DNA of 64,000 nt from a virus (Duplodnaviria > Heunggongvirae > Uroviricota > Caudoviricetes). The stretch covers positions 194,831 through 258,830 of IMG/VR virus record IMGVR_UViG_3300042890_002891, one strand, 5' to 3'. The notes under the pieces were generated by a model. The model had not been told where the DNA came from, ran no database searches, and saw only the letters and a list, made by a program, of their open reading frames with translations. Of the stretch, positions 1 through 64,000 are shown one piece after another. Both the position numbers and the translations under genes were made by a program. The number at the start of each line of letters is the position of its first letter. The stretch's first letter is position 1.

Positions 1-20
1 TTTCCATAATGTATTTACTT

Positions 21-383
21 TCAGCCTCGCATGCTTTCCAGCGTGATCATCTTGCCCAGTTCACGTTCAAAATCCAGTTCATCAGGCACAATGTATAATT
101 TGTTGCTGCTGCGATCTGTTTTGGCATCATAGTGCCTGAACGTTATGATTTTGCCACCAATTGCTTTGCGTACTGTGATATTGAGTCCGGCATCGCTTTC
201 CACGTCGTCGCTGACCAGACCAATTAGATTCTTTCGACGATTTCCTGTGGGCATTGGATACGTTGCTGAGTCCTCAGAAGTACCTGCTTTGTCCCAATCT
301 TCTCGCACCCAACGAACGATCATGCGTTTGAACCATTTCATGTTGTTTTCCTTTGAATCAAATATTGTTCCCACTGCACCCAC
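21..383 (-). CDS. hypothetical protein (120 aa)
   Basis: ORF with balanced composition; overlaps the next gene by 46 nt; no recognisable motif. Confidence 0.4.
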   Translation of the reverse strand: MGAVGTIFDSKENNMKWFKRMIVRWVREDWDKAGTSEDSATYPMPTGNRRKNLIGLVSDDVESDAGLNITVRKAIGGKIITFRHYDAKTDRSSNKLYIVPDELDFERELGKMITLESMRG

Positions 384-790
384 TTGTTTTTTACAAGAAA
401 TCCCCAGTCACGTTGTTTGGCACCGGGCATGAACAAGGTCCAGCAAGTGACATCAGGATCAAGCTCGATCCTGTGATAGGTGTTGGCCCGTGCTGTGCGA
501 AAACTTCCTGCACCACACCAACGGGCTGTTTCACCTTGGCGACGACCTTGAGCGTCAAACAAGGGACGCCATTCCCAGTATCCACCTCGAAGAATCAGTG
601 TGGCAAACGGCCACGGATGGTCATGCACATCATCCGGATCACTTTTGAGAAACTTGTGAACAAAGATGTTGAATGGAAACCATGAGCGGTCCCGGAGAAA
701 CACATAGTAGCGTTCCAGGTAAGGTTCTCCATCCAGTCGATCCATGATCACGCGGTATCGACCCAGGCGTTTGAATAAGTTTTTTAGCAT
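338..790 (-). CDS. hypothetical protein with HxD...H cupin-like motif (150 aa)
   Basis: Motif DVHDHPW ... YHRIE resembles a metal-binding cupin/oxygenase core; weak. Confidence 0.4.
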   Translation of the reverse strand: MLKNLFKRLGRYRVIMDRLDGEPYLERYYVFLRDRSWFPFNIFVHKFLKSDPDDVHDHPWPFATLILRGGYWEWRPLFDAQGRRQGETARWCGAGSFRTARANTYHRIELDPDVTCWTLFMPGAKQRDWGFLVKNKWVQWEQYLIQRKTT

Positions 791-828
791 GTGTGTATTA
801 TACTACAAAAGTGAATATCAGTCAAGAG

Positions 829-851
829 AAAACCGGCATTGCACCGGTTTT
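829..851 (-). terminator. rho-independent terminator downstream of 894..1163
   Basis: AAAACCGG-CATTGCA-CCGGTTTT hairpin with a U-tract on the minus strand (also T-rich on plus). Confidence 0.55.
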
Positions 852-893
852 GTTTGCCTAGTGTCCGGTTTGAATCAGACAGCGCGGAATCTC

Positions 894-1163
894 TTAGAGA
901 GTGATTCCCATGGCCTGGGCTTTGTATCCCAATGCCACGAGTTTACGGCTTGGTTTGCCAATACGATATTCAGTTACCTTGACACCGTTGCCAGCCACAC
1001 GAGAGTTGGCATACACTGCAAAACCAGCTTGACGAATACGTGATACGTCAGCGGAAATGTTCTTGATGCCAAAACGCTTGGAAGCGACACTGGCGGATAC
1101 TTTCTCGCCTGCATTGAGAGCGGAGAAGAGTTTGTAGGTTTTAGTTTCTGGATTAAAGCGCAT
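894..1163 (-). CDS. small basic protein, possibly DNA-binding (89 aa)
   Basis: ORF followed by a terminator; K/R-rich; promoter-like TTGATT-17-TATACT sits upstream at 1215..1250. Confidence 0.5.
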   Translation of the reverse strand: MRFNPETKTYKLFSALNAGEKVSASVASKRFGIKNISADVSRIRQAGFAVYANSRVAGNGVKVTEYRIGKPSRKLVALGYKAQAMGITL

Positions 1164-1214
1164 AATTGTTACCTTTCAAAGTAAGTTAAATTAGCTGTTT
1201 GCGTCACAGCATGA

Positions 1215-1250
1215 TCATAGTATAACGCATGTGTGCGATATAATCAAGCA
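1215..1250 (-). promoter_or_regulatory. sigma70-like promoter (TTGATT-17-TATACT) for 894..1163
   Basis: Minus strand reads TTGATTATATCGCACACATGCGTTATACT. Confidence 0.35.
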
Positions 1251-1266
1251 TGTTTGGACGATCATG

Positions 1267-1294
1267 TTGCCATAATCTAGTGTTCTGATAAAAT
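1267..1294 (+). promoter_or_regulatory. sigma70-like promoter (TTGCCA-16-TAAAAT) for the plus-strand gene block
   Basis: Divergent from the minus-strand promoter in the same intergenic region. Confidence 0.3.
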
Positions 1295-1347
1295 TTCCTG
1301 ATCTGATGCCAATGATAAATAGCTGCACATAACCAACGGCGTAGATT

Positions 1348-1779
1348 ATGTTATACACAATTACTACAATTACTGAAGACCTGAACCAACTGATCCTGGA
1401 CGACCCTGTGCGACCAGAAATTCCGGTGACCGACCGAGTCAACGCCAACAGCAGAATCTACATGCTCAAAAGTGGTGATCAAACTCAAGCAGTGACCTGT
1501 GTGAAGTTCTTGTCTGTTATTCCTGCTGCGGTAGAGGACATGGTCAACATTGTGGAGAGTGCTACCATTGCTGTGTTTTACACCATCTGGAGTTACACTG
1601 CTGGCGCTGGCCGTAGCCTGATTCAAGAAGCACAACAGTCTATCCGATCCGAGTTTCCTGAAATACAGACCTATGTGACCTTGAGTCCCAAGACCCCAAT
1701 GGCTCGACGTTTCCATCTCAAGAACGGTGCTGTGGAATTGAGAGAAAATTCCAACACCATAAATTACATCTATAAGTAA
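1348..1779 (+). CDS. hypothetical protein (143 aa)
   Basis: Plus-strand ORF with protein-like composition; the antisense ORF 1351..1809 looks like junk (S/H/L-rich). Confidence 0.45.
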   Translation: MLYTITTITEDLNQLILDDPVRPEIPVTDRVNANSRIYMLKSGDQTQAVTCVKFLSVIPAAVEDMVNIVESATIAVFYTIWSYTAGAGRSLIQEAQQSIRSEFPEIQTYVTLSPKTPMARRFHLKNGAVELRENSNTINYIYK

Positions 1780-1851
1780 TAGGCTCGTGTAGCATTCTGC
1801 CAAAAGCATAGGGCAGTTGGCAGATTACACACACATACACAGGAGAAAAAC

Positions 1852-2079
1852 ATGAGCAAAACACCTTACGAGATTCGTCTCGAACTCTTACACTTGGCTA
1901 GAGAAATCCTTCAGACGCCAATCATCCAATCTCGAGACGCAAAGATGCAGGAATACCATTCCAAGCTGACTGATGCCAATCGAGAGTCTCATCCGTTCCC
2001 AACCTTACCAGATTTTCCGTCCAGTACGGACATTGTGGTCAAGGCCGAAGAACTCAAGAAGTTTGTAGACGCTGCGTAA
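1852..2079 (+). CDS. small protein (75 aa); N-terminus MSKTPYEIRLE faintly resembles a T4 capsid-targeting sequence
   Basis: Strong RBS (AGGAGAAAAACATG); terminator immediately downstream. Confidence 0.55.
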   Translation: MSKTPYEIRLELLHLAREILQTPIIQSRDAKMQEYHSKLTDANRESHPFPTLPDFPSSTDIVVKAEELKKFVDAA

Positions 2080-2085
2080 AAATGA

Positions 2086-2105
2086 AAGCCCCGAAAGGGG
2101 CTTTC
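2086..2105. terminator. bidirectional rho-independent terminator between convergent genes
   Basis: AAAGCCCC-GAAA-GGGGCTTT perfect hairpin with T-rich flanks. Confidence 0.7.
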
Positions 2106-2108
2106 TGC

Positions 2109-2357
2109 TTATTCTGTAGTGGATTTTTCAAGTTGCACACGGTATTCTTCCGCTGCTTCTTCATGCTTCAACTCCAGCAGCATCAACTCGTATATGATGG
2201 ATCCGACCCAGATCACCACTATGACAGAACACAGGGTCATCACTGCTCTGAAGCCATAAGTTTCCAGAGCCAGTACCATTGCAAAACCTGACACCGCAGC
2301 CATTACAAACACTGCCAGAGTCCTAAGAGCTGCACGAACACGAATATCTTTGAACAT
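2109..2357 (-). CDS. small membrane protein with 2 TM helices and a charged C-terminus (holin-like topology)
   Basis: Start chosen at the internal ATG with RBS AGGAAAAATT; the ORF extends to 2402 if the first ATG is used; two hydrophobic helices then an EEAAEEYR tail. Confidence 0.45.
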   Translation of the reverse strand: MFKDIRVRAALRTLAVFVMAAVSGFAMVLALETYGFRAVMTLCSVIVVIWVGSIIYELMLLELKHEEAAEEYRVQLEKSTTE

Positions 2358-2408
2358 AATTTTTCCTAAGTTAAAATAAAATAATATTTGACTCTGTGTC
2401 AAATTCCC

Positions 2409-2648
2409 CTACCGATAAAGCTTCACATCCGCATGTTTCACACGAATGTGATTGTAGATTCTGTCCTCATACTTGATGGGCAGGTCCAGTCGAACACTGA
2501 TCATGGGACCTTCTAGTTCGTTTACTACACTGTCATTGCCCACTGTGCCCACAAACGGAATCTTGTTCCAGCGACCGAACAGTCGTGTACCAATTTCATA
2601 CTGGCTCACGTAACGATTGGCAGCAAAATATTCAGCTAGTGTTCCCAT
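2409..2648 (-). CDS. hypothetical protein (79 aa)
   Basis: Start chosen at the ATG preceded by CAGGAGTAACACA (strong RBS); the ORF track extends to 2708. Confidence 0.5.
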   Translation of the reverse strand: MGTLAEYFAANRYVSQYEIGTRLFGRWNKIPFVGTVGNDSVVNELEGPMISVRLDLPIKYEDRIYNHIRVKHADVKLYR

Positions 2649-2835
2649 TGTGTTACTCCTGTCGAGGCACAGAGATCTTGTGACGTATGCACAAGGTTCC
2701 GGTGTCATTGTTGAATACCCGTACTATTGCGGACAACTGCAGGCACTCGGGCTCAGTTTGCATGGGACGTGATTGCTGAATCAGGCCTTCGCTGTTCAAG
2801 GTCAGCAGGCTCCAGATCCATAGCACTGTCATGGC

Positions 2836-3084
2836 CTAGGGCTCAATCCAGGTGGTGCTCACAGCATTCACTGTGGGTCGACTGTTCAAGGCAGCAATGT
2901 TCAGGGTGTGTTCTTTCAACATGTGTTCAAATCTGGCCATGTGTGCCAACTGAATGTTGTGGAGATACATGTACATCCTGGTCTCATCGGGCCAGTCACG
3001 AAATTTTTCCACCAAGTCCGGATCCACTTGAGATGCAAGTTCTCGCAGGTATTCATCTTGTGTCATCACTTGGTCCCTAGCCAT
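2836..3084 (-). CDS. hypothetical protein (82 aa)
   Basis: Protein-like composition; the competing plus ORF 2727..3080 is Cys/Ser/Trp-rich junk. Confidence 0.45.
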   Translation of the reverse strand: MARDQVMTQDEYLRELASQVDPDLVEKFRDWPDETRMYMYLHNIQLAHMARFEHMLKEHTLNIAALNSRPTVNAVSTTWIEP

Positions 3085-3207
3085 ACAAAAGGCAACAGCA
3101 TCAAAAACAAACCCACTGTGAACAACACCGCCATTAATATTTTATATTTCATTCTTCAACTCCAAAATGTATTATAACTGAATATTGATTTTTATGCAAC
3201 CTGTATT

Positions 3208-4434
3208 TCAAAGTTTTTGGGTGTAGTAGCCCCCGGTCACATGTTGCAGCATGTACATGCCTGAGGCGCCTCGATAAACAGTGGAAGACCACACACTCCA
3301 GTCTCTGACTCCGGGGTTGGCTCCCAAGGCACGTGCCATGGTCAAAAAGCTTTCTCGCAGGTACCCTAGAAATTGACCACCTTGGAGTCGGTACAAATTG
3401 CCATCTCCGTTGGCAGCATTGAAATGATAGTAACTGGACCCTTGATAGGCTAGGGCTTGAATGTCATAGCCGTTGCTGTAGCCACTGTCAATTGTGTATG
3501 CATATGAAAAGTTGTCTGCGCCGCGATTGAGCCAAACTTCTCTCCTGCCGCCTGCGCCTGCTAAAGGATTAAACACCAGCACAAAATCCATTAATCCATC
3601 TGCGTTGACATCAACACTGATGCTGTTGATCAAGTCATTGACTGCAGGATCTTGACTGGCCACACCGATTTGCGTGATTAAATTTAGGTTGGCGTCAAAA
3701 ATATTGATACTGTGACTAAATCCTGCTACTTGGTTGTTGTTGCCTTGAACCACTGCAATATGACCCGAGACTGGATCTTTGGCTACTGCACACGTTGCTG
3801 CACCATTTAATTGCGAGTTTGTTACAAAAGTAAACGCTCTATTGCCATTGTTCAAATAATATCCGTAGTTGTTTGTGGTTCCGTCCCAGACCCCGCGAAT
3901 AAGAAAATCCTTACGTCCATCGCCGTTGAGATCAGCAACACCTGCTCCATGACTATCTATGGCAGTAGCAAAAGTTTGCCGTGTAAAGATACCATTCGCA
4001 TTGCCCCAAAGCATGACACTTTGGGCAGAACAACCCGTGCAGTCATTGAATCCGGGCAGCCAAATATCCGCAAATCCATCGTTGTCCACGTCCAGTATGA
4101 ACATGCGCTGGCTACCGGAGTACTGATTAGTTCCTGCCAGCTGAACAGTTCGATCAGTTAGTGAACCGTTGGCATTTTGAATCAGCACAGCAAGGTATGA
4201 CGTGCCTGTGCCTGTCCACCCACCAACTACTACATCATCTAGTCCGTCGCCATTGAGATCACCTACAGCATAGGTTTCAACTCTGTTTCTCTCAGTAATT
4301 TGATTTAGCACTCTAGTAAATGCAACAGTCGGAGTTATCTGATTCTGATCTGAACTGGGCTGACCATTGTCTGAGCCGCCGCCGCAGGCTGTCAACACCA
4401 GGCTGATTGCTAGATATGCCCAAAGTTGGATCAT
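3208..4434 (-). CDS. secreted lipoprotein with FG-GAP/VCBS repeats (integrin-alpha-like beta-propeller)
   Basis: Signal peptide plus lipobox LTAC-GGGS. Repeated DxNGDGxxD motifs: DLNGDGLDDVVVGG, DVDNDGFADIW, DLNGDGRKDFLI, DVNADGLMDFVLV. Start at 4434 sits downstream of a consensus promoter, with RBS AAAGGA. Confidence 0.65.
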   Translation of the reverse strand: MIQLWAYLAISLVLTACGGGSDNGQPSSDQNQITPTVAFTRVLNQITERNRVETYAVGDLNGDGLDDVVVGGWTGTGTSYLAVLIQNANGSLTDRTVQLAGTNQYSGSQRMFILDVDNDGFADIWLPGFNDCTGCSAQSVMLWGNANGIFTRQTFATAIDSHGAGVADLNGDGRKDFLIRGVWDGTTNNYGYYLNNGNRAFTFVTNSQLNGAATCAVAKDPVSGHIAVVQGNNNQVAGFSHSINIFDANLNLITQIGVASQDPAVNDLINSISVDVNADGLMDFVLVFNPLAGAGGRREVWLNRGADNFSYAYTIDSGYSNGYDIQALAYQGSSYYHFNAANGDGNLYRLQGGQFLGYLRESFLTMARALGANPGVRDWSVWSSTVYRGASGMYMLQHVTGGYYTQKL

Positions 4435-4459
4435 GTTAGTCCTTTGTTGCTCTGTGTGT

Positions 4460-4488
4460 ATTATAGCACTTCGGGTAATATTGGTCAA
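4460..4488 (-). promoter_or_regulatory. consensus sigma70 promoter TTGACC-17-TATAAT (member of a 5-copy family)
   Basis: Minus strand reads GATTGACCAATATTACCCGAAGTGCTATAATACACACAG; drives the FG-GAP lipoprotein gene. Confidence 0.6.
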
Positions 4489-4554
4489 TCAAACTATCGA
4501 ATAAATGTCAAGATTGTATTTTTATGCTGGCAAAAATGCGTTACTAAATATTCT

Positions 4555-5679
4555 ATGCATTGCAAATTTCTAGACCACGGGGTTGCTATTTCTTATGACC
4601 AAGTGGTGAAACCATGTTGTGTTTGGAAATATGATTCTTCATGGACAGCACAAAATCAACTTGGTTCGGTCAATCTTGACACATGGCACCAATCTGATCA
4701 GATTATCAGAATTAAAAATCAACTGGCACAAGATTCTTGGCCCAGCGGTTGTGAGCATTGCCATTCTATAGAAAAAACAGGCAGGGGTGATAGCACTCGT
4801 CTCAACGGTGCTCGGTCCTATGCAGAATACAGCGGCAACGATATTACTTTGGAAATTCGTCCAGGGGCTGTGTGTAACTTTGCTTGTCAAACTTGTTGGC
4901 CTGAGGCCAGCACTCGAGTGGCGCAGTTTCATCATCAGGCTGGAATAATAGATATCAAAGATGTCAACAGTCAAAGCATCAGCAATTTTGATTTTTTGTT
5001 ACCGTTCGCTGATCGAATCCGTAATGTGGTATTGCTAGGCGGTGAACCGTTTTATGACAAAAATTGTTTGAAATTTTTAGACTGGGCTGCTGAACATTTG
5101 TCCGCCAACATTACCATGTTCACAAATGGCAGCATGATTCGATGGGACTGGATCAAAAACTATCAACATCCTATCACTGTGGTGTTCAGCATTGACGCTG
5201 TGGGGAGACCTGCAGAGTACATACGCTATGGTACTGAATGGGATACAGTGCATCAGAACTTTCAAGAAATCCAAAAATACTCTCATGTGGACTTGCGAGT
5301 GAACATTACCTCCTCAGCATACAATTACATTTATATAGAAGAGGTGTTAGATATGCTGCTGGCCAAATGGCCCAGTGTGGTTTCTTTTGGTGTCCCGAGC
5401 GATGCTTACTTGGGAACCCTGGTAGTGCCAGATCAATATCGAGCAGAGATTGTTGCTAGTTTAACTCGATCTATTGAAAAAATTAAATCAACTGCTATTG
5501 AAATAGGACAACAACAAAATGCGGTGAATGCACTGCAATCAATAGTCGATGCATTGGCGACCAACAACTATGATCATGTGTTGCATCAAAAGTTTAAAAA
5601 GTTTGTGGAAGACATGGACCGTGTGAAGAAAATCAACATCCTGGACTATTGCAAATTTACAGCAGATATGTTAGCTTAA
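4555..5679 (+). CDS. radical SAM enzyme
   Basis: CNFACQTCW = CxxxCxxC 4Fe-4S/SAM cluster motif. A GGEPF motif (LLGGEPFYDKNC) is present. No C-terminal Cys-rich SPASM domain seen. Start is uncertain: the ORF opens at 4426 but that would overlap the divergent promoter. Confidence 0.65.
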   Translation: MHCKFLDHGVAISYDQVVKPCCVWKYDSSWTAQNQLGSVNLDTWHQSDQIIRIKNQLAQDSWPSGCEHCHSIEKTGRGDSTRLNGARSYAEYSGNDITLEIRPGAVCNFACQTCWPEASTRVAQFHHQAGIIDIKDVNSQSISNFDFLLPFADRIRNVVLLGGEPFYDKNCLKFLDWAAEHLSANITMFTNGSMIRWDWIKNYQHPITVVFSIDAVGRPAEYIRYGTEWDTVHQNFQEIQKYSHVDLRVNITSSAYNYIYIEEVLDMLLAKWPSVVSFGVPSDAYLGTLVVPDQYRAEIVASLTRSIEKIKSTAIEIGQQQNAVNALQSIVDALATNNYDHVLHQKFKKFVEDMDRVKKINILDYCKFTADMLA

Positions 5680-6813
5680 TAACTGCTGTAGATTTCTCAT
5701 CACATTCCCAGTATTTTTTTGATTGCTCAGTGCTGAGGTCAGTCCTGGAACATTTTGTTCGATTAGTGTGCGGCTAACACTGCTGTTCATGATTTGACCT
5801 TTTGCCAGTTCTAAAGGCAAGCGCAGGCACAACTTAAACAATTCAAGATCTCTCAGAGGAGTCCAGGTCAGGGTGTTTCCAATATGCCAGTGTTGCCAAT
5901 CATTCACAACGGTATTGCACACTGACCAATTAAAATCTTGATCTGTGGCAGGTTGATAGTTACACATCTGATCAGAAAATACTTTCACATGCTTTTGTAA
6001 CTTGAAATATTCTCGATGTAAGCAATCGGGATGTTCCATTAGCAATTGCAAAACACTAGAGCCATGATGCATCAGGTACTGATTGGCAGTGACAGGGCTG
6101 CGTAGCATAAATTCGTCGCCGGGTGCACCTGATGCCAACACACACGGTTCTTGCCAGTGATGTATTTGTCGATATCCCCAATTTTTGCAAATATCAGCAT
6201 GGTTTGCCAACCAAAATGCATCATGGTCACAGTGCTCTGCCCAGACCAATTCATGCGGAATCTGATATCGGCAAAGATAACTATACACCAGTAATGTATC
6301 TACGCCACCACTTAAAAACACACGTATTGGCTCTGTTACCTGTTGCGCATACTGTTGAATTTTTTTACACAGCAAGATATCAATATCATCAACAGTTGAA
6401 TAACCAGTATCGATGCTGCCAATCACATCAAACTTGTGTTCGGTCACTGCAAGATCTGCATGTACTGTGATCAAGCTGTCAGTCCAGGCAGTGCGGTCAG
6501 TTGCAATCAAATTGTTTATGCCGGCGTCATTGATATAAATTGGGAATCCGCGATAGCGATCAGACTGAATTGTTAGTGTGTCATTTACAACAACCAGCGC
6601 ACAAAAATTGCCAGTCAGATGCGGCGTGCTCTGAAACATTATCTGACCAAGTAGCGATTCTAAAGGTCCTGCGTCTGCGTAGCCTTTGTACAAAATTTGC
6701 ACAGGACCAATAGCAAACTGTTTCCATCCGGGATCGGTACTGATTGCAAAACTACTCAGTTGCCACTGGCATGGGTAATTTTCTTGTGGCTGCTGGCTGA
6801 TATGGAAAAACAT
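5671..6813 (-). CDS. asparagine synthetase-like PP-loop amidoligase lacking the N-terminal glutaminase Cys
   Basis: SGGVDT PP-loop motif at about residue 160 of 380, as in the AsnB C-domain or lasso cyclase. The N-terminus is MFFHIS, with no Cys2. Start overlaps the clpP stop as TAATG. Confidence 0.6.
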   Translation of the reverse strand: MFFHISQQPQENYPCQWQLSSFAISTDPGWKQFAIGPVQILYKGYADAGPLESLLGQIMFQSTPHLTGNFCALVVVNDTLTIQSDRYRGFPIYINDAGINNLIATDRTAWTDSLITVHADLAVTEHKFDVIGSIDTGYSTVDDIDILLCKKIQQYAQQVTEPIRVFLSGGVDTLLVYSYLCRYQIPHELVWAEHCDHDAFWLANHADICKNWGYRQIHHWQEPCVLASGAPGDEFMLRSPVTANQYLMHHGSSVLQLLMEHPDCLHREYFKLQKHVKVFSDQMCNYQPATDQDFNWSVCNTVVNDWQHWHIGNTLTWTPLRDLELFKLCLRLPLELAKGQIMNSSVSRTLIEQNVPGLTSALSNQKNTGNVMRNLQQLLS

Positions 6814-7403
6814 TATCTAGTGGTCAGTATCTTGTCAGCAAGTCCGTAGTCTACGGCTTCTTGCGCACTCATGAAATTGTCGCGCTCCATGTCTGCTGTG
6901 AATTCTTCAAATGTTTTGCCTGCTGAGTTATGTTTGACATAGATCTCAGTCAGCACCTGTTTCATCTTGAGAATTTCTGTGACCTGGATCAGCATGTCTG
7001 TGGCCTGTCCACGTGAGCCGCCCGAAGGTTGATGAATCATGTGACGAGCGTTGGGCAAGATAAATCGCTTGCCTTTAGCACCAGAACTAGCCAGCAATGA
7101 TCCCATTGAGCAGGCCTGTCCCATCACAATGGTCTGCACATCAGGCTTGATAAACTGCAGGGTATCATAGATGGCCATGCCTGCTGTGACGCTGCCGCCG
7201 GGTGAGTTGATATACAAACTGATATCTTTGTCAGGATTCTCACTTTCAAGAAACAACATTTGTGCCACAATCAAACTGGCACTATGTTCGTCTACATCTG
7301 AGTCCAGCATGATAATGCGTTCTCGAAGCAAGCGACTGTAGATGTCGTAGCTGCGTTCGCCTTTGCTTGTGGATTCAACAACAATTGGTACTAGATTTGG
7401 CAT
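6813..7403 (-). CDS. clpP: ATP-dependent Clp protease proteolytic subunit ClpP
   Basis: 196 aa with a canonical Ser/His/Asp triad context ([23 protein letters not shown]); RBS AAAGGAATATC. Confidence 0.85.
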
Positions 7404-8380
7404 GATATTCCTTTTTGGATTTTTTGTTTCTGACTATGAACATAATCAGTGAAGTGATGTTTATTGTATAGTATTTTTTCACTAAGAGCAAGAAATTTGG
7501 CTTGCCAGTACTCAGGTGTCTGGTCACACAACACTCCAAGGAATCGGTGCATGGCCGCTGGCTCAGCAAGGTTCAAGTCGGTGATATCCGCAAAGTCTGC
7601 AACATACGGTTCAAACCCTCGATCTGTTAGCCAGCGGGTGCCGCCATCAGGATCATACACCAAAAACGGTCTACATCCTACTATGGGTTTGTAGATTTTT
7701 TCACTTACAAATCCAGTCTGATTGATATCGAAAAACGTTTCAGTCACAATGTTTACCAGGTGTCGTTGCCAATTTTGCATGTGGCCCAGACTCACTATAT
7801 CATTGGGTACGCCGTAATGTGTGGCAGCAGCGTTGGGTGCAAGATTGTCCGGCTCGCAATCAGTTGGCAAAGATCTTACTGCTGAACCAGTGCCTCCCAT
7901 GCTTACTATACCACGGTCCAACAAGTTACTGGCTTCAAGTCTTTGATACAGCTTTTGTCTATGCCAGTGTGGCTTGCGATTCAAACACATGTAGGCTGTA
8001 TCAATCAGAGACGGATCCATTAGAATATCCAATGATGGTGGATTTAAAAATTCATCCACGAACACTGCACAAAAATCCACAGCATGTGGTCCTGCATAAT
8101 ATCCCACAGTCGATATTTCACATTCAAACTCACTATACCAATCAGCAGCAGGAATAGCCGCATCTAACATGGCAATCAGCACAATACAATCAACTGGATT
8201 GTTACGCAACCATTCCAGTACTTGTTCATGATATTGTTTGGTATACCATACAGAATTGATAACAACAGTTCTAGAAGAGTCGGCAGATATGTGCGTGAGC
8301 ATGCGATCAACTATGTGTGTTTCAAACTTCTTGAGTGGAAACTGCAAGCCCCAGCCGTTGTCAAATCTTTGAATAATCAT
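7391..8380 (-). CDS. glycosyltransferase-like protein, paralog A (TEK motif, fucosyltransferase/GT10-like)
   Basis: C-terminal [17 protein letters not shown] is shared with two other genes in the window. Confidence 0.5.
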
Positions 8381-9386
8381 GGTCTAGTATATTGGTTTGA
8401 TTGTTACAAATGTCCGCAAGATGTTGCCGATTGTATTGAGCTATCTCATGTGCAAAACTTAATATTCGTTTTTGTTCTGCACGGCCGCACTCCAGCAAGG
8501 TGCGCATACTTTGTTGCATAAGTCGCCAACGATCGGCACCTTCATACAGGTCATAACTTTCATCCCAGATGCTGTGATATGTTTGGAACCCTATGCTGCG
8601 CAATCTTGCTAGATAGTAACGTGGTGCATATACCAACATGGGTTTGGCAGCCATGATAGGACGTATGGTTTTTTCAGTAGGAAAGAATGTATTTCCTAAG
8701 GTGTAAGTTTCACACACTATCTCCACAGCAAAATTGTGATAGTGCTGCAACAAACTAGTATTGGTTTCTGCTGATGATGCAGGAGTAGCAAATTGATCTC
8801 TTACTGATTTGTTGTCCACACTGGTCACAATCCGTTGATCATACCAAGCAAACATCCGGGCCTGATCATACAGTGATAACCAGTCTGATATGTTTTCTAA
8901 ATCGTGAACATCACCTATCTCTCGTTTCCAAGGAAATGGTTGTATGTGATTCATCATGCTGGCAAAAAGACTAGTGCTATGTGCTTGATACAGAATAGCA
9001 GCTCTGCTGAGTGTAATTCTTCCAACAAACAATCCAAAAGGTTGTTGATATTCTAGTTGTTGTTCTAGTGTGGGTTCTGTGTGTTGCCAATAATCCTGAA
9101 CCATGAAGAAAAAATGACTTATCTTGCTGCATTTCACACGCTGGTATGGCACAAATTCTACAGGATTGCTCCATCCTATTAACTGCACAGTATCAGGAGT
9201 TTGTTTCCTAGCCATGAGCCAGGCGTTGATTGATTTGGTTATGCCCAGTGCCGACAAGCTAGGACCCTCTCCACGTAGGTCCAAGACCAGTGGTTCTCCA
9301 GGTGGGTGCTGATTAAGTTGTTGTTGAAATTGAGTAGGATTATTCCAGCAATCGCCGCTGAATTCTATTGCTATAGGTTCTGTCAT
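8361..9386 (-). CDS. glycosyltransferase-like protein, paralog B
   Basis: TEKTIRPIMAAKPMLVYAPRYYLARLRSIGFQTYHSIWDESYD aligns with paralogs A and C. Confidence 0.5.
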   Translation of the reverse strand: MTEPIAIEFSGDCWNNPTQFQQQLNQHPPGEPLVLDLRGEGPSLSALGITKSINAWLMARKQTPDTVQLIGWSNPVEFVPYQRVKCSKISHFFFMVQDYWQHTEPTLEQQLEYQQPFGLFVGRITLSRAAILYQAHSTSLFASMMNHIQPFPWKREIGDVHDLENISDWLSLYDQARMFAWYDQRIVTSVDNKSVRDQFATPASSAETNTSLLQHYHNFAVEIVCETYTLGNTFFPTEKTIRPIMAAKPMLVYAPRYYLARLRSIGFQTYHSIWDESYDLYEGADRWRLMQQSMRTLLECGRAEQKRILSFAHEIAQYNRQHLADICNNQTNILDHDYSKI

Positions 9387-9416
9387 TCCAATACTTATGG
9401 TGTCACTAAATACACC

Positions 9417-10961
9417 ATGAGAGATTTAATCAACGTACTTGACAGCATAATAACTGAGGTGACCATCAGTAAACCCAAATATGGACCTGGCACTCAATTT
9501 TCTGTTTCCACAGGGTCAGAAGCTGGAAAAAAGTTACTGACATTGTTGCAGCAACAAGGATTTGATGCTACTCCGCCATTGACCAGGCAAGACGACACAG
9601 AATTGAGCGAAAAAGATATCTTAAATCTCCCCACAGTTACATATGGAAAAGGCGGCGACGGTTATATTTTTTCCAATAATGCTGGACAGTCTGTTTTGAT
9701 TGTTGGCAGTTCTAGTACCATTGGGGCAGCGTTTAATGTGTATACTGGAGCCACTGCCGACGACGATGTTGGGAAAATTGCCAATCGCGGCGAAACAGCC
9801 GAAGGTATTCTGGGCGCTGCTATGTTTGCTAAATTCACCAAACGTGAATCTGACGAAGATATCGGCACAGTGACCGCTCAGGACATCGGCAATGTGCTTG
9901 ACAGTTTAAAGCAAACCGGTGAGGATCAATATCAAGTGGAAGTGGAAGATTTTGATAATGAACATGCGGATGTGATTTCGTTTGTGCTGAGACTTAAATC
10001 CGGGCCGTATCAGGATCTCATGGATCCTGCCAAGCGACCGCTGTTGGCCAGTGAATTCTCCAGTGCCGCTGCTTATGTCAACAGTTCGGACGCTGAACGA
10101 TACAGCAAGTATTTTTATATCAATGGCAGGTCAGATCAGATCGTGATCATGGCCGATGGCGTCACAGGTGAAACAGAACAAAAGACCGATGTGTGGGTGT
10201 TTGTCACTGATGAAAATGGCCAGCCACGTAAACTTAGACTCAATACCAGTCTCAAGGTAGGTGGTATTAAACAGTTTGGACAAGTGGGTGGCGACAGTGC
10301 AGAAACCCAACAGATCTTGTGGAATTATTTTGGTGTTGATGCAAGTTCTGCGTTGGCCAAATTTACCAAGGCAATGAAATCCAATTCACCAACAGCAACA
10401 AGAGATGCATTCAAACAAATATATCAATATGCTGCTACCGAACTAGACAACAAATTGAAAAACGCCAGACCTGAAGATGAAGCCAACATAATTGATGCCA
10501 TTGCCACTGGTATCACACACTTTGCTACACTGGGCGATCCCAATGTTGAACTGGTGGACTTCAGCGATGGTGGATTCAAGATTTTGAGATTCAACAAGCT
10601 GGTTGAAAAATTAAAGAATACAGATCTTGAAGCCACTTACGTTGATAAAAAAACTTGGCCAGAAGTGGTCATTCATGAACGCGATAACCCTAATAATAAA
10701 CTGCTGACCATCAGGATGAAAGTAGAGAACAAACCCAAGGGCGGTATCTATGTTCGCACTTACATTGAAAAGGGTCCGCTGTTGGAAAAACTCACCGAAT
10801 ACCGAAAAGCCAGTTGGGACAATGCTCCAGCTGCTACTGGTGCCGAAGATCTAGATGCAGTTACCGGCACACCAAGACTATCGGGTCCTGGTGCACGAGC
10901 AGCAAAGACAAATCGCGAACCCAGAATGGATCGTGCCACCCTAGGGCGCGAGCGTCGTTAA
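9417..10961 (+). CDS. acidic 514 aa hypothetical protein ending in LGRERR
   Basis: Start set at the first ATG after the divergent gene start (the ORF track opens at 9306). The C-terminal ...ATLGRERR is shared with 48717..49601. Confidence 0.55.
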   Translation: MRDLINVLDSIITEVTISKPKYGPGTQFSVSTGSEAGKKLLTLLQQQGFDATPPLTRQDDTELSEKDILNLPTVTYGKGGDGYIFSNNAGQSVLIVGSSSTIGAAFNVYTGATADDDVGKIANRGETAEGILGAAMFAKFTKRESDEDIGTVTAQDIGNVLDSLKQTGEDQYQVEVEDFDNEHADVISFVLRLKSGPYQDLMDPAKRPLLASEFSSAAAYVNSSDAERYSKYFYINGRSDQIVIMADGVTGETEQKTDVWVFVTDENGQPRKLRLNTSLKVGGIKQFGQVGGDSAETQQILWNYFGVDASSALAKFTKAMKSNSPTATRDAFKQIYQYAATELDNKLKNARPEDEANIIDAIATGITHFATLGDPNVELVDFSDGGFKILRFNKLVEKLKNTDLEATYVDKKTWPEVVIHERDNPNNKLLTIRMKVENKPKGGIYVRTYIEKGPLLEKLTEYRKASWDNAPAATGAEDLDAVTGTPRLSGPGARAAKTNREPRMDRATLGRERR

Positions 10962-11530
10962 CGTCCCAGTGTGGATATTGCATCGCAGATGTGCAGTTCC
11001 AGAGCCTGAGTAGCATCAAGCCAAACATCATGTGGTGGCAACAGCTTGGCCCGAACAGTTTCATCATCAAGCCCGGTACAGTCCCGGTAGTGCTGTATCA
11101 TGCGCTTTTGTGTAAGCTCAAATTCACGCATGGTAGCAAACAATTCATGCACCTTGCCATCGCTGCCCCAGCTGAACTGGTGACTCAGGATACTGGTGTT
11201 GGGAGTAAGGATTCTACGTCCCGGGGAACCTGCTAGAAATATCAAGAGTCCTGCACTGGCAATCTGTCCCAGTCCCACTGTTTTGACCGCAATAGCACTG
11301 CTGCGCATGACATCAATTAGTGCAAAGGCAGCACTCATGTCTCCACCTTCTGAGCAGATCATCAGCAGGAGTTCTTTGCGCTTTTTCTTGACCACATAGT
11401 TTTCATGCAGAATCCACTCTATCACTGGTTTGATACTGTCATGGTCTATTTCACCCATGAGTACCAGCATGCCTGAGTCGGCCAGCCGTTGGGTGTGTGA
11501 TTGATCTAGATTTTCAGTTTCTGTGGCCAT
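10958..11530 (-). CDS. second ClpP-like protease subunit (ClpP2)
   Basis: 190 aa; GQIASAG (Ser), ILSHQFS (His) and PPHDVWLDA (Asp) align with the clpP triad; divergent from ClpP1. Confidence 0.65.
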   Translation of the reverse strand: MATETENLDQSHTQRLADSGMLVLMGEIDHDSIKPVIEWILHENYVVKKKRKELLLMICSEGGDMSAAFALIDVMRSSAIAVKTVGLGQIASAGLLIFLAGSPGRRILTPNTSILSHQFSWGSDGKVHELFATMREFELTQKRMIQHYRDCTGLDDETVRAKLLPPHDVWLDATQALELHICDAISTLGR

Positions 11531-11544
11531 AAATTTGTAGTGGA

Positions 11545-11570
11545 AAAAGCAGCCCGAGTGGACTGCTTTT
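11545..11570 (-). terminator. rho-independent terminator after 11594..12166
   Basis: AAAAGCAG-10 nt loop-CTGCTTTT followed by a T-tract. Confidence 0.45.
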
Positions 11571-11593
11571 ATTTATGCGTATATTATCGCAGA

Positions 11594-12166
11594 TTATTGC
11601 TTTTGTGTTACAGTGTCCAGTTCTTCAAACGCTTGTTGGCTACGACCCTGGGCTTGTGCTTGCAGTCGTATCTGATCCTGACGTTTTTTCAGCACATTGG
11701 CATCACCTGTTGGCAGGGCCACCAGCACATAGCTACGGAATCTGGTGCCATCAGCAACTCGCTTGATTTCTTTGGTTTCGACCCCGGTAATATCCACGCC
11801 TGGGCACATGCCGCGAATGGCAATTTCACTGGTTTCGTGGCTGGCTTCAGATGTGTCCATCATAAAAATCTTGGATTGCTGACTGACTTTTCCGCCTGCT
11901 GCCATGCAAATCTTGCCATACGCAAACAGCTTGGCCTTGTAGTCTGCCATGCTCATGTCTGTGCTGACTGCACTGCCATTGGCATACACTGCACTGTTAC
12001 TCACAGGCAGTTCAGTCATCCATTTAGGTGCTCGATCAATAGCAGATGTCACTGCTTTTTCTTGTCGCTGACGTTCTTCATAGGCACGCCGTTCGTACTG
12101 TTCTTTGGGGGTTGAGCCACATGCGGCCAACAAGGCCACAGTAACCAATGCAATAAAATATTTCAT
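11594..12166 (-). CDS. lipoprotein (190 aa)
   Basis: Signal peptide plus lipobox LLAAC-GS; hydrophilic mature region. Confidence 0.55.
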   Translation of the reverse strand: MKYFIALVTVALLAACGSTPKEQYERRAYEERQRQEKAVTSAIDRAPKWMTELPVSNSAVYANGSAVSTDMSMADYKAKLFAYGKICMAAGGKVSQQSKIFMMDTSEASHETSEIAIRGMCPGVDITGVETKEIKRVADGTRFRSYVLVALPTGDANVLKKRQDQIRLQAQAQGRSQQAFEELDTVTQKQ

Positions 12167-12174
12167 ATTGATCC

Positions 12175-12297
12175 TTATTTAGATTTAATCCACTCGCCGG
12201 CCTTGCCAAGATCAGCCCCAGCTCCACTTACTGCTCCACCCACTGTGCCGCAGGCACAAAGAACCAGAGCAACCATGCATGTCAAAATGTATTTCAT
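12175..12297 (-). CDS. small lipoprotein, entericidin-like (40 aa)
   Basis: Not in the ORF track (<60 aa). MKYILTCMVALVLCACGTVGGAVSGAGADLGKAGEWIKSK: lipobox then a Gly/Ala/Ser-rich amphipathic tail, as in EcnA/EcnB. RBS AGGATTTTGT. Confidence 0.35.
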   Translation of the reverse strand: MKYILTCMVALVLCACGTVGGAVSGAGADLGKAGEWIKSK

Positions 12298-12363
12298 ACA
12301 AAATCCTAAAAAGTTATTGATACGTAACTATAACACAAGATTGAATTTAGGTCAAGTCTGATT

Positions 12364-12927
12364 CTAAAATTTGTCAATCACTACCCATTTTGAGTCATGG
12401 ATTTTACAAATAATACCTTGCCATGTACGCACATCACGCACGATATATCCTGTGTCCAGGAACCAACGACACTGGGTTCCGTTGTGCCAGAATTCAGTGG
12501 CATAGTCTGGGTGTGGTCTGAATTGTGCCAGTTCTCCGGTGACACCTGGATTCACTTGTCGCAGAGTATTTAGAGTAGGATCATCCCGGCAAATCAAAAC
12601 CTTTTCCGAAATTACTCTGCTGGAACTCACTTGTTCTCTTACTGAATCATCGGCTCGACGTGTGGCTGCTGCACAGGCTTGATCTCTTGGTGTGTCTCCA
12701 GACCAGGCATATTCACCAAATGCGGTGTACCAGATGGCACCAACTCTGGCCTGAAAGTTTACCAGACATCTTTTGCCACCTGTGGGTTCGGGCACAACTG
12801 TGGCCGTGATCTTGGTGCGTTCTGCCACAGTCACGGCACTGTGTAAAACTGTTTTGTCTTGCAGCACACACTGGTCGGCTTGTGCTGCTGCTGTGACCAG
12901 CGCCAGGCCATATATTATGGTTTTCAT
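12364..12927 (-). CDS. secreted protein (187 aa)
   Basis: Start MKTIIYGLALVTAAAQA (signal peptide) overlaps the upstream stop as ATGA; several Cys in the mature part. Confidence 0.5.
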   Translation of the reverse strand: MKTIIYGLALVTAAAQADQCVLQDKTVLHSAVTVAERTKITATVVPEPTGGKRCLVNFQARVGAIWYTAFGEYAWSGDTPRDQACAAATRRADDSVREQVSSSRVISEKVLICRDDPTLNTLRQVNPGVTGELAQFRPHPDYATEFWHNGTQCRWFLDTGYIVRDVRTWQGIICKIHDSKWVVIDKF

Positions 12928-13259
12928 GGACATTGTGCTAACTCCATGAGTTTCTGATTCAGCAGCCAATCTGTACGACTTGACCCACGTGATATATTTT
13001 CATTGTACTGACCTGGGTTGGTAATTATCAACCAGGGTTGTAGTGCATTGCTGGCCCGTGCAAACAGTCTGTCATCTCTGGTGCTGCGCATACTTTGCAA
13101 CATGGCAATCTGTTGTGCCTTTTGGGAACATGTGATCTGAAAATAATCCAGGTCATATGCGGCCATGGGCTGCTGTGAGTTTGAAGCACATCCGCTACAC
13201 AGGATTGCAAGTGTAACGAAGATGCCAAATACGTGCTTTGATTTGAGCGACTTGTTCAT
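12924..13259 (-). CDS. membrane/secreted protein (111 aa)
   Basis: N-terminal hydrophobic segment VFGIFVTLAILCSGCAS; overlaps the next gene by 65 nt in another frame. Confidence 0.45.
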   Translation of the reverse strand: MNKSLKSKHVFGIFVTLAILCSGCASNSQQPMAAYDLDYFQITCSQKAQQIAMLQSMRSTRDDRLFARASNALQPWLIITNPGQYNENISRGSSRTDWLLNQKLMELAQCP

Positions 13260-13419
13260 TCCATTCTCCTCGGCTTTGATTTTCTAACCAGCGCACAATA
13301 CGCTGTTGATTGGCACAATCATTGGGTATCAGACTCACATCCACAGGAGGTGATCTTTGCACAATGGACATGCAGCCACTTAGAACCAGAGCTGCTATGG
13401 GTATCAAGAGTTTTTTCAT
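13195..13419 (-). CDS. small lipoprotein (74 aa)
   Basis: MKKLLIPIAALVLSGC is a canonical lipobox; Pro-containing mature region. Confidence 0.4.
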   Translation of the reverse strand: MKKLLIPIAALVLSGCMSIVQRSPPVDVSLIPNDCANQQRIVRWLENQSRGEWNEQVAQIKARIWHLRYTCNPV

Positions 13420-13754
13420 GGGCTCCACCGTAGTAAAAACATCACAAGGTCTTGGTCAGTTGCAAGTTCAACAGTGGCTCCTTCAAGGATAGCATTGTTG
13501 CGCTCACACCAGGCAACCAGTTCAGCATCATGCTCAACCCAGTACGCAAAGTCACTGAGTATGACCAGCCTGTGGCCAAAGCCCAGTTCTGACGGTGCCA
13601 CAGCAAAGCGGCGCCCTGCACCTAGATCTTGATTGAGGTCTTGTTCAGCGATCAAGATCTTGTCCCGGATGTTTGGCACGGCGCTGATATTGCACACGGC
13701 TTTTTTCTGTTCGGCTACGAAACGGCGTGTCGCGACTATACAGTTCCACAGCAC
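13416..13754 (-). CDS. hypothetical protein (112 aa)
   Basis: ORF immediately downstream of the promoter/operator at 13813..13859. Confidence 0.4.
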   Translation of the reverse strand: MLWNCIVATRRFVAEQKKAVCNISAVPNIRDKILIAEQDLNQDLGAGRRFAVAPSELGFGHRLVILSDFAYWVEHDAELVAWCERNNAILEGATVELATDQDLVMFLLRWSP

Positions 13755-13812
13755 GTCTGCGCTGTCTAGGCAACTGTATCACAAAAGATAAAGGTTTCAT
13801 AAGTTCAAAAGA

Positions 13813-13850
13813 AATCCGGTTAGTGCTGTTATTATAACACTAACCGGATT
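13813..13850. promoter_or_regulatory. candidate operator: perfect 13 bp inverted repeat AATCCGGTTAGTG-N12-CACTAACCGGATT bracketing the -10 hexamer
   Basis: Read directly from the sequence; one half-site lies in the promoter spacer and the other spans the predicted transcription start. Confidence 0.5.
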
Positions 13851-13859
13851 ATTGGTCAA
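13831..13859 (-). promoter_or_regulatory. consensus sigma70 promoter TTGACC-17-TATAAT (family member) overlapped by a 13 bp palindrome
   Basis: Minus strand reads GTTGACCAATAATCCGGTTAGTGTTATAATAACAG. Confidence 0.55.
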
Positions 13860-13875
13860 CTCTGCTGTGACCTGT

Positions 13876-14067
13876 TTAGAGCATGCCTCTTTTCATGAGC
13901 ACTTTTATTCTACGTTCAACGTCGGCATGATCAATTGATTGTGCCAGATACGTGTTGATTTCGTCCCGGTAAGGGTCAGTGAACGTGCGCTTTACCCAGA
14001 TCCAAAACTCAGACAGCCCTGTAGGCTGCTGGTCTTGTGCAGTCGATACACTGGCGTCTAGCAGCAT
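13876..14067 (-). CDS. hypothetical protein (63 aa)
   Basis: ORF; its start codon directly abuts the upstream stop (TAAATG). Confidence 0.4.
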   Translation of the reverse strand: MLLDASVSTAQDQQPTGLSEFWIWVKRTFTDPYRDEINTYLAQSIDHADVERRIKVLMKRGML

Positions 14068-14352
14068 TTAGGCTCCTTTGGCAGGCTTTTGTGTGGTCTG
14101 GTAGGCCTTCATGATACCTTCACCAAACTTGCTGTAGTCAAATTTGGTAGCTTGTTGCATGGTCTTGACCATTTCGCTGGCCAACACTGCGGCAGTGTCT
14201 TGACCAACCTTGACTGCTTTTTTGGTGTATTCAGCTTGAGTGTCAACAAAGTTGACCATGGCTTCTTTCACAGCTTCGTTTGTGACGAATGTGTTGACGA
14301 AAGTTTTTTTACCGTTTTGTACGGCGTCGATGATTGCTTCTGATGTAAACAT
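14068..14352 (-). CDS. hypothetical alpha-helical protein, phasin-like composition (94 aa)
   Basis: Start chosen at the second ATG with RBS TAAAGGAAAAATT; A/K/E/T/Q-rich helical sequence. Confidence 0.45.
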   Translation of the reverse strand: MFTSEAIIDAVQNGKKTFVNTFVTNEAVKEAMVNFVDTQAEYTKKAVKVGQDTAAVLASEMVKTMQQATKFDYSKFGEGIMKAYQTTQKPAKGA

Positions 14353-14411
14353 AATTTTTCCTTTAGACAAAATTTACTAGCCGGACCCGCCCTATGCAGC
14401 ATCCTAGCATG

Positions 14412-14450
14412 CTATTATATATGACAAATTGCTGCAGGGCAACATTTTAC
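14412..14450 (-). promoter_or_regulatory. possible promoter TTGCCC-17-TATAAT for 14068..14352
   Basis: Minus strand reads GTTGCCCTGCAGCAATTTGTCATATATAATAGC. Confidence 0.3.
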
Positions 14451-14482
14451 GGCGGTATTATGCCAATTTGGGTAAATAAAGT

Positions 14483-14914
14483 ATGACATTAAACAATGCC
14501 CTTCCTGAAATTCAACACTGTGCATTGCCCGAATGTAATAAACCTTTTTCTAATTGGCGGCGTAACTGCTGCTGTACAAGTCATCAGGCTAGGTATTCTG
14601 CAAAAATGAGATGGGGGACACTTAATGAGCCCGACCGATCAAAAGAAGAAATTGTTGCATACCATCGCCAATGGTCAATTGAAAAACAAAAAAGAACTAA
14701 AAACGCTATGCCAGCTTGGGCAAATAAAACAGCAATTCGATCAATATATGAAGAAGCGGCAGGATTAACTATTTCAACTGGTGTAAAACACGAAGTTGAT
14801 CACATTGTGCCATTGACTAATAAATTAGTGTGCGGACTGCATGTAGAACATAATTTACGAGTAACAACTTTTACTGAAAATCGACAAAAATCAAATAAGT
14901 TTGTTATACAATGA
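14483..14914 (+). CDS. HNH homing endonuclease
   Basis: HEVDHIVPL...CGLHVEHNLRVTTFTENRQKSN HNH motif plus an N-terminal Cys cluster; one of the few plus-strand genes. Confidence 0.75.
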   Translation: MTLNNALPEIQHCALPECNKPFSNWRRNCCCTSHQARYSAKMRWGTLNEPDRSKEEIVAYHRQWSIEKQKRTKNAMPAWANKTAIRSIYEEAAGLTISTGVKHEVDHIVPLTNKLVCGLHVEHNLRVTTFTENRQKSNKFVIQ

Positions 14915-14943
14915 ACGTTGGTAAATATTTCATAGGAGAACTT

Positions 14944-15147
14944 ATGTTTACAAAAATCAAACAATTCTTTCTGGGCAAACCTGCTCCAGAAGCCCAGGCA
15001 CCGTACAAGATAGAAGCACCATGGACACACGCCGAAGTTGCACCAGTCACTGCGCCAATAGTTGCTGAACCAGCGGCTGCAAAGAAAGCTGCTCCCAAGC
15101 CCAAAAAGCCAGCTGCAAAAAAGCCTGCTGCCAAAAAGCCAGTCTAA
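14944..15147 (+). CDS. small histone H1-like protein with KPAAKK repeats (68 aa)
   Basis: Start at the ATG after AGGAGAACTT; C-terminal AAKKAAPKPKKPAAKKPAAKKPV. Confidence 0.5.
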   Translation: MFTKIKQFFLGKPAPEAQAPYKIEAPWTHAEVAPVTAPIVAEPAAAKKAAPKPKKPAAKKPAAKKPV

Positions 15148-15164
15148 TTATCAACTGAACTTTT

Positions 15165-15186
15165 GATAACCCCGCAAGGGGTTATC
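15165..15186. terminator. stem-loop GATAACCCC-GCAA-GGGGTTATC between convergent genes (no clear U-tract)
   Basis: Perfect 9 bp stem with a GCAA tetraloop. Confidence 0.4.
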
Positions 15187-16083
15187 TCACGATTGTACCG
15201 TGGGTGTGTTGATCTTGTCCCACTTGTCCACCATGGCATTTTTGAGTGCAACAGTGGTTGGGAATTTGTTCTTACGCATGTAGTTGTTGATCTTGACTGC
15301 TGTGGGATAGTCTGAACTGTTGGGCTTGCGAGCATTGCCCATGTCCACTCCCAGTCCGCTATCCTCATCAGGATATCTTGATCCATAGTACACCAGATCA
15401 TGTCGTAGTTTTTCTGCACGTGGAGACAATTCTGACTTGTTGTTTTTGTAGATCAGTTCCAGCCACGGTTCCAGATACATAGTTGGTGGCCTGCTGGGTG
15501 TAACACCCCTGGGTTGTGCGCCCTTGAGTACGGCCGCTGCTGAGGCTGGGCTCACCGTCTTGCGTGTGTCTTGCAGACGCCAGGCAGTTTCGTCTGTGTA
15601 AAAATACGCAGGGATACCACGCTTCTTTGCAGCAATCAACACTGTTCTGGCTTCAGGGCTGCGATATTCACTTTGTTCTTTCAGCAGCACATGTACCGCT
15701 GTCACACCTTCAATTGAGATTTCGGGCTCACGACTAAACACACGGTCTTCGCTTTCGCGACTTCTAGCACCGTCGCTGTGCAACCACGCACGTTCCCAGT
15801 AGTCCATAGGTCGAGTCTTGTAGTTGCGATTCAACCAGGTGCCGTCGATCACAAACATCACACCGCCTGTGCCAACATATCTATGATAGTCGCCCACTCG
15901 ACTGCGTGTGGTACTTAAAAAATAAAGATATCCCGGGGGAGCATACATTTCTTCACTCTTGTTGCCGGTCACGCTGCTGAGTTGAAATACACCGCTGGTG
16001 AGTATTTTGGCTGCTGCACCTATACCTGCATAATGGTACACCACTGCGGTGGCTGCTTCTGCTAGGAATTCTTGTGCTCTCAT
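15187..16083 (-). CDS. putative capsid-targeted internal protein (298 aa) with T4 CTS-like N-terminus MRAQEFLAEA
   Basis: The N-terminal decapeptide resembles the T4 IP capsid targeting sequence MKTYQEFIAEA, including an LxE cleavage context; the rest is novel. Confidence 0.5.
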   Translation of the reverse strand: MRAQEFLAEAATAVVYHYAGIGAAAKILTSGVFQLSSVTGNKSEEMYAPPGYLYFLSTTRSRVGDYHRYVGTGGVMFVIDGTWLNRNYKTRPMDYWERAWLHSDGARSRESEDRVFSREPEISIEGVTAVHVLLKEQSEYRSPEARTVLIAAKKRGIPAYFYTDETAWRLQDTRKTVSPASAAAVLKGAQPRGVTPSRPPTMYLEPWLELIYKNNKSELSPRAEKLRHDLVYYGSRYPDEDSGLGVDMGNARKPNSSDYPTAVKINNYMRKNKFPTTVALKNAMVDKWDKINTPTVQS

Positions 16084-16724
16084 GTGTACACCAAACTGTC
16101 TATGCGTTTGTAACGAATATTAAACGCATTCATCAACAATTCAACTTCTCGTAAACATTGATCTCTAGCACCGCCTACCAGGTAAGCACCACTAAATCGT
16201 TTTAATTGTGCCACACTAGTCCAGTTTACTGTCAGAGGTTCATCATTTAATTCTTCCATAGCACCCTGGATCAAGGACTGCTGTGGCGTGCGTTTGTTGA
16301 ATGGAGGAAACTGCAATTCTCTGCTGTCGCTTTTGTGTTGTTGATATAACTCACGTATGGTAGCAATAATAGTAGCCGGTTCTATACCAGCATCCATCCA
16401 TCCACGGAAGTATCCATAGCCTTTGTCCACTATTTGAAAGCGGCTCCAGTTAATGGGATTAACATCAGGGTTGTTGTCGTACCAGTCTGGATCAATGGTA
16501 TCTTCCCAGTATGTTTGAATCGCAGCCACAGTATCACCACTGAGTCCTTGATCTTCTGCATTGACAAACATCAACACAGGGCCAGTTTGCTTGTTGACAA
16601 AGTTTATAATTTGCGGAAAAACAGCACTTTCATCCCCATCATGCATGCCTGAATACTCGGGTTGCACATCCACTACAATAACTGGATGTGCGGTACCTTC
16701 ATTAAGAAATTCGTTTGCTCTCAT
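16080..16724 (-). CDS. putative capsid-targeted internal protein (214 aa) with N-terminus MRANEFLNEG
   Basis: Start at the ATG (the ORF track upstream start is TTG); shares the first 9 residues with the adjacent gene; ATGA overlap with the downstream gene. Confidence 0.5.
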   Translation of the reverse strand: MRANEFLNEGTAHPVIVVDVQPEYSGMHDGDESAVFPQIINFVNKQTGPVLMFVNAEDQGLSGDTVAAIQTYWEDTIDPDWYDNNPDVNPINWSRFQIVDKGYGYFRGWMDAGIEPATIIATIRELYQQHKSDSRELQFPPFNKRTPQQSLIQGAMEELNDEPLTVNWTSVAQLKRFSGAYLVGGARDQCLREVELLMNAFNIRYKRIDSLVYT

Positions 16725-16764
16725 AGAGCTATTTAGCTGCAAAATCGCTAAACAATACTCAATT

Positions 16765-17475
16765 TCAACTCCAGTACTTGCTGTTGTCTAGGCTGTCCCA
16801 GTATTGTTTGTTGTTGCGATTCACAAAGTTTTTCACAAGGTACTTGGCCATGCCCATGTAGCCCATCTTTTTGAATCTACGACTATCCTGTCCAAGGTGG
16901 TGTCGGATGATTCTAAACTTTCGAGGGCTGTATTTTCTGGACAAAAAGTAATCTTCGCTGGTGGAAAAGTTTTCAGGGAAACCGCCATATTCTTCAAACC
17001 GATCTCTACGTGTGAGCATGAACGCTCCAACTGCAAAAGGAGAGAAATATTTCAGCGCATGATTTATGGTGTTGAACACAACAAATCCTGCTTTTGCTCT
17101 AAGGTCTTGATCATAACACTTGATGTTCAGACCCACAAGATCCAGGTTCATAGATTCAATTTTATCCACAGCATCACGGATCACATCGTATTTGAAAAAA
17201 CGCACATCAGCATCAATGAACAAGATGTATGGGGTAGTGGCTAGTCGTGCTCCGTTGTTCTTGGCCATAGACACAGGACCGCCGTCGATTATTTCAACAT
17301 TCAATTCCCAACTGTTGTCCTGTATAACTTGTCTAGTTGTATCAGTTGAACAGTCAGCAATGATAACTCTAGTATCACCTATGTTCTGTGCTCGCAAAGC
17401 ATCTAGCAAATGATGAATATATGCCTCTTCATTCTTGCAAGGCACTACTATAGTGATTTTGTCACTGATTTTCAT
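16765..17475 (-). CDS. family 2 glycosyltransferase (GT-A fold)
   Basis: IVVPCKNEE N-terminal Rossmann-like start and a DAD (DxD) motif. Confidence 0.7.
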   Translation of the reverse strand: MKISDKITIVVPCKNEEAYIHHLLDALRAQNIGDTRVIIADCSTDTTRQVIQDNSWELNVEIIDGGPVSMAKNNGARLATTPYILFIDADVRFFKYDVIRDAVDKIESMNLDLVGLNIKCYDQDLRAKAGFVVFNTINHALKYFSPFAVGAFMLTRRDRFEEYGGFPENFSTSEDYFLSRKYSPRKFRIIRHHLGQDSRRFKKMGYMGMAKYLVKNFVNRNNKQYWDSLDNSKYWS

Positions 17476-18226
17476 GGTCTGTCTCCCGGGTCCAAGTAAC
17501 TATTTCCCATGCACCATCATGATGTTCTACCAGGGCTGTGCATGATTCAACCCAGTCGCCATCATTCATGTATGTAACTCCGTTGATCTCTTTGATCTCT
17601 GCGTGGTGTATGTGTCCACAGATGACTCCATCAAAGCCACGCTTCTTGCAGTAGCCTGCTAGATTTTCTTCAAACTTGAACATGAAGTCTACTGCTTTTT
17701 TGACCTTGTGCTTAAGAAACTTGCTAAGGCTAAAGTACCCAAAACCCATACGGCGACGTATCCAATTGAACTTGCTGTTGACAGAAAGAATGATATCATA
17801 TGCTCGATCTCCAAGAAATGCTATCCAGGGCGCCAGTCTGGTGATGCCATCAAACAAGTCACCATGCACCACCAGATAATGATTGCCATCTGCACCTATG
17901 TGTTCTATCTGATTGTGTATTTCAACATGTCCGAAACTAAATCCATATGGTATCATGGGCCTTAGAAATTCGTCATGGTTGCCGGCCACATACACAACTC
18001 TAGTACCACGCTTGGCATGACCTAGCACTCTGCGTACCACGTTGGTATGGCTCTGTTTCCAACGCCACTTGTTTTGTTGTATGCGCCAGGCATCTATTAT
18101 GTCTCCCACAAGATACAGGGTCTCGCAGGTGTTGTTTTTTAGAAAGTTGTTGAGTTTCTCTGCTTGGCAGTCTCTGGTACCAAGATGTACATCTGAGATA
18201 AAGATACTGCGATAAGTTTTCTGCAT
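17462..18226 (-). CDS. calcineurin-like metallophosphoesterase, LpxH-like
   Basis: DVHLG, GDIIDAW, GNHDEF, GHIH motifs; C-terminal GDWVESCTALV resembles UDP-2,3-diacylglucosamine hydrolase. Confidence 0.6.
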   Translation of the reverse strand: MQKTYRSIFISDVHLGTRDCQAEKLNNFLKNNTCETLYLVGDIIDAWRIQQNKWRWKQSHTNVVRRVLGHAKRGTRVVYVAGNHDEFLRPMIPYGFSFGHVEIHNQIEHIGADGNHYLVVHGDLFDGITRLAPWIAFLGDRAYDIILSVNSKFNWIRRRMGFGYFSLSKFLKHKVKKAVDFMFKFEENLAGYCKKRGFDGVICGHIHHAEIKEINGVTYMNDGDWVESCTALVEHHDGAWEIVTWTRETDHENQ

Positions 18227-18274
18227 GGGGTATTTAAGCAGAAGTTCGCCCCAATAATGTTACAGTTGTGTTAC

Positions 18275-18433
18275 ACTATATCTGTACCAGAGTCCATCGG
18301 GCAGTAAATGCCTTGCCAGCAGCCTTGTGTTTCAGAATTTTTCGATATTCTTCTTGACGAAGTTGTTGAATCTTCTTGTCATCGTGGTCAACGCAGGCTC
18401 GGTATAATTTTGTGATCAATTTTGATTGTTTCA
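18275..18433 (-). CDS. small basic protein (52 aa), not in the ORF track
   Basis: [52 protein letters not shown]; RBS AAGGATGGG; promoter-like TTGGCA-16-TATAAA upstream. Confidence 0.3.
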
Positions 18434-18484
18434 TAAGTTGCCCATCCTTGAAAACTATTTATACCGTTAGTGAAATAATTGCCA

Positions 18485-18509
18485 ATAAAAAAGAGCCCTT
18501 GGGGCCCTT
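18485..18509 (-). terminator. rho-independent terminator after pstS
   Basis: Minus strand AAGGGCCC-CAA-GGGCTCTT followed by TTTTATT. Confidence 0.5.
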
Positions 18510-18554
18510 AGTGCTGGTTACGAGTTCCAGCCTCCGCTCAATCTTGCGGTCGGT

Positions 18555-19550
18555 TTAGTGTAGTGCCAACCGTTTCCAGTCTGCACGAATCTTGTTCTTC
18601 ACTGCTAAAGGCAATGCCACATAGTCTAGGTCATCTGCTGCTCGATCTCCACTGGCAAATGCCCAGTCAAAGAAAGCAATAGCAGTTTTGGATTTAGCAG
18701 CATCTTCGGGTTTCAAATACACTAGGATAAATGTAGCACCTGAGATGGGCCATGCTTCTTTGCCTGCTTGATTGGTTAGAATCTGAAAGTATGTTCGGTT
18801 CCAGTCAGCATTTGCGGCAGCTGCCTTGAATGATTCTTCTGTGGGTGCCACCCAGGTGCCAGCAGCGTTCTGTACATTGACCCAGTTCATCTTGGTTTGT
18901 TTTACATAAGCAAATTCAACATAGCCCAGTGTTCCTGGAAGTTGTCTAACCATGGCAGCAACACCTTCGTTGCCTTTGCCGCCTGCTCCAACTTTCCAGT
19001 TGACTGCTGTGCCTTCACCAATGGTGTCTTTGAATTCTTTAGATACCTTGCTGAGATAGTTGGTCCAGATAAATGTAGTTCCTGATCCATCTGCTCTGCG
19101 AACCACAGTGATTGCTTGGTCAGGTAATGCTAATGAGGGGTTTAGTGCCCGGATAGCAGCGTCATCCCAGCGAGTAATTTTGCCTAGAAAGATATCAGCA
19201 AGCAATGTGCCTGTGAGTTTCATTTGTCCAGGTTCGATGCCCTTGACGTTGATCACAGGAACCACGCCGCCAATTGCTGTGGGGAACTGGAATAGTCCCA
19301 GATCTTTTAGTCGATCATCTGTGAGTGGCATATCACTTGCACCAAACGTGACTGTCTTGGCTTCAATCTGTTTGATACCTGCACCTGAGCCAACTGACTG
19401 ATAGTTGATTTTGATGTTGGTCACGCGGTTGTAGTCACTAGCCCACTTTGAATACAACGGAGCCGGAAATGTTGCACCGGCTCCTGTAACTTCTTGTGCT
19501 GTTGCAGAAACTGCAACAACTGATAATAGAATAGCTAATAATTTTTTCAT
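18555..19550 (-). CDS. pstS: phosphate ABC transporter substrate-binding protein PstS
   Basis: Signal peptide. GAGATFPAPLY, SGTTF and the overall sequence match proteobacterial PstS (about 330 aa). RBS AAGGAGTCAAG. Confidence 0.9.
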   Translation of the reverse strand: MKKLLAILLSVVAVSATAQEVTGAGATFPAPLYSKWASDYNRVTNIKINYQSVGSGAGIKQIEAKTVTFGASDMPLTDDRLKDLGLFQFPTAIGGVVPVINVKGIEPGQMKLTGTLLADIFLGKITRWDDAAIRALNPSLALPDQAITVVRRADGSGTTFIWTNYLSKVSKEFKDTIGEGTAVNWKVGAGGKGNEGVAAMVRQLPGTLGYVEFAYVKQTKMNWVNVQNAAGTWVAPTEESFKAAAANADWNRTYFQILTNQAGKEAWPISGATFILVYLKPEDAAKSKTAIAFFDWAFASGDRAADDLDYVALPLAVKNKIRADWKRLALH

Positions 19551-19588
19551 CTTGACTCCTTGTTAGTACATTTATTTAATGACTAAAA

Positions 19589-19606
19589 TGTTACAATTTT
19601 GTTACA
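19589..19606 (-). promoter_or_regulatory. Pho-box-like direct repeat (TGTAACA-AAAT-TGTAACA) upstream of pstS
   Basis: Two 7 bp direct repeats at 11 bp periodicity, 39-56 nt upstream of the pstS ATG, with an AT-rich -10 region downstream. Confidence 0.4.
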
Positions 19607-19898
19607 CAATTTGCAGAATCATGCGAACCAGTCCCACCATGTCTATGCTCACCAACAGGATGTAGTTAGCCAGCATACCAAAAGATTTCCTAGTATAACT
19701 AGCCCAAGCATACATGGCACAACCAGTGATCCAGATAGGATACATGTACAACAACGGAGGGTTTGGGACGGTGATCGCCATTGTGATCGAGCAGCCAATA
19801 GACACTGCCCAAGCCACAATCTCAACTGCAAAACGCACAGGGTAAGTTTTATAGTCATCTCGTATCCAAGAAAAAATGTTGGGTAGTATATCGTTCAT
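19602..19898 (-). CDS. integral membrane protein (98 aa, about 3 TM)
   Basis: Hydrophobic helices; ATGA overlap with the upstream gene. Confidence 0.5.
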   Translation of the reverse strand: MNDILPNIFSWIRDDYKTYPVRFAVEIVAWAVSIGCSITMAITVPNPPLLYMYPIWITGCAMYAWASYTRKSFGMLANYILLVSIDMVGLVRMILQIV

Positions 19899-20932
19899 GT
19901 CTGGGCCAGTCGCTGATTGTACACCTGCTCACTGGCAAGATTCTTGCCCTTGGCCTCACACTGAATATCCCACTGATCACCAAATGTCAGGGCCCATTCA
20001 TTGCAGGCAGTGTTCCACATCATATCGCTGTGTGCCCGGAGCTTCTGCTTTTTAAAACCTGCTGCAAGTAGTCCAGCAAGATCGGGTCGAACTCGGTGAT
20101 CGTGACCCACCAAAATATCTTCACGGCTAACACTGTAGTGAAGAGCAGGACGAACACCACGCCAAGACTCAACAACCCGTTGCGCACGAGGGTCCGCAGG
20201 CGTGATGTATTCTCCGGAGTTGATCCAGTGATGGTGTATGTCCAGCACAAGAGCCACATGCTCAGCCACAAGTAAAGTAGAATCGATGCCATTTGTCATT
20301 TCGTCATTTTCGATGGAGATAAGATTCCTGGCCTCGGAACTGAGGCGACCCAAGGTCTTTAGGAATTTAGTGACACCACCTTTGCCACTTAAATGTACAT
20401 TTATCTTGAATCCCGAGTCATGCCAACTTTTTCCATAGCCCATCCAGCGGGCCATGTCTGCATGATACTCAAATTCCAGGATACTGCGTTCCACAATCAC
20501 GTCATGCTCGCTGGCCAGCACACAAAACTGTCCGGGATGGAAGCTGAGTCGCACACCCAGTCTGCGGGCAGTTTCGCCCACAGGAGCAAAGATCCGTTCA
20601 CAGTGATCTTGTATCTCTTTGCGCTGCCACCAGTCGATCCATGAAGGTTCAGTATAGCCTTGCAGCATTTCTGAACCCAGCCGTACCATTCTACGACCTT
20701 CAGGCAGGGTAGCCACTCGTTCAATCATGCGAACTGCTGCTGTGGCATTGTGATTCATTATGTCCCATTGCCGCTGTTCAGCTTCATCCTTGTGCTCTCG
20801 AAGCCAGCGCATGGTGGTTGATCGGCCGTTTAGTTCACGGTCCACAGCATTGACTTTCATGCCGCCGCATTCGGACGGATCATTGAGCCATTTGCAACAA
20901 AAACCAATTTGGGGTATAGTCATATCAATCAC
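19895..20932 (-). CDS. TIM-barrel sugar-phosphate isomerase/endonuclease superfamily protein, possibly a UvdE-like UV damage endonuclease
   Basis: 345 aa; ISIENDE and HH motifs typical of the xylose-isomerase-like/UVDE fold; the assignment is tentative. Confidence 0.4.
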   Translation of the reverse strand: MIDMTIPQIGFCCKWLNDPSECGGMKVNAVDRELNGRSTTMRWLREHKDEAEQRQWDIMNHNATAAVRMIERVATLPEGRRMVRLGSEMLQGYTEPSWIDWWQRKEIQDHCERIFAPVGETARRLGVRLSFHPGQFCVLASEHDVIVERSILEFEYHADMARWMGYGKSWHDSGFKINVHLSGKGGVTKFLKTLGRLSSEARNLISIENDEMTNGIDSTLLVAEHVALVLDIHHHWINSGEYITPADPRAQRVVESWRGVRPALHYSVSREDILVGHDHRVRPDLAGLLAAGFKKQKLRAHSDMMWNTACNEWALTFGDQWDIQCEAKGKNLASEQVYNQRLAQT

Positions 20933-21473
20933 TGTTGTTGTTCAGTAATTGTAACACATTTGGTAATAAATCTCTAGTGATATTGGAGAGTTTTTGGATA
21001 GGCTCGTCAAGATTTTTTGGATGATCCACTATCACCCACTGTTTTCCGCTGTCACGAATCGACTGCGCTAACAATCCAATATAGTTGTTTCGGCTGACCT
21101 TTGCGTTGGGTTTGGATTCCAGGTCAAACCCCACCATGATTATGACATCTGCCACACTGGCCGATAAATGAGCAGCCACAATGTCATCCACAGAATCCAC
21201 AACAAAATCAAATGCTCCGCCAAACACATTAACACGCGGCGGTTTGTGCAGAGTTTCATAAACAGTTTCTGGAATGTAAAGATTGCATACATCAGCGTAG
21301 CCTTGCTCGATCAACACCGCTGCTTGGTCGGCATCCCAGCACACCACATTGTCAGTTTGATATGCTCGTTGAGTGCGCCAGCTGCCCCAGATGGGTGCAA
21401 TGTCACGCATGGGTTGTGTGTCCTGACCCGGCGGCAACAGAGTATTTTCAGCCAACAGCCAGGCTATATTCAT
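20925..21473 (-). CDS. hypothetical protein (182 aa)
   Basis: ORF in the sugar cluster operon. Confidence 0.45.
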   Translation of the reverse strand: MNIAWLLAENTLLPPGQDTQPMRDIAPIWGSWRTQRAYQTDNVVCWDADQAAVLIEQGYADVCNLYIPETVYETLHKPPRVNVFGGAFDFVVDSVDDIVAAHLSASVADVIIMVGFDLESKPNAKVSRNNYIGLLAQSIRDSGKQWVIVDHPKNLDEPIQKLSNITRDLLPNVLQLLNNNSD

Positions 21474-22399
21474 GGCTCTCTATGCAGATCTAGAGTCACA
21501 CAATGAAAACCGCCGCCCAGCGTTCTGCTGTGACGCAGTTCTAGCGGAATAACTGTCATGCCCATGCCCTGTTCCAGAGCCTGTATCATGGCTTGTTGTT
21601 TGGCATCAACTATGACTGTATGAGGATCAATGCTCAACATGTTGAGTCCAATCCATTTTGAAGCATACGGATATTGATAGAATCCTTGTGCCACCACTTC
21701 GTCAACAAAAAATATCTCTTTGCCCTTGAGATGTCGTGGTAGATCTTTTCTATTCCGATCTAGCCTGCTGCCATTCACAACAAATTGTTCTGCATTCAAG
21801 GCCACAATAGTCGAATCAATATGCACACCAGCATAGAAGTTGCACAGTTCAATATCCACATCAGGAAACTGATTGCACAACCATTCGTATGCTGCTCGAT
21901 TGCCTGAGGCTGATTCAAGAAACAACCACTTGTGTTGTGTCACACGCAAAATATTAGCAGCGTCTAGAACCATGCCTGCAGCTCGTGGCATTGTGATAAC
22001 TTGATCTGCTGCTTGTAAAATATCATGATAACACTGTAGTTCCATATCTCTACAAGGATACATCATGGCAGGATCGACCACAATTGACCCATGCACAATT
22101 AGTCTATCACGCGGACAGTAGTTGTAGAGGCCATCGTGGACCTGAAAATTCAGTGGATCCGGACGTACTACTTCAACACCGTGTGCTGTCAACGTGTCTG
22201 CCAGCGTTTGCAGGTCTTGATTGGCTTCGTCTATGATCCATTGTGGCACAGGACCAGCAGGTAGAGGTGTTTCTTTCCAGAGTGTACGCTCTGCTTCTGA
22301 GCTAAACACCGGATCGTTGACAGGCCAGTTTGCATGACTAGCGTCGCCGACCACTATGCTCTTGAGTGTACTGTATTCATCGTGACTGAAAATTTTCAT
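21470..22399 (-). CDS. amidinotransferase-superfamily enzyme
   Basis: C-terminal GGGFHCVTLDLHR, the catalytic Cys context of the glycine/inosamine amidinotransferase and arginine deiminase fold. Confidence 0.55.
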   Translation of the reverse strand: MKIFSHDEYSTLKSIVVGDASHANWPVNDPVFSSEAERTLWKETPLPAGPVPQWIIDEANQDLQTLADTLTAHGVEVVRPDPLNFQVHDGLYNYCPRDRLIVHGSIVVDPAMMYPCRDMELQCYHDILQAADQVITMPRAAGMVLDAANILRVTQHKWLFLESASGNRAAYEWLCNQFPDVDIELCNFYAGVHIDSTIVALNAEQFVVNGSRLDRNRKDLPRHLKGKEIFFVDEVVAQGFYQYPYASKWIGLNMLSIDPHTVIVDAKQQAMIQALEQGMGMTVIPLELRHSRTLGGGFHCVTLDLHREP

Positions 22400-22917
22400 G
22401 CGGTCCCGGTTAATTGTAGAGTATAGCGATCAGTTTTGCCAACGTTGGCGGCCAGGTGTAAGAAATCATCGCGCCAGCTGACCCAATCACCAGCACGCCA
22501 ATTGGTAATAGGAGCACCGTTCATTTCCAGGTAATGCCCACTGTCCCAGTCTTCTAAGAACACAATGGTACGAACCACTGACTGTGTTGATTCAAGCCCG
22601 TGTATGAGTTTGAATCTGTTGTAGCTGTCTCTGTGTGCTGGTAATACTGTACCTGGCGACATACAATACACACTCCATCCTAGCTTGGTCCAAGGAAACT
22701 TGTCACAGATAGATTGCATCCAGACAGGCTCAGGGAAACGCATGTCATACATGTCCCCGGTAAATTTACTTTGCGTATATCCCAGCTGACGCCATTCTGC
22801 TAGACTTTCTCGATCATTGAACTGTTCGTTTATATAGACAAGCTCACGATGTTGTAGACCCCAGGTAACATCTATATGCCCCTGGACCCAGATGTTATTT
22901 TGGTCGAGTGTTGCCAT
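22396..22917 (-). CDS. cupin / Fe(II) oxygenase-like protein
   Basis: PAHRDSY (HxD) ... FLHLAANVG (distal His) arrangement. Confidence 0.4.
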   Translation of the reverse strand: MATLDQNNIWVQGHIDVTWGLQHRELVYINEQFNDRESLAEWRQLGYTQSKFTGDMYDMRFPEPVWMQSICDKFPWTKLGWSVYCMSPGTVLPAHRDSYNRFKLIHGLESTQSVVRTIVFLEDWDSGHYLEMNGAPITNWRAGDWVSWRDDFLHLAANVGKTDRYTLQLTGTA

Positions 22918-24133
22918 AGTGAACGACTTCGTACTCCGCAGTTGAAGTCAGTTTGCGCCAAGGATCAACAATAATGCTGCCCGGTTTGATAGCACAGTAG
23001 GGTTGGGTATCCAATTGGTCGCCAGTGTATTCATACGTGATTTTGCGATTGTGTGCCCAAAGAAACACCGCAGGGTAATCCACACTGTCAACCACGTGGG
23101 TTCGATCATCTGCAAGAGGATCAATATAGACCACTTGGTGCCCTGCTTGTTCTAGATAAAATCCAACCAGGGTACTGTAACTGCCAATGCAATAAGGAAC
23201 GTCTGGCTTGTATGCTTTGCCATGAATCACCACAGGCAGACTGTGCAATGCAGCTTGATCAATCAGGAACTGAGCCAAGTTTTTGGCTTGTATTTCTCTA
23301 GCATGCATCACAGTATCAAACAAATCGTAGCCAATGTTGTATTCTTCTGCTAACCAACGCAGAGCAATGTTATCACGTGGATGACAAGCACCTGCATCGC
23401 CCATGCCCGCTGTCATGTACTTGGGTCCCATGATACGCATGGTACTACGAGCCAAGGCATCTGTGACCACATCAACATTGATGTGTCCAATACGTAGAGC
23501 AAAGTCCTGAATCATGTTGACCAGACCAACTTTGGCACTGATGAATGTGTTGTAGAAAATTTTAATGGCTTCGCATTCGTCCCAGGTGCCAATTTCGTAG
23601 CGTGGATTGTTTGCCATAATAGTCTTGTACAGATCAATCAGTTCGCCTGCTAGAGCATTGGGGTTGCCATCTTCGGTGCCAATCATGACCATTTCTGGGT
23701 TGACCATGTCCCATTTGACCGATCCCATGGCAATTAGATAAGGGTTATACAGGAACTGATGCTGTGGATCCAGCAGTGGGAAAAACTTGCGGCGTGTGGT
23801 CCCGGGCAATACTGTACTGATCAACACAATCTTTTTTGGACTAGTTGCATATTTGTTTATGTTCTTGATAGCGTCAATCACAGCATCGTGACCAAAGTCT
23901 TTGGGTTTCATATGGCTGCTTGGAACAGATCCATCGTAACCTTCCTGGTGTGGAGTTGGCACAGCAATAAAGATCCACTCGCTTTGATTCACAAGTTCGT
24001 CTATGTCACAAACTTTCACTGAGTCACTGATTCGCGGGTAAATATCATATCCCCGTACTGTGTGCTGTTCAGCAAAAACTTCTGCACAGTCCAGGCCCAA
24101 TTTTCCAATTCCAATAAATCCAATATTCTTCAT
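22895..24133 (-). CDS. nucleotide-sugar 6-dehydrogenase (UDP-glucose/GDP-mannose dehydrogenase family)
   Basis: N-terminal MKNIGFIGIGKLG Rossmann motif and the catalytic-Cys motif GACHPRD. Confidence 0.65.
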   Translation of the reverse strand: MKNIGFIGIGKLGLDCAEVFAEQHTVRGYDIYPRISDSVKVCDIDELVNQSEWIFIAVPTPHQEGYDGSVPSSHMKPKDFGHDAVIDAIKNINKYATSPKKIVLISTVLPGTTRRKFFPLLDPQHQFLYNPYLIAMGSVKWDMVNPEMVMIGTEDGNPNALAGELIDLYKTIMANNPRYEIGTWDECEAIKIFYNTFISAKVGLVNMIQDFALRIGHINVDVVTDALARSTMRIMGPKYMTAGMGDAGACHPRDNIALRWLAEEYNIGYDLFDTVMHAREIQAKNLAQFLIDQAALHSLPVVIHGKAYKPDVPYCIGSYSTLVGFYLEQAGHQVVYIDPLADDRTHVVDSVDYPAVFLWAHNRKITYEYTGDQLDTQPYCAIKPGSIIVDPWRKLTSTAEYEVVHYGNTRPK

Positions 24134-24135
24134 AT

Positions 24136-25428
24136 ATGTCAGTTCCTTTAGATAGATTATACAACTTTTTGCATGACGTTGTCAATCATGATATAACAAT
24201 TTATCGCTTTTGGCCACATGGCTCAAAAAAACTTGAAGATCTAACGCCGTTATATTCATACGTAGATTGGTCTAAAATGATGACCAGGCCACCAACAATT
24301 TTTCATGACCAGGAGCCGCTGAATTTTTGTTATTGGAATCTAGATGATTTTGCTCGACTATGTGTGGACAAACACCAATCGAATTCTTTATATTTAGAAG
24401 ACAAATATATTGAGTACCAAAAATCACGGCACCTTAAAGGATCAATTCATACCAGTCTGTATGATTATGTTTTGCTTGTGCATTCGGAAAAAAATAGCTC
24501 AGAGGCAGATATCTACCTCCAACATGGATTCTTACCTGTGTACTACTGGAGTCATGCTGTGATTGCAGCTGATTGGTTTAGATATGCTGCGCATGATCCT
24601 GTGTTGCAATATAATACCGCCACGTTTATGCAAGATTTTTTAATATACAATCGTGCTTGGTCAGGTACTAGAGAATATAGACTAGCATTTGCTGATCAAT
24701 TGATTAAAGCAGGTTTAGTGGAATATTGCCGCACCAGTTTTGCACCTGTGGATTCAGACATGCACTATAGTCAACACAAGTTTGAGAATTCCAATTTGGC
24801 AATCACTAATGCAAATCTAGAAACAGTATTGCCTGCAAACACACATAATTCTCATGCCAGTGCCGATTACAACAATCAGGATTATGCTCAAACAGGCATG
24901 GAAATTGTGCTGGAAACCTTGTTTGATGATTCACGATTGCATCTCACAGAAAAGGCGCTGCGCCCTATTGCGTGTGGCAAACCCTTTATGCTGGTTGCCA
25001 CTACCGGTAGCTTAGAATATTTGCGCAGTTACGGATTTGAGACCTTTGGAGATCTTATTGATGAGTCTTATGATCTTGAAACAGATCCGGTGGCTAGATT
25101 GGCCGCTGTGATTCAGGAAATCACCAGGATTGCTGCCATGTGTCCAGCGGATAAAATCATACTATGGAATCAACTGCACAAAATTGCTGAGAGAAACAAG
25201 CAGAGATTTTTTTCAGCTGCCTGGCAAGCCAGCATAGTACAAGAATATGTTGACAATATGAATCAAGCCATAATTACTGTCAATCAACATTGTACCGGAA
25301 AACACTGGAAGAAATTTCAAGAACTAGATCGTATCTTGGGAATCAACGATACTCGTTCACAAAAAGAAATAGATCAGGTATTGAATTACCTAGCTCTTAA
25401 GAACAGTTCCGGACCAGTGGTCGGGTAA
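24136..25428 (+). CDS. glycosyltransferase-like protein, paralog C
   Basis: LTEKALRPIACGKPFMLVATTGSLEYLRSYGFETFGDLIDESYD aligns with paralogs A and B; its start lies 2 nt from the divergent dehydrogenase start. Confidence 0.5.
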   Translation: MSVPLDRLYNFLHDVVNHDITIYRFWPHGSKKLEDLTPLYSYVDWSKMMTRPPTIFHDQEPLNFCYWNLDDFARLCVDKHQSNSLYLEDKYIEYQKSRHLKGSIHTSLYDYVLLVHSEKNSSEADIYLQHGFLPVYYWSHAVIAADWFRYAAHDPVLQYNTATFMQDFLIYNRAWSGTREYRLAFADQLIKAGLVEYCRTSFAPVDSDMHYSQHKFENSNLAITNANLETVLPANTHNSHASADYNNQDYAQTGMEIVLETLFDDSRLHLTEKALRPIACGKPFMLVATTGSLEYLRSYGFETFGDLIDESYDLETDPVARLAAVIQEITRIAAMCPADKIILWNQLHKIAERNKQRFFSAAWQASIVQEYVDNMNQAIITVNQHCTGKHWKKFQELDRILGINDTRSQKEIDQVLNYLALKNSSGPVVG

Positions 25429-25746
25429 TGATTCGGTCTTTAGCCGTTGAATACGGGTGTTCAACTCGGTATAAAAAGTGTCCAAGTCTCCATTCCATTT
25501 GCCCTGTAAATGTTCCATGGCGTCTTCACAATACTTCCAGTTGCGTTTGCGGTATTCAACCATGAGATTGGTGTGCAGATCATGAAAGTGATTCATTGTG
25601 GGCATGTCCTGTAATGGCACATGCTCTACAAGAGCGTATGCAGTCATTGGAGATTCTTTTCCTTTGATCTCAAATGTATCCAGTTCCAGAACAATGTACT
25701 TTTCTGCGGCGGCTTGGCCAATCTCTTCTCCAAATATTATGTGCAT
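25390..25746 (-). CDS. hypothetical protein (118 aa)
   Basis: ORF convergent with paralog C. Confidence 0.4.
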   Translation of the reverse strand: MHIIFGEEIGQAAAEKYIVLELDTFEIKGKESPMTAYALVEHVPLQDMPTMNHFHDLHTNLMVEYRKRNWKYCEDAMEHLQGKWNGDLDTFYTELNTRIQRLKTESLPDHWSGTVLKS

Positions 25747-25770
25747 GTCAATTCCTTTTAAATATGTATC

Positions 25771-26574
25771 ATGAGCATGACCTTTGATTTAATTTCTGAT
25801 CTACATTTGGACACCTGGTCTGAAGAATTCAACTGGAGTGGTCAGCCCACCAGTCCTGTTTGTGTGGTAGCAGGTGACATAAGTCCAGATCCCAAAATAG
25901 TAAGAAACACACTGAAACATCTGTCAAACTGTTATGCTGCTGTGTTTTATATCGACGGCAATGATGAACACCGATACAGATATCATGAGCTAGGAGAAAG
26001 CTATCGCGATCTGGCCAGAACAATAGGCAAATTGCAGAGAGTGACTTATCTCCAGGAAAACGTGATAATAATCGACGGTGTGGCTATTCTAGGAACCAAT
26101 GGTTGGTGGGGCTACGATCTGGACACATCCATCAGTCGAGACGAGGGCAAACAACGCATGGTAGATTGGTATGAACGATTCATGCCCGGACACTCAATTG
26201 ACCCTGAAGAACTTAGCAATTGTGCCAGAGCTGACGCTGCTTATCTGATCAACAGTGTACAAAAATTACAAACGCACAACGATGTCAAAAAGATTGTGAT
26301 TGTCACGCACACAGTACCGGGTGCAAATTTGATACAACATGATATTGTACTAGCCGGTACTGTACAATTTAATCACATGGGCAATCGACTCATGAATCTA
26401 GTACGCACCAATGACACTGAGCACAAAATACATACCTGGTGTTTTGGTCACTATCACGGGGCCGTGGATCAAAATGTAAATGGGGTGAGATTTGTCAACA
26501 ACTGTCGGGGCCGAGGCGACACCCCTTACAAACAGGCACCTTATTTTCCCAAAAGAATTGTTGTAGAAACGTGA
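25771..26574 (+). CDS. calcineurin-like metallophosphoesterase
   Basis: DLHLD, GDISPD, GNDEH, VTHTVPG, GHYHG motif series. Confidence 0.6.
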   Translation: MSMTFDLISDLHLDTWSEEFNWSGQPTSPVCVVAGDISPDPKIVRNTLKHLSNCYAAVFYIDGNDEHRYRYHELGESYRDLARTIGKLQRVTYLQENVIIIDGVAILGTNGWWGYDLDTSISRDEGKQRMVDWYERFMPGHSIDPEELSNCARADAAYLINSVQKLQTHNDVKKIVIVTHTVPGANLIQHDIVLAGTVQFNHMGNRLMNLVRTNDTEHKIHTWCFGHYHGAVDQNVNGVRFVNNCRGRGDTPYKQAPYFPKRIVVET

Positions 26575-26582
26575 TCCCGAAC

Positions 26583-26891
26583 TTATTCGGCGTCAGGCTC
26601 TAGTTTGATCTGTAATGGATACTGCTGCTTTCTTGCACTTTCAGTAACCTCTACGCCTTTTTGTTCGGCGATTTCATAAGGCAACACTGCAACAATAGCT
26701 GATCCGTGCTCATGTATGCTTACAGTGAGTTCTGTGGCAGTTTCTTCAGTATAACCAAAAAATTCCACTAGACTCTCTATCACAAATTCCATGGCAGTGG
26801 TGCTGTCATTGATATAGATCACACGGTAAAGAGACGGCTCCTTGATGGCTTTTTTTGTTTTTGAAATAGTTGCTGCTTCTGCGTTTGCCAT
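26583..26891 (-). CDS. clpS: ClpS, the N-end-rule adaptor of ClpAP
   Basis: Core YRVIYINDSTTAMEFVIESLVEFFGY...ELTVSIHEHGSAIVAV matches ClpS (about 100 aa). Start at the ATG after AAGGAACAAC. Confidence 0.75.
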   Translation of the reverse strand: MANAEAATISKTKKAIKEPSLYRVIYINDSTTAMEFVIESLVEFFGYTEETATELTVSIHEHGSAIVAVLPYEIAEQKGVEVTESARKQQYPLQIKLEPDAE

Positions 26892-26945
26892 GTTGTTCCT
26901 TATGGAGTGGTGGAACAGTTCCACCACTGTATTTACACAATTATA

Positions 26946-27392
26946 TTATACTGCGTATGTGATTGCAATACTTTTAGGCTTGGCTGACTCAGGAACTTTG
27001 CGTTCCAGATACACAGTCAAGATACCATTGCTGATGCTTGCGCCGTTTACTTCCACATGCTCACTGAGTGGGAATGTTTGTTTAAAGTCGCGTTGTGAAA
27101 TACCACGATGTAGATATTCGTGAGCTTGATCTTGTTCTGTTGCTTTGGCACCAGAGATCACCAACTGACGTTTATCCAGACTGATATCAATTTCTCCTTC
27201 AGCAAATCCAGCCACAGCAACTTCAATGGTGACAGTGTCGTCGCCAGTTTTGATCACATTGTGGGGAGGATAGTTTGTAGTGGCTTGATGCTGTGTGACA
27301 CGCATAAGGTCGTCAAATAGATTATCAAATCCAATTCCAAACTTGTGAATTGCAGGAATATCGAAACTACGAAGGGTGAGAGTTTTTGTCAT
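26946..27392 (-). CDS. ibpA: small heat shock protein Hsp20 (IbpA-like)
   Basis: AIGFDNLF, YPPHNV, AVAGF, GILTV alpha-crystallin domain; about 148 aa. Confidence 0.85.
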   Translation of the reverse strand: MTKTLTLRSFDIPAIHKFGIGFDNLFDDLMRVTQHQATTNYPPHNVIKTGDDTVTIEVAVAGFAEGEIDISLDKRQLVISGAKATEQDQAHEYLHRGISQRDFKQTFPLSEHVEVNGASISNGILTVYLERKVPESAKPKSIAITYAV

Positions 27393-27475
27393 GTTTTTCT
27401 CCTATTAAGCAAGATGACTAGTGTAGACCCCACCATGGGCATCTACCGCAGTATTTATTATACTACAGATCAGAA

Positions 27476-27736
27476 TTATATTTTGTTATTTAGGTCAGAT
27501 ATCAGTCGGTAATTTGTCCAGCTTGGGTACTTTGGGTCCAAGACCCAGGTCAGCCCAAACAATGTGTAATACTCGTCCAAATCAAAAGTTACTCGTAACT
27601 TGCATTTGATTATTTTTGTCTTGTACTCGACGTTGTACTTGTTTGCCCAGGTGGCCAGTTTTTTAGAAACTGTGCCCACTGCATGTGCTGCTGTCTGACC
27701 GCCACCATCCTTTGACCATGCAAATTCAATGTACAT
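27476..27736 (-). CDS. hypothetical protein (86 aa)
   Basis: ORF directly downstream of clpX. Confidence 0.4.
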   Translation of the reverse strand: MYIEFAWSKDGGGQTAAHAVGTVSKKLATWANKYNVEYKTKIIKCKLRVTFDLDEYYTLFGLTWVLDPKYPSWTNYRLISDLNNKI

Positions 27737-27737
27737 T

Positions 27738-28949
27738 TTAGCTGTTTACAACCCGGAGTTCCTCGGGTTCTGCCACCTGATCCGTGTCAATTGACAGCAC
27801 AGCAATGCCTTGCTGGCGGTATTGTGCAAGATGAAACATGTGCGGCAACAGCACACGTTCTAGTTCGCTGTGCAGACCACGTGCACCAGTTTGATTGACC
27901 AAGGTGCGCTCCGCAATCTCATCCAGTGCCGCCACAGTAAACGTCAAGTCCACGCCATCTTCAGAAAATAGCCAACGATACTGATCCACATAGTTATTCT
28001 TGATCTCTGTGAGAATTCTAATCAGGTCCGCTTTGCTGAGTTGTTTCAAACTGACCCAGTTGGGAAAACGTCCAACAAATTCCGGAATCATGCCAAACTT
28101 CACCAGGTCATCTGGTGTGGTCATGTCCAGATCGGTATCAATAGATGTTTTTGCAACCTTGGCGTTAAAGCCAATGGAGGTTCCTTGCACACGATTTTTC
28201 ACTATGGTATCTAGCCCCACAAATGCGCCACCAGCAATAAACAAAATGTTGCGAGTGTCAATTTCAATCATGTCACCACCAGGATGCTTTCTGCCACCAC
28301 CTGCTGCTGGAATACGACACACAGTGCCTTCTACCATTTTTAACAGGGCCTGTTGTACACCTTCGCCTGACACATCTCTAGTGATCGACGAGCTTTCGCC
28401 CTTGCGAGCAATTTTGTCAATCTCATCCACAAACACAATACCCTGCTGTGTCTTGGCCACATCGTTGCCTGATGCAGCATACAATCTAGTGATTAGACTT
28501 TCCACATCGTCACCCACATATCCTGCTTCAGTGATACTTGTGGCATCAGCAATGGCAAATGGCACATCAAGATAACGTGCCACTGACTTGGCCAACAAAG
28601 TTTTGCCTGAGCCAGTGGGTCCTAACATCAAGATGTTGGCTTTGTCCATTTCTGGATCAGTTGTGGTCTTGCTGATGCGTTTGTAATGATTCACAATGGC
28701 CACACTGATCATGATCTTGGCAGCGTCCTGACCAATCACATACTGATCCAGATAGTTCTTCAGGATCATTGGATCTAGTTTGGCTGATGGTGGTTCGGGT
28801 GGCACAACTGGTTCGTCAGTTGACAACAGTCCCTGACAAAAATCCACGCACTCGTTGCAGATGCCTGCATACTCGCCAACAATAAGTTTACGCACGTCAT
28901 CTTTATTTTTGCCACAGAAGCTGCATGAGGAATGGGTTTCTTTGATCAT
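27738..28949 (-). CDS. clpX: ATP-dependent Clp protease ATP-binding subunit ClpX
   Basis: N-terminal C4 zinc finger CSFCGK...CNECVDFC, Walker [12 protein letters not shown]+ motifs. Start placed after the upstream stop (TAAAATAATG). Confidence 0.9.
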
Positions 28950-28953
28950 TATT

Positions 28954-30366
28954 TTATTCTGGAAGTTGTTGTATGCGTTGTTCGATTTGATCACGTTCAC
29001 TGTCACTCAAAAGCTCAGGATCATACAATCCTTTTTCAATTTGAACAATCAAGTGATCTATGTATGCTATGTCGTAAGTATACTGGTCTTTTATAGAATT
29101 GTCAACTTTGATCCAGCCGGAGCCGTTGAATTTATACAACACATTGGGAATCGTTGTGGTCAACACATAGCTGTCACCTTTTACAGCAGTGTCGGGCAGG
29201 TGTGTTCCAAATCCAGATGTAGGTTCATGTGATGGCAAAAACTTTAGCCAAGGCAGTTCTTCTATCTGCCCAGAGTCAAATAATTTTCGTTGATGTTTGA
29301 GTGTGTCTGTGGGATTCTCGGCCTTCCATTGTGTCATGGCTGCTTTGAGTTCAGGACTTTCTTCGTCGGAGTCATCATCGTCGGGCAGTGTTGTTTCTGC
29401 TGCTTGTGGCACTGGCTGTGGGTCGGGCTCAAACATCCAACCGGCTGGATGCGGGTTCTCAGGAAATAGTTCTTGCCGGCTCACAAGTTCGCCAGTGGGC
29501 AAGTCTTGTTGTGCTCTAGCACGTAACTGTTCCAGTACTTCTGGATCAATGGGACCATCATCAGGTTCATATGCTGGTGGCTCAGGTTCAAGCACTCGAC
29601 TGGTGCGACCTTCACGTGCCCACTTGAGACTTTCTGTAGATGCCAACAGCATCATGATAGCTAGTGGATCAAATACACAAACCAACAACATGATCACCCA
29701 GCGTACTGCACGTTCCAGAACATTGGCATCAGGATTGTCACCGTAGATCAAGGCTGCAATGTACTTGATTGGACCTACTTCAGCTTCGATCTTGCGAAAT
29801 TCTGCTCGGAGTGGTGCTGCTTCTTCGTTCAGCTTGGCCACGGTTTTCTGCTCAGTGTCAATTTCGGCTATGAGACGAGCACGTTCTTTATTTTGAGATC
29901 TGCGGATCTGAACAGCTTTCTCAGCACCTTTCTCATCGGCACTGCGACCCATGACCTGGTCCACAGCTTCATCCATCTGTTTAAGTGCCCGACGGTTGGC
30001 GTCAATGTTGTCTTTGGATGTTCGAATTTTTTCATCAAAGATCAAAACCTTGGCCTGACTGTCGCCACTCACAAGACTCTGATCACTGTGTGCTTTTGAC
30101 AAGAAACCAAAGATGCCCATGCTGGTGATCAACATTAGCATGATCACAGCAGACACCAGGTATATTTTCATCAACCATCTGGCTCGTGGCCAGTACTCGT
30201 GCAGCCATATGGTCACAACCACCTTGGCCAATTCCAGGATGGATCCCATGATCATGATGGGTATCACTGCGGCTGCAAATATAGCTGCCAGGCCGGCAAT
30301 GCTGTAGTAGGCAGCAATAACGCTGAGACTCAGAGCCACGGCTAGAGTTATAAGACTAAGAAACAT
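28954..30366 (-). CDS. multi-pass membrane protein with a coiled-coil and an acidic Pro-rich C-terminal domain (470 aa)
   Basis: 4 N-terminal TM helices, a central coiled coil, one more TM, then [12 protein letters not shown]...DDDDSDEE. Confidence 0.5.
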
Positions 30367-30370
30367 AAGA

Positions 30371-30688
30371 CTATTTACCGGATTTTATCTTGGCACTCAC
30401 AGCGTACTTTACCGAGATCCAGGATGCAAAAGACTGTTCAGGCACATCAAACCAAACTGGATAGGATGTTTGATTGCCCCAGATGTTGTCTAGTTTGCGC
30501 TTGACTCGTGACTGGCTTTTCCAACCTGTGCCATAGAGTGTTTTTGCTTCACGCTGGATTGAGTACCAGACGTCGGTGCTTGAGATATCAAACCAAATAC
30601 GGTGCATGACCAAGGGCGTTGATTCAAGAGAGCTGAGTGACTCGGACATGCTCAACGCAGCGGCCCCAATTTCAACAGACATATACAT
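30371..30688 (-). CDS. hypothetical protein (105 aa)
   Basis: RBS AAAGGATATGT; lies at the end of a 160 nt leader from a consensus promoter. Confidence 0.45.
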   Translation of the reverse strand: MYMSVEIGAAALSMSESLSSLESTPLVMHRIWFDISSTDVWYSIQREAKTLYGTGWKSQSRVKRKLDNIWGNQTSYPVWFDVPEQSFASWISVKYAVSAKIKSGK

Positions 30689-30863
30689 ATCCTTTCACTG
30701 TGTTAGTCCTTATTGGCATACCCCCAGGTACCAGCCGGGTTTTGATTTTATTCAAGGACAGTGTCTCAACCTACGTGACTTATGTTCACATGCCACAGTA
30801 GCAGTGGGCCTAGGAATTCCACCGCACTATCGAACAGCACCATCTCCTTGGTCATGCACAGTA

Positions 30864-30892
30864 ATTATACAGGCACTGTGGCCTGTTGTCAA
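30864..30892 (-). promoter_or_regulatory. perfect consensus sigma70 promoter TTGACA-17-TATAAT
   Basis: Minus strand reads TTGACAACAGGCCACAGTGCCTGTATAAT; long leader before 30371..30688. Confidence 0.55.
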
Positions 30893-30893
30893 A

Positions 30894-31577
30894 TTATTTG
30901 GCAGGATCCTCGGCCAGTCCACGCCAGGCCGAGGGGTTGATTGCAAAGCCTTCTCGTTGCCAGGCACGTCCATTCCAGTCAGCAAACATCACAAACGGCC
31001 AGGTCATTGTGATAACTTCGTAGCTGCCTGTTCGCGCAGGAAGAGTATCACTGTCATACCACTCAGTCATCGCAGGTGTTTTCACAGCATAGTCTGGAAT
31101 GCCTGGCATTTCAGCAATCAATTCGTCAAGTTCGGCTGCCAACTGTTGAGCAGTTTTTTCTTGTGATTCTTCTGCCAGGCCTGAAAACTCTTCACCAGTG
31201 GTTTCATTGGTCATAAGCAAGGGACCATGAAACCAGTATTCAGTATCATTGTGACTCCAGCCCAGTGCTTCAAGTCCGTCTGAGAAATCCTGGTCCCAGG
31301 CAGCTTCAATCTGCTCACGTTCTGCTGCGCTCATATCCTCAGGAAATGTCCAGTCACTCCAGCAACCATCATCCAGGCTGTCCAGTTCCCAGTCATAGCC
31401 GTAGAGTTCGTAGCCGTCTGGGTTGGCAAGATCAACATCAGGCATTTCATCACTTTCGCAATAGAACGTGCCCCAACGATAGCCTTCTTCCTTGCTGATT
31501 GTCACACCATCCTTGTACCAGAGCTGTTTTTCAACTGCTGACTTTTTGTAATGTGTTGATAATCTCCAGACTGCCAT
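30894..31577 (-). CDS. acidic hypothetical protein (227 aa, Trp/Asp/Glu-rich)
   Basis: ORF with no recognisable motif. Confidence 0.45.
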   Translation of the reverse strand: MAVWRLSTHYKKSAVEKQLWYKDGVTISKEEGYRWGTFYCESDEMPDVDLANPDGYELYGYDWELDSLDDGCWSDWTFPEDMSAAEREQIEAAWDQDFSDGLEALGWSHNDTEYWFHGPLLMTNETTGEEFSGLAEESQEKTAQQLAAELDELIAEMPGIPDYAVKTPAMTEWYDSDTLPARTGSYEVITMTWPFVMFADWNGRAWQREGFAINPSAWRGLAEDPAK

Positions 31578-31592
31578 GATAGTTCCTTTGGG

Positions 31593-32396
31593 TTATTTTG
31601 CGCTGTTGGTCTGTACTGTGGGAGTCACAACACCGTTGATGACCAAGGTTTGACCTTTGAAGTTGGCAATAGCATCTGGCAACTTACGCATGGCATCTGC
31701 TTGTGCTTCGGCCATCAGCAAGGGAATTGCCATTGGGTTGGCCTGCATTGACTCATTACGCTTGCGAGCAGTGGCCACTTTGACTTCTTCGGTCTTGAAC
31801 TCGTTCTTGGCCTTGACCAATTCGTTAGCACTGGCCACAACTGAGTCAGCTGGTACAATATTACGGATTAGCACTTGACTAATACTGATACTACCGTCCA
31901 GTTTTTCTTCGGCAAGATTGCGAACAATTTCTTCCTTGATAAAGGTTTCCATGTCGCTACGGGCATCTGCCATGTCCAGGGCCTCATACTTACGAGCGGC
32001 CTTGTAGATAGCGTTACGAGCATTCTGCACAATGTAATTGTACATCACATAGGTATCACCTTTGAACTCGGTATGGAAGCTCTTGTTCTTGGTTGCATAC
32101 AATTCACTTACTTGCTGGGGGTTGATGTTGTAAACAACCACTGCATCAAAGTCTTTCATGGTGCTGTTGTCTCGGGCAACAGGAGTCATATTCTCCAGCA
32201 CCACGTTTACGTCCTTGATGGGGAACGTAAGAACCTCACCAATGATTGATTGATTGAAAGACCCAGGAAGTAGTTCACCACTCTGGACCTGTTTATCAAA
32301 ACCCACTCGCACACCAACTTCACCAGTTTCAATACGAGTACAACCTGTTGCCAGTACAGCAGCAGCCAAGATAGAGAGAGTTAAAATACGCTTCAT
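31593..32396 (-). CDS. SPFH/band-7 domain lipoprotein (HflC/prohibitin-like)
   Basis: Lipobox LATGC, then a beta-rich N-domain and a long A/E/K-rich coiled coil typical of SPFH proteins. Confidence 0.5.
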   Translation of the reverse strand: MKRILTLSILAAAVLATGCTRIETGEVGVRVGFDKQVQSGELLPGSFNQSIIGEVLTFPIKDVNVVLENMTPVARDNSTMKDFDAVVVYNINPQQVSELYATKNKSFHTEFKGDTYVMYNYIVQNARNAIYKAARKYEALDMADARSDMETFIKEEIVRNLAEEKLDGSISISQVLIRNIVPADSVVASANELVKAKNEFKTEEVKVATARKRNESMQANPMAIPLLMAEAQADAMRKLPDAIANFKGQTLVINGVVTPTVQTNSAK

Positions 32397-32457
32397 TGTG
32401 TTTCCTTAAAATAAAATTACAATCACTGTCATTACCATTACCACTGCCAGTGACACA

Positions 32458-32486
32458 ATTATACTGTAACCTATACTTTTTGTCAA
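32458..32486 (-). promoter_or_regulatory. perfect consensus sigma70 promoter TTGACA-17-TATAAT upstream of the SPFH gene
   Basis: Minus strand reads TTGACAAAAAGTATAGGTTACAGTATAAT. Confidence 0.55.
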
Positions 32487-32586
32487 GGCTAATTGTTCCT
32501 TGCCGTCCATCTTTCTAACAGCAGTGATGCCAAAGTGTATGAGAACAGCAATAATAGCAAACGCTAACCAAAGTTTAATCATGATA

Positions 32587-32799
32587 TTAAACGTCCAGGT
32601 CCATCTCGCAGGCTTCTTTCACAAGAGCCAGCACTTCATCCAGTGTGTTGCACAAGATCTTGGCAGTGACATAGTCACCTTTTTTGTTGCGTCCACTTGC
32701 CTCTACCATGAAACCGTTGTCATAACGATTCACAGTGTATGATTCATTTACCTTGGTCAGCTTATCGCTGAGTCGATTTACTGTTTTTGCTGTTGCCAT
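32587..32799 (-). CDS. hypothetical protein (70 aa)
   Basis: Preceded by the conserved about 35 nt leader element. Confidence 0.4.
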   Translation of the reverse strand: MATAKTVNRLSDKLTKVNESYTVNRYDNGFMVEASGRNKKGDYVTAKILCNTLDEVLALVKEACEMDLDV

Positions 32800-32834
32800 T
32801 TGATTTCTCCTAAAAAATTACTATTCATGATTGA
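32800..32834 (-). repeat. conserved 5-prime leader element, copy 1 (TCAAYCATGAAYAGTAATTTTTAGGARAAATCA)
   Basis: About 88% identical to copy 2 at 33063..33099; contains the RBS. Confidence 0.45.
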
Positions 32835-33062
32835 TTAAATGATGCGTCCAGTCACAGCATACACCAACTGATCCAATGGTGCATCATAGTTTTTACCGTT
32901 GCGTCGAAGCATCCAGATTTGTTCCACTAGCTCTTTAGCATCATATGGGCCATGACTCGAGGGTAATTCGTCACGACTTTCTAGTTCTTCGATCAGGTCC
33001 TCTGTTTCAAAATCTCCAAGATTAACATCAACTTCAACTTCTGTGTAAACTGTTTTGTGCAT
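32835..33062 (-). CDS. acidic hypothetical protein (75 aa)
   Basis: Preceded by copy 2 of the leader element. Confidence 0.4.
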   Translation of the reverse strand: MHKTVYTEVEVDVNLGDFETEDLIEELESRDELPSSHGPYDAKELVEQIWMLRRNGKNYDAPLDQLVYAVTGRII

Positions 33063-33099
33063 GATTTTTCCTAAAAATTACTGTTCATGGTTGACCCGG
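33063..33099 (-). repeat. conserved 5-prime leader element, copy 2
   Basis: See copy 1. Confidence 0.45.
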
Positions 33100-33300
33100 C
33101 TAGGCCATTCTATCTATGTTTTGTCCCGCACGGTTCATTCTACGATTCATTTCAATTCTTGCTTGTTCATCAACTTTGGCATCGGCCTGTACACGTCGTT
33201 CTTCTAGTCTAAGTTCTTCGTGACGCTTGTCCACCTTTTTGATTTCCATCTGTCGATACACTTCTGCATTTTGTGCAGATATTCTGCTGACTTCTGTCAT
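33100..33300 (-). CDS. coiled-coil hypothetical protein (66 aa)
   Basis: R/E/Q-rich helical ORF; ATGA-type coupling with the ligase gene. Confidence 0.4.
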   Translation of the reverse strand: MTEVSRISAQNAEVYRQMEIKKVDKRHEELRLEERRVQADAKVDEQARIEMNRRMNRAGQNIDRMA

Positions 33301-34664
33301 AGTTTTTCTCCTGCTTCAAATCCACGAAAGCGTACAAAGCGCGGAAATCTCAATGAGTATGATCCGTCTTGGTTTTGTGTGACTGCGTCCGCTTCGACTT
33401 CAACCACGTCACCAAGTAGCTCATTCCGACTGGCCCAATACTCATCACGAAGAGTATCGCTAAACCCACTGCCAACATTAACGCAAATTCTACGGTCATC
33501 ATCAACTCCTTCACAAATTATAGCACCCAACCGGCCCTGATTGCGACCGGTACCTTCTTCAAAACCCACAATATTAAGATCAACTGTGATTGTGGGTTTC
33601 CATTTCATCCAAAAACTAGATCGCTTGCACTCATATGGTGCGCCAAGATCCTTGATCATGATACCTTCAAATCCGTTGGCCACAGCATCCTGTGCATATC
33701 GATTCATGATGTCATGCCCTTCGGCTGTGTCCAGATCCACAGTGATACCGTCCATGAGACGCAGACAATCTGTAGCATCAAACCGTGCTCGAGATCCTGT
33801 TAAAATATCAAGTCGCTTGCTCTGTTGTGCATTATAGTGTCCTTCTTGAAAACTGTCAAGTGGAATGATATCAAACACATGATACACCATGTCCGTGGTT
33901 TCGGCATTTGTTTTGCGTTGTGCCTGCCGCATGAGTTGTTGAAAGCTGGCACCTACAATCTCGCCGTCCAGCACATATCGTCCGCCAAACGCACCAATCA
34001 GTTTGCGGTTGGCAGCAATGGCTTCGGCCACGTGCGGAAAGTTTTCAAACGGCTTGCCATTGCGGCTGTACAGTGTAACACTGGCACCTTGTACCACTGC
34101 CAGAACTCGCACACCATCCAGTTTGACCTCCAGGCGTTTGATGCCTTTCATCTTGGCCGGACGATCAGTTGAATCTTGCGCCAGCTGGCAGGTAAAGGTA
34201 GGTATCTTCCAGGATGTTTTGCCCAGAACCTTGTTGAGTGTTTTCTCACTGATGCCGCAGCGCAGGTCCTTGATCAAGACTCGTCTACACATGCCATTCC
34301 ACTGCTCCGAATCAAACAGTTCACTCACTTGTTCAATGCGATCTCTAGCAGCATGCCCGGTTACTCCGCGAGTTCTCAAGTCCTCACACAAGCCCCAGAA
34401 TATAGGCCACGGGTTGGGCTGTCCGGTTAGACCCTCAGTCTCCGGCACCTGGCGAACATTGTACACATAGAAAGGATTGTATGCCAGGTAACAGTTGAAC
34501 AAAAAACCCTGTGCGCCGGCACTGCCCAATTTTGAAGCCATCAAGGCTTTTTCAATCACTCGTTCTTTGTGCAAGCGGCTGTCGCTGGATTCAAGGTCGC
34601 GAATCCAGTCAGCTACCACTACGTGTTTCCAAAACTCATTGTTGTCAAAGTCAATGTCATGCAT
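33297..34664 (-). CDS. ATP-dependent DNA ligase
   Basis: KLDGVR adenylation motif I (KxDG), DGEIV motif and an OB-fold C-terminus; 455 aa. Confidence 0.8.
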   Translation of the reverse strand: MHDIDFDNNEFWKHVVVADWIRDLESSDSRLHKERVIEKALMASKLGSAGAQGFLFNCYLAYNPFYVYNVRQVPETEGLTGQPNPWPIFWGLCEDLRTRGVTGHAARDRIEQVSELFDSEQWNGMCRRVLIKDLRCGISEKTLNKVLGKTSWKIPTFTCQLAQDSTDRPAKMKGIKRLEVKLDGVRVLAVVQGASVTLYSRNGKPFENFPHVAEAIAANRKLIGAFGGRYVLDGEIVGASFQQLMRQAQRKTNAETTDMVYHVFDIIPLDSFQEGHYNAQQSKRLDILTGSRARFDATDCLRLMDGITVDLDTAEGHDIMNRYAQDAVANGFEGIMIKDLGAPYECKRSSFWMKWKPTITVDLNIVGFEEGTGRNQGRLGAIICEGVDDDRRICVNVGSGFSDTLRDEYWASRNELLGDVVEVEADAVTQNQDGSYSLRFPRFVRFRGFEAGEKL

Positions 34665-34667
34665 TAT

Positions 34668-35126
34668 TTAATTCTCCTGCGGGCGGGCCAAAGCACATAC
34701 TAATAGAAATTGTTCATAGGCTGCACGAACACTGGCATGTGTCATGAGTTTGTCTGCTTCCGTCTGCAGGGCACGAATACCTGCTTCGGCAATATCGTGT
34801 GAACTGGCTCCGCTCAACGTACAAAGTTCATCACCAAACTCTTTAGCCAATTTCTTCCATGCCTTTTGTTGTGCAGGTGTGATAGGAGTGCGAACAGGCC
34901 GCATTTCACTGGCTTTATGCATTGCCCGAATCATAGCCTCTTCGGCTACTCGGCTGGCCGCCATCATGGCCGCATAGTTAGGGTCAATGTTGTATCGGCG
35001 ACTAGCACCCCCTGGGTAAACCATCACAAGATGAGTACCTTTAGAAAAACTATCCGCAAGATCGTTGTCATACTCAGACACAGGAACATATCTGCGGCCA
35101 CGTTTTTCGTAGTAGATTTTTTTCAT
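34668..35126 (-). CDS. hypothetical protein (152 aa)
   Basis: Start at the ATGA overlap with the upstream stop. Confidence 0.45.
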   Translation of the reverse strand: MKKIYYEKRGRRYVPVSEYDNDLADSFSKGTHLVMVYPGGASRRYNIDPNYAAMMAASRVAEEAMIRAMHKASEMRPVRTPITPAQQKAWKKLAKEFGDELCTLSGASSHDIAEAGIRALQTEADKLMTHASVRAAYEQFLLVCALARPQEN

Positions 35127-35476
35127 TCTTTTAACTTCTTCCAAACAAATCTTTTTTCAGCATCAATAGCAAACTCAGTGCGCGACCCATTAACATCATT
35201 GCACCAGTTACTGACTATATCATAACTACCCCAACTTCCTTCGGGTGCATTTTCCCTAATCCAAGTTGCTATAGCCCAAAACATTTGACGATTGGCAGTA
35301 TCAGCAACAGCCAATGCACGGTCGTAATCTTTTGCTAACATTGATTCGCAAAACCCACATGGCGTAAACCCCTTAATCAAATAGTTTTGAAGTGTTTCGC
35401 GGGTATGCAATGGGATTTCCATACCCATGTATCTCAAATCATCCTCGGCTTCACTAAAATCAATCAATGTATTCAT
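35123..35476 (-). CDS. hypothetical protein (117 aa)
   Basis: ORF; contains a CGFCES motif. Confidence 0.45.
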   Translation of the reverse strand: MNTLIDFSEAEDDLRYMGMEIPLHTRETLQNYLIKGFTPCGFCESMLAKDYDRALAVADTANRQMFWAIATWIRENAPEGSWGSYDIVSNWCNDVNGSRTEFAIDAEKRFVWKKLKE

Positions 35477-35832
35477 TACCAGCTACTGTTATAAAAAACT
35501 TTTAGTCCCAAAAACACTTCTGCTTTGGCTGCTCGGACAAACGCAAGATCACTGTCTCGATATTCGTCGTCGCTGTCCTGCCCAAAAAAGAATCCGCTAG
35601 TGGCAGGCAATTGTTTGTGAGTAACTGCCTGTTCCAGAGCTTCAAGATCTTCCCAGGCGAGTTCTAGTTCAACGCCGTTGAATGAGTCGTACTCTAAATC
35701 TTTTGATTCAGCAAGTCGCTCCATCCAGCCATGCAGGTTAGGATGTTTACGCCAGTAGGCAATTTCACGCTGTCCAGTTTCGTCATTTGTTGCTGCCTTG
35801 GCGGCAGCATAAGCATACATGTCCAGTCCCAT
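35476..35832 (-). CDS. acidic hypothetical protein (118 aa)
   Basis: ORF. Confidence 0.45.
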   Translation of the reverse strand: MGLDMYAYAAAKAATNDETGQREIAYWRKHPNLHGWMERLAESKDLEYDSFNGVELELAWEDLEALEQAVTHKQLPATSGFFFGQDSDDEYRDSDLAFVRAAKAEVFLGLKVFYNSSW

Positions 35833-36077
35833 TACATTACCTTTCTAATTGCAGCCATTGCTTCGGGAAAACGTTTCATGGTGTCAGTTGCACTGTCCAG
35901 CTCAAGCAAGGCAGCTTGTTCCAGCAAACTGATGGCATAGGCCACATCCGCTGCACCCACTGCCACCATCCAGTCCTGAATTTCTTCTGGAGTCTTCAGG
36001 TTCATCACAATGTTCATGTCTGACACTTGGTATCGATTAAAACCCAATTGAGCAAAGTCAATTTTGCGATTGGTCAT
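35832..36077 (-). CDS. hypothetical protein (81 aa)
   Basis: Start placed right after the upstream stop (TAACATG). Confidence 0.4.
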   Translation of the reverse strand: MTNRKIDFAQLGFNRYQVSDMNIVMNLKTPEEIQDWMVAVGAADVAYAISLLEQAALLELDSATDTMKRFPEAMAAIRKVM

Positions 36078-36078
36078 G

Positions 36079-36462
36079 TTACCTAACTCCAAATACTGCT
36101 GCCATCAAGGCGTCAACTTCTGCTTGAGTAACAACCACTGGCTCAGTGCGGCGAACACGAGCAGGCTTTGCAGTCTTGACACGAACAGTTTTGGTGAGAT
36201 GTTTTTTTGCAGTTTTAGCAGGGCGGAGTTTGACTGCCACTTCGCCTGCCAGTGCTTCACGCACCGCATCAGTGTCAGCAAAGCCTGCTAGATTCTGCAG
36301 ATAACACACAGCACCGGCCTTGTCCATTGCACTTGGCAACGGCACAATATTCACATCAGTGTCGCCCAGCTTGGCCAATTGCTTGCCCCGAGCTTCTGAG
36401 TTGGCAAAACGAACTTTGACAGCGCCTTTGAGAACGGAAGTACCAGCGAAAGTATAAAGCAT
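36079..36462 (-). CDS. hypothetical protein with a basic C-terminal tail (127 aa)
   Basis: Immediately downstream of family promoter 36491..36519. Confidence 0.45.
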   Translation of the reverse strand: MLYTFAGTSVLKGAVKVRFANSEARGKQLAKLGDTDVNIVPLPSAMDKAGAVCYLQNLAGFADTDAVREALAGEVAVKLRPAKTAKKHLTKTVRVKTAKPARVRRTEPVVVTQAEVDALMAAVFGVR

Positions 36463-36490
36463 CTAAAACTCCTTTTGTGTTTAAGCGTTA

Positions 36491-36519
36491 ATTATAACAG
36501 ATTGGCGAATATTGGTCAA
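36491..36519 (-). promoter_or_regulatory. consensus sigma70 promoter TTGACC-17-TATAAT (family member)
   Basis: Minus strand reads GGTTGACCAATATTCGCCAATCTGTTATAATTAAC. Confidence 0.55.
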
Positions 36520-36866
36520 CCGTTTTGTTTTGTGTGCTTGCACTGGCCGCGGAATCGAAATCCCGAGCAAGTGCAGCTCAAGTTGCCGTTTAACCGAGTC
36601 ACGGTATAAACCTCACCCTTGCTGCCGGCCACGGTCCAGGTCTCACCTGCAGGTGGTGCCACGTCAACAGAAACATTCCATTGATCAGGCACAATTTTGA
36701 ATTTGCGTCCACGGATGTCAATCCGCATGGGCGTACGAAATTTGTGTGCTGCTCCTGTGCCAAACTTCACATAGGCATACATCTTGCTCTTGCCATCGTC
36801 CATCAGGTACACATGATTGGGTGCCGTGTCACCGGACCATTCAGTTGTTTCAGCAAACCATTTCAT
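36516..36866 (-). CDS. SWIM-type zinc-finger protein (116 aa)
   Basis: C-terminal CTCSGFRFRGQCKH = CxCx(n)CxH SWIM signature. Confidence 0.5.
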   Translation of the reverse strand: MKWFAETTEWSGDTAPNHVYLMDDGKSKMYAYVKFGTGAAHKFRTPMRIDIRGRKFKIVPDQWNVSVDVAPPAGETWTVAGSKGEVYTVTRLNGNLSCTCSGFRFRGQCKHTKQNG

Positions 36867-37054
36867 TTTTCAGCCTTTGCAATCAGGCTCATACCTTTGT
36901 TCATGACTGTTTGCAGGGCCACTCGCTGTTCAGCAGTGAGTTCGTTGCGTTGTTTTGCAGCCAGCATGGATTCCAGAGTTTCTAACAAAAACCCGCTGAC
37001 GCTGTGATCAATGCGATACTGTTCACAGATTGAGATAGCTTGAGTAATGTCCAT
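36863..37054 (-). CDS. hypothetical protein (63 aa)
   Basis: RBS AACAGGAGCAGAGA; downstream of family promoter 37084..37112. Confidence 0.45.
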   Translation of the reverse strand: MDITQAISICEQYRIDHSVSGFLLETLESMLAAKQRNELTAEQRVALQTVMNKGMSLIAKAEK

Positions 37055-37073
37055 TCTCTGCTCCTGTTTTGCT

Positions 37074-37226
37074 CTATGTGTGTATTATAGCATTTCGAGC
37101 AATATTGGTCAACCAACCCAAAATAGCCAACCACACAATCCATTCTACCACTGTAAATTCGCTGCGATGATAGTACAACAACATCTTTCGTTTGAACTTT
37201 TCATAACGGGCAGCAGCTGGTTGCAT
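37074..37226 (-). CDS. possible leaderless small membrane protein (50 aa) between tandem promoters
   Basis: MQPAAARYEKFKRKMLLYYHRSEFTVVEWIVWLAILGWLTNIARNAIIHT. The ATG lies 6-7 nt after the -10 of promoter 37233..37261; not in the ORF track; speculative. Confidence 0.2.
   Translation of the reverse strand: MQPAAARYEKFKRKMLLYYHRSEFTVVEWIVWLAILGWLTNIARNAIIHT
37084..37112 (-). promoter_or_regulatory. consensus sigma70 promoter TTGACC-17-TATAAT (family member)
   Basis: Minus strand reads GGTTGACCAATATTGCTCGAAATGCTATAATACACACAT. Confidence 0.55.
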
Positions 37227-37232
37227 GTGTGT

Positions 37233-37261
37233 ATTATAGCATCATGGGTATTATTGGTCAA
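37233..37261 (-). promoter_or_regulatory. consensus sigma70 promoter TTGACC-17-TATAAT (family member, tandem with 37084..37112)
   Basis: Minus strand reads GGTTGACCAATAATACCCATGATGCTATAATACACACAT. Confidence 0.5.
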
Positions 37262-37292
37262 CCAAAAGAAAACCCGCCTCAGCGGGTTTTTG
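37261..37292 (-). terminator. rho-independent terminator after the porin gene
   Basis: AAAACCCGC-CTCA-GCGGGTTTT hairpin followed by TCTTTTGG on the minus strand. Confidence 0.7.
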
Positions 37293-37318
37293 TTGTACTG
37301 CGTTATACAGTGCAGGAT

Positions 37319-38200
37319 TTAGAAGTTGACTTCTAGACCAGCACCAAATTTCTGTACATTGGTTGCAGAATCTTCTTTGACATAACGTGCATGAACCAAA
37401 GTGTTCTTGCTCAGTGCATAAGATGCGCCAACATTGTAGGCCTTGACAGTGTCATTCTCACCGTAGCCAGCAAGCAAAGTCACTGCACCAACAGCCTGGT
37501 TAACACCAACTGATTTACCAGTGGTTGATGCACCAGATACTTTGTCTTCAGAATACATCGCAAATACTTTTGTGCCAGATGCCAGAGCTAGTCTAGCACC
37601 AACGATGCCTGAATAGCTGTTGGTACCAGTGGTCAAACGAGCAGCAGTTGCGCTCACAGCACCTACAGTGTACTCAACACTGCTGGCTTGTGATTCTGTA
37701 GTGCCACCAGCAACTTCACTGTTGGCAATTGCATACGTAGCAGAAAGTCCAGCAACAGGCTTGGCAGTCAAGAACACTGCATTTTGCAAACGTGAACCTT
37801 GTGCAGCATGAATAACTGCGGTGCTGGAACCAAAAGCATTGCCCATGGCGTCATAGTTGTCAAGTGTGCGAGCAATGGTGTGTTTGTCACGACCCATGGC
37901 CACGGAACCCAACTTGTGAGACAAGCCAACAACAGCAGTGCGGTCACCCAGTGTGGTTGCTGCAGGAGCGTCGCCACCGTAGCCAGTTTCAAGCACAACG
38001 CCAGCAGTGATGCCGCCAGCAAGTGCTTCTGTGGCTTTGATACCGAAACGGCTGGAATCGTTTGTCAACGCGGTTACACCTTCGGCGGTGCCGGTCTTGG
38101 TGTTTTCTTGGTACACACGAGCTTTACCGTAAACGGTGGCGTCAGCTTGTGCTAGGGAGGCGGCCAATGCTAGGGCCATTACTAAAGCATATTTCTTCAT
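37319..38200 (-). CDS. outer-membrane porin (beta-barrel)
   Basis: Signal peptide MKKYALVMALALAASLAQA; alternating beta-strand pattern; C-terminal ...GAGLEVNF ending in Phe; RBS AAGGAAAAACC. Confidence 0.6.
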   Translation of the reverse strand: MKKYALVMALALAASLAQADATVYGKARVYQENTKTGTAEGVTALTNDSSRFGIKATEALAGGITAGVVLETGYGGDAPAATTLGDRTAVVGLSHKLGSVAMGRDKHTIARTLDNYDAMGNAFGSSTAVIHAAQGSRLQNAVFLTAKPVAGLSATYAIANSEVAGGTTESQASSVEYTVGAVSATAARLTTGTNSYSGIVGARLALASGTKVFAMYSEDKVSGASTTGKSVGVNQAVGAVTLLAGYGENDTVKAYNVGASYALSKNTLVHARYVKEDSATNVQKFGAGLEVNF

Positions 38201-38271
38201 GAGGTTTTTCCTTAAAATTAATTTTTGTGCTATTCACACTAGTTACTTAGCGGATTGTGATGCATCCAGGG

Positions 38272-40200
38272 TTATTTTACCACTAGATTGGCTGCTTCTG
38301 CGTCTGAATAGGTGGATGGTATGAGATTGGCCTGCGGAACTACGCCTGCATACTCGCTGGGTATGGCAGTATCTTGCCCAATGCCCACGCCGTTTAGCAC
38401 CAAGAGATTACGTCCTTCTCTCAGGCAGGCCACAATAGCTTGTCCGCCTTGGGTGGTAAGATCAGCCACTGTTTCGATAAACTGTGCTGGACCATTGGCT
38501 TCTGTATTGATTCCGTAGTCAGGCAGATTTTGCACAAAACTCATGACTGGTCCGCGACCCGATGCGTCAAGATTGGCAATGTCTATGCTGGCCAGTGCAA
38601 GATTGGTATTTTCAGAAATCAATTTTGCTGCCATCGAGTTGAAGTCAGAATTTAAAACGCCTGATTGGGTAGGGTATGTTGCGGATATGTTAGAAACCTG
38701 CACTGTGGCATTGGCTATTAGTTGTTGTAATGCTGCATCAGCATTGGCATACACTCCAACACCTGTGCCTGCAGGAATCGTAACTGGTCCGGCAACAGCA
38801 TTGCCGTACACTCCGTTGACAGTATTTTGCATTCTGCCATAGGTGTCGGTCAACCCGGCCAGGATACCTGCACTGGTCATACTGTTGATTGTGACTGTGG
38901 TGTTGCTCAGCACACTTGTATAGTCAACTCCGACTGCTGCGCCAAGAAGATCAGTAATTACCAGTGTTCCGTCTGGTCCTGAGCCGGTAGCATATGAATT
39001 AGAATAGTATGCAGCCACGCTAGCAGGCACAGCCTGTTCTAGTGCAGATATAGATGGCAGATCTCTCGTGGTCTGCATGAAAGCAAATGCTACTGCCAGT
39101 TGAGATAAATTGAGATTGCTTATATTTTTTATTTGTTGTAGACTAACTTGTATGGCCTTGCAGGCCAGAGCCTGGTCTGCTGGTATGATTCTGGCAAGTC
39201 TTTCGTAGCTGATTATATTCAGAGTACCCAAGGTCAACACATATCTTGGCAAGTAAATCAACAATTTTGAATTCACTGTGCCTTGTGTGTTGTCGTAGAT
39301 GGCCCGTAGCACTGACGTGGTATCTTGATTGTAGGTGCGTACTGTGAGACTGGCAATGCTGTTGGGGAATATTTTTGCAGGATTCAACAGGTCTGCCATG
39401 GTGTTTATGTTCTTGGTAGTCACACCAAAAATAGCCAACACCTGTTCTAGGTCAGTACCTGTGACATTCAGCAGGCCCAGGTATGCCAGATGTTGTACAC
39501 TATCACTTACATTGACATTGGGAGTGGTTAGATTACCAATGCTGGCTTCGTCAAGTCCTGCTTGAATCAAGATAGCTTGAATGTTTGGTGTGAGATTGGT
39601 CAGTGTAACCAATTGTCGTAGCAGTGCTGCTGGAGAACCAAAATTACCAAGATTGTCAAGATCAATCAATTGTCCCAGTGCTTCTAGGTCTAGTCCAAAT
39701 GTTGTCATGGCCAAGGTGGTGTCACTGAGATTGCCAGTGACAAGACTGTTCATGGTGGTAAACGTTGACCCAAGATAGGTCTGACTGTTTACGCTGGTGT
39801 TGATAAATTGATTGACCGAAGTTATGTAACCTTGTGCTGCACCAAACACCTGCGCAAAAACTGCAACATTGCCATTGCCAAGATAGCTAGAGCCCTGGGC
39901 AGTAATTATGCCAGTAAATCCAGATGTGGTGTTTGTGCCTAGAGACGCATACGCAGCAGGTGTGTTGTCAGCTAGTGCAGGCACAGTGTTTGCACAAAAT
40001 GTAAACATGCTGGTCAGTGTGTTTCCACTGATGTTGGCAGCAGCACTATTACCCACAGTATTAAAAAATGGCGTCAATAGTGATGTGCTGGTGTAGGCTG
40101 TTACTGCTGCTGTCCAGGTGTTGGCAATGGCCACTCCACCGTTGTTGCTTAACGTGGCGCCGGCAATCATTTGTAATGGAGTCAACACACTTATGGCCAT
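38272..40200 (-). CDS. tail fibre / receptor-binding structural protein (642 aa)
   Basis: Extremely T/N/S/G/A-rich with low charge, typical of fibre proteins; lies immediately upstream of the PAAR gene. Confidence 0.55.
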   Translation of the reverse strand: MAISVLTPLQMIAGATLSNNGGVAIANTWTAAVTAYTSTSLLTPFFNTVGNSAAANISGNTLTSMFTFCANTVPALADNTPAAYASLGTNTTSGFTGIITAQGSSYLGNGNVAVFAQVFGAAQGYITSVNQFINTSVNSQTYLGSTFTTMNSLVTGNLSDTTLAMTTFGLDLEALGQLIDLDNLGNFGSPAALLRQLVTLTNLTPNIQAILIQAGLDEASIGNLTTPNVNVSDSVQHLAYLGLLNVTGTDLEQVLAIFGVTTKNINTMADLLNPAKIFPNSIASLTVRTYNQDTTSVLRAIYDNTQGTVNSKLLIYLPRYVLTLGTLNIISYERLARIIPADQALACKAIQVSLQQIKNISNLNLSQLAVAFAFMQTTRDLPSISALEQAVPASVAAYYSNSYATGSGPDGTLVITDLLGAAVGVDYTSVLSNTTVTINSMTSAGILAGLTDTYGRMQNTVNGVYGNAVAGPVTIPAGTGVGVYANADAALQQLIANATVQVSNISATYPTQSGVLNSDFNSMAAKLISENTNLALASIDIANLDASGRGPVMSFVQNLPDYGINTEANGPAQFIETVADLTTQGGQAIVACLREGRNLLVLNGVGIGQDTAIPSEYAGVVPQANLIPSTYSDAEAANLVVK

Positions 40201-40203
40201 GTG

Positions 40204-40491
40204 TTATCCTGCAAAAACGGTTGGACTTCCGGAAGCTATAAAAGTACATGCGGCCAAGGGATCGCCCAGTCGTGCCAAAGGTCTAAGATTAACAAACACA
40301 GTTGGACTTCCTGAAGAAATTGGCGCCACATGCCCTCGACACGGATTACCGGGTCGTAAATGCGCTGTGCTAATATCACCTAATCTTGCAGCAGGTTTTA
40401 AATTGACAAATACCGTGGGACTGCCGTTGGCAATAACGTAGGGAGAACAATGTGGAACTCCGGGATCACCTAATCTTGCTACTGGTCGCAT
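40204..40491 (-). CDS. PAAR-repeat tail-spike tip protein (gp5.4-like)
   Basis: Three repeats of ARLGD...GSPTVFVN(L); 95 aa. Confidence 0.8.
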   Translation of the reverse strand: MRPVARLGDPGVPHCSPYVIANGSPTVFVNLKPAARLGDISTAHLRPGNPCRGHVAPISSGSPTVFVNLRPLARLGDPLAACTFIASGSPTVFAG

Positions 40492-40681
40492 ATGCCTTTT
40501 CCATAAGTTTTAAAAAAAGACCACACCAGGCATCTATCTCTTCGTGCTGCTGTTGAGTGTGTGGTTCAGGTGGAATTTCGGGCAGAAATTCTATCACATG
40601 ATCTAGATCGTCAGGAATATCTTTGTATTGATCATACACAAAAAGCTCAGTGCCTTTCATGATTACAAATCTATGCCCCAT
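40466..40681 (-). CDS. hypothetical protein (71 aa)
   Basis: ORF. Confidence 0.35.
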   Translation of the reverse strand: MGHRFVIMKGTELFVYDQYKDIPDDLDHVIEFLPEIPPEPHTQQQHEEIDAWCGLFLKLMEKAYATSSKIR

Positions 40682-40712
40682 GCTGTATTTATGGATGTGA
40701 AATACTGGGCTG

Positions 40713-41012
40713 TTAACCCATTATCAATTTCTTTTCCGGCACTCGGATTCCAGTCAATGCTTCGATGTACTTCATCTTGACTGCATCATCTGTCAATGCG
40801 TAAATTGCCACGTTGTTGATGTTTAGTTTGACTGGCTCATCTGCATCAGCAGTAAACATGCTGGGCACTAGTCCCAGGCCCTGCGGTCCAGGTGCTACAC
40901 TAACTGGTGCACTGATTTCCAGCCAATCTCCGTCGGCCCGTGTTAGTTTGGCAATGAGTTCTTCGCCAGAGTTCAATTTAAAAGTTACTGTGCTGCCTTC
41001 GAGATGTTTCAT
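40713..41012 (-). CDS. hypothetical small beta-rich protein (99 aa, Sm-like pattern)
   Basis: TVTFKLNSGEELIAKL resembles an Sm/PRC-barrel strand pattern; weak. Confidence 0.4.
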   Translation of the reverse strand: MKHLEGSTVTFKLNSGEELIAKLTRADGDWLEISAPVSVAPGPQGLGLVPSMFTADADEPVKLNINNVAIYALTDDAVKMKYIEALTGIRVPEKKLIMG

Positions 41013-41236
41013 TCTGTTAATTTCTTTCTAAGTTCTGTAAATCCGCCCACAAGTTCTTCATCCAGGAAGATCTGTGGTAATGTTCGAGCATTTGGTACTG
41101 CTTCTAGTAGTTGTTCACGTGTCCAGTCCTGGCTCACGTTGCGTTCTTCATATTCAATGCCTCGAGATTCCAGTAGCGTTTTGGCCTGGTCGCAATAGGG
41201 GCATTGGTCTTTTGACCATACAATTGCGGTTGTCAT
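41009..41236 (-). CDS. glutaredoxin (NrdC/NrdH-like reductant for RNR)
   Basis: CPYC active site; 75 aa; immediately downstream of nrdB. Confidence 0.8.
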   Translation of the reverse strand: MTTAIVWSKDQCPYCDQAKTLLESRGIEYEERNVSQDWTREQLLEAVPNARTLPQIFLDEELVGGFTELRKKLTE

Positions 41237-41424
41237 GCTTTTTCTAATTCCTTTTGTAGTTCTATTGACTCTCTAATTTGTGAACATTCAGTTTGATATT
41301 GACATTCATGCACTGTATTTGCTAACTGATATACAGGAAGCAGTGAGCAAAATTGTGTGTAATGTGAGCCCTCTAGTGGGCAGATCGTGCATTGAGTTTT
41401 CATTTTATAACTCCGGTAGTGCAT
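41233..41424 (-). CDS. small Cys-rich protein (63 aa)
   Basis: CTIC...C...C pattern; possible Zn-ribbon. Confidence 0.35.
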   Translation of the reverse strand: MHYRSYKMKTQCTICPLEGSHYTQFCSLLPVYQLANTVHECQYQTECSQIRESIELQKELEKA

Positions 41425-42505
41425 CGTAGTCCAGCTGATCGCTCATGACTCCAATAACATAGTTAGTGCTTTCAGACTCTTGCAGTGCAGTTTGTTTGTT
41501 TGATGTGTTCACATGCTTGTTGAACCAAGGAATAGGTGTCGAGCGAGGTGCAGGTTCCTGATACTTGATACCAATTTCCTTGAGTGCGCCCACGGCTGTG
41601 TAGTCCACAAAGTCTTTGAGAATGTTGGCATTGAGTCCAATCACAGGTCCCTTGTTGAACAGGTAGTCTGCCCAGCCCTTTTCTTCACGGATCACATCCA
41701 GATACAACTCATACACTTCAGCTTCGCACTCAACCTTGGCTGCGGCAAAGCGTGGATCTTCTTTGATGACCTGATTGATCATATAAGCAGTCCACTCCTT
41801 GTGCAAGATCTCGTCTTGCAGGATCAAACTAATGATATTGCCATTGCCCATGAAGATCTTGTTCTCTACCATGGCCAGGCTTGTGGCAAAGCTGACCATA
41901 AAGCGGAACGCTTCCAGTGCATAGCTGGCATGCAATGCCATCCAGATTGCTCTCACATGTTCTACTTCTTCCACAGGTTGGCCTAGTTCTTTGGCACAGT
42001 TGATTCTGTGTAGGTCATCATAGTATTTGCCAACACTTGATGCCATGTCGATGATCTGTTGCGTGTCGTGAATGGTGTTAAACACATCCTTGGGCACGTT
42101 GTAGATGTTGCGAATGATGTGACTGTAGCTCTTTGAATGAATGTTGGTTTCAAAGAATGTCCAGTTGTAGATTAGAGCTTCTAGTTCTGGCAATGATACC
42201 ACAGGCATAAAGATCTGACTGGGTCCACGACCTTGCAAACTGTCTAGAGCTGTTTGTCTCAACAAGTTGCTGGTAAAGATATGCTTAACTGTTTCGCTGG
42301 CATCCTTGAAGTCATTTGAATCTTTGGTAAGACTGACTTCTTCGGGTTGCCAAAAGAAGCCACGTGCTGTGGCTTCATAGTCTGCAATCTTTTTGTATTT
42401 GACTTCTTCAAAGCGTTGAATAGTTACAGGACCTGCAGGGTCCAGGAACATCTTGCGATTGAGGTAATCGGTTCGTGTTGCCAAGTTATATTGTTGTTTT
42501 GACAT
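41405..42505 (-). CDS. nrdB: ribonucleotide reductase class Ia small subunit NrdB
   Basis: Diiron ligand and tyrosyl-radical context conserved; 366 aa, with the E. coli NrdB-like C-terminal tail. Confidence 0.9.
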   Translation of the reverse strand: MSKQQYNLATRTDYLNRKMFLDPAGPVTIQRFEEVKYKKIADYEATARGFFWQPEEVSLTKDSNDFKDASETVKHIFTSNLLRQTALDSLQGRGPSQIFMPVVSLPELEALIYNWTFFETNIHSKSYSHIIRNIYNVPKDVFNTIHDTQQIIDMASSVGKYYDDLHRINCAKELGQPVEEVEHVRAIWMALHASYALEAFRFMVSFATSLAMVENKIFMGNGNIISLILQDEILHKEWTAYMINQVIKEDPRFAAAKVECEAEVYELYLDVIREEKGWADYLFNKGPVIGLNANILKDFVDYTAVGALKEIGIKYQEPAPRSTPIPWFNKHVNTSNKQTALQESESTNYVIGVMSDQLDYDALPEL

Positions 42506-42526
42506 TTGTTTTATATTTCTATTTTG

Positions 42527-44842
42527 TTAAAGTTTGCACGACTCACAGTCGTCTTGATCGTCAAAGTCAATCACTTCAAGCGGGGCATCTTCTGTGACAT
42601 TCTTGCTGCCTGTTTTGTTGATCAGGCTGTAGTAAAAAGTTTTCAGGCCCCAGTGGTGTGACTGCATCAAGTTTCGTGCAATCAGGGTGGTCGGAACCTT
42701 ACGGTCTGCAAAGTGTGCAGGATTGTAGAATGTGTTGGTGCTGATACTCTGATCAACATAAGCAGCAATAACAGCCGCAGTCTTCAAGTAACCATCACAA
42801 TCTTTCTGTTCCCACATCAGTTGATATTTGTTCTTGAGTTTGTGGTACTCTGGAACCACCTGTGTCAGGCTTCCGGCTTTGGATTCTTTAACACTGATCA
42901 AGCTCATAGGCATTTCAATACCGTTGGTTGAGTTGATTACAACTGAACTGGATTCCACAGGAGCCACTGCCATTTGTGTGGCATTGCGTACCCCATGCGT
43001 TTTCATTTCTGTACGCAGGGCTTCCCATGGCAGCTCTGGAGCAAAGTCTGCAAGTTCATTCACACCCTGAGCTCGTAGTTCCCAGGGGAATGTTCCTTGA
43101 CCGTAGCGTGTGTGATCGCTGCCTAGACACTTGCCGCGTTCCTTGGCCAGTTCTACACTGGCTTCGGTCAAGTAAAATGCCAGGTGTTCCATCCAAGTTT
43201 TGACTTCACCTAGTGCATCCTTTTCACCATATTGCAAGCCACGCTTGGCGTGCCAGTATGCCAGGTTGGTAATACCAATACCTAGCGGACGAATCTCGTC
43301 ATTGCTTAGTTTGGATTGAATTGATAAGAAATCTTGATAGTCCAATATATTATTGAGGCTTCTATGTAAAATGCGACAAGCCCTGCGCATATCTTCAGGA
43401 TTACGGAAGGCACCCCAATTAATGGAACCAAGAGTGCATAAAGCGATGCGGCCATCAGCATCATCGAGGCGCTTAAAAGACTTAGTAGGTAAAAGTATTT
43501 CACAACATAGATTACTCTGATAGATTGTATGATACTCAGGATCAAATGGACCCTGCTTCATCACATTGTCAATGAACACTAGATAGATACGGCCAGTGTC
43601 TGTGCGTTCTTTCAAGATGCCACCCTTGAATACTTCTTCTGCACTCATGGTCTTCTTGCGAAGGTCCTTGCGCTTTTCGTATTTGACATAGAGTTCTTCA
43701 AACAGTTCTGTATTGCTGTAGAATGCCTGATACAGATCTGGCACTTCATTAGGATCAAAGAATGTGATCATCTCTTTATTCTTAAATCGTCTCCAGAAGA
43801 AGGCGGAGAGGACCACTCCATAATCCATGTGTCTGACTCTAGTTTCTTCTGTGCCTTGGTTGTTCTTGAGTACAATAAGGTCATCAAACTGATGATGCCA
43901 GATGGGATAGAACACTGTGGCTGAGGCATTGCGAATGCCACCTTGTGAGCATGAGCGCAGGTCACCAAACCATTTTTTTAAGAATGGTATCATACCTGTG
44001 TGCATGATTTCGCCACCGCGAATGGGTGAACCCAACGGACGTAGTCTACCAATCTCTAAGCCAATGCCAGCACGTTTGCTGGCATACTTGGCCATCATTT
44101 CGCCCGAAGCAAATATACTATCGAGGTCGTCATCGCTGCGTATAAGGACGCAACTCGAAAATTGTTTAGTAGGAGTCCCCAGGCCAGCCAGAACAGGAGT
44201 AGCAAGAGTAAAAAGACCATCACTCGCTGCATTGTAATATTCTTTGATATAGCGCATTCTCGCTGTGTTCGGTTCTTCTGAGTGAAATACAGTAGCGGCC
44301 GCGACCATGTATCTAATTTGTGGAGTTTCATAAGTTTGTCCTGTTGAACGATTTTTTACCAGGTACTTTTCAATCAGCTGCTCAATAGCTGCATAACTGT
44401 ATTGTTCGTCCTTGGCATGATCCAGCATGTCATTCATGCGGTTCCAGTCATCTTCGGTGTACCACTCTAACAACTCAGGAGTGTACAAGCCTGTGGCCAC
44501 ATTGGTCTTCACAATGTCATACAGGTGAGGAGGTGTGTAGGTACCATAAACGTCTTTTCTCAACATTGATAGTCGTTGCTTGCCGGCCACAAACTGATAG
44601 TTGGTGTGCCCAACTCCGGGATTTGATTCCACGTCAATCAAGTCAACAATGGCTCTAAGCGTGATACCGTCTATTTCTCTAGTGGTGATGCCATCATAAA
44701 AATGCAATTGTGCCTTGATTTCTACCATGCTTTGACTAACATCTGCAATGCCTGCGCATACTTTTGCAATCTGTGTCTGCCATTTTTCCAACGCCAACGG
44801 CTCACGAAGGCCATTGCGCTTTTGTACTGTGATTGTTTTCAT
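42527..44842 (-). CDS. nrdA: ribonucleotide reductase class Ia large subunit NrdA
   Basis: 771 aa; ATP-cone N-terminus, catalytic Cys/Asn/Glu region and C-terminal redox Cys pair CESCKL; no intein. Confidence 0.9.
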   Translation of the reverse strand: MKTITVQKRNGLREPLALEKWQTQIAKVCAGIADVSQSMVEIKAQLHFYDGITTREIDGITLRAIVDLIDVESNPGVGHTNYQFVAGKQRLSMLRKDVYGTYTPPHLYDIVKTNVATGLYTPELLEWYTEDDWNRMNDMLDHAKDEQYSYAAIEQLIEKYLVKNRSTGQTYETPQIRYMVAAATVFHSEEPNTARMRYIKEYYNAASDGLFTLATPVLAGLGTPTKQFSSCVLIRSDDDLDSIFASGEMMAKYASKRAGIGLEIGRLRPLGSPIRGGEIMHTGMIPFLKKWFGDLRSCSQGGIRNASATVFYPIWHHQFDDLIVLKNNQGTEETRVRHMDYGVVLSAFFWRRFKNKEMITFFDPNEVPDLYQAFYSNTELFEELYVKYEKRKDLRKKTMSAEEVFKGGILKERTDTGRIYLVFIDNVMKQGPFDPEYHTIYQSNLCCEILLPTKSFKRLDDADGRIALCTLGSINWGAFRNPEDMRRACRILHRSLNNILDYQDFLSIQSKLSNDEIRPLGIGITNLAYWHAKRGLQYGEKDALGEVKTWMEHLAFYLTEASVELAKERGKCLGSDHTRYGQGTFPWELRAQGVNELADFAPELPWEALRTEMKTHGVRNATQMAVAPVESSSVVINSTNGIEMPMSLISVKESKAGSLTQVVPEYHKLKNKYQLMWEQKDCDGYLKTAAVIAAYVDQSISTNTFYNPAHFADRKVPTTLIARNLMQSHHWGLKTFYYSLINKTGSKNVTEDAPLEVIDFDDQDDCESCKL

Positions 44843-44844
44843 TA

Positions 44845-45270
44845 TTATTTAATTTGTTGTTTTATTTCTTGTAGCGAAACACTATGATGAACTTTATAAG
44901 GTCCTGGGTTGATATTTAACACTTGTTCCGGCCCCCAATTCAATATATATTTCTTTTGGGTAACTAGGACTAAATTGTCACTTCCAGTGTCTACTAGATG
45001 GGAATCCTGCATTTCCGAGTGGTCCAGCATAGCTATAGTATACATGATTCCCAGTCCGCGAGCAAGGCCGCAGTACATGTTGTCGCTCAATAGTTGCCAG
45101 GGATCTGGCCAAGTGGGCCGATCATCCCAGTGCAAATGGTAAGCACGCCACGGAGCGCAAAACCACCAGGCATTAATCAGGTGCAGTGCAGATTCTGAAT
45201 CGACCTGTGCGGCTTGGGCCCGGAGTTGTGACCAACTGTCGAGCCGTTGAGCAAAAGTGGGGAGCCACAT
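44845..45270 (-). CDS. hypothetical Trp-rich protein (141 aa)
   Basis: ORF immediately upstream of nrdA in the same operon. Confidence 0.45.
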   Translation of the reverse strand: MWLPTFAQRLDSWSQLRAQAAQVDSESALHLINAWWFCAPWRAYHLHWDDRPTWPDPWQLLSDNMYCGLARGLGIMYTIAMLDHSEMQDSHLVDTGSDNLVLVTQKKYILNWGPEQVLNINPGPYKVHHSVSLQEIKQQIK

Positions 45271-45276
45271 CGCTTT

Positions 45277-46878
45277 TTATGCTAGGTGGGTTATTGAATA
45301 TTGAATAGTACCAGCATTACCGGTACTGGAAGTGGTTGCAGTCCAGGATACCACACTGGCTGTTTCGCTCACAGCAAATGTCACACCCGGACCTGTGCCA
45401 TTATTTACACTGGTATCTTGTCCAGTTAATCCTGTGCCCGAGCTAGTTGTGCCTGCCACAATAAAATACACTCCGGTTTGAATGTCAACTGTTCTCACAA
45501 TAGTGTAATTGATTTGTACTGCACGAATTTTGGTCGCATCAAATGTGGTTATAACTTGACCGGCAGTGTTGTCCACCAAGGTCAGTGCCTGACCCGTTTC
45601 TCTTACATAGGTGCCTTGTTTGATTTGGTCAGCACTTTCATACGCAAGATTAACTCCATCATTTATGTTGATTCGTGGATAGGTGGTAGCATAAACAGCA
45701 GTACGTTCAAACATGTCACCTATGCTGACATTTTGTTCACCCAGGAAGTTGATTACTGATGTGGCTGGACTTGTGGTTCCATTAAAGTGGTTGCCAACGT
45801 CATAGAACACATTGTAGCCCGAAGCATTGAGTCCGGTGTTGGCAGCAATTTTGATACCTTCAGCATAGATGTTATCAAAGCTGTTGCCCAGGATTCGGAA
45901 TCCAGTTGGTCCACCATTCACAGGCGTCGGGTCACCCAACAGCACACCTTGGAACAATGTGTCAAATTGGCTTTCAGTTACCACACACCCTTGCGTTTCG
46001 TTGGCAGTGTTGAATGCCCAGGTGGCGCCTGTAAAACTGCATCTACGGAAGGTGATGTTGTTGCAGATCAAACTCAGAGTTGAGTCAAACCGCACACATG
46101 CCATATTGTCAGCATCTGTCACAAGATCGGCCTGAACCAACGGTCCGTTAAAACCAACATCGGTAAATGTGCAAAAACTAGCATCCTGTACCAGCATGAT
46201 GTCTGTGATTGCCAATGACTGGAATCCTAGGAAAGCAATTTCAATATTGGTAGGTGCAATAGCACCGTTATTTCCAATGTTTACACCTGTCTGTTGTAGA
46301 CTGTCGCCAAATCTGGCCACGTATTCACTCAAGGTACTTGTAGGGCTTGAAGTGTCCAGCGTAATAACACTAGAGTTTGCACCTTCGCCGTAGAGTCTGG
46401 CATAAGGCGGAATTATGATTGATTCAGTAACCAAGTAAACGCCGGCCGGGAAGAACAACGACCGGCGAATTTGTGGATTGATTTCTCTACAGAACAACTG
46501 GTACAATGCGCGATTGATAGCAGCCGTATCGTCTGTGACACCATCGCCTACTGCACCAAAGTCCAGGACGCTGGCAAATTGATCCAACCAGTTTTGTAAA
46601 CTCAAACTAACTGGACTGCCTGACGTGGCACCAGTTTGCACAGTGTATCCAGCAGCAGCACCTTGGTAGGTGTATGCTCCATTTACCAACAGCAAATCTG
46701 AGAACTCTGTGAGAACTTCAGTATTGCCAACAACCGGTGCGCCATCCTGAAGGGTGCCATTGCCGATGTATAATTTGCGTTCGTCAATAGCCCAGCCCAA
46801 TTCTGCACCGGCCAATTGCGGCAGATTTTCTGCTAGACCTTTACGGTTTGTGATGCGACTAACTTGTACAATTGCCAT
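45277..46878 (-). CDS. tail spike/fibre with a pectate-lyase-like right-handed beta-helix
   Basis: LDFGAVGDGVTDDTAAINRAL N-terminal beta-helix signature; 533 aa; RBS AGGATTC. Confidence 0.65.
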   Translation of the reverse strand: MAIVQVSRITNRKGLAENLPQLAGAELGWAIDERKLYIGNGTLQDGAPVVGNTEVLTEFSDLLLVNGAYTYQGAAAGYTVQTGATSGSPVSLSLQNWLDQFASVLDFGAVGDGVTDDTAAINRALYQLFCREINPQIRRSLFFPAGVYLVTESIIIPPYARLYGEGANSSVITLDTSSPTSTLSEYVARFGDSLQQTGVNIGNNGAIAPTNIEIAFLGFQSLAITDIMLVQDASFCTFTDVGFNGPLVQADLVTDADNMACVRFDSTLSLICNNITFRRCSFTGATWAFNTANETQGCVVTESQFDTLFQGVLLGDPTPVNGGPTGFRILGNSFDNIYAEGIKIAANTGLNASGYNVFYDVGNHFNGTTSPATSVINFLGEQNVSIGDMFERTAVYATTYPRININDGVNLAYESADQIKQGTYVRETGQALTLVDNTAGQVITTFDATKIRAVQINYTIVRTVDIQTGVYFIVAGTTSSGTGLTGQDTSVNNGTGPGVTFAVSETASVVSWTATTSSTGNAGTIQYSITHLA

Positions 46879-46902
46879 ATGAATCCTGATTCTGTGCTGT
46901 AT

Positions 46903-47613
46903 TTAGCGTGTGGCGTAATACAGCTCAACTCGTTTCATCCACTCATTGGTCCAGTGTGCAAACTCGTCTCCCTCAATCACGTACTCGGTGTATATGGGCT
47001 TGCCCAGGCTACCGTCTGCTAGTACATCGGGCTGTTGAGCCATCAAAATAACGCCGCAGTCAATGGCAGTACCGTGGGTTTCGTTGTGTGCTGCTGCATA
47101 CGCTGCCAACTGCACAAAATAATCATCAATCCATTCACGTTTTTTGGGTTTGTTGGTCTGTTTGAAATCCATGATAGCAGGCTTGTTTTTCCATACGCCC
47201 AAACAGTCTGTGGTTCCGGCATATAACCCACTATAATACACAGGAACTTCTGCACCCCAAAATTCATTCACATGGCACAGTCCTTGTAGAATAACTTCTG
47301 CTGCCATGAACCATGAAGGATGTGCAAAAGGATTGCCGGGCAAGGGTTTCATGTCATCATTCAACATGTAGTGCTCAAGATACGCATGCATGCGTGTGCC
47401 ACGGTTGGCTGCTTCTGTGGTAATTTCTTGTGCTTTTTGTTCGCCCACCCGCCGGCGCCAGTTGGCCAGGACCTGACGTTTTTCTTCTGACTTGGTTCGG
47501 TCCAGTATTGTGGTTACACTGGGTACCTTGCTGCCGTCGGGCAAACAGTAGTGTCGTTTGCCGTCTATGGTTTCTCTATTGATGGGCGTGTAGTTGTATC
47601 GGTTGACTATCAT
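46903..47613 (-). CDS. PD-(D/E)XK-family nuclease (Cas4/RecB-like exonuclease)
   Basis: TDCLGVW...IMDFKQT matches a D...(D/E)xK core; tentative. Confidence 0.45.
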   Translation of the reverse strand: MIVNRYNYTPINRETIDGKRHYCLPDGSKVPSVTTILDRTKSEEKRQVLANWRRRVGEQKAQEITTEAANRGTRMHAYLEHYMLNDDMKPLPGNPFAHPSWFMAAEVILQGLCHVNEFWGAEVPVYYSGLYAGTTDCLGVWKNKPAIMDFKQTNKPKKREWIDDYFVQLAAYAAAHNETHGTAIDCGVILMAQQPDVLADGSLGKPIYTEYVIEGDEFAHWTNEWMKRVELYYATR

Positions 47614-47934
47614 TTAAACTCTAAAACTTTCTCCACAACCACAGCGGTCGCGTTCGTTGGGATTTGAAAATTCAAATCCTTCATTGAGACCTTGTCTTGT
47701 GTAGTCTACTTCAAGTCCTTGAAGATAGGCACAACTTTTGGGATCAACAAACAATTTGCAGTTGGCACAGTCAATGCAGATATCTTCAGGTTGTGCTGTA
47801 TCTACATATTCCAACACATAAGCAAGTCCTGAGCAACCTGTGGTTCTTACACCAACACGAATACCAATACCATGGCCGCGACGTTGAATGGTTTGAGTTA
47901 TTTTTCTAGCAGCATCATCAGTTAAGGAGATCAT
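47614..47934 (-). CDS. iscA: Fe-S cluster A-type carrier IscA/ErpA/HesB
   Basis: C-terminal CGCGESF and an upstream Cys; 106 aa. Confidence 0.8.
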   Translation of the reverse strand: MISLTDDAARKITQTIQRRGHGIGIRVGVRTTGCSGLAYVLEYVDTAQPEDICIDCANCKLFVDPKSCAYLQGLEVDYTRQGLNEGFEFSNPNERDRCGCGESFRV

Positions 47935-48310
47935 GCTTGCTTTTGTAATCTGCTACTGCGGCCTTGATGGCATCTTCAGCCAGGATGCTACAGTGGATCT
48001 TGACCGGAGGTAATGCTAGTTCTTCGGCAATGTCGGAGTTTTTGATTGTTCCTGCTTTGTCGATGTGCATTCCTTTGACCCATTCGGTAATGAGGCTCGA
48101 ACTCGCAATAGCCGATCCGCAGCCATACGTTTTAAATTTTGCATCTGTAATAATACCTGTATCATTGTCAACCTTTATTTGTAACTTCATTACGTCACCG
48201 CAGGCAGGTGCTCCTACCATGCCTGTGCCAACGTCTACATCGCCTTTTTCAAAGCTGCCCACATTGCGTGGATTTTCGTAGTGATCGATTACTTGATTTG
48301 AATAAGCCAT
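47918..48310 (-). CDS. iscU: Fe-S cluster scaffold IscU
   Basis: Almost residue-for-residue IscU: VIDHYENPRNVGSF, GAPACGDVMKLQIKV, YGCGSAIASSS, LPPVKIHCSILAEDAIKAA. Start at MAYSNQ with RBS AAAAGGAACC. Confidence 0.9.
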   Translation of the reverse strand: MAYSNQVIDHYENPRNVGSFEKGDVDVGTGMVGAPACGDVMKLQIKVDNDTGIITDAKFKTYGCGSAIASSSLITEWVKGMHIDKAGTIKNSDIAEELALPPVKIHCSILAEDAIKAAVADYKSKHDLLN

Positions 48311-48366
48311 ACAGGTTCCTTTTGTTGAGTATACTACCAACAGGCTGACTAGTCAACCAGTTTGAA

Positions 48367-48717
48367 TCAACCGAGATTACGGTCTTTGTTCATGGCCGAT
48401 TTTGCAGCCTGTGCCACAATATTTTGTGCTTGATTTACCGGCATAGCAGTGGGTCCAGGTTGTTCGCCGCCTTTGAATATCAATTCAGTAGCATCTGGCG
48501 ACATGGGTTCTATTATGCCACTCAAGGGCGGTTGGCCAACTAGGCTTTGCAAAGTATCAGGAGTGATATCAATCCCAATATTTTTAGCACGATTGATAAA
48601 TGCCTGAACAGGCATTTGTAGTTTTGCAGAAGTATCTGTGGCACGGCCCACAGCAAATTGGGCCAGGGCCAGTAATTTGTCTGCGGTGTCGTCTACAGCT
48701 ACTTCATCAATTCGCAT
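48367..48717 (-). CDS. hypothetical protein (116 aa)
   Basis: ORF. Confidence 0.45.
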   Translation of the reverse strand: MRIDEVAVDDTADKLLALAQFAVGRATDTSAKLQMPVQAFINRAKNIGIDITPDTLQSLVGQPPLSGIIEPMSPDATELIFKGGEQPGPTAMPVNQAQNIVAQAAKSAMNKDRNLG

Positions 48718-49601
48718 TATCTGCGCTCTCGTCCTAGAGATGCTGCAGGGCCAACGGCTGCTGCATCTAGTTCTTCTTCAGGAGAGGGTGCAGTCATGCT
48801 CACGTCAATTTGTTCTTCGCCGGCTGGTGGAGGTGGAGCCATTTCAGCTCCGGGCATTTCAACAGGGCCTTGACCAGTTACCACACCAAGAGCTTGTTCC
48901 AGCTGTTGTTTGCTGCCTTGCAGATTCTGAACCAGTCCGGTCAATGCTGCTTGTGCATCATTGTTGAACTGAGCTGCTTGATCTGCACCAATTTGATTTT
49001 TAATTGAATCAACCAAGGCTGGCAATTCTTTGAACTGCATCTCAGTGGTGTCTTCAATCATGCCTTGCATTTTGTCAACCATGTCTTGTGCAGCCAGAAC
49101 TACTTGGGCTTGCTGAACTTCGCTTTCGCTAAGATAGTATCCATAAGTTTGAGCACGACGACGTTCTTGCACTGAGGTAGTGCTGCTGAGATTGGTAAGT
49201 TCGTTCTGCTTGTCGGTCACTTGTTTTTTCAGATCTTCAAGTTCTTTTTGTATCTGTGTCTTCTGGTCCATCTTTTGCTTGGCAGCCATGGCAGCAGCCT
49301 GTTGGGGATTTACTCCCGGTGCAGGGGCAGCAGTGTTGGCAGCGGCCATTTCATCTTCGTAGATTTTTTCTGCAAGTGCCTGTTCCATCATCATCAATTT
49401 CAGGTAAGCAGGGTCACGCTCACTGGTGTGACGTGCAGGGCCGCTTCTGTGTTCAGATAATACCCCACGTACCTTGCGATACATGTTGTGCAGTTGACCG
49501 CGATTCATTGAGTCAAATTGAACTTGTTGATCAAAATGACTCTCGAATACCTTAGCGATTTGTTGTGTGGGGCGTGTTACGGCCAGTTCGTTTAGTTTCA
49601 T
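48717..49601 (-). CDS. Q/A/E-rich coiled-coil protein ending in LGRERR (scaffold- or internal-core-like)
   Basis: 294 aa; long coiled coil; C-terminal ...ASLGRERR is shared with 9417..10961. Confidence 0.5.
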   Translation of the reverse strand: MKLNELAVTRPTQQIAKVFESHFDQQVQFDSMNRGQLHNMYRKVRGVLSEHRSGPARHTSERDPAYLKLMMMEQALAEKIYEDEMAAANTAAPAPGVNPQQAAAMAAKQKMDQKTQIQKELEDLKKQVTDKQNELTNLSSTTSVQERRRAQTYGYYLSESEVQQAQVVLAAQDMVDKMQGMIEDTTEMQFKELPALVDSIKNQIGADQAAQFNNDAQAALTGLVQNLQGSKQQLEQALGVVTGQGPVEMPGAEMAPPPPAGEEQIDVSMTAPSPEEELDAAAVGPAASLGRERR

Positions 49602-50043
49602 TTGAGTTTCCTCGTAGTTGCCAGTATTTAGCCAAATTTATACATTTTGTCAACTCTTGTTCCAGCAGTTGACTTTGGTCTTGTCGGTAGGATACTTTGG
49701 TTATTACAGTTTCCCAGGCAGTTCCCGACATACGATCTGCAATGTTCTTACGGATGTAAATATCATTGCGCAATCGTGTGAGTGATTGATCTAGCTCTTG
49801 TATTTGTCTAGCAAGATTAAAATAGTTTAATCTGTCGGCTATGCACCAGGCAAGTGCAGATTTAGTAGTGCTAAATTTGCCCACAGCATCGTCTCTTATG
49901 GAAACGTCAAATCCCGGATCTCTGGGCTGTATTGTGTATTTGCCAAAAGCACGATATTTTTCCCCGTCTTCTACAATGACGTTTTCCAGCAGATGAGGCA
50001 GTTCTCTTTCGGCCAGGGCGGCCAATTTGCGGCTGGCTTTCAT
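49552..50043 (-). CDS. hypothetical protein (163 aa)
   Basis: Start at the ATGA overlap. Confidence 0.4.
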   Translation of the reverse strand: MKASRKLAALAERELPHLLENVIVEDGEKYRAFGKYTIQPRDPGFDVSIRDDAVGKFSTTKSALAWCIADRLNYFNLARQIQELDQSLTRLRNDIYIRKNIADRMSGTAWETVITKVSYRQDQSQLLEQELTKCINLAKYWQLRGNSNETKRTGRNTPHTTNR

Positions 50044-50300
50044 TTGAATACGTAGTGTGATAACAACCAACCAACAGTGGCCAACAAGAACCCAATAGAT
50101 CCAAGTCCCCAGTTTATCAATTGATTGTTTCGATTGTCCACAATTTTATGCATCATGGCATGAACTTCTTCTGTCATGTCTTTTAGTCGACTGATAGCAG
50201 AATTGGCAGAATCTAGTTGCAGTTCTAGATGGCGATAACGTTCGGCGCAGAGCTCTACATGCGCTTCCAGGCTCTTCTTTTCGATTTCTGTTGTGTCCAT
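50040..50300 (-). CDS. tail-anchored membrane protein (coiled coil plus C-terminal TM)
   Basis: ...LINWGLGSIGFLLATVGWLLSHYVFK C-terminal helix. Confidence 0.45.
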   Translation of the reverse strand: MDTTEIEKKSLEAHVELCAERYRHLELQLDSANSAISRLKDMTEEVHAMMHKIVDNRNNQLINWGLGSIGFLLATVGWLLSHYVFK

Positions 50301-50303
50301 GAA

Positions 50304-50714
50304 TTATTTATGGCCTTTTGGATAGAACCAAATGTTCACGTCTGGTTGTAGTAGTGTGGTCAGTTGTTGCTGAACATAGTTGATGATTGGAACGCCGCGG
50401 CATGCCTGTTTGAGCAAGCCCACTGGATCTTCATCGAGTCTGAACACATCATCAAACTCTGTTTCAAACTCAAATTCCCAACGACCGTTTTGCATTCGTA
50501 TGTTAGATATGTGCTGCGGCTGTGTGTACAGTCCTATCAATTGCAATATAGTTTCCCAGTTGCGTTGTTGATTTCTACTGCTGTTCCAGGATTCAAAATT
50601 GGTTATTGATTGATCTGCTCGGTCCACAAACGGCAAGACGCTTGTTCGAAAATGTCCTGTAACACCAGTGGGTCTACAATCAAAATCAGTCAATACACAA
50701 ATACTATATGCCAT
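50304..50714 (-). CDS. hypothetical protein (136 aa)
   Basis: ORF downstream of the terminator. Confidence 0.45.
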   Translation of the reverse strand: MAYSICVLTDFDCRPTGVTGHFRTSVLPFVDRADQSITNFESWNSSRNQQRNWETILQLIGLYTQPQHISNIRMQNGRWEFEFETEFDDVFRLDEDPVGLLKQACRGVPIINYVQQQLTTLLQPDVNIWFYPKGHK

Positions 50715-50730
50715 GGAGTATTTACGGCCA

Positions 50731-50758
50731 AAAAAAAGCCCCGGAAATAAACCAGGGC
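50731..50758 (-). terminator. rho-independent terminator after 50784..51215
   Basis: Minus strand GCCCTGG-TTTATTT-CCGGGGC followed by T8. Confidence 0.65.
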
Positions 50759-50783
50759 CTTGATTTTTTACTACTATCTAGTA

Positions 50784-51215
50784 TTAGACAGGAGCAAAGT
50801 TGGTAGCAGCAGTAGTGAACACTGCATTGCCGGCTGCTGAACTCAATTCCAAGTTCTGACCACCAGATGCCACTGTGGCACTGGTATTAGCAGTGGTCAA
50901 CAATGTGGCAGCAGTGTATGCGCCTGTTGGATAGATAGCCAAGTTCAACACTGTTGGTGCTGCTGGACTAACTTGATACATGGCCACAGTGCCCTTGGTC
51001 TGAATAGCTTGCAACACATTGTTGATATAGCCATTCACGTTTGCTGATGTAGTCAACGCACCATTGGCAACCAAGCTGAAGAAATCCAGCTTGGGACCTT
51101 GGAAGTTAACTGAACCAGTTGCAGCAATGTTAGCTGTTCCGCCAATGTTGCCATTGGCTGTATCCATGTTGAATACTGGTTGATTCGTGCCGTTTGTTTT
51201 TGTAAATCCTGACAT
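50784..51215 (-). CDS. abundant virion structural protein candidate (143 aa, T/A/N/G-rich)
   Basis: Optimal RBS TAAGGAGACTTTAAATG plus its own strong terminator; composition typical of capsid decoration or tail proteins. Confidence 0.5.
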   Translation of the reverse strand: MSGFTKTNGTNQPVFNMDTANGNIGGTANIAATGSVNFQGPKLDFFSLVANGALTTSANVNGYINNVLQAIQTKGTVAMYQVSPAAPTVLNLAIYPTGAYTAATLLTTANTSATVASGGQNLELSSAAGNAVFTTAATNFAPV

Positions 51216-51277
51216 TTAAAGTCTCCTTAAGTAAGTGGGCTACTTGCCCTACTTTTATTTATCGATCTTGATAAAAA

Positions 51278-53227
51278 TTAAGGGCTTGGTGGGTTGTTTC
51301 GAGCTTTGTTTCTGGCTGTGAAATCAAAGCGATTTACTGCTTTACCATAGCCTGCAGGGGTTGCAAACACCCATCCTTCGTTGCCGGGCACTTGTGCATC
51401 CAGCTTGGTCAACAGGTCCAGTTTCAGATCATGCAGCAATTCAAACAACACAAAGGCAGCAGCCAAGGCTTGTTCATTGCTGGTAGGGCTGCGCAGATAT
51501 TGCAGAATGTTGTTGTACTTTTGCGGTGTTTGAGTCTGTTGCAGCCAGGCTAGAAATCCCGGCACAAGATCACTAAAATTGCCAGTGTATGCTGCATGGT
51601 TTGGATCCACACGTTTGTTGATGTAGTCTATTGCCAGCTTGGCCAAGTCAGTTATTTTCATGGCACGTAGTTCAGCAGGATTAAACAAGGTGTTCATGAC
51701 TGCTCGGTTTTGGCGCAACAGTGACTTGATTTGTTTGACAATGGGATCTGCTGTTTCCACAGGCTTAGCATATATGGGTTCGATCAACAACAGGCCGGGC
51801 ACAGGATTAAACTTGACTCTGCTGAGTGGCTGCTTGGCAGCGCCTGCATCTTCGTACATGGTATGCACAGCAACACCAACTTGAGATCCTGCAATGTCCT
51901 TGCCCAGTTTGCTGGCAACTGGAATTCTGTATTCCACAGTGTTTGGTTTGAATTCCACCAGACCTGCGTTTATTTCCCAGGGCTTTTCGGGACTGTACAA
52001 CAGGTCGCCCTTGACATAGCCACGAAAGTTTTCTGGAGTAGCAGCTTCCAAATATGGCCAGATACTCTGATACACTGGCAACAGTGTCTGCACTCGGGTG
52101 GCCTGATTGCCTTTGGCAGCAGCATTGGCATCACGCTGTGCCATGTGGTCAGCCACAGCATCGGTACTGGTAAACAGGCCATCATATCCAACTGCACCGA
52201 ATCCTGCATCATCTGTGAGCACAAATTCTCCGGTTTCGGGCTTGCGACCAAATACCACAGCAGGCTTTCCGTCCCATTTGACTGACCCTTGTTTGGGCTG
52301 TTTGTAAAAAGAATCAGCAATGGCCAGCGCACGGTCAACACCCGCGGTTCCTTGACGGAACACATAGTCTTCCAGATGCTCAATACCCTTGGCTTGGCCG
52401 CCCACCGCAGTGGGCTCTTGTTCGTATATCTGATACAAGGGCTTGGCTTCGATCAATTGCTGCATGCCTTGATTTACTATTCTGTCCCGTAGTCTGGCCA
52501 AGAAGTTAACATCATTTTCTTTTACAGGCATTTCGGGTTCTTTAAGGCCTTCACGGGCTAGATATTCACGAAAGTCTTTGAGCTTGGCGTCACGGTCGGG
52601 GTCCTTTGCTAGAGCAGCATAAATTGATTCTACATTCTTTAGTGCAGCTCGGTCCTGAGTGCCGCCCAGCAATACCGCAGACACATAGTCTGGATCTTGA
52701 CCGCCTCGGACCAGTTCATTTGTGGTGCGGCTGATCATGCCATTTGCGCCCACCTTGAGTCCGGCTTGTTTGGCCAAGCTGCTCAGCAGCACATTGCGAT
52801 TCATGCCCTTGTAGGCTGATCCTTCAGATCCACCATAATAGAATGTGCCCCAATCCAGGTTGGGAAAGAACATAAAATCAGTCTGTACAAATCCTTTTTC
52901 GGGATCTCCGCCGATGGGAGTTCTAAGATGCACTTCGCCTGATTTACGAACCCATTCACGAGGGTCGAGTCCTTGACTGGTGGCCCATTGTGTTAGCCCG
53001 GCTGCCACCTGTTCTTTGGTTGTTTCTCCAAGATCCACAGCTAGATCCAGGTCACCAGATGTGGCCTTGCGGCCAGTGCTGCCCAACCAACGATCTTCAG
53101 GAAATTCAATACCTGTAACTTGTTCCACCCAGGCAATGGTAGCGGCAACGTCAGCTTGATTGATGCGTTGTGTCAGTGGTTGGCCTTGGGGGTCTTTGAA
53201 TACATTGCCGCCTTCGAAAATTTTCAT
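51278..53227 (-). CDS. nucleotidyltransferase-superfamily protein with a KxDG motif (putative RNA ligase / second ligase)
   Basis: SVKWDGKPAVVF covalent-nucleotidyl-transferase motif I at about residue 330 of 649. Start at the ATG after ACAGGATCAAG. Confidence 0.45.
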   Translation of the reverse strand: MKIFEGGNVFKDPQGQPLTQRINQADVAATIAWVEQVTGIEFPEDRWLGSTGRKATSGDLDLAVDLGETTKEQVAAGLTQWATSQGLDPREWVRKSGEVHLRTPIGGDPEKGFVQTDFMFFPNLDWGTFYYGGSEGSAYKGMNRNVLLSSLAKQAGLKVGANGMISRTTNELVRGGQDPDYVSAVLLGGTQDRAALKNVESIYAALAKDPDRDAKLKDFREYLAREGLKEPEMPVKENDVNFLARLRDRIVNQGMQQLIEAKPLYQIYEQEPTAVGGQAKGIEHLEDYVFRQGTAGVDRALAIADSFYKQPKQGSVKWDGKPAVVFGRKPETGEFVLTDDAGFGAVGYDGLFTSTDAVADHMAQRDANAAAKGNQATRVQTLLPVYQSIWPYLEAATPENFRGYVKGDLLYSPEKPWEINAGLVEFKPNTVEYRIPVASKLGKDIAGSQVGVAVHTMYEDAGAAKQPLSRVKFNPVPGLLLIEPIYAKPVETADPIVKQIKSLLRQNRAVMNTLFNPAELRAMKITDLAKLAIDYINKRVDPNHAAYTGNFSDLVPGFLAWLQQTQTPQKYNNILQYLRSPTSNEQALAAAFVLFELLHDLKLDLLTKLDAQVPGNEGWVFATPAGYGKAVNRFDFTARNKARNNPPSP

Positions 53228-53243
53228 CTTGATCCTGTTGAGT

Positions 53244-53492
53244 TTATGTGCTTGTTGGAGTTTTTCTAACGGTTCTAGCAAAACGTCCTGCGTCCCGGGT
53301 ACGGATAGAATTCAGCAGTTTGCGTGTGAGATTTTCTGCTTGCTCGGGTGTGTATGTAGCATCAATCTGCTCCAGCAAGTTGATAGCACTGGCTATGACA
53401 TTTGATGCCCGACTCTCAATCACTAGATCGCGTTCACGCTCGATATACATGGAATCTAATTCTTCTAACAAACTACGGGTGCGTTTTTGCAT
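53244..53492 (-). CDS. hypothetical protein (82 aa)
   Basis: ORF. Confidence 0.4.
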   Translation of the reverse strand: MQKRTRSLLEELDSMYIERERDLVIESRASNVIASAINLLEQIDATYTPEQAENLTRKLLNSIRTRDAGRFARTVRKTPTST

Positions 53493-53546
53493 GATTTTTA
53501 TTGCAGACCTTTGACATTATTTATCGGTTTTTGATTTCAACTAGAG

Positions 53547-54275
53547 TTAGTTAGACTTGAGTCGATTATTTATTTCTGCCCAGATTGATTCTCTATCCAG
53601 ATCATATGGAATCCACTGTGTTTGATTGATTAGTGACTCTAATTCTTTTTGTAAATTTGGATCAATAGTAACATTGATCTGAGGAATAATTTGTTCTATT
53701 AACCAATGAAAATGTACAATCGGCGACGGTTGCACTTCTGCTTGCCTAGTTGTGCTAAATTGATTATTTTTACTAAAAAAATTTTCTGAGTCTGTGCTTG
53801 TATGAACTATTTGGCAATTTAAATTTTCAGCTGTTTGCGATACTAGTGCATGATATACTTGTTGTCTACGATTGTGTTGGCTTTGTTGTACATAAAGGCT
53901 GTGGTAATGCTGGACCTCCTGAACTTTGCTAGCACTACTTAACCACCAGTTTTTTCCTTGCAAATCTACATTGACGTTGAAATGATACGTTGGGTCGTTG
54001 GCAATAATCTCTTGCCAGGAGTCATCTTCGATTATCTTATCAAATCTGTCAGCGGTCGGCCACTGAAAGATTACTATGCTATCATGCATCTGATCTAATA
54101 GATCAACAAATCCTGAGACTAAAAATTCAGTACCTGCTCCAATTCCTGCGGTATTGATTACTTGATGTTCGGGCACCAGCGTTTGTAAAATCTGAGGCCA
54201 CTCTGGCCATATATGCCCGGTTGCAAATCCGTCACCAAAACAAAAGATTTTCTTCATATCAAAATCTTTGATCAA
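53547..54275 (-). CDS. SGNH/GDSL hydrolase-like protein (paralog of 57459..58190)
   Basis: MKKIFCFGDGFATGH block-I-like motif; same length and N-terminus pattern as the other SGNH gene. Confidence 0.5.
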   Translation of the reverse strand: MIKDFDMKKIFCFGDGFATGHIWPEWPQILQTLVPEHQVINTAGIGAGTEFLVSGFVDLLDQMHDSIVIFQWPTADRFDKIIEDDSWQEIIANDPTYHFNVNVDLQGKNWWLSSASKVQEVQHYHSLYVQQSQHNRRQQVYHALVSQTAENLNCQIVHTSTDSENFFSKNNQFSTTRQAEVQPSPIVHFHWLIEQIIPQINVTIDPNLQKELESLINQTQWIPYDLDRESIWAEINNRLKSN

Positions 54276-55065
54276 AAGTTTTTAAGTGTTGATCCACAAT
54301 GTTCCATATCTGACAGGTGGATGTAGGATAATTATTATTATCAAACAACTCTCCATCAAATATTCCAATGGACTTTGACAACAAACTATTGATTAATGCC
54401 TGAGATATTTCATTACTAAAAAATTCAATATTGTTTCCTGCAATTGCGGCATGTGCCAAGTGTTTGCATTCTTTGTAATATTGCCATCCTTGGTTTCTAG
54501 TTAAAAATTCTTCCAATAAATCACTTAGCTCCCGGTCGGGTACGAATGTTATTTCTAAAAAATTGGCCAGGCGATACAGTTCATTATAAAATTCCACTAG
54601 ATCAAACAAACTTTCCATGTTAAATTCAAAAACTACTGCGTCGGGCCAGCGCCAATTATCTGGCAAAGAATATCCATCAACAGTTGAATTAAATTTAGCA
54701 TACCACTCATTTCTAAGTTTTACAGGACTATGTCTCACTGATTCTGGGGTTAGTTTTATTTTTTTTTCTAAAGGTATATCGCCGGCTCGGCTCATGACAT
54801 TGATTTGATATATCCAGTTGGCCCAGTCCTGACTAATGTTGATTCTAACTACCTTGGTTGGAGTATTTTGTGATATATCAAACTCAGTATAATGTGCAGC
54901 TTCTACTATCCTGTGCGCCATGTAATTTTTGTCATTGCGAATTTGATGGCAAGATCCGTGCTCAGTAAAAATATTATGTACCCTTGGACCCTTGTGTAGC
55001 CAGGTGTTTATCACGTATTCTAAAAAATGTCCATGGCTTCCAGAAAAAAAATCTAGGTATATCAT
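54259..55065 (-). CDS. hypothetical protein (268 aa)
   Basis: ORF. Confidence 0.45.
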   Translation of the reverse strand: MIYLDFFSGSHGHFLEYVINTWLHKGPRVHNIFTEHGSCHQIRNDKNYMAHRIVEAAHYTEFDISQNTPTKVVRINISQDWANWIYQINVMSRAGDIPLEKKIKLTPESVRHSPVKLRNEWYAKFNSTVDGYSLPDNWRWPDAVVFEFNMESLFDLVEFYNELYRLANFLEITFVPDRELSDLLEEFLTRNQGWQYYKECKHLAHAAIAGNNIEFFSNEISQALINSLLSKSIGIFDGELFDNNNYPTSTCQIWNIVDQHLKTFDQRF

Positions 55066-56549
55066 GCAGCTTTGATTTGCCCCAGCAACTGCTTGAGTTT
55101 GTTGCTTTGTACATCTGCTGTGACTCGACCACTCAAAGGATCATGACCGTCTCGTGGTCTGGGCTTTTCCCAGGGCTGCGAACTACTGCCGCTGTCAGCA
55201 GGCGCGACTTGACTGCGGGCCTTAATTGAGTCCATGATTGAACTTTGTGGTTTGTTATGACCGTTTTCGTCCCCACCTTCATCAGTAATGCGCATGGTTT
55301 CAATGTTGTACTCCAAATCAATTTTTTGACCAACGCCGGTCGAGCTTCGAGATTTCATACACTGTATCTGATACTTGCCACGCTCTTTCATGGAGCGACT
55401 GGTAAAGATACCAAACACATTGTCTGCTGTGTTGATTTTACTGATACCACCTGAAATGTGGCTGTGATCAAATTCCATTTCTTCCACTGCTGATCTGTTC
55501 AACTGACTTGCTGTTACCAACAACACGCCCAGTTCCTTAGCCAGGTTACGCAGCTCTTCCGATACATACTTGTCTTTCACAAACAAGTCATTGGGACTAA
55601 CTTTAGCACTCACAGGCATGACCAAGTCAAGATAATCCACCATCACAAAGTCCACTTTGATGCCTGTTTGTATCTGTACTTCTTTTAGATATGCACGGAT
55701 ATCATTCACATTGCTCTGTGCCGGCAAGCCTTTCACACGATACTGTCCGGATTTCTTGGCCACCATCTTGACCTTGAGTTCTGTTGAGTCAATGTCACGG
55801 CGTATTTCTTTGGTGCTCATGTTTGTGAGCATGGCGTCTGTTCTCAAACTTGTGAGTTCTTCTGATAGTTCCAGTGTGATATACACGCCACTCATGCCCT
55901 GCTGCAACCAGTTCAGGGCAATGTTCATCATGACTAAGGATTTACCCGAGCCCGAACCACCTGCAAAGATGTTGAGTTCACCACGACTGAATCCACCATA
56001 CAGCAGTCGATCCATTTGCGGCCAACCTGTGCTAACTTGTCCACCTGAATTGAAATACTTGTTGATCCTGGCTGCTGGATCTGCAAAGTAATCTGTACCC
56101 ATGTCCTTGGTCAGGGAAATCTGCACAGCATCCTTGATCAGTTTTTCCACAGGATCATAGTCGCCTTTTTCCAGCAAGTCTGCTGCTTTTAGAATGGCAC
56201 GTTCTAGTTCCTGGCGTCGTGTAAATGCTTCAAACTCAGTCATGAACCAGTCATAGTGACCTTCGTTCAAGTCTGGCACTGCATTCAACTTGATGCCTGT
56301 GGCCGCAGCGATCTGTGCTCGATCTGGCAGAGTCTTGAACTGTTCTGAATGCTCCTTGATAAACGCCGCAGCGGTTCTTAGATTGCGATCAAAATTTTCT
56401 GGATTGTAGATGTTCTGCACCCGAACGTAGCTGGCGGCGTCCTCCAGCATCATTTCTAGGAATAGTTTCTGAACATCAGTGCTGTAGTCTTTTAACAAGT
56501 TGTTTCTTTCGTAATTCAATTTTGATCTTGGATGTTTCTCTAGCGTCAA
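55062..56549 (-). CDS. DnaB-family replicative helicase (T4 gp41-like)
   Basis: Walker A GGSGSGKS within a RecA-like domain, Walker B VMVDYLDL, N-terminal helical domain. The start may lie downstream, since it overlaps the primase by 74 nt. Confidence 0.75.
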   Translation of the reverse strand: MTLEKHPRSKLNYERNNLLKDYSTDVQKLFLEMMLEDAASYVRVQNIYNPENFDRNLRTAAAFIKEHSEQFKTLPDRAQIAAATGIKLNAVPDLNEGHYDWFMTEFEAFTRRQELERAILKAADLLEKGDYDPVEKLIKDAVQISLTKDMGTDYFADPAARINKYFNSGGQVSTGWPQMDRLLYGGFSRGELNIFAGGSGSGKSLVMMNIALNWLQQGMSGVYITLELSEELTSLRTDAMLTNMSTKEIRRDIDSTELKVKMVAKKSGQYRVKGLPAQSNVNDIRAYLKEVQIQTGIKVDFVMVDYLDLVMPVSAKVSPNDLFVKDKYVSEELRNLAKELGVLLVTASQLNRSAVEEMEFDHSHISGGISKINTADNVFGIFTSRSMKERGKYQIQCMKSRSSTGVGQKIDLEYNIETMRITDEGGDENGHNKPQSSIMDSIKARSQVAPADSGSSSQPWEKPRPRDGHDPLSGRVTADVQSNKLKQLLGQIKAA

Positions 56550-57456
56550 TTATAGTTAGCAATGTGCCCAGGCGCCCATACAGTTTGACAGCATCATTCA
56601 CATCCTTGACTTCCCGGGGCCATGCGGGCATGCTCACAGCCCAGCCCAGTTCCACAGCACGATCCACCAGTTCCATACCTGCTAGATCTTGATCGGGTAC
56701 CACTGTGATTTCTCGACCAAGATTGCGAATCAATCTAGCTTGAGCATCACTTATGGTGTTGTGCATCAAGGCAACACCGCCAATGCTAAGTGCATCAAAG
56801 ATACCTTCAGTCACAATCACCTGAGTCCAGTCAGGACGCAACAGGTCTGTGCCAAACACATAGCCTGGCTGCATGTCATTGATGTAGCGTGGATTACGAT
56901 CATCCAGAAATCTAACAGTGTGTCCCACAATGCTGTTGTGATGTGTGAATGGTATGATCACTTGATCACGGGCGGGCCAGGCTTCTGGATTTGTTTGTGT
57001 CATCACAGGATAATCATCTGGCACACATCTTGATCTCACATAGTCGCGATGCAGTCCTGTGCTACCAATCAGTTCAGCGAATGGCGGCAGGTCTCGTTCT
57101 TCAAACTTGATATCTGCTAGAATATCCACGGTGCGTTGTCTATCATCTAGAATGCCGTGTATGCTCCGGTGCCGCAGACTTTCAAGATTCAACATTTCTA
57201 TTTCACGTTCGGGCACACCCATCCAGCTCAAGAGCCTGCGGGCCTTGAAACTTACAGTACGGCCAAGGATAAAGCTAGCGGTGTAGTTGCAGTTGAAGCA
57301 GTGATAACTCCAGCCCTGTTCAGATGTTTTGATTCCGCCGCGGCTTCTGCGATCTGGTGTGTCGCCGTTGTGTTCACAACACACAGCATTAAAACTGATC
57401 CACCCCGATGCACTAGATTTTCGTTTGGCGGGTAAGTATCCAAGAATGTCGAGCAT
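56476..57456 (-). CDS. DNA primase (T4 gp61-like, Zn-ribbon plus TOPRIM)
   Basis: CCEHNGDTPD...HCFNCNY zinc ribbon; VIVTEGIFDALS and VVPDQD TOPRIM acidic motifs. Confidence 0.7.
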   Translation of the reverse strand: MLDILGYLPAKRKSSASGWISFNAVCCEHNGDTPDRRSRGGIKTSEQGWSYHCFNCNYTASFILGRTVSFKARRLLSWMGVPEREIEMLNLESLRHRSIHGILDDRQRTVDILADIKFEERDLPPFAELIGSTGLHRDYVRSRCVPDDYPVMTQTNPEAWPARDQVIIPFTHHNSIVGHTVRFLDDRNPRYINDMQPGYVFGTDLLRPDWTQVIVTEGIFDALSIGGVALMHNTISDAQARLIRNLGREITVVPDQDLAGMELVDRAVELGWAVSMPAWPREVKDVNDAVKLYGRLGTLLTIIDARETSKIKIELRKKQLVKRLQH

Positions 57457-57458
57457 TC

Positions 57459-58190
57459 TTACATTGTAACATCATCTATGGTAGAAATCAACTTTTCTGC
57501 AATCATTTTATGCCCTATTTCGTTGGGATGACCTCCGGGCATGACCAGTTCTCGTTGTTGATTGTCGGGATGGTTACGAAACCACATGGTAGTAGAGAAG
57601 CCGGGCCATATCTGGGTGGGCAGATCCAGTTTGACATCTTCAGGCATGATCTGGAACTGCATCATTTGAAGATTGCGTCTAGCAGCAATACCATCAAAGC
57701 TCAGCAGGGTTTGCTGATAATTTAGTTTTGCTAGTTTTGAACAGTTGGTCAGCACCAGCTGTTGTTTGACCATGTTTCTAAATTCCTGCGGAACCACACT
57801 GCTGCCGTATTCCACCCAGGTTGAGTGTATGAATCGATTCCAAGGAGGATCGTTGGCATAGCTCACATGATTGGGATTGTAAAAGCTCAGACGATCTGAG
57901 TCTGTGTGTCCAATCAAGATCAGGCACTGTTCTGGCTCGGGCTCGTGATCCAACCACCATAAAAATGTCCACATGGAACTTTGCATGCTGCCTCCGGCAA
58001 TTCCAAAGTTTTCCATGGGCACACCGTAGTGTTGTGCTGTCAGCCCCAGAAAGTTGTGACTTTCACGATAGGCGTTGTTTTGATGCCAGCATGTGTGTGC
58101 ATCTGAATGTTGTCGTTGTAGTTCTGGATCCAGTAGTTCATCGCCGAACATCCAGGAATCACCAAACCCTACAATTTTTTTAAATTTCAT
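57459..58190 (-). CDS. SGNH/GDSL hydrolase (esterase)
   Basis: VGFGDSWMFGDEL canonical GDS(L) block I; a GxND-like and a DxxH-like region follow. Confidence 0.6.
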   Translation of the reverse strand: MKFKKIVGFGDSWMFGDELLDPELQRQHSDAHTCWHQNNAYRESHNFLGLTAQHYGVPMENFGIAGGSMQSSMWTFLWWLDHEPEPEQCLILIGHTDSDRLSFYNPNHVSYANDPPWNRFIHSTWVEYGSSVVPQEFRNMVKQQLVLTNCSKLAKLNYQQTLLSFDGIAARRNLQMMQFQIMPEDVKLDLPTQIWPGFSTTMWFRNHPDNQQRELVMPGGHPNEIGHKMIAEKLISTIDDVTM

Positions 58191-59266
58191 CTAACTAGTA
58201 TACTTGTCACGGCTCCGGTATTGATGCTTATTGCAGCCACTTGATTGGTAGCTGGGTTGGTCACATATCCTGTTCCGCCGTTTATAACATTTATGGCAGA
58301 TACTGAGGTGCCAGCAATTACTGCTTCAGCAACAGCGCCCGCACCAAGTCCAATGATGTTGACTCTGGGTGGGGCCAGATATCCGTAACCACCTTGATTC
58401 ACAGTGATAGAAGTGATCACTCCATTTGCTCCATTTGCTGTGGCTGTGGCCAATTGAATTTGTGCTGTGCCCGGATAGGAGTCAAGACTTAGACGTAGCA
58501 AAGGATGATATCCTGGCACTGTGATGGGTTCTGTTCCGGTGCGATTATAGTATTGATAGATGTCCGAAACATCTGCCCAGATTGATTCATAAGTTTGTGC
58601 TGCCTGTGCCTTGATGTTGCCAGTGAAATGATCCATTTCCAACTGGAATGTGGTCAGGCTTGCACCTGTGGTTGACACAAAACTCGAGTATCTCTGAGGA
58701 TTTGCATTGGTATTGCCCGGTGGCGGGTTGAGTGCCCAGTCAGGATAGTTGCCCTGCAACACAGGATTTATATATACCTCTGGACCATAAATGGTAGGAA
58801 TGCTTAGTAGGCCGCTGGGCACAAACTGTGGCTGCACAGAATCCACAATGTCCACATCAGCACGGGCCAGAGCCTGTGCATCCACAAACACTGCTTCAAC
58901 TAGGTCGCCGCTGGCACGTTCAATTGCATAGCTCGACGGTTCTGCAGGAAACTCTGTGGTTTCAGCAGCACTGAGTGTTACCTTGGCACGACCAAATTGA
59001 GCATTGATTATGACCATTTCTTTTTCAATCAGCTGTTGATTGCCAGCCAAATTGATCAGTCTAAACTTCAGTGCCGACCCTGTGATATTCACAGGTTTTT
59101 GATCTTGGTTCACAAACTCAAACAAGATCACATTGTCAACACCTTTGTTGACAGTTAATTTTTTTGCATACACAGGATCCCACCTCCGGTCAAAATAAGC
59201 GCCGCTGGTATCTACTAATAAAATTCGCTGAACTTGCTGATAAAGATAAACAGGGGTTGAATACAT
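58187..59266 (-). CDS. virion structural protein with a C-terminal fibre-like G/A/T/V-rich domain
   Basis: Start at the ATG after TTTGGAGCGTCCT (the ORF track start is TTG); C-terminal repeats resemble Ig-like/fibre modules. Confidence 0.5.
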   Translation of the reverse strand: MYSTPVYLYQQVQRILLVDTSGAYFDRRWDPVYAKKLTVNKGVDNVILFEFVNQDQKPVNITGSALKFRLINLAGNQQLIEKEMVIINAQFGRAKVTLSAAETTEFPAEPSSYAIERASGDLVEAVFVDAQALARADVDIVDSVQPQFVPSGLLSIPTIYGPEVYINPVLQGNYPDWALNPPPGNTNANPQRYSSFVSTTGASLTTFQLEMDHFTGNIKAQAAQTYESIWADVSDIYQYYNRTGTEPITVPGYHPLLRLSLDSYPGTAQIQLATATANGANGVITSITVNQGGYGYLAPPRVNIIGLGAGAVAEAVIAGTSVSAINVINGGTGYVTNPATNQVAAISINTGAVTSILVR

Positions 59267-59299
59267 AGGACGCTCCAAACAATATTTACCTAAGGAGCC

Positions 59300-59311
59300 T
59301 TGGTATAAATA
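59300..59311 (+). promoter_or_regulatory. extended -10 promoter (TGGTATAAAT) for plus-strand gene 59328..59705
   Basis: TGn-TATAAA motif 17-28 nt upstream of the ATG. Confidence 0.3.
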
Positions 59312-59327
59312 TCCAAACTAATACTAT

Positions 59328-59705
59328 ATGGGCAAAGACTTATTTCAAAAACTAGCTGACAAATATCCGTTTATTACCTTGTGCGTTTACGCCAGCAATG
59401 AATATGTGGGGATTGTGCAAAACAGAGATGATGTTATCACAACCATCTATGACTTTGGAACTGTCAAAGATTCAGAACAAAAACGACGTTATCTTGATCT
59501 GGCCAACACCTGGTGGTGGGAAAGCAACAGAAGTATTCCGATCAACATATTCCTGCGTGGAGAATGGGATGAATTTCGTCTGTGCCTTCGCACATTTGTC
59601 AACAAAGATCTGGAAATCTTGCACGGTCCTGTGTGCAGCCTAAATGACATTGCCCGTAGAAAAGGCAAGAGAAAATCTATTACTCTTGTGAGACGCCTAG
59701 ACTAA
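59328..59705 (+). CDS. hypothetical protein (125 aa); isolated plus-strand gene (moron-like)
   Basis: ORF with protein-like composition embedded in the minus-strand block. Confidence 0.4.
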   Translation: MGKDLFQKLADKYPFITLCVYASNEYVGIVQNRDDVITTIYDFGTVKDSEQKRRYLDLANTWWWESNRSIPINIFLRGEWDEFRLCLRTFVNKDLEILHGPVCSLNDIARRKGKRKSITLVRRLD

Positions 59706-60266
59706 TAGATTCATGTGCAAGGCTACCAGAGCCGCATAACCTAGAGCATGTGCTTTCTTGAATGTGTAGCCTCGACTGGTATCGCCATCCCAGACTGAAT
59801 CAAACACCGTGGGCCAATCTAACCCTTGTAGGTGTGCCTTGCCTGGGCGTATGATTGATATAAATGCTGCCATTCTAGGTATACTGTCAGGTCTCATGGT
59901 CGCCAGCAAGTGTCCATAATTGCCCACGTGAACCAACTGCTTGGCCCATTCAGGATCTTGCCATAGTCTTGCCCATGGTGGTGTGGCTGCAAGCACAGCG
60001 TCGTAGTGCTCGGGACTCTGTATCAACTGATACACACTCATGTTCAAGAAGTCCAGTTTGAAATAGCCACGAGCTTCTGCTGACTCGTAGTCTATGGCAG
60101 CACAGTTATTCACAGGATCTTGTGGAATGTCTGTGACATACACTCCTGAATTGTGACGTCTAGGTCTACCATCTGTGATCTGCCGTGCAGGGGTGTGCTG
60201 AATCAGTTTCAGTACATGTTCGCGATCAGCAAAGTCAATGTCAATGTCTGCGCTCATACTGTACAC
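59697..60266 (-). CDS. hypothetical protein (189 aa)
   Basis: ORF. Confidence 0.45.
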   Translation of the reverse strand: MYSMSADIDIDFADREHVLKLIQHTPARQITDGRPRRHNSGVYVTDIPQDPVNNCAAIDYESAEARGYFKLDFLNMSVYQLIQSPEHYDAVLAATPPWARLWQDPEWAKQLVHVGNYGHLLATMRPDSIPRMAAFISIIRPGKAHLQGLDWPTVFDSVWDGDTSRGYTFKKAHALGYAALVALHMNLLV

Positions 60267-60592
60267 AAGGCCACAACTGTTTTCAATTGCTGCTCAGCTA
60301 GACGCACAGCCTCCAGTGCATCTGCCACAGCAGGATACTTTTGTGCCAGGTCCTGGGCTGCTTTCTCTTGTGCCATCTTTAGCCATGCCCAGGCAAGTGC
60401 TTCTTCAGCATTGGAGGTAAGGCCCACACTGGATCCGCCGCCCATAGCGAGCCAGGCGTTGCCATCATACACCTGTGTTTGATTGTTGTGGTATCGCAAC
60501 ATGCCTGCACTGGCAGCACCTGGACTGATGTATGGTCCAACAGGATTGGTTGTTGTGACCCATGTACTTGTGGGGTAAACGCTGGTGATCAT
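60254..60592 (-). CDS. hypothetical protein (112 aa)
   Basis: ORF. Confidence 0.4.
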   Translation of the reverse strand: MITSVYPTSTWVTTTNPVGPYISPGAASAGMLRYHNNQTQVYDGNAWLAMGGGSSVGLTSNAEEALAWAWLKMAQEKAAQDLAQKYPAVADALEAVRLAEQQLKTVVALCTV

Positions 60593-60596
60593 TATG

Positions 60597-61271
60597 TTAC
60601 CATCCTGCTTGTTTCAAAATATTCTTGGCATATGCCTGATCCTGGGGTCTATCCTGAAATTGCTTTTGCCAGGCATCGCTGTCAATATAGGGCCATATCA
60701 TAGCAACCTGTGTGGCATCTAGTTCGCTTAGAAACTTCTGTCCCGATTCTGAATTGTAAATTACCCAGGCACTTATTCTACCTGCGGTCACAGCATAGCA
60801 CAGGACATTGGCATTGCCATATCTCATGCAATCATGTGCAGGGCTGGTGTTTTTTTCTGACCAGTCTATGCCAAACTCTATGGCTCGTGTGAGTGCATCA
60901 TCCACGGCTTCTACTTTCAGGTGATCTACTAGATATTCTGTGTACACCTTGTCACTGCACCAGTGGTCAATCTTGCGATTGTGTTTCAACAACCAGGCCA
61001 TGAATCTGTCTGGGTTGATCACTCTGGTGTTCACACAGTAGTGCCCAAACTTCACAAATGCACGATAGTAACTGCTTTCACAAAAGGTATCGTGTGTTTT
61101 GTTTCTGGCTGATCCTGCCATGCTTTCATAAAAGCGAATGTAGGCCTGAAATCCCAGTCTTGGACCCGGCTCGTCACGCTCGCGACGACGACGTTTGGGT
61201 TCGCACATGTGCGCTTGTATAGATGTTTCTCTCACAAACTCTTTTTTGCAATATTCGCACACATGGGTCAT
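60597..61271 (-). CDS. zinc-finger protein (224 aa)
   Basis: N-terminal CEYCKKEF...HMC C2H2-like motif followed by a KRRRRER basic patch. Confidence 0.45.
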   Translation of the reverse strand: MTHVCEYCKKEFVRETSIQAHMCEPKRRRRERDEPGPRLGFQAYIRFYESMAGSARNKTHDTFCESSYYRAFVKFGHYCVNTRVINPDRFMAWLLKHNRKIDHWCSDKVYTEYLVDHLKVEAVDDALTRAIEFGIDWSEKNTSPAHDCMRYGNANVLCYAVTAGRISAWVIYNSESGQKFLSELDATQVAMIWPYIDSDAWQKQFQDRPQDQAYAKNILKQAGW

Positions 61272-61276
61272 GCTGA

Positions 61277-61723
61277 TTACTTTTTGGTGTTACCCGAGTC
61301 TCGATTGTATACGTCTAGTTCTTTTTGTGTAACCAATTCGGCCATTACGTCAATTTCGTCGTCTTTGTAGGTGGGATATATTTCCATCAAGGCTTTACGT
61401 TTGGCACTGAGTCCTGCTTCTTTTTTCTTGGGAGCAATCCAGGGATGTCGCATTGTGCCCATGCCCGGACTCATTGCAGTAGCACACAGCCATTGCAGTT
61501 TGGGATGACGGCCTATGTCAAAAAAGTGCTTGTTGAGATAGTGGTTGCAGCTCTGCACATAGTATTCTTGCAGTTCCTGAGCACCATCTACTGCTGAGCC
61601 CCAGCGCAACATCAGGAACGTAGAGAATTTCTTGCGCTCATCTGAGTCAAGTTCATCATAGAAGTTTCTGTTCTTGACGTCCAGTTGGCGCATCTCGTTT
61701 GAAATGTGTAGTTTATCACTCAT
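61277..61723 (-). CDS. hypothetical protein (148 aa)
   Basis: Start at the ATGA overlap with the upstream stop; the longer ORF to 61816 is less likely. Confidence 0.45.
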   Translation of the reverse strand: MSDKLHISNEMRQLDVKNRNFYDELDSDERKKFSTFLMLRWGSAVDGAQELQEYYVQSCNHYLNKHFFDIGRHPKLQWLCATAMSPGMGTMRHPWIAPKKKEAGLSAKRKALMEIYPTYKDDEIDVMAELVTQKELDVYNRDSGNTKK

Positions 61724-62001
61724 GTGGTCTTGCTCAGTTGATAGATCATTATAGCACGTTCCAGGGCGTCTTGTAAAGTGGGATTGGTCCGGGCCGTTCG
61801 CCGAATCTCTCCCCACATTTTATCTTCCTGTATATGGTCATACACAGGTCTGCCATCACTGGTCCTAGGATCATGATCATGGCCCACCACTGTGCGAGCA
61901 AGTTCTCCCACACGTCTGGAGTACACCGTGCCGTCCACACGTTCGTAGATCAAGGGCACACCAGGCACAAGGCTACCCATACTGATACCCGTACTGAACA
62001 T
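61720..62001 (-). CDS. hypothetical protein (93 aa)
   Basis: ORF. Confidence 0.4.
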   Translation of the reverse strand: MFSTGISMGSLVPGVPLIYERVDGTVYSRRVGELARTVVGHDHDPRTSDGRPVYDHIQEDKMWGEIRRTARTNPTLQDALERAIMIYQLSKTT

Positions 62002-62115
62002 GTGCCCAACGCAGGAATCGTTCCAGACCTTCGCGGTCTTCGGGGTAGCTTTCTAAAAACAGTCTAGCCAATCGATTGATTGTTACAAATACTTCAGGTT
62101 CTGTGTAAGCCATAT

Positions 62116-62616
62116 CTACCAGGCCTTGTTGTAGTCTACTATTTCACAATTGCGACTGACGTCTTTCACAAAGTACACACAGTCAGGTTGTTCGGCATCG
62201 TTGATAGGTACACACAGCATCTGTCCATTCTTGAGTTTGGGAGCATACCAGGATACTTCTTGATAAACATCAATAATCTCAATGGGTGGAAAACTGGGTC
62301 TAAAGCTGCTGAGAGGATTGAACTGGAACACATTGAAGCCACGATCATTGATACTGGTCAAGGGCAGCATTTCTAGGTCACCCAGGTCTGGTTCACCAAT
62401 TAAAATTTGCCAGTCCACGGGCATTTTAATTCTGGCATCCCCTATCTGCAGCACCAGGGCAGGTGCGCTGAAGCTTTCTAAAAATATCAAAGGAATGTAG
62501 TGATAATCTGGATCTTGTGGATTGCTGTTGTCCAGGATGGCAAAACGCATATCATCCACTTCGTCGGGCAAATGATCTAGATCATAGGGTTTGTTGTCAA
62601 GTGTTAAAATTCTCAT
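62116..62616 (-). CDS. hypothetical protein (166 aa)
   Basis: ORF. Confidence 0.45.
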   Translation of the reverse strand: MRILTLDNKPYDLDHLPDEVDDMRFAILDNSNPQDPDYHYIPLIFLESFSAPALVLQIGDARIKMPVDWQILIGEPDLGDLEMLPLTSINDRGFNVFQFNPLSSFRPSFPPIEIIDVYQEVSWYAPKLKNGQMLCVPINDAEQPDCVYFVKDVSRNCEIVDYNKAW

Positions 62617-62654
62617 GTGTTAATAATACAGTATTTGTAAAGTAAAGTCAACCA

Positions 62655-63935
62655 TTATTTGATCTTCATCCACTCTAGTTTCTCTGCTGAGAATGGATAG
62701 TTGGCTTCCTTATAAAAGGCCTTGCGCTTGGTCAGATGACGCTTGGCAAACTTGCATGTGCTGGTTATGTCCCAGATTTCCACATGATCTTTGTCTTCGG
62801 CTTTTCTAATACCGCGTCCAATACTCTGTATCACACGCACAAAGCTCTTGCCTGGCTCTACCAGCACAAGATTAAAGATGCGTGGTATGTTGATACCCAC
62901 CGCAGCCACACCATAAGTGGCCACAATAATCTTGTCAGTGGCATCGGCTACCTGATTGTATTCGTCCTGGCGGGTTTTTGACTTGGTAGCACCAGACACA
63001 AACACTGCCTTGTCGCCCAGGCGTTCTACCAGTTGTCGTCCACATTCAGTCCTGTCTACCAACACCAGAGTATTGCCTGTTTCGTTTACCTTGCGTATCA
63101 GTTCTGCCATGGTGTCCAGTCTTCCGGACTCTTCCAGCAGGTACTTGAGCTCGCTTTGATAGTCAGCGTATTCCACATGATCCACCAGTTGCACAATGTT
63201 CACATGGCACTGTGCTAGGACGCCTGCGTCTTGTAGTGTGCTGGCACTGAGTCGACTGACCACAGGACCCAGGCTGACCAACAGGGCCTGGCTTTCAAAC
63301 AGTTCTTTTGGCACTGTCCCGGTTAGTCCCCATCTCAAGGGAATCTGACTCATGGCTCCGGTCAGCAGGGTCTTGAGTGCATCAGCCTTGGCCATGTGAA
63401 CCTCGTCCACAATCACACACACCACATCTTGTATAAACTCATGAATGGTTATTTCTGCTTCACCAGTCTTGGTCAGCTTCATCATGTTGTTGAGACTCTG
63501 CCAGGTGCATATGGTATGCTGACGATTGTATTCTTTTCTGTCGCCAAAATACACGCCCACATCCAGTCCCATGTTGATGTAGTCTGCCTCGGTCTGCGTT
63601 ACTAGACTCTTGTTGGGCACAATCACAATACTTCGACCATAGGCACTGACAGCATCACTCAAGGCTGCTGTGATAATGGTCTTGCCTGCTCCGGTGGCCA
63701 CTTCTTGTATGCACTGCGGATTGGTCAGAAACTTGTTGATAATTTCCACTTGATAGTCACGCAGCACCATGGGCTGGCCAGCAGCTGGATGGGTTTTGGG
63801 CCACAGCACATGACTGTAATGATTTTCTGACACTGCTGCAAAGTCAAAAGAAGTGGCATACTCACGCTGATCATCTAGTACTGGACTATAGTCGAACTTG
63901 TCAAGTATGGGCATGATCTCGGGCAAGAGATTCAC
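62655..63935 (-). CDS. superfamily II DNA helicase (UvsW-like)
   Basis: Walker A ATGAGKT, DEVH box, SAT-like TGT motif, QSIGRGIR motif VI. Start is GTG at 63935 (GTGA overlap) or ATG at 63914. Confidence 0.65.
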   Translation of the reverse strand: MNLLPEIMPILDKFDYSPVLDDQREYATSFDFAAVSENHYSHVLWPKTHPAAGQPMVLRDYQVEIINKFLTNPQCIQEVATGAGKTIITAALSDAVSAYGRSIVIVPNKSLVTQTEADYINMGLDVGVYFGDRKEYNRQHTICTWQSLNNMMKLTKTGEAEITIHEFIQDVVCVIVDEVHMAKADALKTLLTGAMSQIPLRWGLTGTVPKELFESQALLVSLGPVVSRLSASTLQDAGVLAQCHVNIVQLVDHVEYADYQSELKYLLEESGRLDTMAELIRKVNETGNTLVLVDRTECGRQLVERLGDKAVFVSGATKSKTRQDEYNQVADATDKIIVATYGVAAVGINIPRIFNLVLVEPGKSFVRVIQSIGRGIRKAEDKDHVEIWDITSTCKFAKRHLTKRKAFYKEANYPFSAEKLEWMKIK

Positions 63936-64000
63936 ATAGGTGCTGCCACCCAGTTGGAAGTAGGCAATCTTGCCGTCCCATCGGCCCAGCCGTACCGCAG
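63932..64000 (-). CDS. 3-prime end of an upstream gene (partial; continues beyond the window)
   Basis: Open minus-strand frame entering from the window edge and ending ...NWVAAPM-stop. Confidence 0.3.
   Translation of the reverse strand: MRYGWADGTARLPTSNWVAAPM

Follow-up and report, generated by a model that had tools for sequence, protein, structure and literature searches.

The closest described precedent for the locus analysed here is the capsid-targeting sequence (CTS) of phage T4, a short leader carried by the otherwise unrelated internal proteins IpI, IpII and IpIII (Mullaney & Black 1996, Repoila et al. 1994). Residues 4 and 7 of this leader serve in targeting, and residues 8 and 10 serve in cutting by gp21 (PMC9026906). 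The internal proteins of T-even phages have only the leader in common and inhibit GmrSD; in T4, all three are inhibitors of this restriction enzyme (PMC12373910). In the genome of T4, the starts are MKTYQEFIAEA for ipII and ipIII, MKTFKEFTST for ipI, MELITELFDE for alt and MAKINELLRES for gp24. The polyvalent proteins of phages and conjugative elements have likewise been predicted to be packaged in the virion and injected (PMC9503650). The Pseudomonas jumbo phage PA5oct is T4-related, with a T4-like portal, prohead protease and major head protein (PMC7318152).

The window (the whole 64-kb stretch of viral DNA that was analysed) carries genes for RNR subunits, a DnaB-like helicase and an ATP-dependent ligase. 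It also encodes PstS, a metallophosphoesterase and a GT2 glycosyltransferase, together with ClpX (27738-29006) and two ClpP homologues (6813-7403 and 10958-11530). Matches to PA5oct in conserved order were obtained for 23 window ORFs, corresponding to 140.7-181 kb of the PA5oct genome. By DNA, no close isolate was found, the sole blastn match of the region being 78 bp of the Pelagibacter phage Mosig. The 64-kb window holds no head module, neither head genes nor a prohead protease. Two adjacent genes on its minus strand, named A and B here, share a short N-terminal sequence, referred to as the tag. The features of this pair are as follows.

16080-16724, minus strand: gene B, 214 aa, a 9-residue tag followed by an isochorismatase/nicotinamidase-like cysteine hydrolase
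16698-16724, minus strand: tag of B, MRANEFLNE, with the candidate protease site L7-x-E9
15187-16083, minus strand: gene A, 298 aa, the tag followed by a domain of ADP-ribosyltransferase fold and, at the C terminus, a helical domain
16057-16083, minus strand: tag of A, MRAQEFLAE, with the candidate protease site L7-x-E9
15679-16050, minus strand: ADP-ribosyltransferase-fold domain of A, residues ~12-135, placed by conservation and model
15190-15678, minus strand: mostly helical domain forming the C-terminal part of A (residues 136-298), placed by model
16080-16083, minus strand: ATGA overlap of the B stop codon and the A start codon

The N terminus of A reads MRAQEFLAEA and that of B MRANEFLNEG. 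The first-pass annotation had described two adjacent genes with similar starts that are otherwise unrelated, and this was borne out by BLASTP, in which the alignment of A with B was limited to residues 1-10 (7/10 identical) and the rest of the two proteins gave no significant match. The start of B, the ATG at 16724, is the same as in the 100%-identical database protein P0121, which is present on contigs of up to 261 kb. A six-frame search of the window with the relaxed motif M[RKQ]xx[ED][FILVM][FILVM]x[ED] returned the starts of A and B only, and the DNA pattern ATGAGRGCNNNNGARTTYNTNNNNGAR gave two matches (16057-16083 and 16698-16724), compared to 0.00 expected from 100 shuffles. The small plus-strand gene at 1852-2079 (MSKTPYEIRLE), which had been put forward as a weaker third example, lacks the tag motif and was rejected. 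The ATGA overlap suggests that B and A are translationally coupled, and the B-then-A order recurs in loci L095 and L126-L131. A TAAATA-like sequence lies immediately 5' of the B ATG, too near the start to be read as a late promoter. The neighbours of the pair are metabolic genes (GT2, metallophosphoesterase, PstS) and not structural ones, which is a weak argument against a capsid tag, since the ip and alt genes of T4 are scattered too.

We then asked how far the tag is kept among relatives of the two proteins. Database homologues numbered 444 for A and 817 for B, and the best 120 of each were scored with the pattern M[RK][AILVST]x[ED][FILVM][FILVM]xE. The tag was present in 91 of the best 120 homologues of A and in 89 of the best 120 of B, or about 75% of these 240, and the count for B rose to 106/120 once miscalled starts were allowed. 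The remaining homologues mostly start with close variants such as MRLQELLEA or MLVRDLFEA. Moreover, the tag holds its position at residue 1 despite the insertion of other domains before the A or B domain, as seen in P0009, P0038, P0059, P0099, P0100, P0129, P0180, P0188 and P0190. The layout of P0190 is tag, Polbeta nucleotidyltransferase and B domain, that of the A homologue in L095 is tag, ART, LysM and tail lysozyme, and many A homologues have a variable linker after the tag.

Scanning IMG/VR with the tag DNA pattern yielded at least 120 stretches, 1.05 Mb in all. Among the matches listed, 201 ORFs are headed by the tag, every one of them at the ORF start; tagged genes frequently stand two to five in a row, and the mature parts of their products fall into at least 44 BLAST clusters. 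The boundary of the tag is sharp: positions 1-3, 5-7 and 9 hold 2.8-4.3 bits of information, the variable positions 4 and 8 about 1 bit each, and every position from 10 onwards less than 0.7 bit. The core is F6-[ILV]7-x-E9, with conservation of Phe, of [ILV] and of the last Glu, and Glu9 is found in 198/198 tagged ORFs, a set picked by a motif that requires Glu9. In the structure models, the very start of each protein is of low confidence (pLDDT <50 up to residue 7 in A and up to residue 3 in B), and in B a short helix is modelled at residues 5-9, before the first strand.

A Pfam search with 82 tagged proteins gave matches to Glyco_hydro_19, LysM, Phage_lysozyme2, ADPrib_exo_Tox, ART-PolyVal and Kinase-PolyVal, and further matches to GNAT, NT5C, ParB_N, DUF6267 and others. 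In three proteins, a twin-arginine export signal follows immediately behind the tag. Judged from these domain assignments, the predicted cargo types are typical of virion-delivered effectors. ADP-ribosyltransferases, kinases, acetyltransferases, ligase-like enzymes, cell-wall hydrolases and twin-arginine proteins are represented among the sampled families. The pI of the tagged proteins is mixed, with a median of 8.1 (A is basic, pI 9.4; B is acidic), and the set thus has no signature of T4-like basic internal proteins. Searches of 50,697 phage records by tblastn, with B, with its T4-like relative P0306 and with an abundant 125-aa tagged family, returned no isolate.

The structures of A and B were examined with AlphaFold. 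Both had been described as lacking recognisable domains, and indeed neither A nor B matched Pfam (PF00857 included for B) or PHROGs; the same searches with a 75-aa ORF gave no match. The predicted structures nevertheless correct that description, A being ADP-ribosyltransferase-like and B isochorismatase-like. The model of A is confident and shows the ADP-ribosyltransferase (ART) fold, with the Tpt1/KptA and DarT branch as the nearest, at only 9-17% identity. No structural match outside the ART-fold domain was reported for A, and a search of PDB sequences with a profile of A gave no match. Residues H17, Y54, S57, T59, R60, E110, E112, D113 and R114 are invariant in the A family and lie on core strands of the model; from fold and conservation, we assign a putative catalytic H/Y/E set among them. 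Tpt1/KptA and DarT act on an RNA 2'-phosphate or on single-stranded DNA. Unlike them, A has an extra helical domain of 160 residues, and it is not linked to them by any Pfam or PDB sequence match.

The model of B is likewise confident and shows the isochorismatase fold. D19 follows strand 1, K101 follows strand 96-100 and C190 lies at a helix N terminus; all three are invariant in 39 sequences, and the topology fits an Asp-Lys-Cys triad as the putative catalytic set. A profile of B searched against PDB sequences gave a chance match only, and the His/Asp set of metal-site ligands of nicotinamidases was not found in B. Compared to the isochorismatase-like hydrolases, which include the nicotinamidase PncA, B has a large insertion (residues ~60-95 and 130-165), and its likeness to PncA is one of fold, with no PF00857 match. 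ADP-ribosyl transfer releases nicotinamide as its leaving group, and coupling of a transferase with a nicotinamidase is thus a reasonable inference. In such a pair, A would be an NAD+-using enzyme of ART fold, nearest to the nucleic-acid-directed Tpt1/KptA and DarT branch, and B, if it is a nicotinamidase, would clear the nicotinamide that A releases from NAD+. On the models, this functional coupling of A with B is reasonable; a survey of viral NAD+ systems makes no mention of a transferase-nicotinamidase coupling (PMC9503650).

In a further step, we compared the starts of A and B relatives in other phage lineages. The contig L219 is T4-like (T4_neck-protein; gp4 homologue 37% identical) and carries P0306. 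It contains a gene array whose members start with MK[TS]YKEY[LIV]xE, nearly the proven T4 tag MKTYQEFIAE, and which includes a homologue of A (E 4e-24) and a homologue of B (E 1e-31), about 1 kb apart with two genes in between, as well as an ART-PolyVal-like protein, a DUF5662 protein and a DUF3990 protein. The A homologue of Vibrio phage 6E35.1a (Straboviridae) starts with MKKFNEFAKELEE. In Alishewanella phage Slicko01, eight adjacent and partly unrelated genes start with MKIxxLYESxLxE, among them the A homologue (MKIxxLYESxLEE), and in the huge phage LR756508 the A homologue starts with MQKLQDLLFEA and its neighbours with MKLQNILYES and MVKFKSLLFES. Three paralogous A homologues of phage Lu11 start with MKIQLAVAG, and the A homologue of Dickeya phage JA11 has no tag. 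The B family comprises 579 representatives at 50% identity, and its distant members start with MKTYKEYLTE, MKTFSEFLIE or MVTLKQYIAEA; some others have no tag and start at the fold (MNKLIVVDIQP). Thus, the same cargo occurs under lineage-specific tags and the same tag occurs on many cargos, the pattern that a targeting signal predicts.

We also looked for a link between the tag and head assembly. At 11 tag loci, some of them on contigs of 293-340 kb, homologues of T4 gp18 and gp4 lie within a few kb of tagged gene pairs. At these loci the genes come as sheath, tube, tube, gp4-like, ..., tagged pair, ..., TerL, an order colinear with 120-130 kb of PA5oct; tag loci are colinear with the tail and neck genes of that phage, and tagged genes are also found inside late structural clusters. 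When T4 gp20-24, 67 and 68 were sought by tblastn and phmmer in the 1.05 Mb around tagged genes, only the gp18 and gp4 homologues were obtained, and the link to a prohead protease therefore runs through synteny with PA5oct. The contigs with many tags and those with the protease are joined by this synteny and not by one assembled genome.

The head module of PA5oct has the order portal, gp333 (73 aa), gp332, protease, gp330 and MCP, which is kept in 80 uncultured PA5oct-like relatives. Its protease belongs to Peptidase_S77 (E 5e-24) and is 38% identical to T4 gp21. The gene for gp333 stands between those of the portal and the protease; its product starts with MKINDIITEG and is flagged as detected by ESI-MS/MS in virions. 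The scan of PA5oct covered 220 kb, outside the stretches 50-75 kb and 220-287 kb, and gave three tag-bearing CDS starts: besides gp333, these are gp246 (V/MKIKDILVES), also flagged by ESI-MS/MS, and gp213, which has no MS flag. RNR, thymidylate synthase and other enzymes are on the same MS list, and an MS flag is thus weak evidence. Among the uncultured relatives, gp333 homologues start with MRARDFL[FT]EG, MRLDEFYSPE and similar sequences, and ...LLES or ...LFES is seen at the start of their scaffold-like proteins and major head proteins.

Taken together, these data suggest that A and B probably carry a T4-type capsid-targeting and processing tag, by which the two predicted enzymes would be packaged and probably injected. 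The proposal of the first-pass annotation that the shared start parallels the T4 CTS and marks candidates for packaging and injection is supported in silico by the modular, lineage-specific nature of the tag and by the near-T4 tag on the same cargo in L219, and it is also backed by the Peptidase_S77 protease of the clade and by the tagged gp333 in PA5oct virions. According to this proposal, M-R-A-x-E-F-[LIV]-x-E would dock A and B, once synthesized, to the prohead core in this T4-related jumbo phage, and a gp21-type (Peptidase_S77) prohead protease would cut the tag off after Glu9, at [LIV]-x-E. Mature A and B, presumably made as a co-translated pair of cargo proteins, would remain in the head and enter the host along with the DNA. 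A wider and more tentative reading is that MRAxEF[ILV]xE labels a very large and shuffled arsenal of injected effectors, packaged in the head, in the uncultured PA5oct-related clade, with A and B as an injected NAD+ module.

An alternative that retains the prohead as destination gives A and B a role in the core or in assembly, where they would act or be destroyed, and not one as effectors brought into the next host. T4 gp22, gp67 and gp68 have similar N termini and are degraded in the head, and the gp333 family of PA5oct stands at the gp67/gp68 position. However, A and B are predicted to have enzyme folds with conserved catalytic-type residues, and NAD+-dependent chemistry inside a capsid makes little sense. 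Relatives of the two proteins are, moreover, fused to lysozyme, kinase, nucleotidyltransferase and GNAT modules, which are typically seen in delivered effectors, and T4 Alt is a direct precedent for an ADP-ribosyltransferase that is packaged and injected. We consider such an assembly role unlikely.

N-terminal recognition motifs of ClpX exist, and the tag could in principle be a degradation or timing signal for phage Clp, with the effectors acting first and then being removed by ClpXP. The required proteins are encoded both in the window (ClpX and two ClpP) and in PA5oct (ClpX, ClpS, ClpA and a ClpP-like protein). Yet the tag does not match what we take to be the ClpX N-motif (Met-basic-hydrophobic x3), and a Clp signal would leave unexplained the close match to the T4 CTS and the near-T4 tag on the same cargo families in L219. 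It would also give no account of a tagged gene between portal and protease, of the detection by MS in PA5oct virions or of tagged genes within late structural clusters, and we hold it to be rather improbable.

The conserved start might also be a feature of the nucleic acid, that is, a translation-initiation enhancer or a recombination cassette for gene shuffling. Indeed, T4-type genomes have mobile regulatory cassettes, the tagged arrays appear shuffled, and strong conservation is seen in the opening codons, ATG AGA GCN. The preference for AGA at codon 2 was, however, imposed by our search pattern, and where third codon positions are free in the pattern they vary (GCA/GCC/GCT/GCG, GAA/GAG, TTT/TTC, and ATT/ATC/ATA/TTA/CTA/GTN at position 7), which indicates selection on the peptide. 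Substitutions within the tag are conservative as protein (R/K, A/I, F/L/I, I/L/V), and the same peptide architecture is present in lineages with quite different DNA. A nucleic-acid feature is thus very improbable. Finally, that the likeness, which spans only about 10 residues, is due to chance or is an ordinary element of each fold is refuted by the shuffles, by conservation of the tag across hundreds of homologues of two folds, by the inserted modules that separate the tag from its domains, by the low model confidence of the first residues and by some distant same-fold members that have no tag.

If the tag works as it does in T4, a packaging and injection signal of this kind would make it possible to catalogue the injected proteins of these uncultured jumbo phages by their sequences alone. 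Such proteins are the first to act in an infection, and they are a likely place for anti-defence and host-takeover functions. The tag would also provide an off-the-shelf signal for directing foreign proteins into the heads of jumbo phages. Moreover, a tagged pair consisting of an ADP-ribosyltransferase-like and a nicotinamidase-like protein points to a putative conflict over NAD+ at the time of DNA entry.

The comparison with T4 is close in several respects. The phage is T4-related, with relatives that have a gp21-type protease, and the two leaders share the core E-F-[IL]-x-E, ending in [LI]-x-E (MKTYQEFIAEA versus MRAQEFLAEA in A). The T4 internal proteins are non-essential and encoded in small gene arrays, as are the tagged genes here. 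They differ in that the T4 CTS has 10 residues whereas the tag has 9 and lacks the Tyr4 that matters for targeting in T4, and in that the T4 internal proteins are small GmrSD-binding inhibitors whereas the tag stands on enzymes of 23-33 kDa and larger. Compared to T4, the tag is also spread over a much larger number of families (44 clusters or more among those sampled). T4 Alt resembles A as an enzyme of the ART superfamily with an N-terminal leader, its propeptide MELITELFDE being removed by gp21 and the enzyme being delivered with the DNA. In contrast, Alt belongs to the protein-modifying R-S-E Alt/VIP2 branch and A is nearest to Tpt1/KptA and DarT; strand 1 of A has a His where Alt has an Arg, and the two share no sequence similarity.

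The polyvalent proteins (Iyer et al. 2017; Iyer et al. 2022, PMC9503650) likewise shuffle ART-PolyVal, Kinase-PolyVal, lysozyme and GNAT modules, and A and B have multidomain relatives that look like small polyvalent proteins. The packaging of polyvalent proteins was inferred from MuF or portal fusion or from huge size; here, in contrast, there are many short, separate proteins, each with its own 9-residue tag. The ejection proteins of phiKZ and SPN3US have propeptides that are cut after Glu by a T4-related prohead protease, and they include paralogues with conserved N termini. Those propeptides are mostly 80-130 residues long, with the motif [S/A/G]-x-E, whereas the tag has 9 residues and is, in this regard, as in T4. 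The clade that carries it consists of uncultured jumbo phages related to PA5oct. The principle is thus the one known from T4; new are the clade and the new, far more numerous cargo.

The tag, the nine-residue N-terminus M-R-A-x-E-F-[LIV]-x-E proposed as a T4-type capsid-targeting peptide, has a counterpart on a T4-like contig (NCBI GCA_043955495.1, contig JBINOJ010001111.1; L219), where a run of genes at 5427-11573 encodes proteins starting with MK[TS]YKEY[LIV]xE. This run includes two ADP-ribosyltransferase-like proteins, one isochorismatase-like member of the B family and two proteins assigned to DUF5662 and DUF3990. It is an unannotated candidate internal-protein array, made up of enzymes and not of small inhibitors.

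In three tagged proteins, a twin-arginine export signal (RRGFLGALGAGAMAA...AQA) directly follows the nine-residue tag:
L013:2992-3612, plus strand, tag and twin-arginine signal
L062:3858-4493, minus strand, tag and twin-arginine signal
L080:1-382, minus strand, tag and twin-arginine signal
Should processing in the head strip off the tag, the injected protein would carry a Tat signal at its new N-terminus, which would suggest delivery via the cytoplasm to the host periplasm. A 229-aa homologue of B (P0162) carries two tandem tags (MRITEILIEY...PAPES MRASEFIIEG...), which could reflect either true tag duplication or fusion of an upstream mini-ORF.

The C-terminal half of one window protein matches DUF6267 (Pfam E = 3e-28), and a smaller ORF was found in the same part of the window:
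51278-53281, minus strand, ~650-aa protein with DUF6267
53244-53492, minus strand, 82-aa ORF, 46% identical to PA5oct gp259
A ligase-like KxDG motif, SVKWDGKP, lies within the DUF6267 half. Related contigs have this domain as a stand-alone 366-aa protein with the tag at its start (MRAFEFLTEA..GREFNHLEDLVF). Where the two halves of the window protein meet, the sequence is ...GMQQLIEAKP...; this may be either a remnant of the tag or an internal protease site of the L-I-E type. As for the 82-aa ORF, gp259 of the T4-related Pseudomonas jumbo phage PA5oct is annotated as a "virion structural protein", and in both phages the gene lies directly after that of the DnaB helicase. Thus, the replication module possibly contains a virion protein.

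The surroundings of genes A (ADP-ribosyltransferase fold) and B were as follows:
14483-14914, plus strand, HNH/endonuclease VII-like gene (phrog_26577)
14911-15147, plus strand, 78-aa ORF
15166-15185, 8-bp GC-rich hairpin ATAACCCC-GCAA-GGGGTTAT
16765-19550, minus strand, GT2 glycosyltransferase, LpxH-like metallophosphoesterase and PstS phosphate-binding protein
The first two genes run convergent to A, with the hairpin between the convergent genes. At its C-terminus, the 78-aa ORF has a repeat of Ala, Pro and Lys (AAAKKAAPKPKKPAAKKPAAKKPV), recalling histone-like or AlgP-type DNA-binding tails. The 16765-19550 genes are immediately upstream of B; in PA5oct, the glycosyltransferase and metallophosphoesterase genes also adjoin RNR genes. 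One related contig (L129) has an inserted radical-SAM gene that separates B from the glycosyltransferase; there, A seems to be broken into two shorter ORFs of 55 and 253 aa.

The window also encodes Clp proteins (Pfam E = 1e-80 and 1e-27 for the two ClpP homologues):
6813-7403, minus strand, ClpP homologue (Pfam)
10958-11530, minus strand, ClpP homologue (Pfam)
27738-29006, minus strand, ClpX, including the zinc finger
PA5oct, too, encodes ClpX, ClpS and ClpA, as well as a ClpP-like protein that bears the annotation "head maturation protease". The two phages thus seem to have a phage-borne Clp system in common.

In the head modules of uncultured PA5oct-like contigs (L139-L190), the major head protein starts with MSKVLLESRW, MAKLFESNW or MKELFENW and the scaffold-like protein with M..A.K.LLES. 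If the gp21-type S77 prohead protease cuts these L-x-E sites, the propeptide of the major head protein would be only ~6-8 residues long, in contrast to the 65 residues of T4 gp23.

Follow-up and report, generated by a model that had tools for sequence, protein, structure and literature searches.

A candidate four-gene module for guanidino-sugar glyco-modification conserved in a jumbo-phage clade

Results

Within the window (the whole 64,000-nucleotide stretch of DNA, from an uncultured jumbo phage, that was analysed), the conserved unit spans positions 21470-25428 and comprises genes for an NDP-sugar 6-dehydrogenase, an Fe(II)/2-oxoglutarate (2OG) oxygenase, an amidinotransferase, and a GT-B-fold glycosyltransferase. 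We tentatively propose that these four genes constitute a phage-specific glyco-modification module, which would make an arginine-derived guanidino (uronic) sugar and move it to a macromolecule; what is directly supported is which families the enzymes belong to, their catalytic residues, and how the genes are linked and recur. The original prediction had placed a single pathway on a contiguous island of roughly 10 kb (16765-26574). Its ORF limits are accurate: the GT2 ORF ends at 16765, and the stop of the second metallophosphoesterase is at 26574. Synteny of 80 related contigs showed that the island consists of a conserved core with neighbours that vary, and the conserved unit is not the full 10 kb. 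Nor do all the roughly ten genes belong to one pathway: PstS and UvdE have unrelated functions, and three genes (those for GT2, PstS, and the LpxH-like esterase) are accessory and vary among relatives. The idea of a sugar pathway survives for the dehydrogenase, oxygenase, amidinotransferase, and glycosyltransferase, not for the whole interval, in which PstS, a 98-aa two-helix membrane protein, and ORFs of 182 and 118 aa had been missed.

The dehydrogenase, oxygenase, and amidinotransferase, each of which scores under curated Pfam or NCBIfam thresholds, are encoded in that order on the minus strand by overlapping ORFs (22895-24133, 22396-22917, and 21470-22399). The first operon gene specifies a 412-aa protein of the UDP-glucose/GDP-mannose dehydrogenase family, in line with the predicted UDP-sugar 6-dehydrogenase and its GACHPRD motif (residues 248-254). 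It matches Pfam UDPG_MGDP_dh (2e-14) and its _N counterpart (7e-14), phrog_9148 (4e-86), PDB UGDHs (2e-16), and TIGR03026 at 3e-38, below the cut-off of that model. The protein keeps GxGxxG at residue 8, K191/N195, C250, and D254, and it is 54% identical to the enzyme of Synechococcus phage Bellamy and 48% to that of Pelagibacter phage HTVC008M. The 173-aa oxygenase, whose gene overlaps both adjoining genes, had been called a cupin/Fe oxygenase and is supported as an Fe/2OG oxygenase of the prolyl-hydroxylase type. Its closest structural matches are protein prolyl hydroxylases, among them enzymes with viral collagen as substrate or with a role in priming glycosylation.

A perfect sigma-70-type promoter for this operon, TTGACA-18 nt-TATAAT, lies at 24156-24185 on the minus strand within the first codons of the GT-B gene, followed by AAGGA and then by the dehydrogenase ATG at 24133; it is the sole 12/12 match within 15000-28000. 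TATAAT stands 18-23 nt upstream of the dehydrogenase ATG in about 45 of 79 relatives, and a match of at least 10/12 was found in 29/79 relatives versus 24/400 random control windows. Such a promoter suggests early expression. A presumably early promoter of this type fits DNA or host-surface modification better than virion decoration.

Linkage of the four genes is tight in this phage and in 69-79 of 79 relatives, and part of the set stays together in a second phage clade. In the jumbo-phage clade, the trio is collinear in 79/79 related IMG/VR viral contigs, with the GT-B gene head-to-head with it in 69/79. Synteny extends over the entire region in this family, which makes linkage within the clade alone weak evidence; ClpS, Hsp20, and ClpX are also conserved near the module. 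One might suppose that the genes have nothing to do with one another and owe their proximity to family-wide synteny alone, especially as the ClpS, Hsp20, ClpX-like, and UvdE genes are conserved about as well as the sugar genes nearby. We regard this as very improbable: the ORFs overlap under one promoter, the oxygenase-amidinotransferase pair is again found with the dehydrogenase and glycosyltransferases in cyanophages, where the genome context is unrelated, and a non-orthologous DxD-motif protein displaces the GT-B gene at the same position.

The GT-B-fold glycosyltransferase (24136-25428, plus strand, 430 aa) represents a new family, with no Pfam family found for it, and its start codon is 2 bp from that of the dehydrogenase gene. 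It had been described as a GT-like paralogue of the GT2 protein; the GT-like part holds, but BLASTP between the two gave E=1.8 and the fold is GT-B. In one locus checked directly (L004), a 282-aa DUF6492 protein with an HDAD (DxD) motif occupies its place, and L005-L008 share the ~1 kb gap of L004 at that position. Comparison with the T4 DNA alpha- and beta-glucosyltransferases gave 9% and 8% identity, a result not reproduced by Foldseek. The GT-B enzyme could in principle glycosylate a hydroxylated base, in the manner of the T4 enzymes or of SP-15, which uses glucuronate, in which case guanidinium from the amidinotransferase would neutralise charge and block nucleases. Set against these hypermodification systems, no hydroxymethylase was seen here and palindrome avoidance is present; we consider DNA hypermodification quite improbable.

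The amidinotransferase (21470-22399, minus strand, 309 aa) starts 4 nt inside the end of the oxygenase gene. Its predicted identity, with a catalytic GGGFHC at residues 295-300, was borne out by matches to StrB1 (1bwd, E=1.3e-46), AGAT (1e-21), HsvA (3e-19), SxtG (1.5e-18), and phrog_25854 (9e-18), which place it in the L-arginine-dependent StrB1/AGAT family. The Asp-His-Cys triad is intact, with D146, H193, and C300 aligning with AGAT D254, H303, and C407. Across relatives of 25-84% identity, the triad, R97-D98, and D195 are invariant, and R212 and S247 are at least 90% conserved. An amidinotransferase in a phage had been thought unusual. In fact, relatives occur on 204 IMG/VR stretches of the jumbo clade and 330 of the cyanophage clade, and the protein matches more than 7000 clusters built at 90% identity. 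Earlier annotations of the enzyme exist for Synechococcus phage S-SCSM2R (PMC12801897) and for Campylobacter phage CP220 (PMC2853527).

Similarity to StrB1 of Streptomyces griseus (PDB 1BWD), the L-arginine:inosamine-phosphate amidinotransferase, is full-length, with arginine-binding residues common to both. The phage enzyme is shorter (309 versus 348 aa), lacking a segment of ~23 residues between query residues 128 and 144, and its partners are an NDP-sugar dehydrogenase, a P4H-like oxygenase, and a glycosyltransferase, whereas those of StrB1 are cyclitol enzymes. Unlike StrB1 and the AGAT family, its clade is phage-only: in a search of 185,579 species genomes, every member lay on a phage-like contig. 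StrB1, the closest solved relative, acts in the streptidine pathway on a phosphorylated amino-cyclitol from a DegT-family aminotransferase. As in streptidine synthesis, the amidinotransferase of the cyanophage relatives is partnered by an aminotransferase-like gene of the DegT/StrS family. The module of the phage studied here has no aminotransferase to supply an amino sugar, which counts against the proposed pathway.

All characterised relatives (AGAT, StrB1, HsvA, and SxtG) use small-molecule substrates, and the arginine-binding residues are conserved. Viral homologues have also been annotated as antibiotic-synthesis genes (PMC12801897). These points favour small-molecule metabolism, in which the amidinotransferase and oxygenase would make a free guanidino compound (guanidinoacetate, homoarginine, an amidino-polyamine, or an aminocyclitol-type antibiotic) as auxiliary metabolic or 'antibiotic' genes, with the sugar genes mere neighbours. 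However, the amidinotransferase is translationally coupled with the dehydrogenase, the glycosyltransferase pairing is constant in three phage lineages, the match to StrB1 (1e-46) is far closer than that to AGAT (1e-21), and no PKS/NRPS, kinase, cyclase, or other biosynthetic enzymes were found nearby. We judge this explanation distinctly unlikely.

Related clusters occur in other phages. S-SCSM2R-type T4-like cyanophages carry homologues of the oxygenase (29% identity) and amidinotransferase (34%), both found in 71/80 loci and adjacent in the S-SCSM2R record and most listed loci of that clade, among GT25, other glycosyltransferase genes, and the DegT/StrS-family gene. A dehydrogenase 56% identical to the jumbo-phage enzyme is present in 11/80 of these loci, directly after the amidinotransferase in the two inspected (L157 and L161). 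In Bellamy and HTVC008M, which have the closest isolate dehydrogenases, the gene lies in glycosyltransferase/carbamoyltransferase/NadE-like/methyltransferase clusters. The islands compared (S-SCSM2R ORF301-310 and ORF238-248, Bellamy gp220-228, HTVC008M gp156-164) resemble the jumbo-phage module in the oxygenase-amidinotransferase cassette, a dehydrogenase 48-56% identical, surrounding glycosyltransferases, and nearby PstS. In contrast, the jumbo-phage module is a four-gene core set of its family with a novel GT-B enzyme and without the GT25, DegT-like, radical SAM, carbamoyltransferase, and NadE-like partners. The radical-SAM/'glycine amidinotransferase' cluster of Campylobacter phages CP220/CPt10 has an amidinotransferase of 25% identity, triad kept, beside two nucleotide-diphospho-sugar-transferase-fold (GT-A-like) genes (PMC2853527); it has no dehydrogenase and carries five radical SAM genes in place of the 2OG oxygenase, as befits a host niche poor in oxygen. 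Similarity between its upstream 173-aa gene and the jumbo-phage cupin was not detectable.

The remaining genes of the interval vary more. GT2 (16765-17475, minus strand, 236 aa; Pfam Glycos_transf_2, 2e-19) is, as predicted, a GT-A-fold glycosyltransferase, with no TM segment found; it is present in only 7/82 loci (two reference phage loci and the 80 relatives; contig ends truncate many of them) and adjoins the esterase in every locus listed. Its gene overlaps by 14 nt that of the LpxH-like esterase (17462-18226, minus strand, 254 aa; 18/82 loci), which adjoins the GT-B gene in L042. This protein is a metallophosphoesterase (Pfam Metallophos, 2e-11), but the more specific LpxH assignment matched weakly (4e-12; 45.7 bits, cut-off 134). 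PstS, a periplasmic phosphate-binding protein (18555-19550, minus strand; PBP_like_2, 8e-36; phrog_5385, 2e-70; 24/82 loci), has a signal-peptide-like segment at residues 3-22 and a terminator-like hairpin at 18509-18491 by its gene; it is an auxiliary metabolic gene outside the sugar module. Also outside it is the DNA-repair enzyme UvdE (19895-20932, minus strand; Pfam UvdE, 4e-30; phrog_8420, 6e-68), previously only a possible assignment, whose significant PDB matches are all UV endonucleases (1e-15 to 1e-13) and whose distance from the amidinotransferase gene ranges from 38 to 5354 bp among relatives. The variable slot between these two holds the 182-aa protein (20925-21473, minus strand; 18/82 loci), with one hydrophobic segment (residues 97-116) and no family match in profile searches. 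No family match was found for the 118-aa neighbour of the GT-B gene (25390-25746, minus strand), which has a homologue in 76/82 loci. The second metallophosphoesterase (25771-26574, plus strand, 267 aa) is confirmed by phrog_1649 (3e-28), TIGR03729 (1e-10), and Pfam Metallophos_2 (9e-5). Found in 65/82 loci and not adjacent in a divergent subclade, this conserved neighbour may be associated with the sugar module.

With GT2 and the LpxH-like esterase as accessory genes, the modified sugar might instead be built into LPS, O-antigen, or capsule by host machinery during infection, giving superinfection exclusion or protecting the infected cell. Related cyanophage islands carry LPS-type GT25, GT10, GT11, and KdsA/KdsB with PstS adjoining, as here; the promoter suggests early expression; and the phage encodes a porin as well as PstS and therefore alters the envelope. 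We nevertheless think envelope remodelling unlikely. The module has no flippase, polymerase, polyprenyl-phosphate transferase, or TM segment, and it is invariant in 79/79 members of the phage family, an unusual constancy for a host-surface moron. In addition, the amidinotransferase clade occurs only on phage-like contigs in the 185,579 species genomes, which gives no sign of a comparable host pathway.

Discussion

For the guanidino-sugar module that we propose, we infer substrates, step order, and acceptor as follows. A host-type (sigma-70-like) promoter would drive the dehydrogenase-oxygenase-amidinotransferase operon, and the dehydrogenase would convert an NDP-hexose to an NDP-uronic acid. 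The prolyl-hydroxylase-like oxygenase would then hydroxylate or oxidise either the sugar or the acceptor, possibly creating a glycosylation site or a keto group for later amination. The StrB1-like enzyme would take the amidino group of L-arginine onto its active-site cysteine and hand it on to a primary amine on either the sugar or the acceptor, yielding guanidinium and ornithine. Finally, the soluble, divergently encoded GT-B enzyme, replaced in some relatives by the DxD-motif protein, would move the sugar onto a cytoplasmic macromolecular acceptor.

The most likely acceptor is a phage (virion) protein, a host envelope glycan or DNA being less likely. We lean toward protein because the closest structures to the oxygenase are protein prolyl hydroxylases, because no transmembrane segments were found in the module enzymes and lipid-carrier enzymes are absent, and because purified S-SCSM2R virions contain a paralogous amidinotransferase and a 2OG oxygenase (PMC12801897). 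Against this last point, the authors of that work propose carry-over, and the virion amidinotransferase is a distant paralogue (22% identity). The resemblance to hydroxylase-primed protein glycosylation (Dictyostelium Skp1 PhyA with its glycosyltransferases, collagen lysyl hydroxylase with GT25, mimivirus L230, and the PBCV-1 prolyl hydroxylase) is structural only, and we know of no amidinotransferase or uronic-acid step in those systems. The jumbo-phage module would thus be a variant of known phage glycan clusters, with a novel GT-B enzyme.

Gene content of the interval

The interval 16765-26574 is filled by twelve ORFs. The original prediction read it as one contiguous island of roughly 10 kb for making and transferring a modified sugar, and database searches upheld most of its assignments: a GT2 glycosyltransferase at 16765-17475 (Pfam, 2e-19); a cupin-type Fe oxygenase at 22396-22917; an NDP-sugar dehydrogenase at 22895-24133, proposed as a UDP-sugar 6-dehydrogenase, with GACHPRD at residues 248-254 of a 412-aa protein; an amidinotransferase at 21470-22399, with GGGFHC at residues 295-300 of a 309-aa protein and matches in profile and structure databases; and, by profile searches, a second metallophosphoesterase at 25771-26574. 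Other assignments stood only in part. The protein described as an LpxH-like pyrophosphatase (17462-18226) is a metallophosphoesterase, but it fell well short of an LpxH identity (PRK05340, 45.7 bits against a cut-off of 134; TIGR01854, 37.5 against 190), and the two esterases of the interval have only superfamily motifs in common. Likewise, the 430-aa product of 24136-25428, thought to be a paralogous GT-like protein, does have a glycosyltransferase fold, but paralogy with the GT2 enzyme is ruled out (E=1.8).

The UvdE-like protein at 19895-20932 does belong to the UvdE family (Pfam 4e-30, 105 bits against a GA of 24; TIGR00629 97 bits, under the cut-off of 124). We rejected it as a sugar-isomerase-type TIM barrel of the pathway: in the PDB, only UV endonucleases matched it significantly, and its distance to the module varies. 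A PstS gene at 18555-19550 (8e-36 and 2e-70) and a small membrane protein had been overlooked. The 430-aa, 182-aa and 118-aa proteins gave no Pfam, NCBIfam or PHROG matches.

A four-gene module conserved in jumbo-phage relatives

Eighty of the 204 IMG/VR loci found to carry an amidinotransferase 63-84% identical to that of the window were fetched, and all window proteins were mapped on them. The window is from an uncultured jumbo phage, and the IMG/VR contigs of its relatives reach 374 kb. In all 79 loci with enough flank, the dehydrogenase, oxygenase and amidinotransferase genes are collinear in that order, with median gaps of 14 and 9 bp. The gene for the 430-aa protein, a GT-B enzyme (see below), is divergent and directly beside the dehydrogenase gene in 69 of the 79, a count that takes in a divergent subclade where ClpS, Hsp20 and the second esterase cease to be neighbours. 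Counts over the 82 loci searched (80 relatives and two reference phage loci, many cut by contig ends) were 7 for the GT2 gene, 18 for the LpxH-like esterase, 24 for PstS and 18 for the 182-aa ORF. UvdE lies mostly downstream of the module (46/50) at distances of 38 to 5354 bp. A single contiguous island is thus not borne out, GT2, the LpxH-like esterase and PstS being found in few loci, but a four-gene core is (21470-25428). We newly delineate this minimal invariant module of glycosyltransferase, dehydrogenase, P4H-like oxygenase and amidinotransferase.

Two departures from this arrangement were seen. At the position of the GT-B gene, relative L004 encodes on the dehydrogenase's strand a DUF6492 protein of 282 aa that has the DxD-type motif HDAD (7320-8168 of that locus); this non-orthologous substitute may also be a transferase. 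Loci L005-L008 show the same gap of ~1 kb. In relative L042, the LpxH-like esterase (6221-6970, 85% identical) adjoins the GT-B gene and not GT2, which hints that the esterase is linked to the module.

The operon genes of the window overlap one another, dehydrogenase with oxygenase by 23 nt and oxygenase with amidinotransferase by 4 nt. The GT-B gene (24136) is read from the other strand, its start 2 bp from that of the dehydrogenase (24133). Ahead of the operon lies TTGACA-18-TATAAT (24185-24156), a perfect sigma-70 consensus and the only one in 13 kb; AAGGA and the ATG follow it, and it sits in about codons 7-17 of the GT-B gene. About 45 of the 79 relatives keep a TATAAT 18-23 nt ahead of the ATG, and the arrangement of the two genes is likewise shared by many of them.

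The amidinotransferase

The amidinotransferase matched StrB1 (inosamine-phosphate amidinotransferase, 1BWD) at 1.3e-46 in two stretches spanning residues 5-307, and other characterised members of the family at 1e-21 (AGAT), 3e-19 (HsvA) and 1.5e-18 (SxtG). StrB1 differs in having ~23 residues that are absent from the phage enzyme between query positions 128 and 144. Curated thresholds were missed: PF02274 gave 15.2 bits against a GA of 22.8, over the C-terminus only, and NCBIfam returned weak DDAH and ADI matches and nothing else. In phmmer alignments with 1jdw and 1bwd, D146, H193 and C300 align with the AGAT triad D254, H303 and C407. This triad, together with R97-D98 and D195, is invariant among 12 relatives of 25-84% identity, and R212 and S247 are at least 90% conserved among relatives; R97-D98, D195, R212 and S247 are the residues that bind the arginine donor. 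Because both the triad and the donor-binding residues are conserved, L-arginine should be the amidino donor. Our analysis corrects the current database labels 'dimethylarginine dimethylaminohydrolase', 'glycine amidinotransferase / creatine synthesis' and 'antibiotic synthesis'. Small molecules are the substrates of all characterised relatives, so a free guanidino metabolite is a possible, though unlikely, product.

The dehydrogenase and the oxygenase

The dehydrogenase carries a Rossmann motif, GIGKLG, at residue 8 and the catalytic residues K191, N195, C250 and D254, as in UDP-glucose dehydrogenases. Its N-terminal and central Pfam domains score over GA; the C-terminal Pfam domain was not reported, the alignment with 3vtf reaches residue 353, and TIGR03026 gave 131.7 bits against a cut-off of 189.8. 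It is a divergent member, with PDB matches at ~1e-16.

Searches of PDB sequences with the profiles of the oxygenase (173 aa) and of the 430-aa family gave nothing meaningful, and structure prediction was therefore needed for both. The oxygenase has the double-stranded beta-helix fold, the HxD/E...H iron triad and the basic residue for 2OG, with H95 invariant and D97, H154 and R164 conserved at 90% or more. Its AF2 model (pLDDT 84) is nearest to PKHD/prolyl-4-hydroxylase-type 2OG oxygenases (PiuC 13.1, Dictyostelium P4H 12.8, Pseudomonas P4H 12.1, PBCV-1 collagen P4H 11.4), with lower scores for the sugar-acting HygX (11.2), mimivirus lysyl hydroxylase (10.2) and AlkB (10.2).

Recurrence in other phages and in bacterial genomes

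Among phage isolates, tblastn found the amidinotransferase only in Synechococcus phage S-SCSM2R (34% identity) and in CP220-type Campylobacter phages (21-25%). For the S-SCSM2R clade, 330 related IMG/VR stretches were found and 80 fetched. Homologues of the oxygenase (29% identity) and the amidinotransferase both occur in 71 of these 80 loci; in S-SCSM2R, and in most of the listed loci, the two genes are neighbours. Around the pair in that clade are genes for GT25 and other glycosyltransferases, for a 2OG oxygenase of larger size and for a DegT/StrS-family aminotransferase-like protein; radical SAM genes are sometimes part of the cluster. In 11 of the 80 loci there is also a dehydrogenase with 56% identity to the window's enzyme, and in the two that were inspected (L157 and L161) it comes directly after the amidinotransferase. 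Only the oxygenase-amidinotransferase pair, sometimes with the dehydrogenase, is common to both clades. The conservation of this cassette across two phage clades is a new finding.

S-SCSM2R has a second, distant amidinotransferase gene that adjoins KdsA/KdsB and more 2OG oxygenases, and this second amidinotransferase and a 2OG oxygenase have been detected in purified virions (PMC12801897). In CP220, the amidinotransferase lies beside two GT-A-like genes and five radical SAM genes (PMC2853527). With hhalign, the oxygenase profile showed no similarity to CP220 gp085 or S-SCSM2R ORF267. The nearest isolate dehydrogenases are those of Bellamy (54%) and HTVC008M (48%), where the neighbours are glycosyltransferase, carbamoyltransferase, NadE-like and methyltransferase genes. 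At the nucleotide level, neither the region nor 38-62 kb had a megablast match among 50,697 deposited phage records.

In a scan of 185,579 species genomes, the amidinotransferase clade appeared on five MAG contigs only (one of 70 kb, four of 1.5-19 kb; 57-94% identical), which are probably mis-binned phage DNA. The MAGs to which these contigs were assigned carry the names Haliscomenobacter, Terrimicrobiaceae, Bacteroidetes and Legionella, possibly a hint of the host.

The GT-B protein and a possible modification of phage DNA

The predicted structure of the 430-aa protein has two Rossmann-like domains with an interdomain cleft, and tblastn against phage records found no homologue. We recognise it here as a new GT-B family. 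The best two structural matches were the T4 DNA beta- and alpha-glucosyltransferases (12.0 and 11.4), with POGLUT1 and fucosyltransferases just behind; Foldseek returned weak generic GT-B matches, with the T4 enzymes not topmost. On these models the GT-B fold is secure, but a specific kinship to the DNA glucosyltransferases is not.

The T4 matches raise the possibility that phage DNA receives from the module a (uronic) sugar with a guanidinium group. A hydroxylated base would come from the P4H-like oxygenase or from another, so far unseen, enzyme; the BGT/AGT-like GT-B enzyme would attach the dehydrogenase's product to this base, and the amidinotransferase would turn an amine of the adduct into a guanidinium. 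We consider this quite unlikely. Foldseek disagrees with the structural ranking, and no thymidylate-synthase-homologue or hydroxymethylase-type gene was found in ~83 kb (the 64 kb window and ~19 kb of relatives' flanks, about one third of the 262 kb genome). Moreover, the cassette is present in T4-like cyanophages, which are not known to have an hmC pathway. Six-base palindromes are also significantly depleted across the whole window (median O/E 0.82 versus 1.00 for non-palindromes, Mann-Whitney p=1e-8; GTGCAC, 4 observed versus 21 expected; AGCGCT, 0 versus 5.9), which suggests restriction avoidance.

Wider gene content

The window carries replication genes (RNR, ligase, DnaB-type helicase, primase), and PADLOC found no defence-system match. 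A Gram-negative porin is encoded on the minus strand at 37319-38200 (Pfam Porin_4, 8.6e-24), a sign of a Gram-negative host and of envelope remodelling. Also on the minus strand is a near-complete proteostasis set: two ClpP-like proteases (6813-7403 and 10958-11530), a ClpS adaptor (26583-26927), Hsp20 (26946-27392) and a ClpX-like AAA+ ATPase (27738-29006), the last three being syntenic with the sugar module in most relatives. Adjoining minus-strand genes for an IscA-like protein (47614-47934; Fe-S_biosyn, 2.8e-16) and IscU/NifU (47918-48340; 2e-52) form a phage-encoded Fe-S cluster assembly pair. The same strand encodes a PAAR-motif protein (40204-40491), an SPFH/Band 7 protein (31593-32396) and an FG-GAP repeat protein (3208-4488); a radical SAM protein (4426-5679) gave a weak match.

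Relative L165 has a second sugar cluster (1-4700), in DNA that corresponds to the stretch just past the right end of the window. It comprises GT8, GT17, DUF6716, two Methyltransf_24 proteins and a fusion of a nucleotidyltransferase with a mannose-6-P-isomerase-type cupin, and thus indicates a wider glycan toolkit in this phage family.

Proposed pathway and acceptor

Enzyme families and linkage together support the nucleotide-sugar/glycan pathway with an amidinotransferase that had been predicted, its substrates and acceptor being inferred. The dehydrogenase would convert an NDP-hexose to a uronic acid, the P4H-like oxygenase would hydroxylate or oxidise the sugar or the acceptor, the arginine-dependent amidinotransferase would convert an amine to a guanidinium, and the soluble glycosyltransferase would hand the sugar to the acceptor. 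In streptidine synthesis, a DegT-type aminotransferase acts before StrB1. The proposed logic is parallel, and the cyanophage version even has a DegT-like gene; unlike streptidine synthesis, however, the module of this phage is without an aminotransferase.

As the acceptor, our first choice is a virion protein, because the oxygenase neighbours are of the P4H type, a paralogue was detected in virions, and the module consists of soluble enzymes and lacks lipid-carrier machinery. We place remodelling of the host envelope second; the LPS-type GT families in the cyanophage islands and a promoter that looks early are consistent with it.

Significance

Sugar clusters are common in aquatic phages and, to our knowledge, the product or target is known for almost none. 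Published work already describes sugar islands in phages and phage genes annotated as 'amidinotransferase' (PMC2853527, PMC12801897), so such a gene is less unusual than first supposed. Viral creatine-pathway genes, with this enzyme not among them, are listed as auxiliary metabolic genes (PMC11360552). The module offers a tractable entry point because it has four genes, is invariant in an abundant jumbo-phage family and has a two-gene cassette in common with T4-like cyanophages.

If the amidinotransferase acts on a sugar or macromolecule, the AGAT/StrB1 fold would have a biochemical use that is new, and there would also be a new kind of cationic viral decoration, whether of virions, host surface or DNA. 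Were DNA the target, it would be the first arginine-derived guanidino DNA hypermodification, in a very abundant environmental jumbo-phage family. Possible consequences of such a decoration include shifts in host range, evasion of defence, and an arginine and nitrogen cost of infection.
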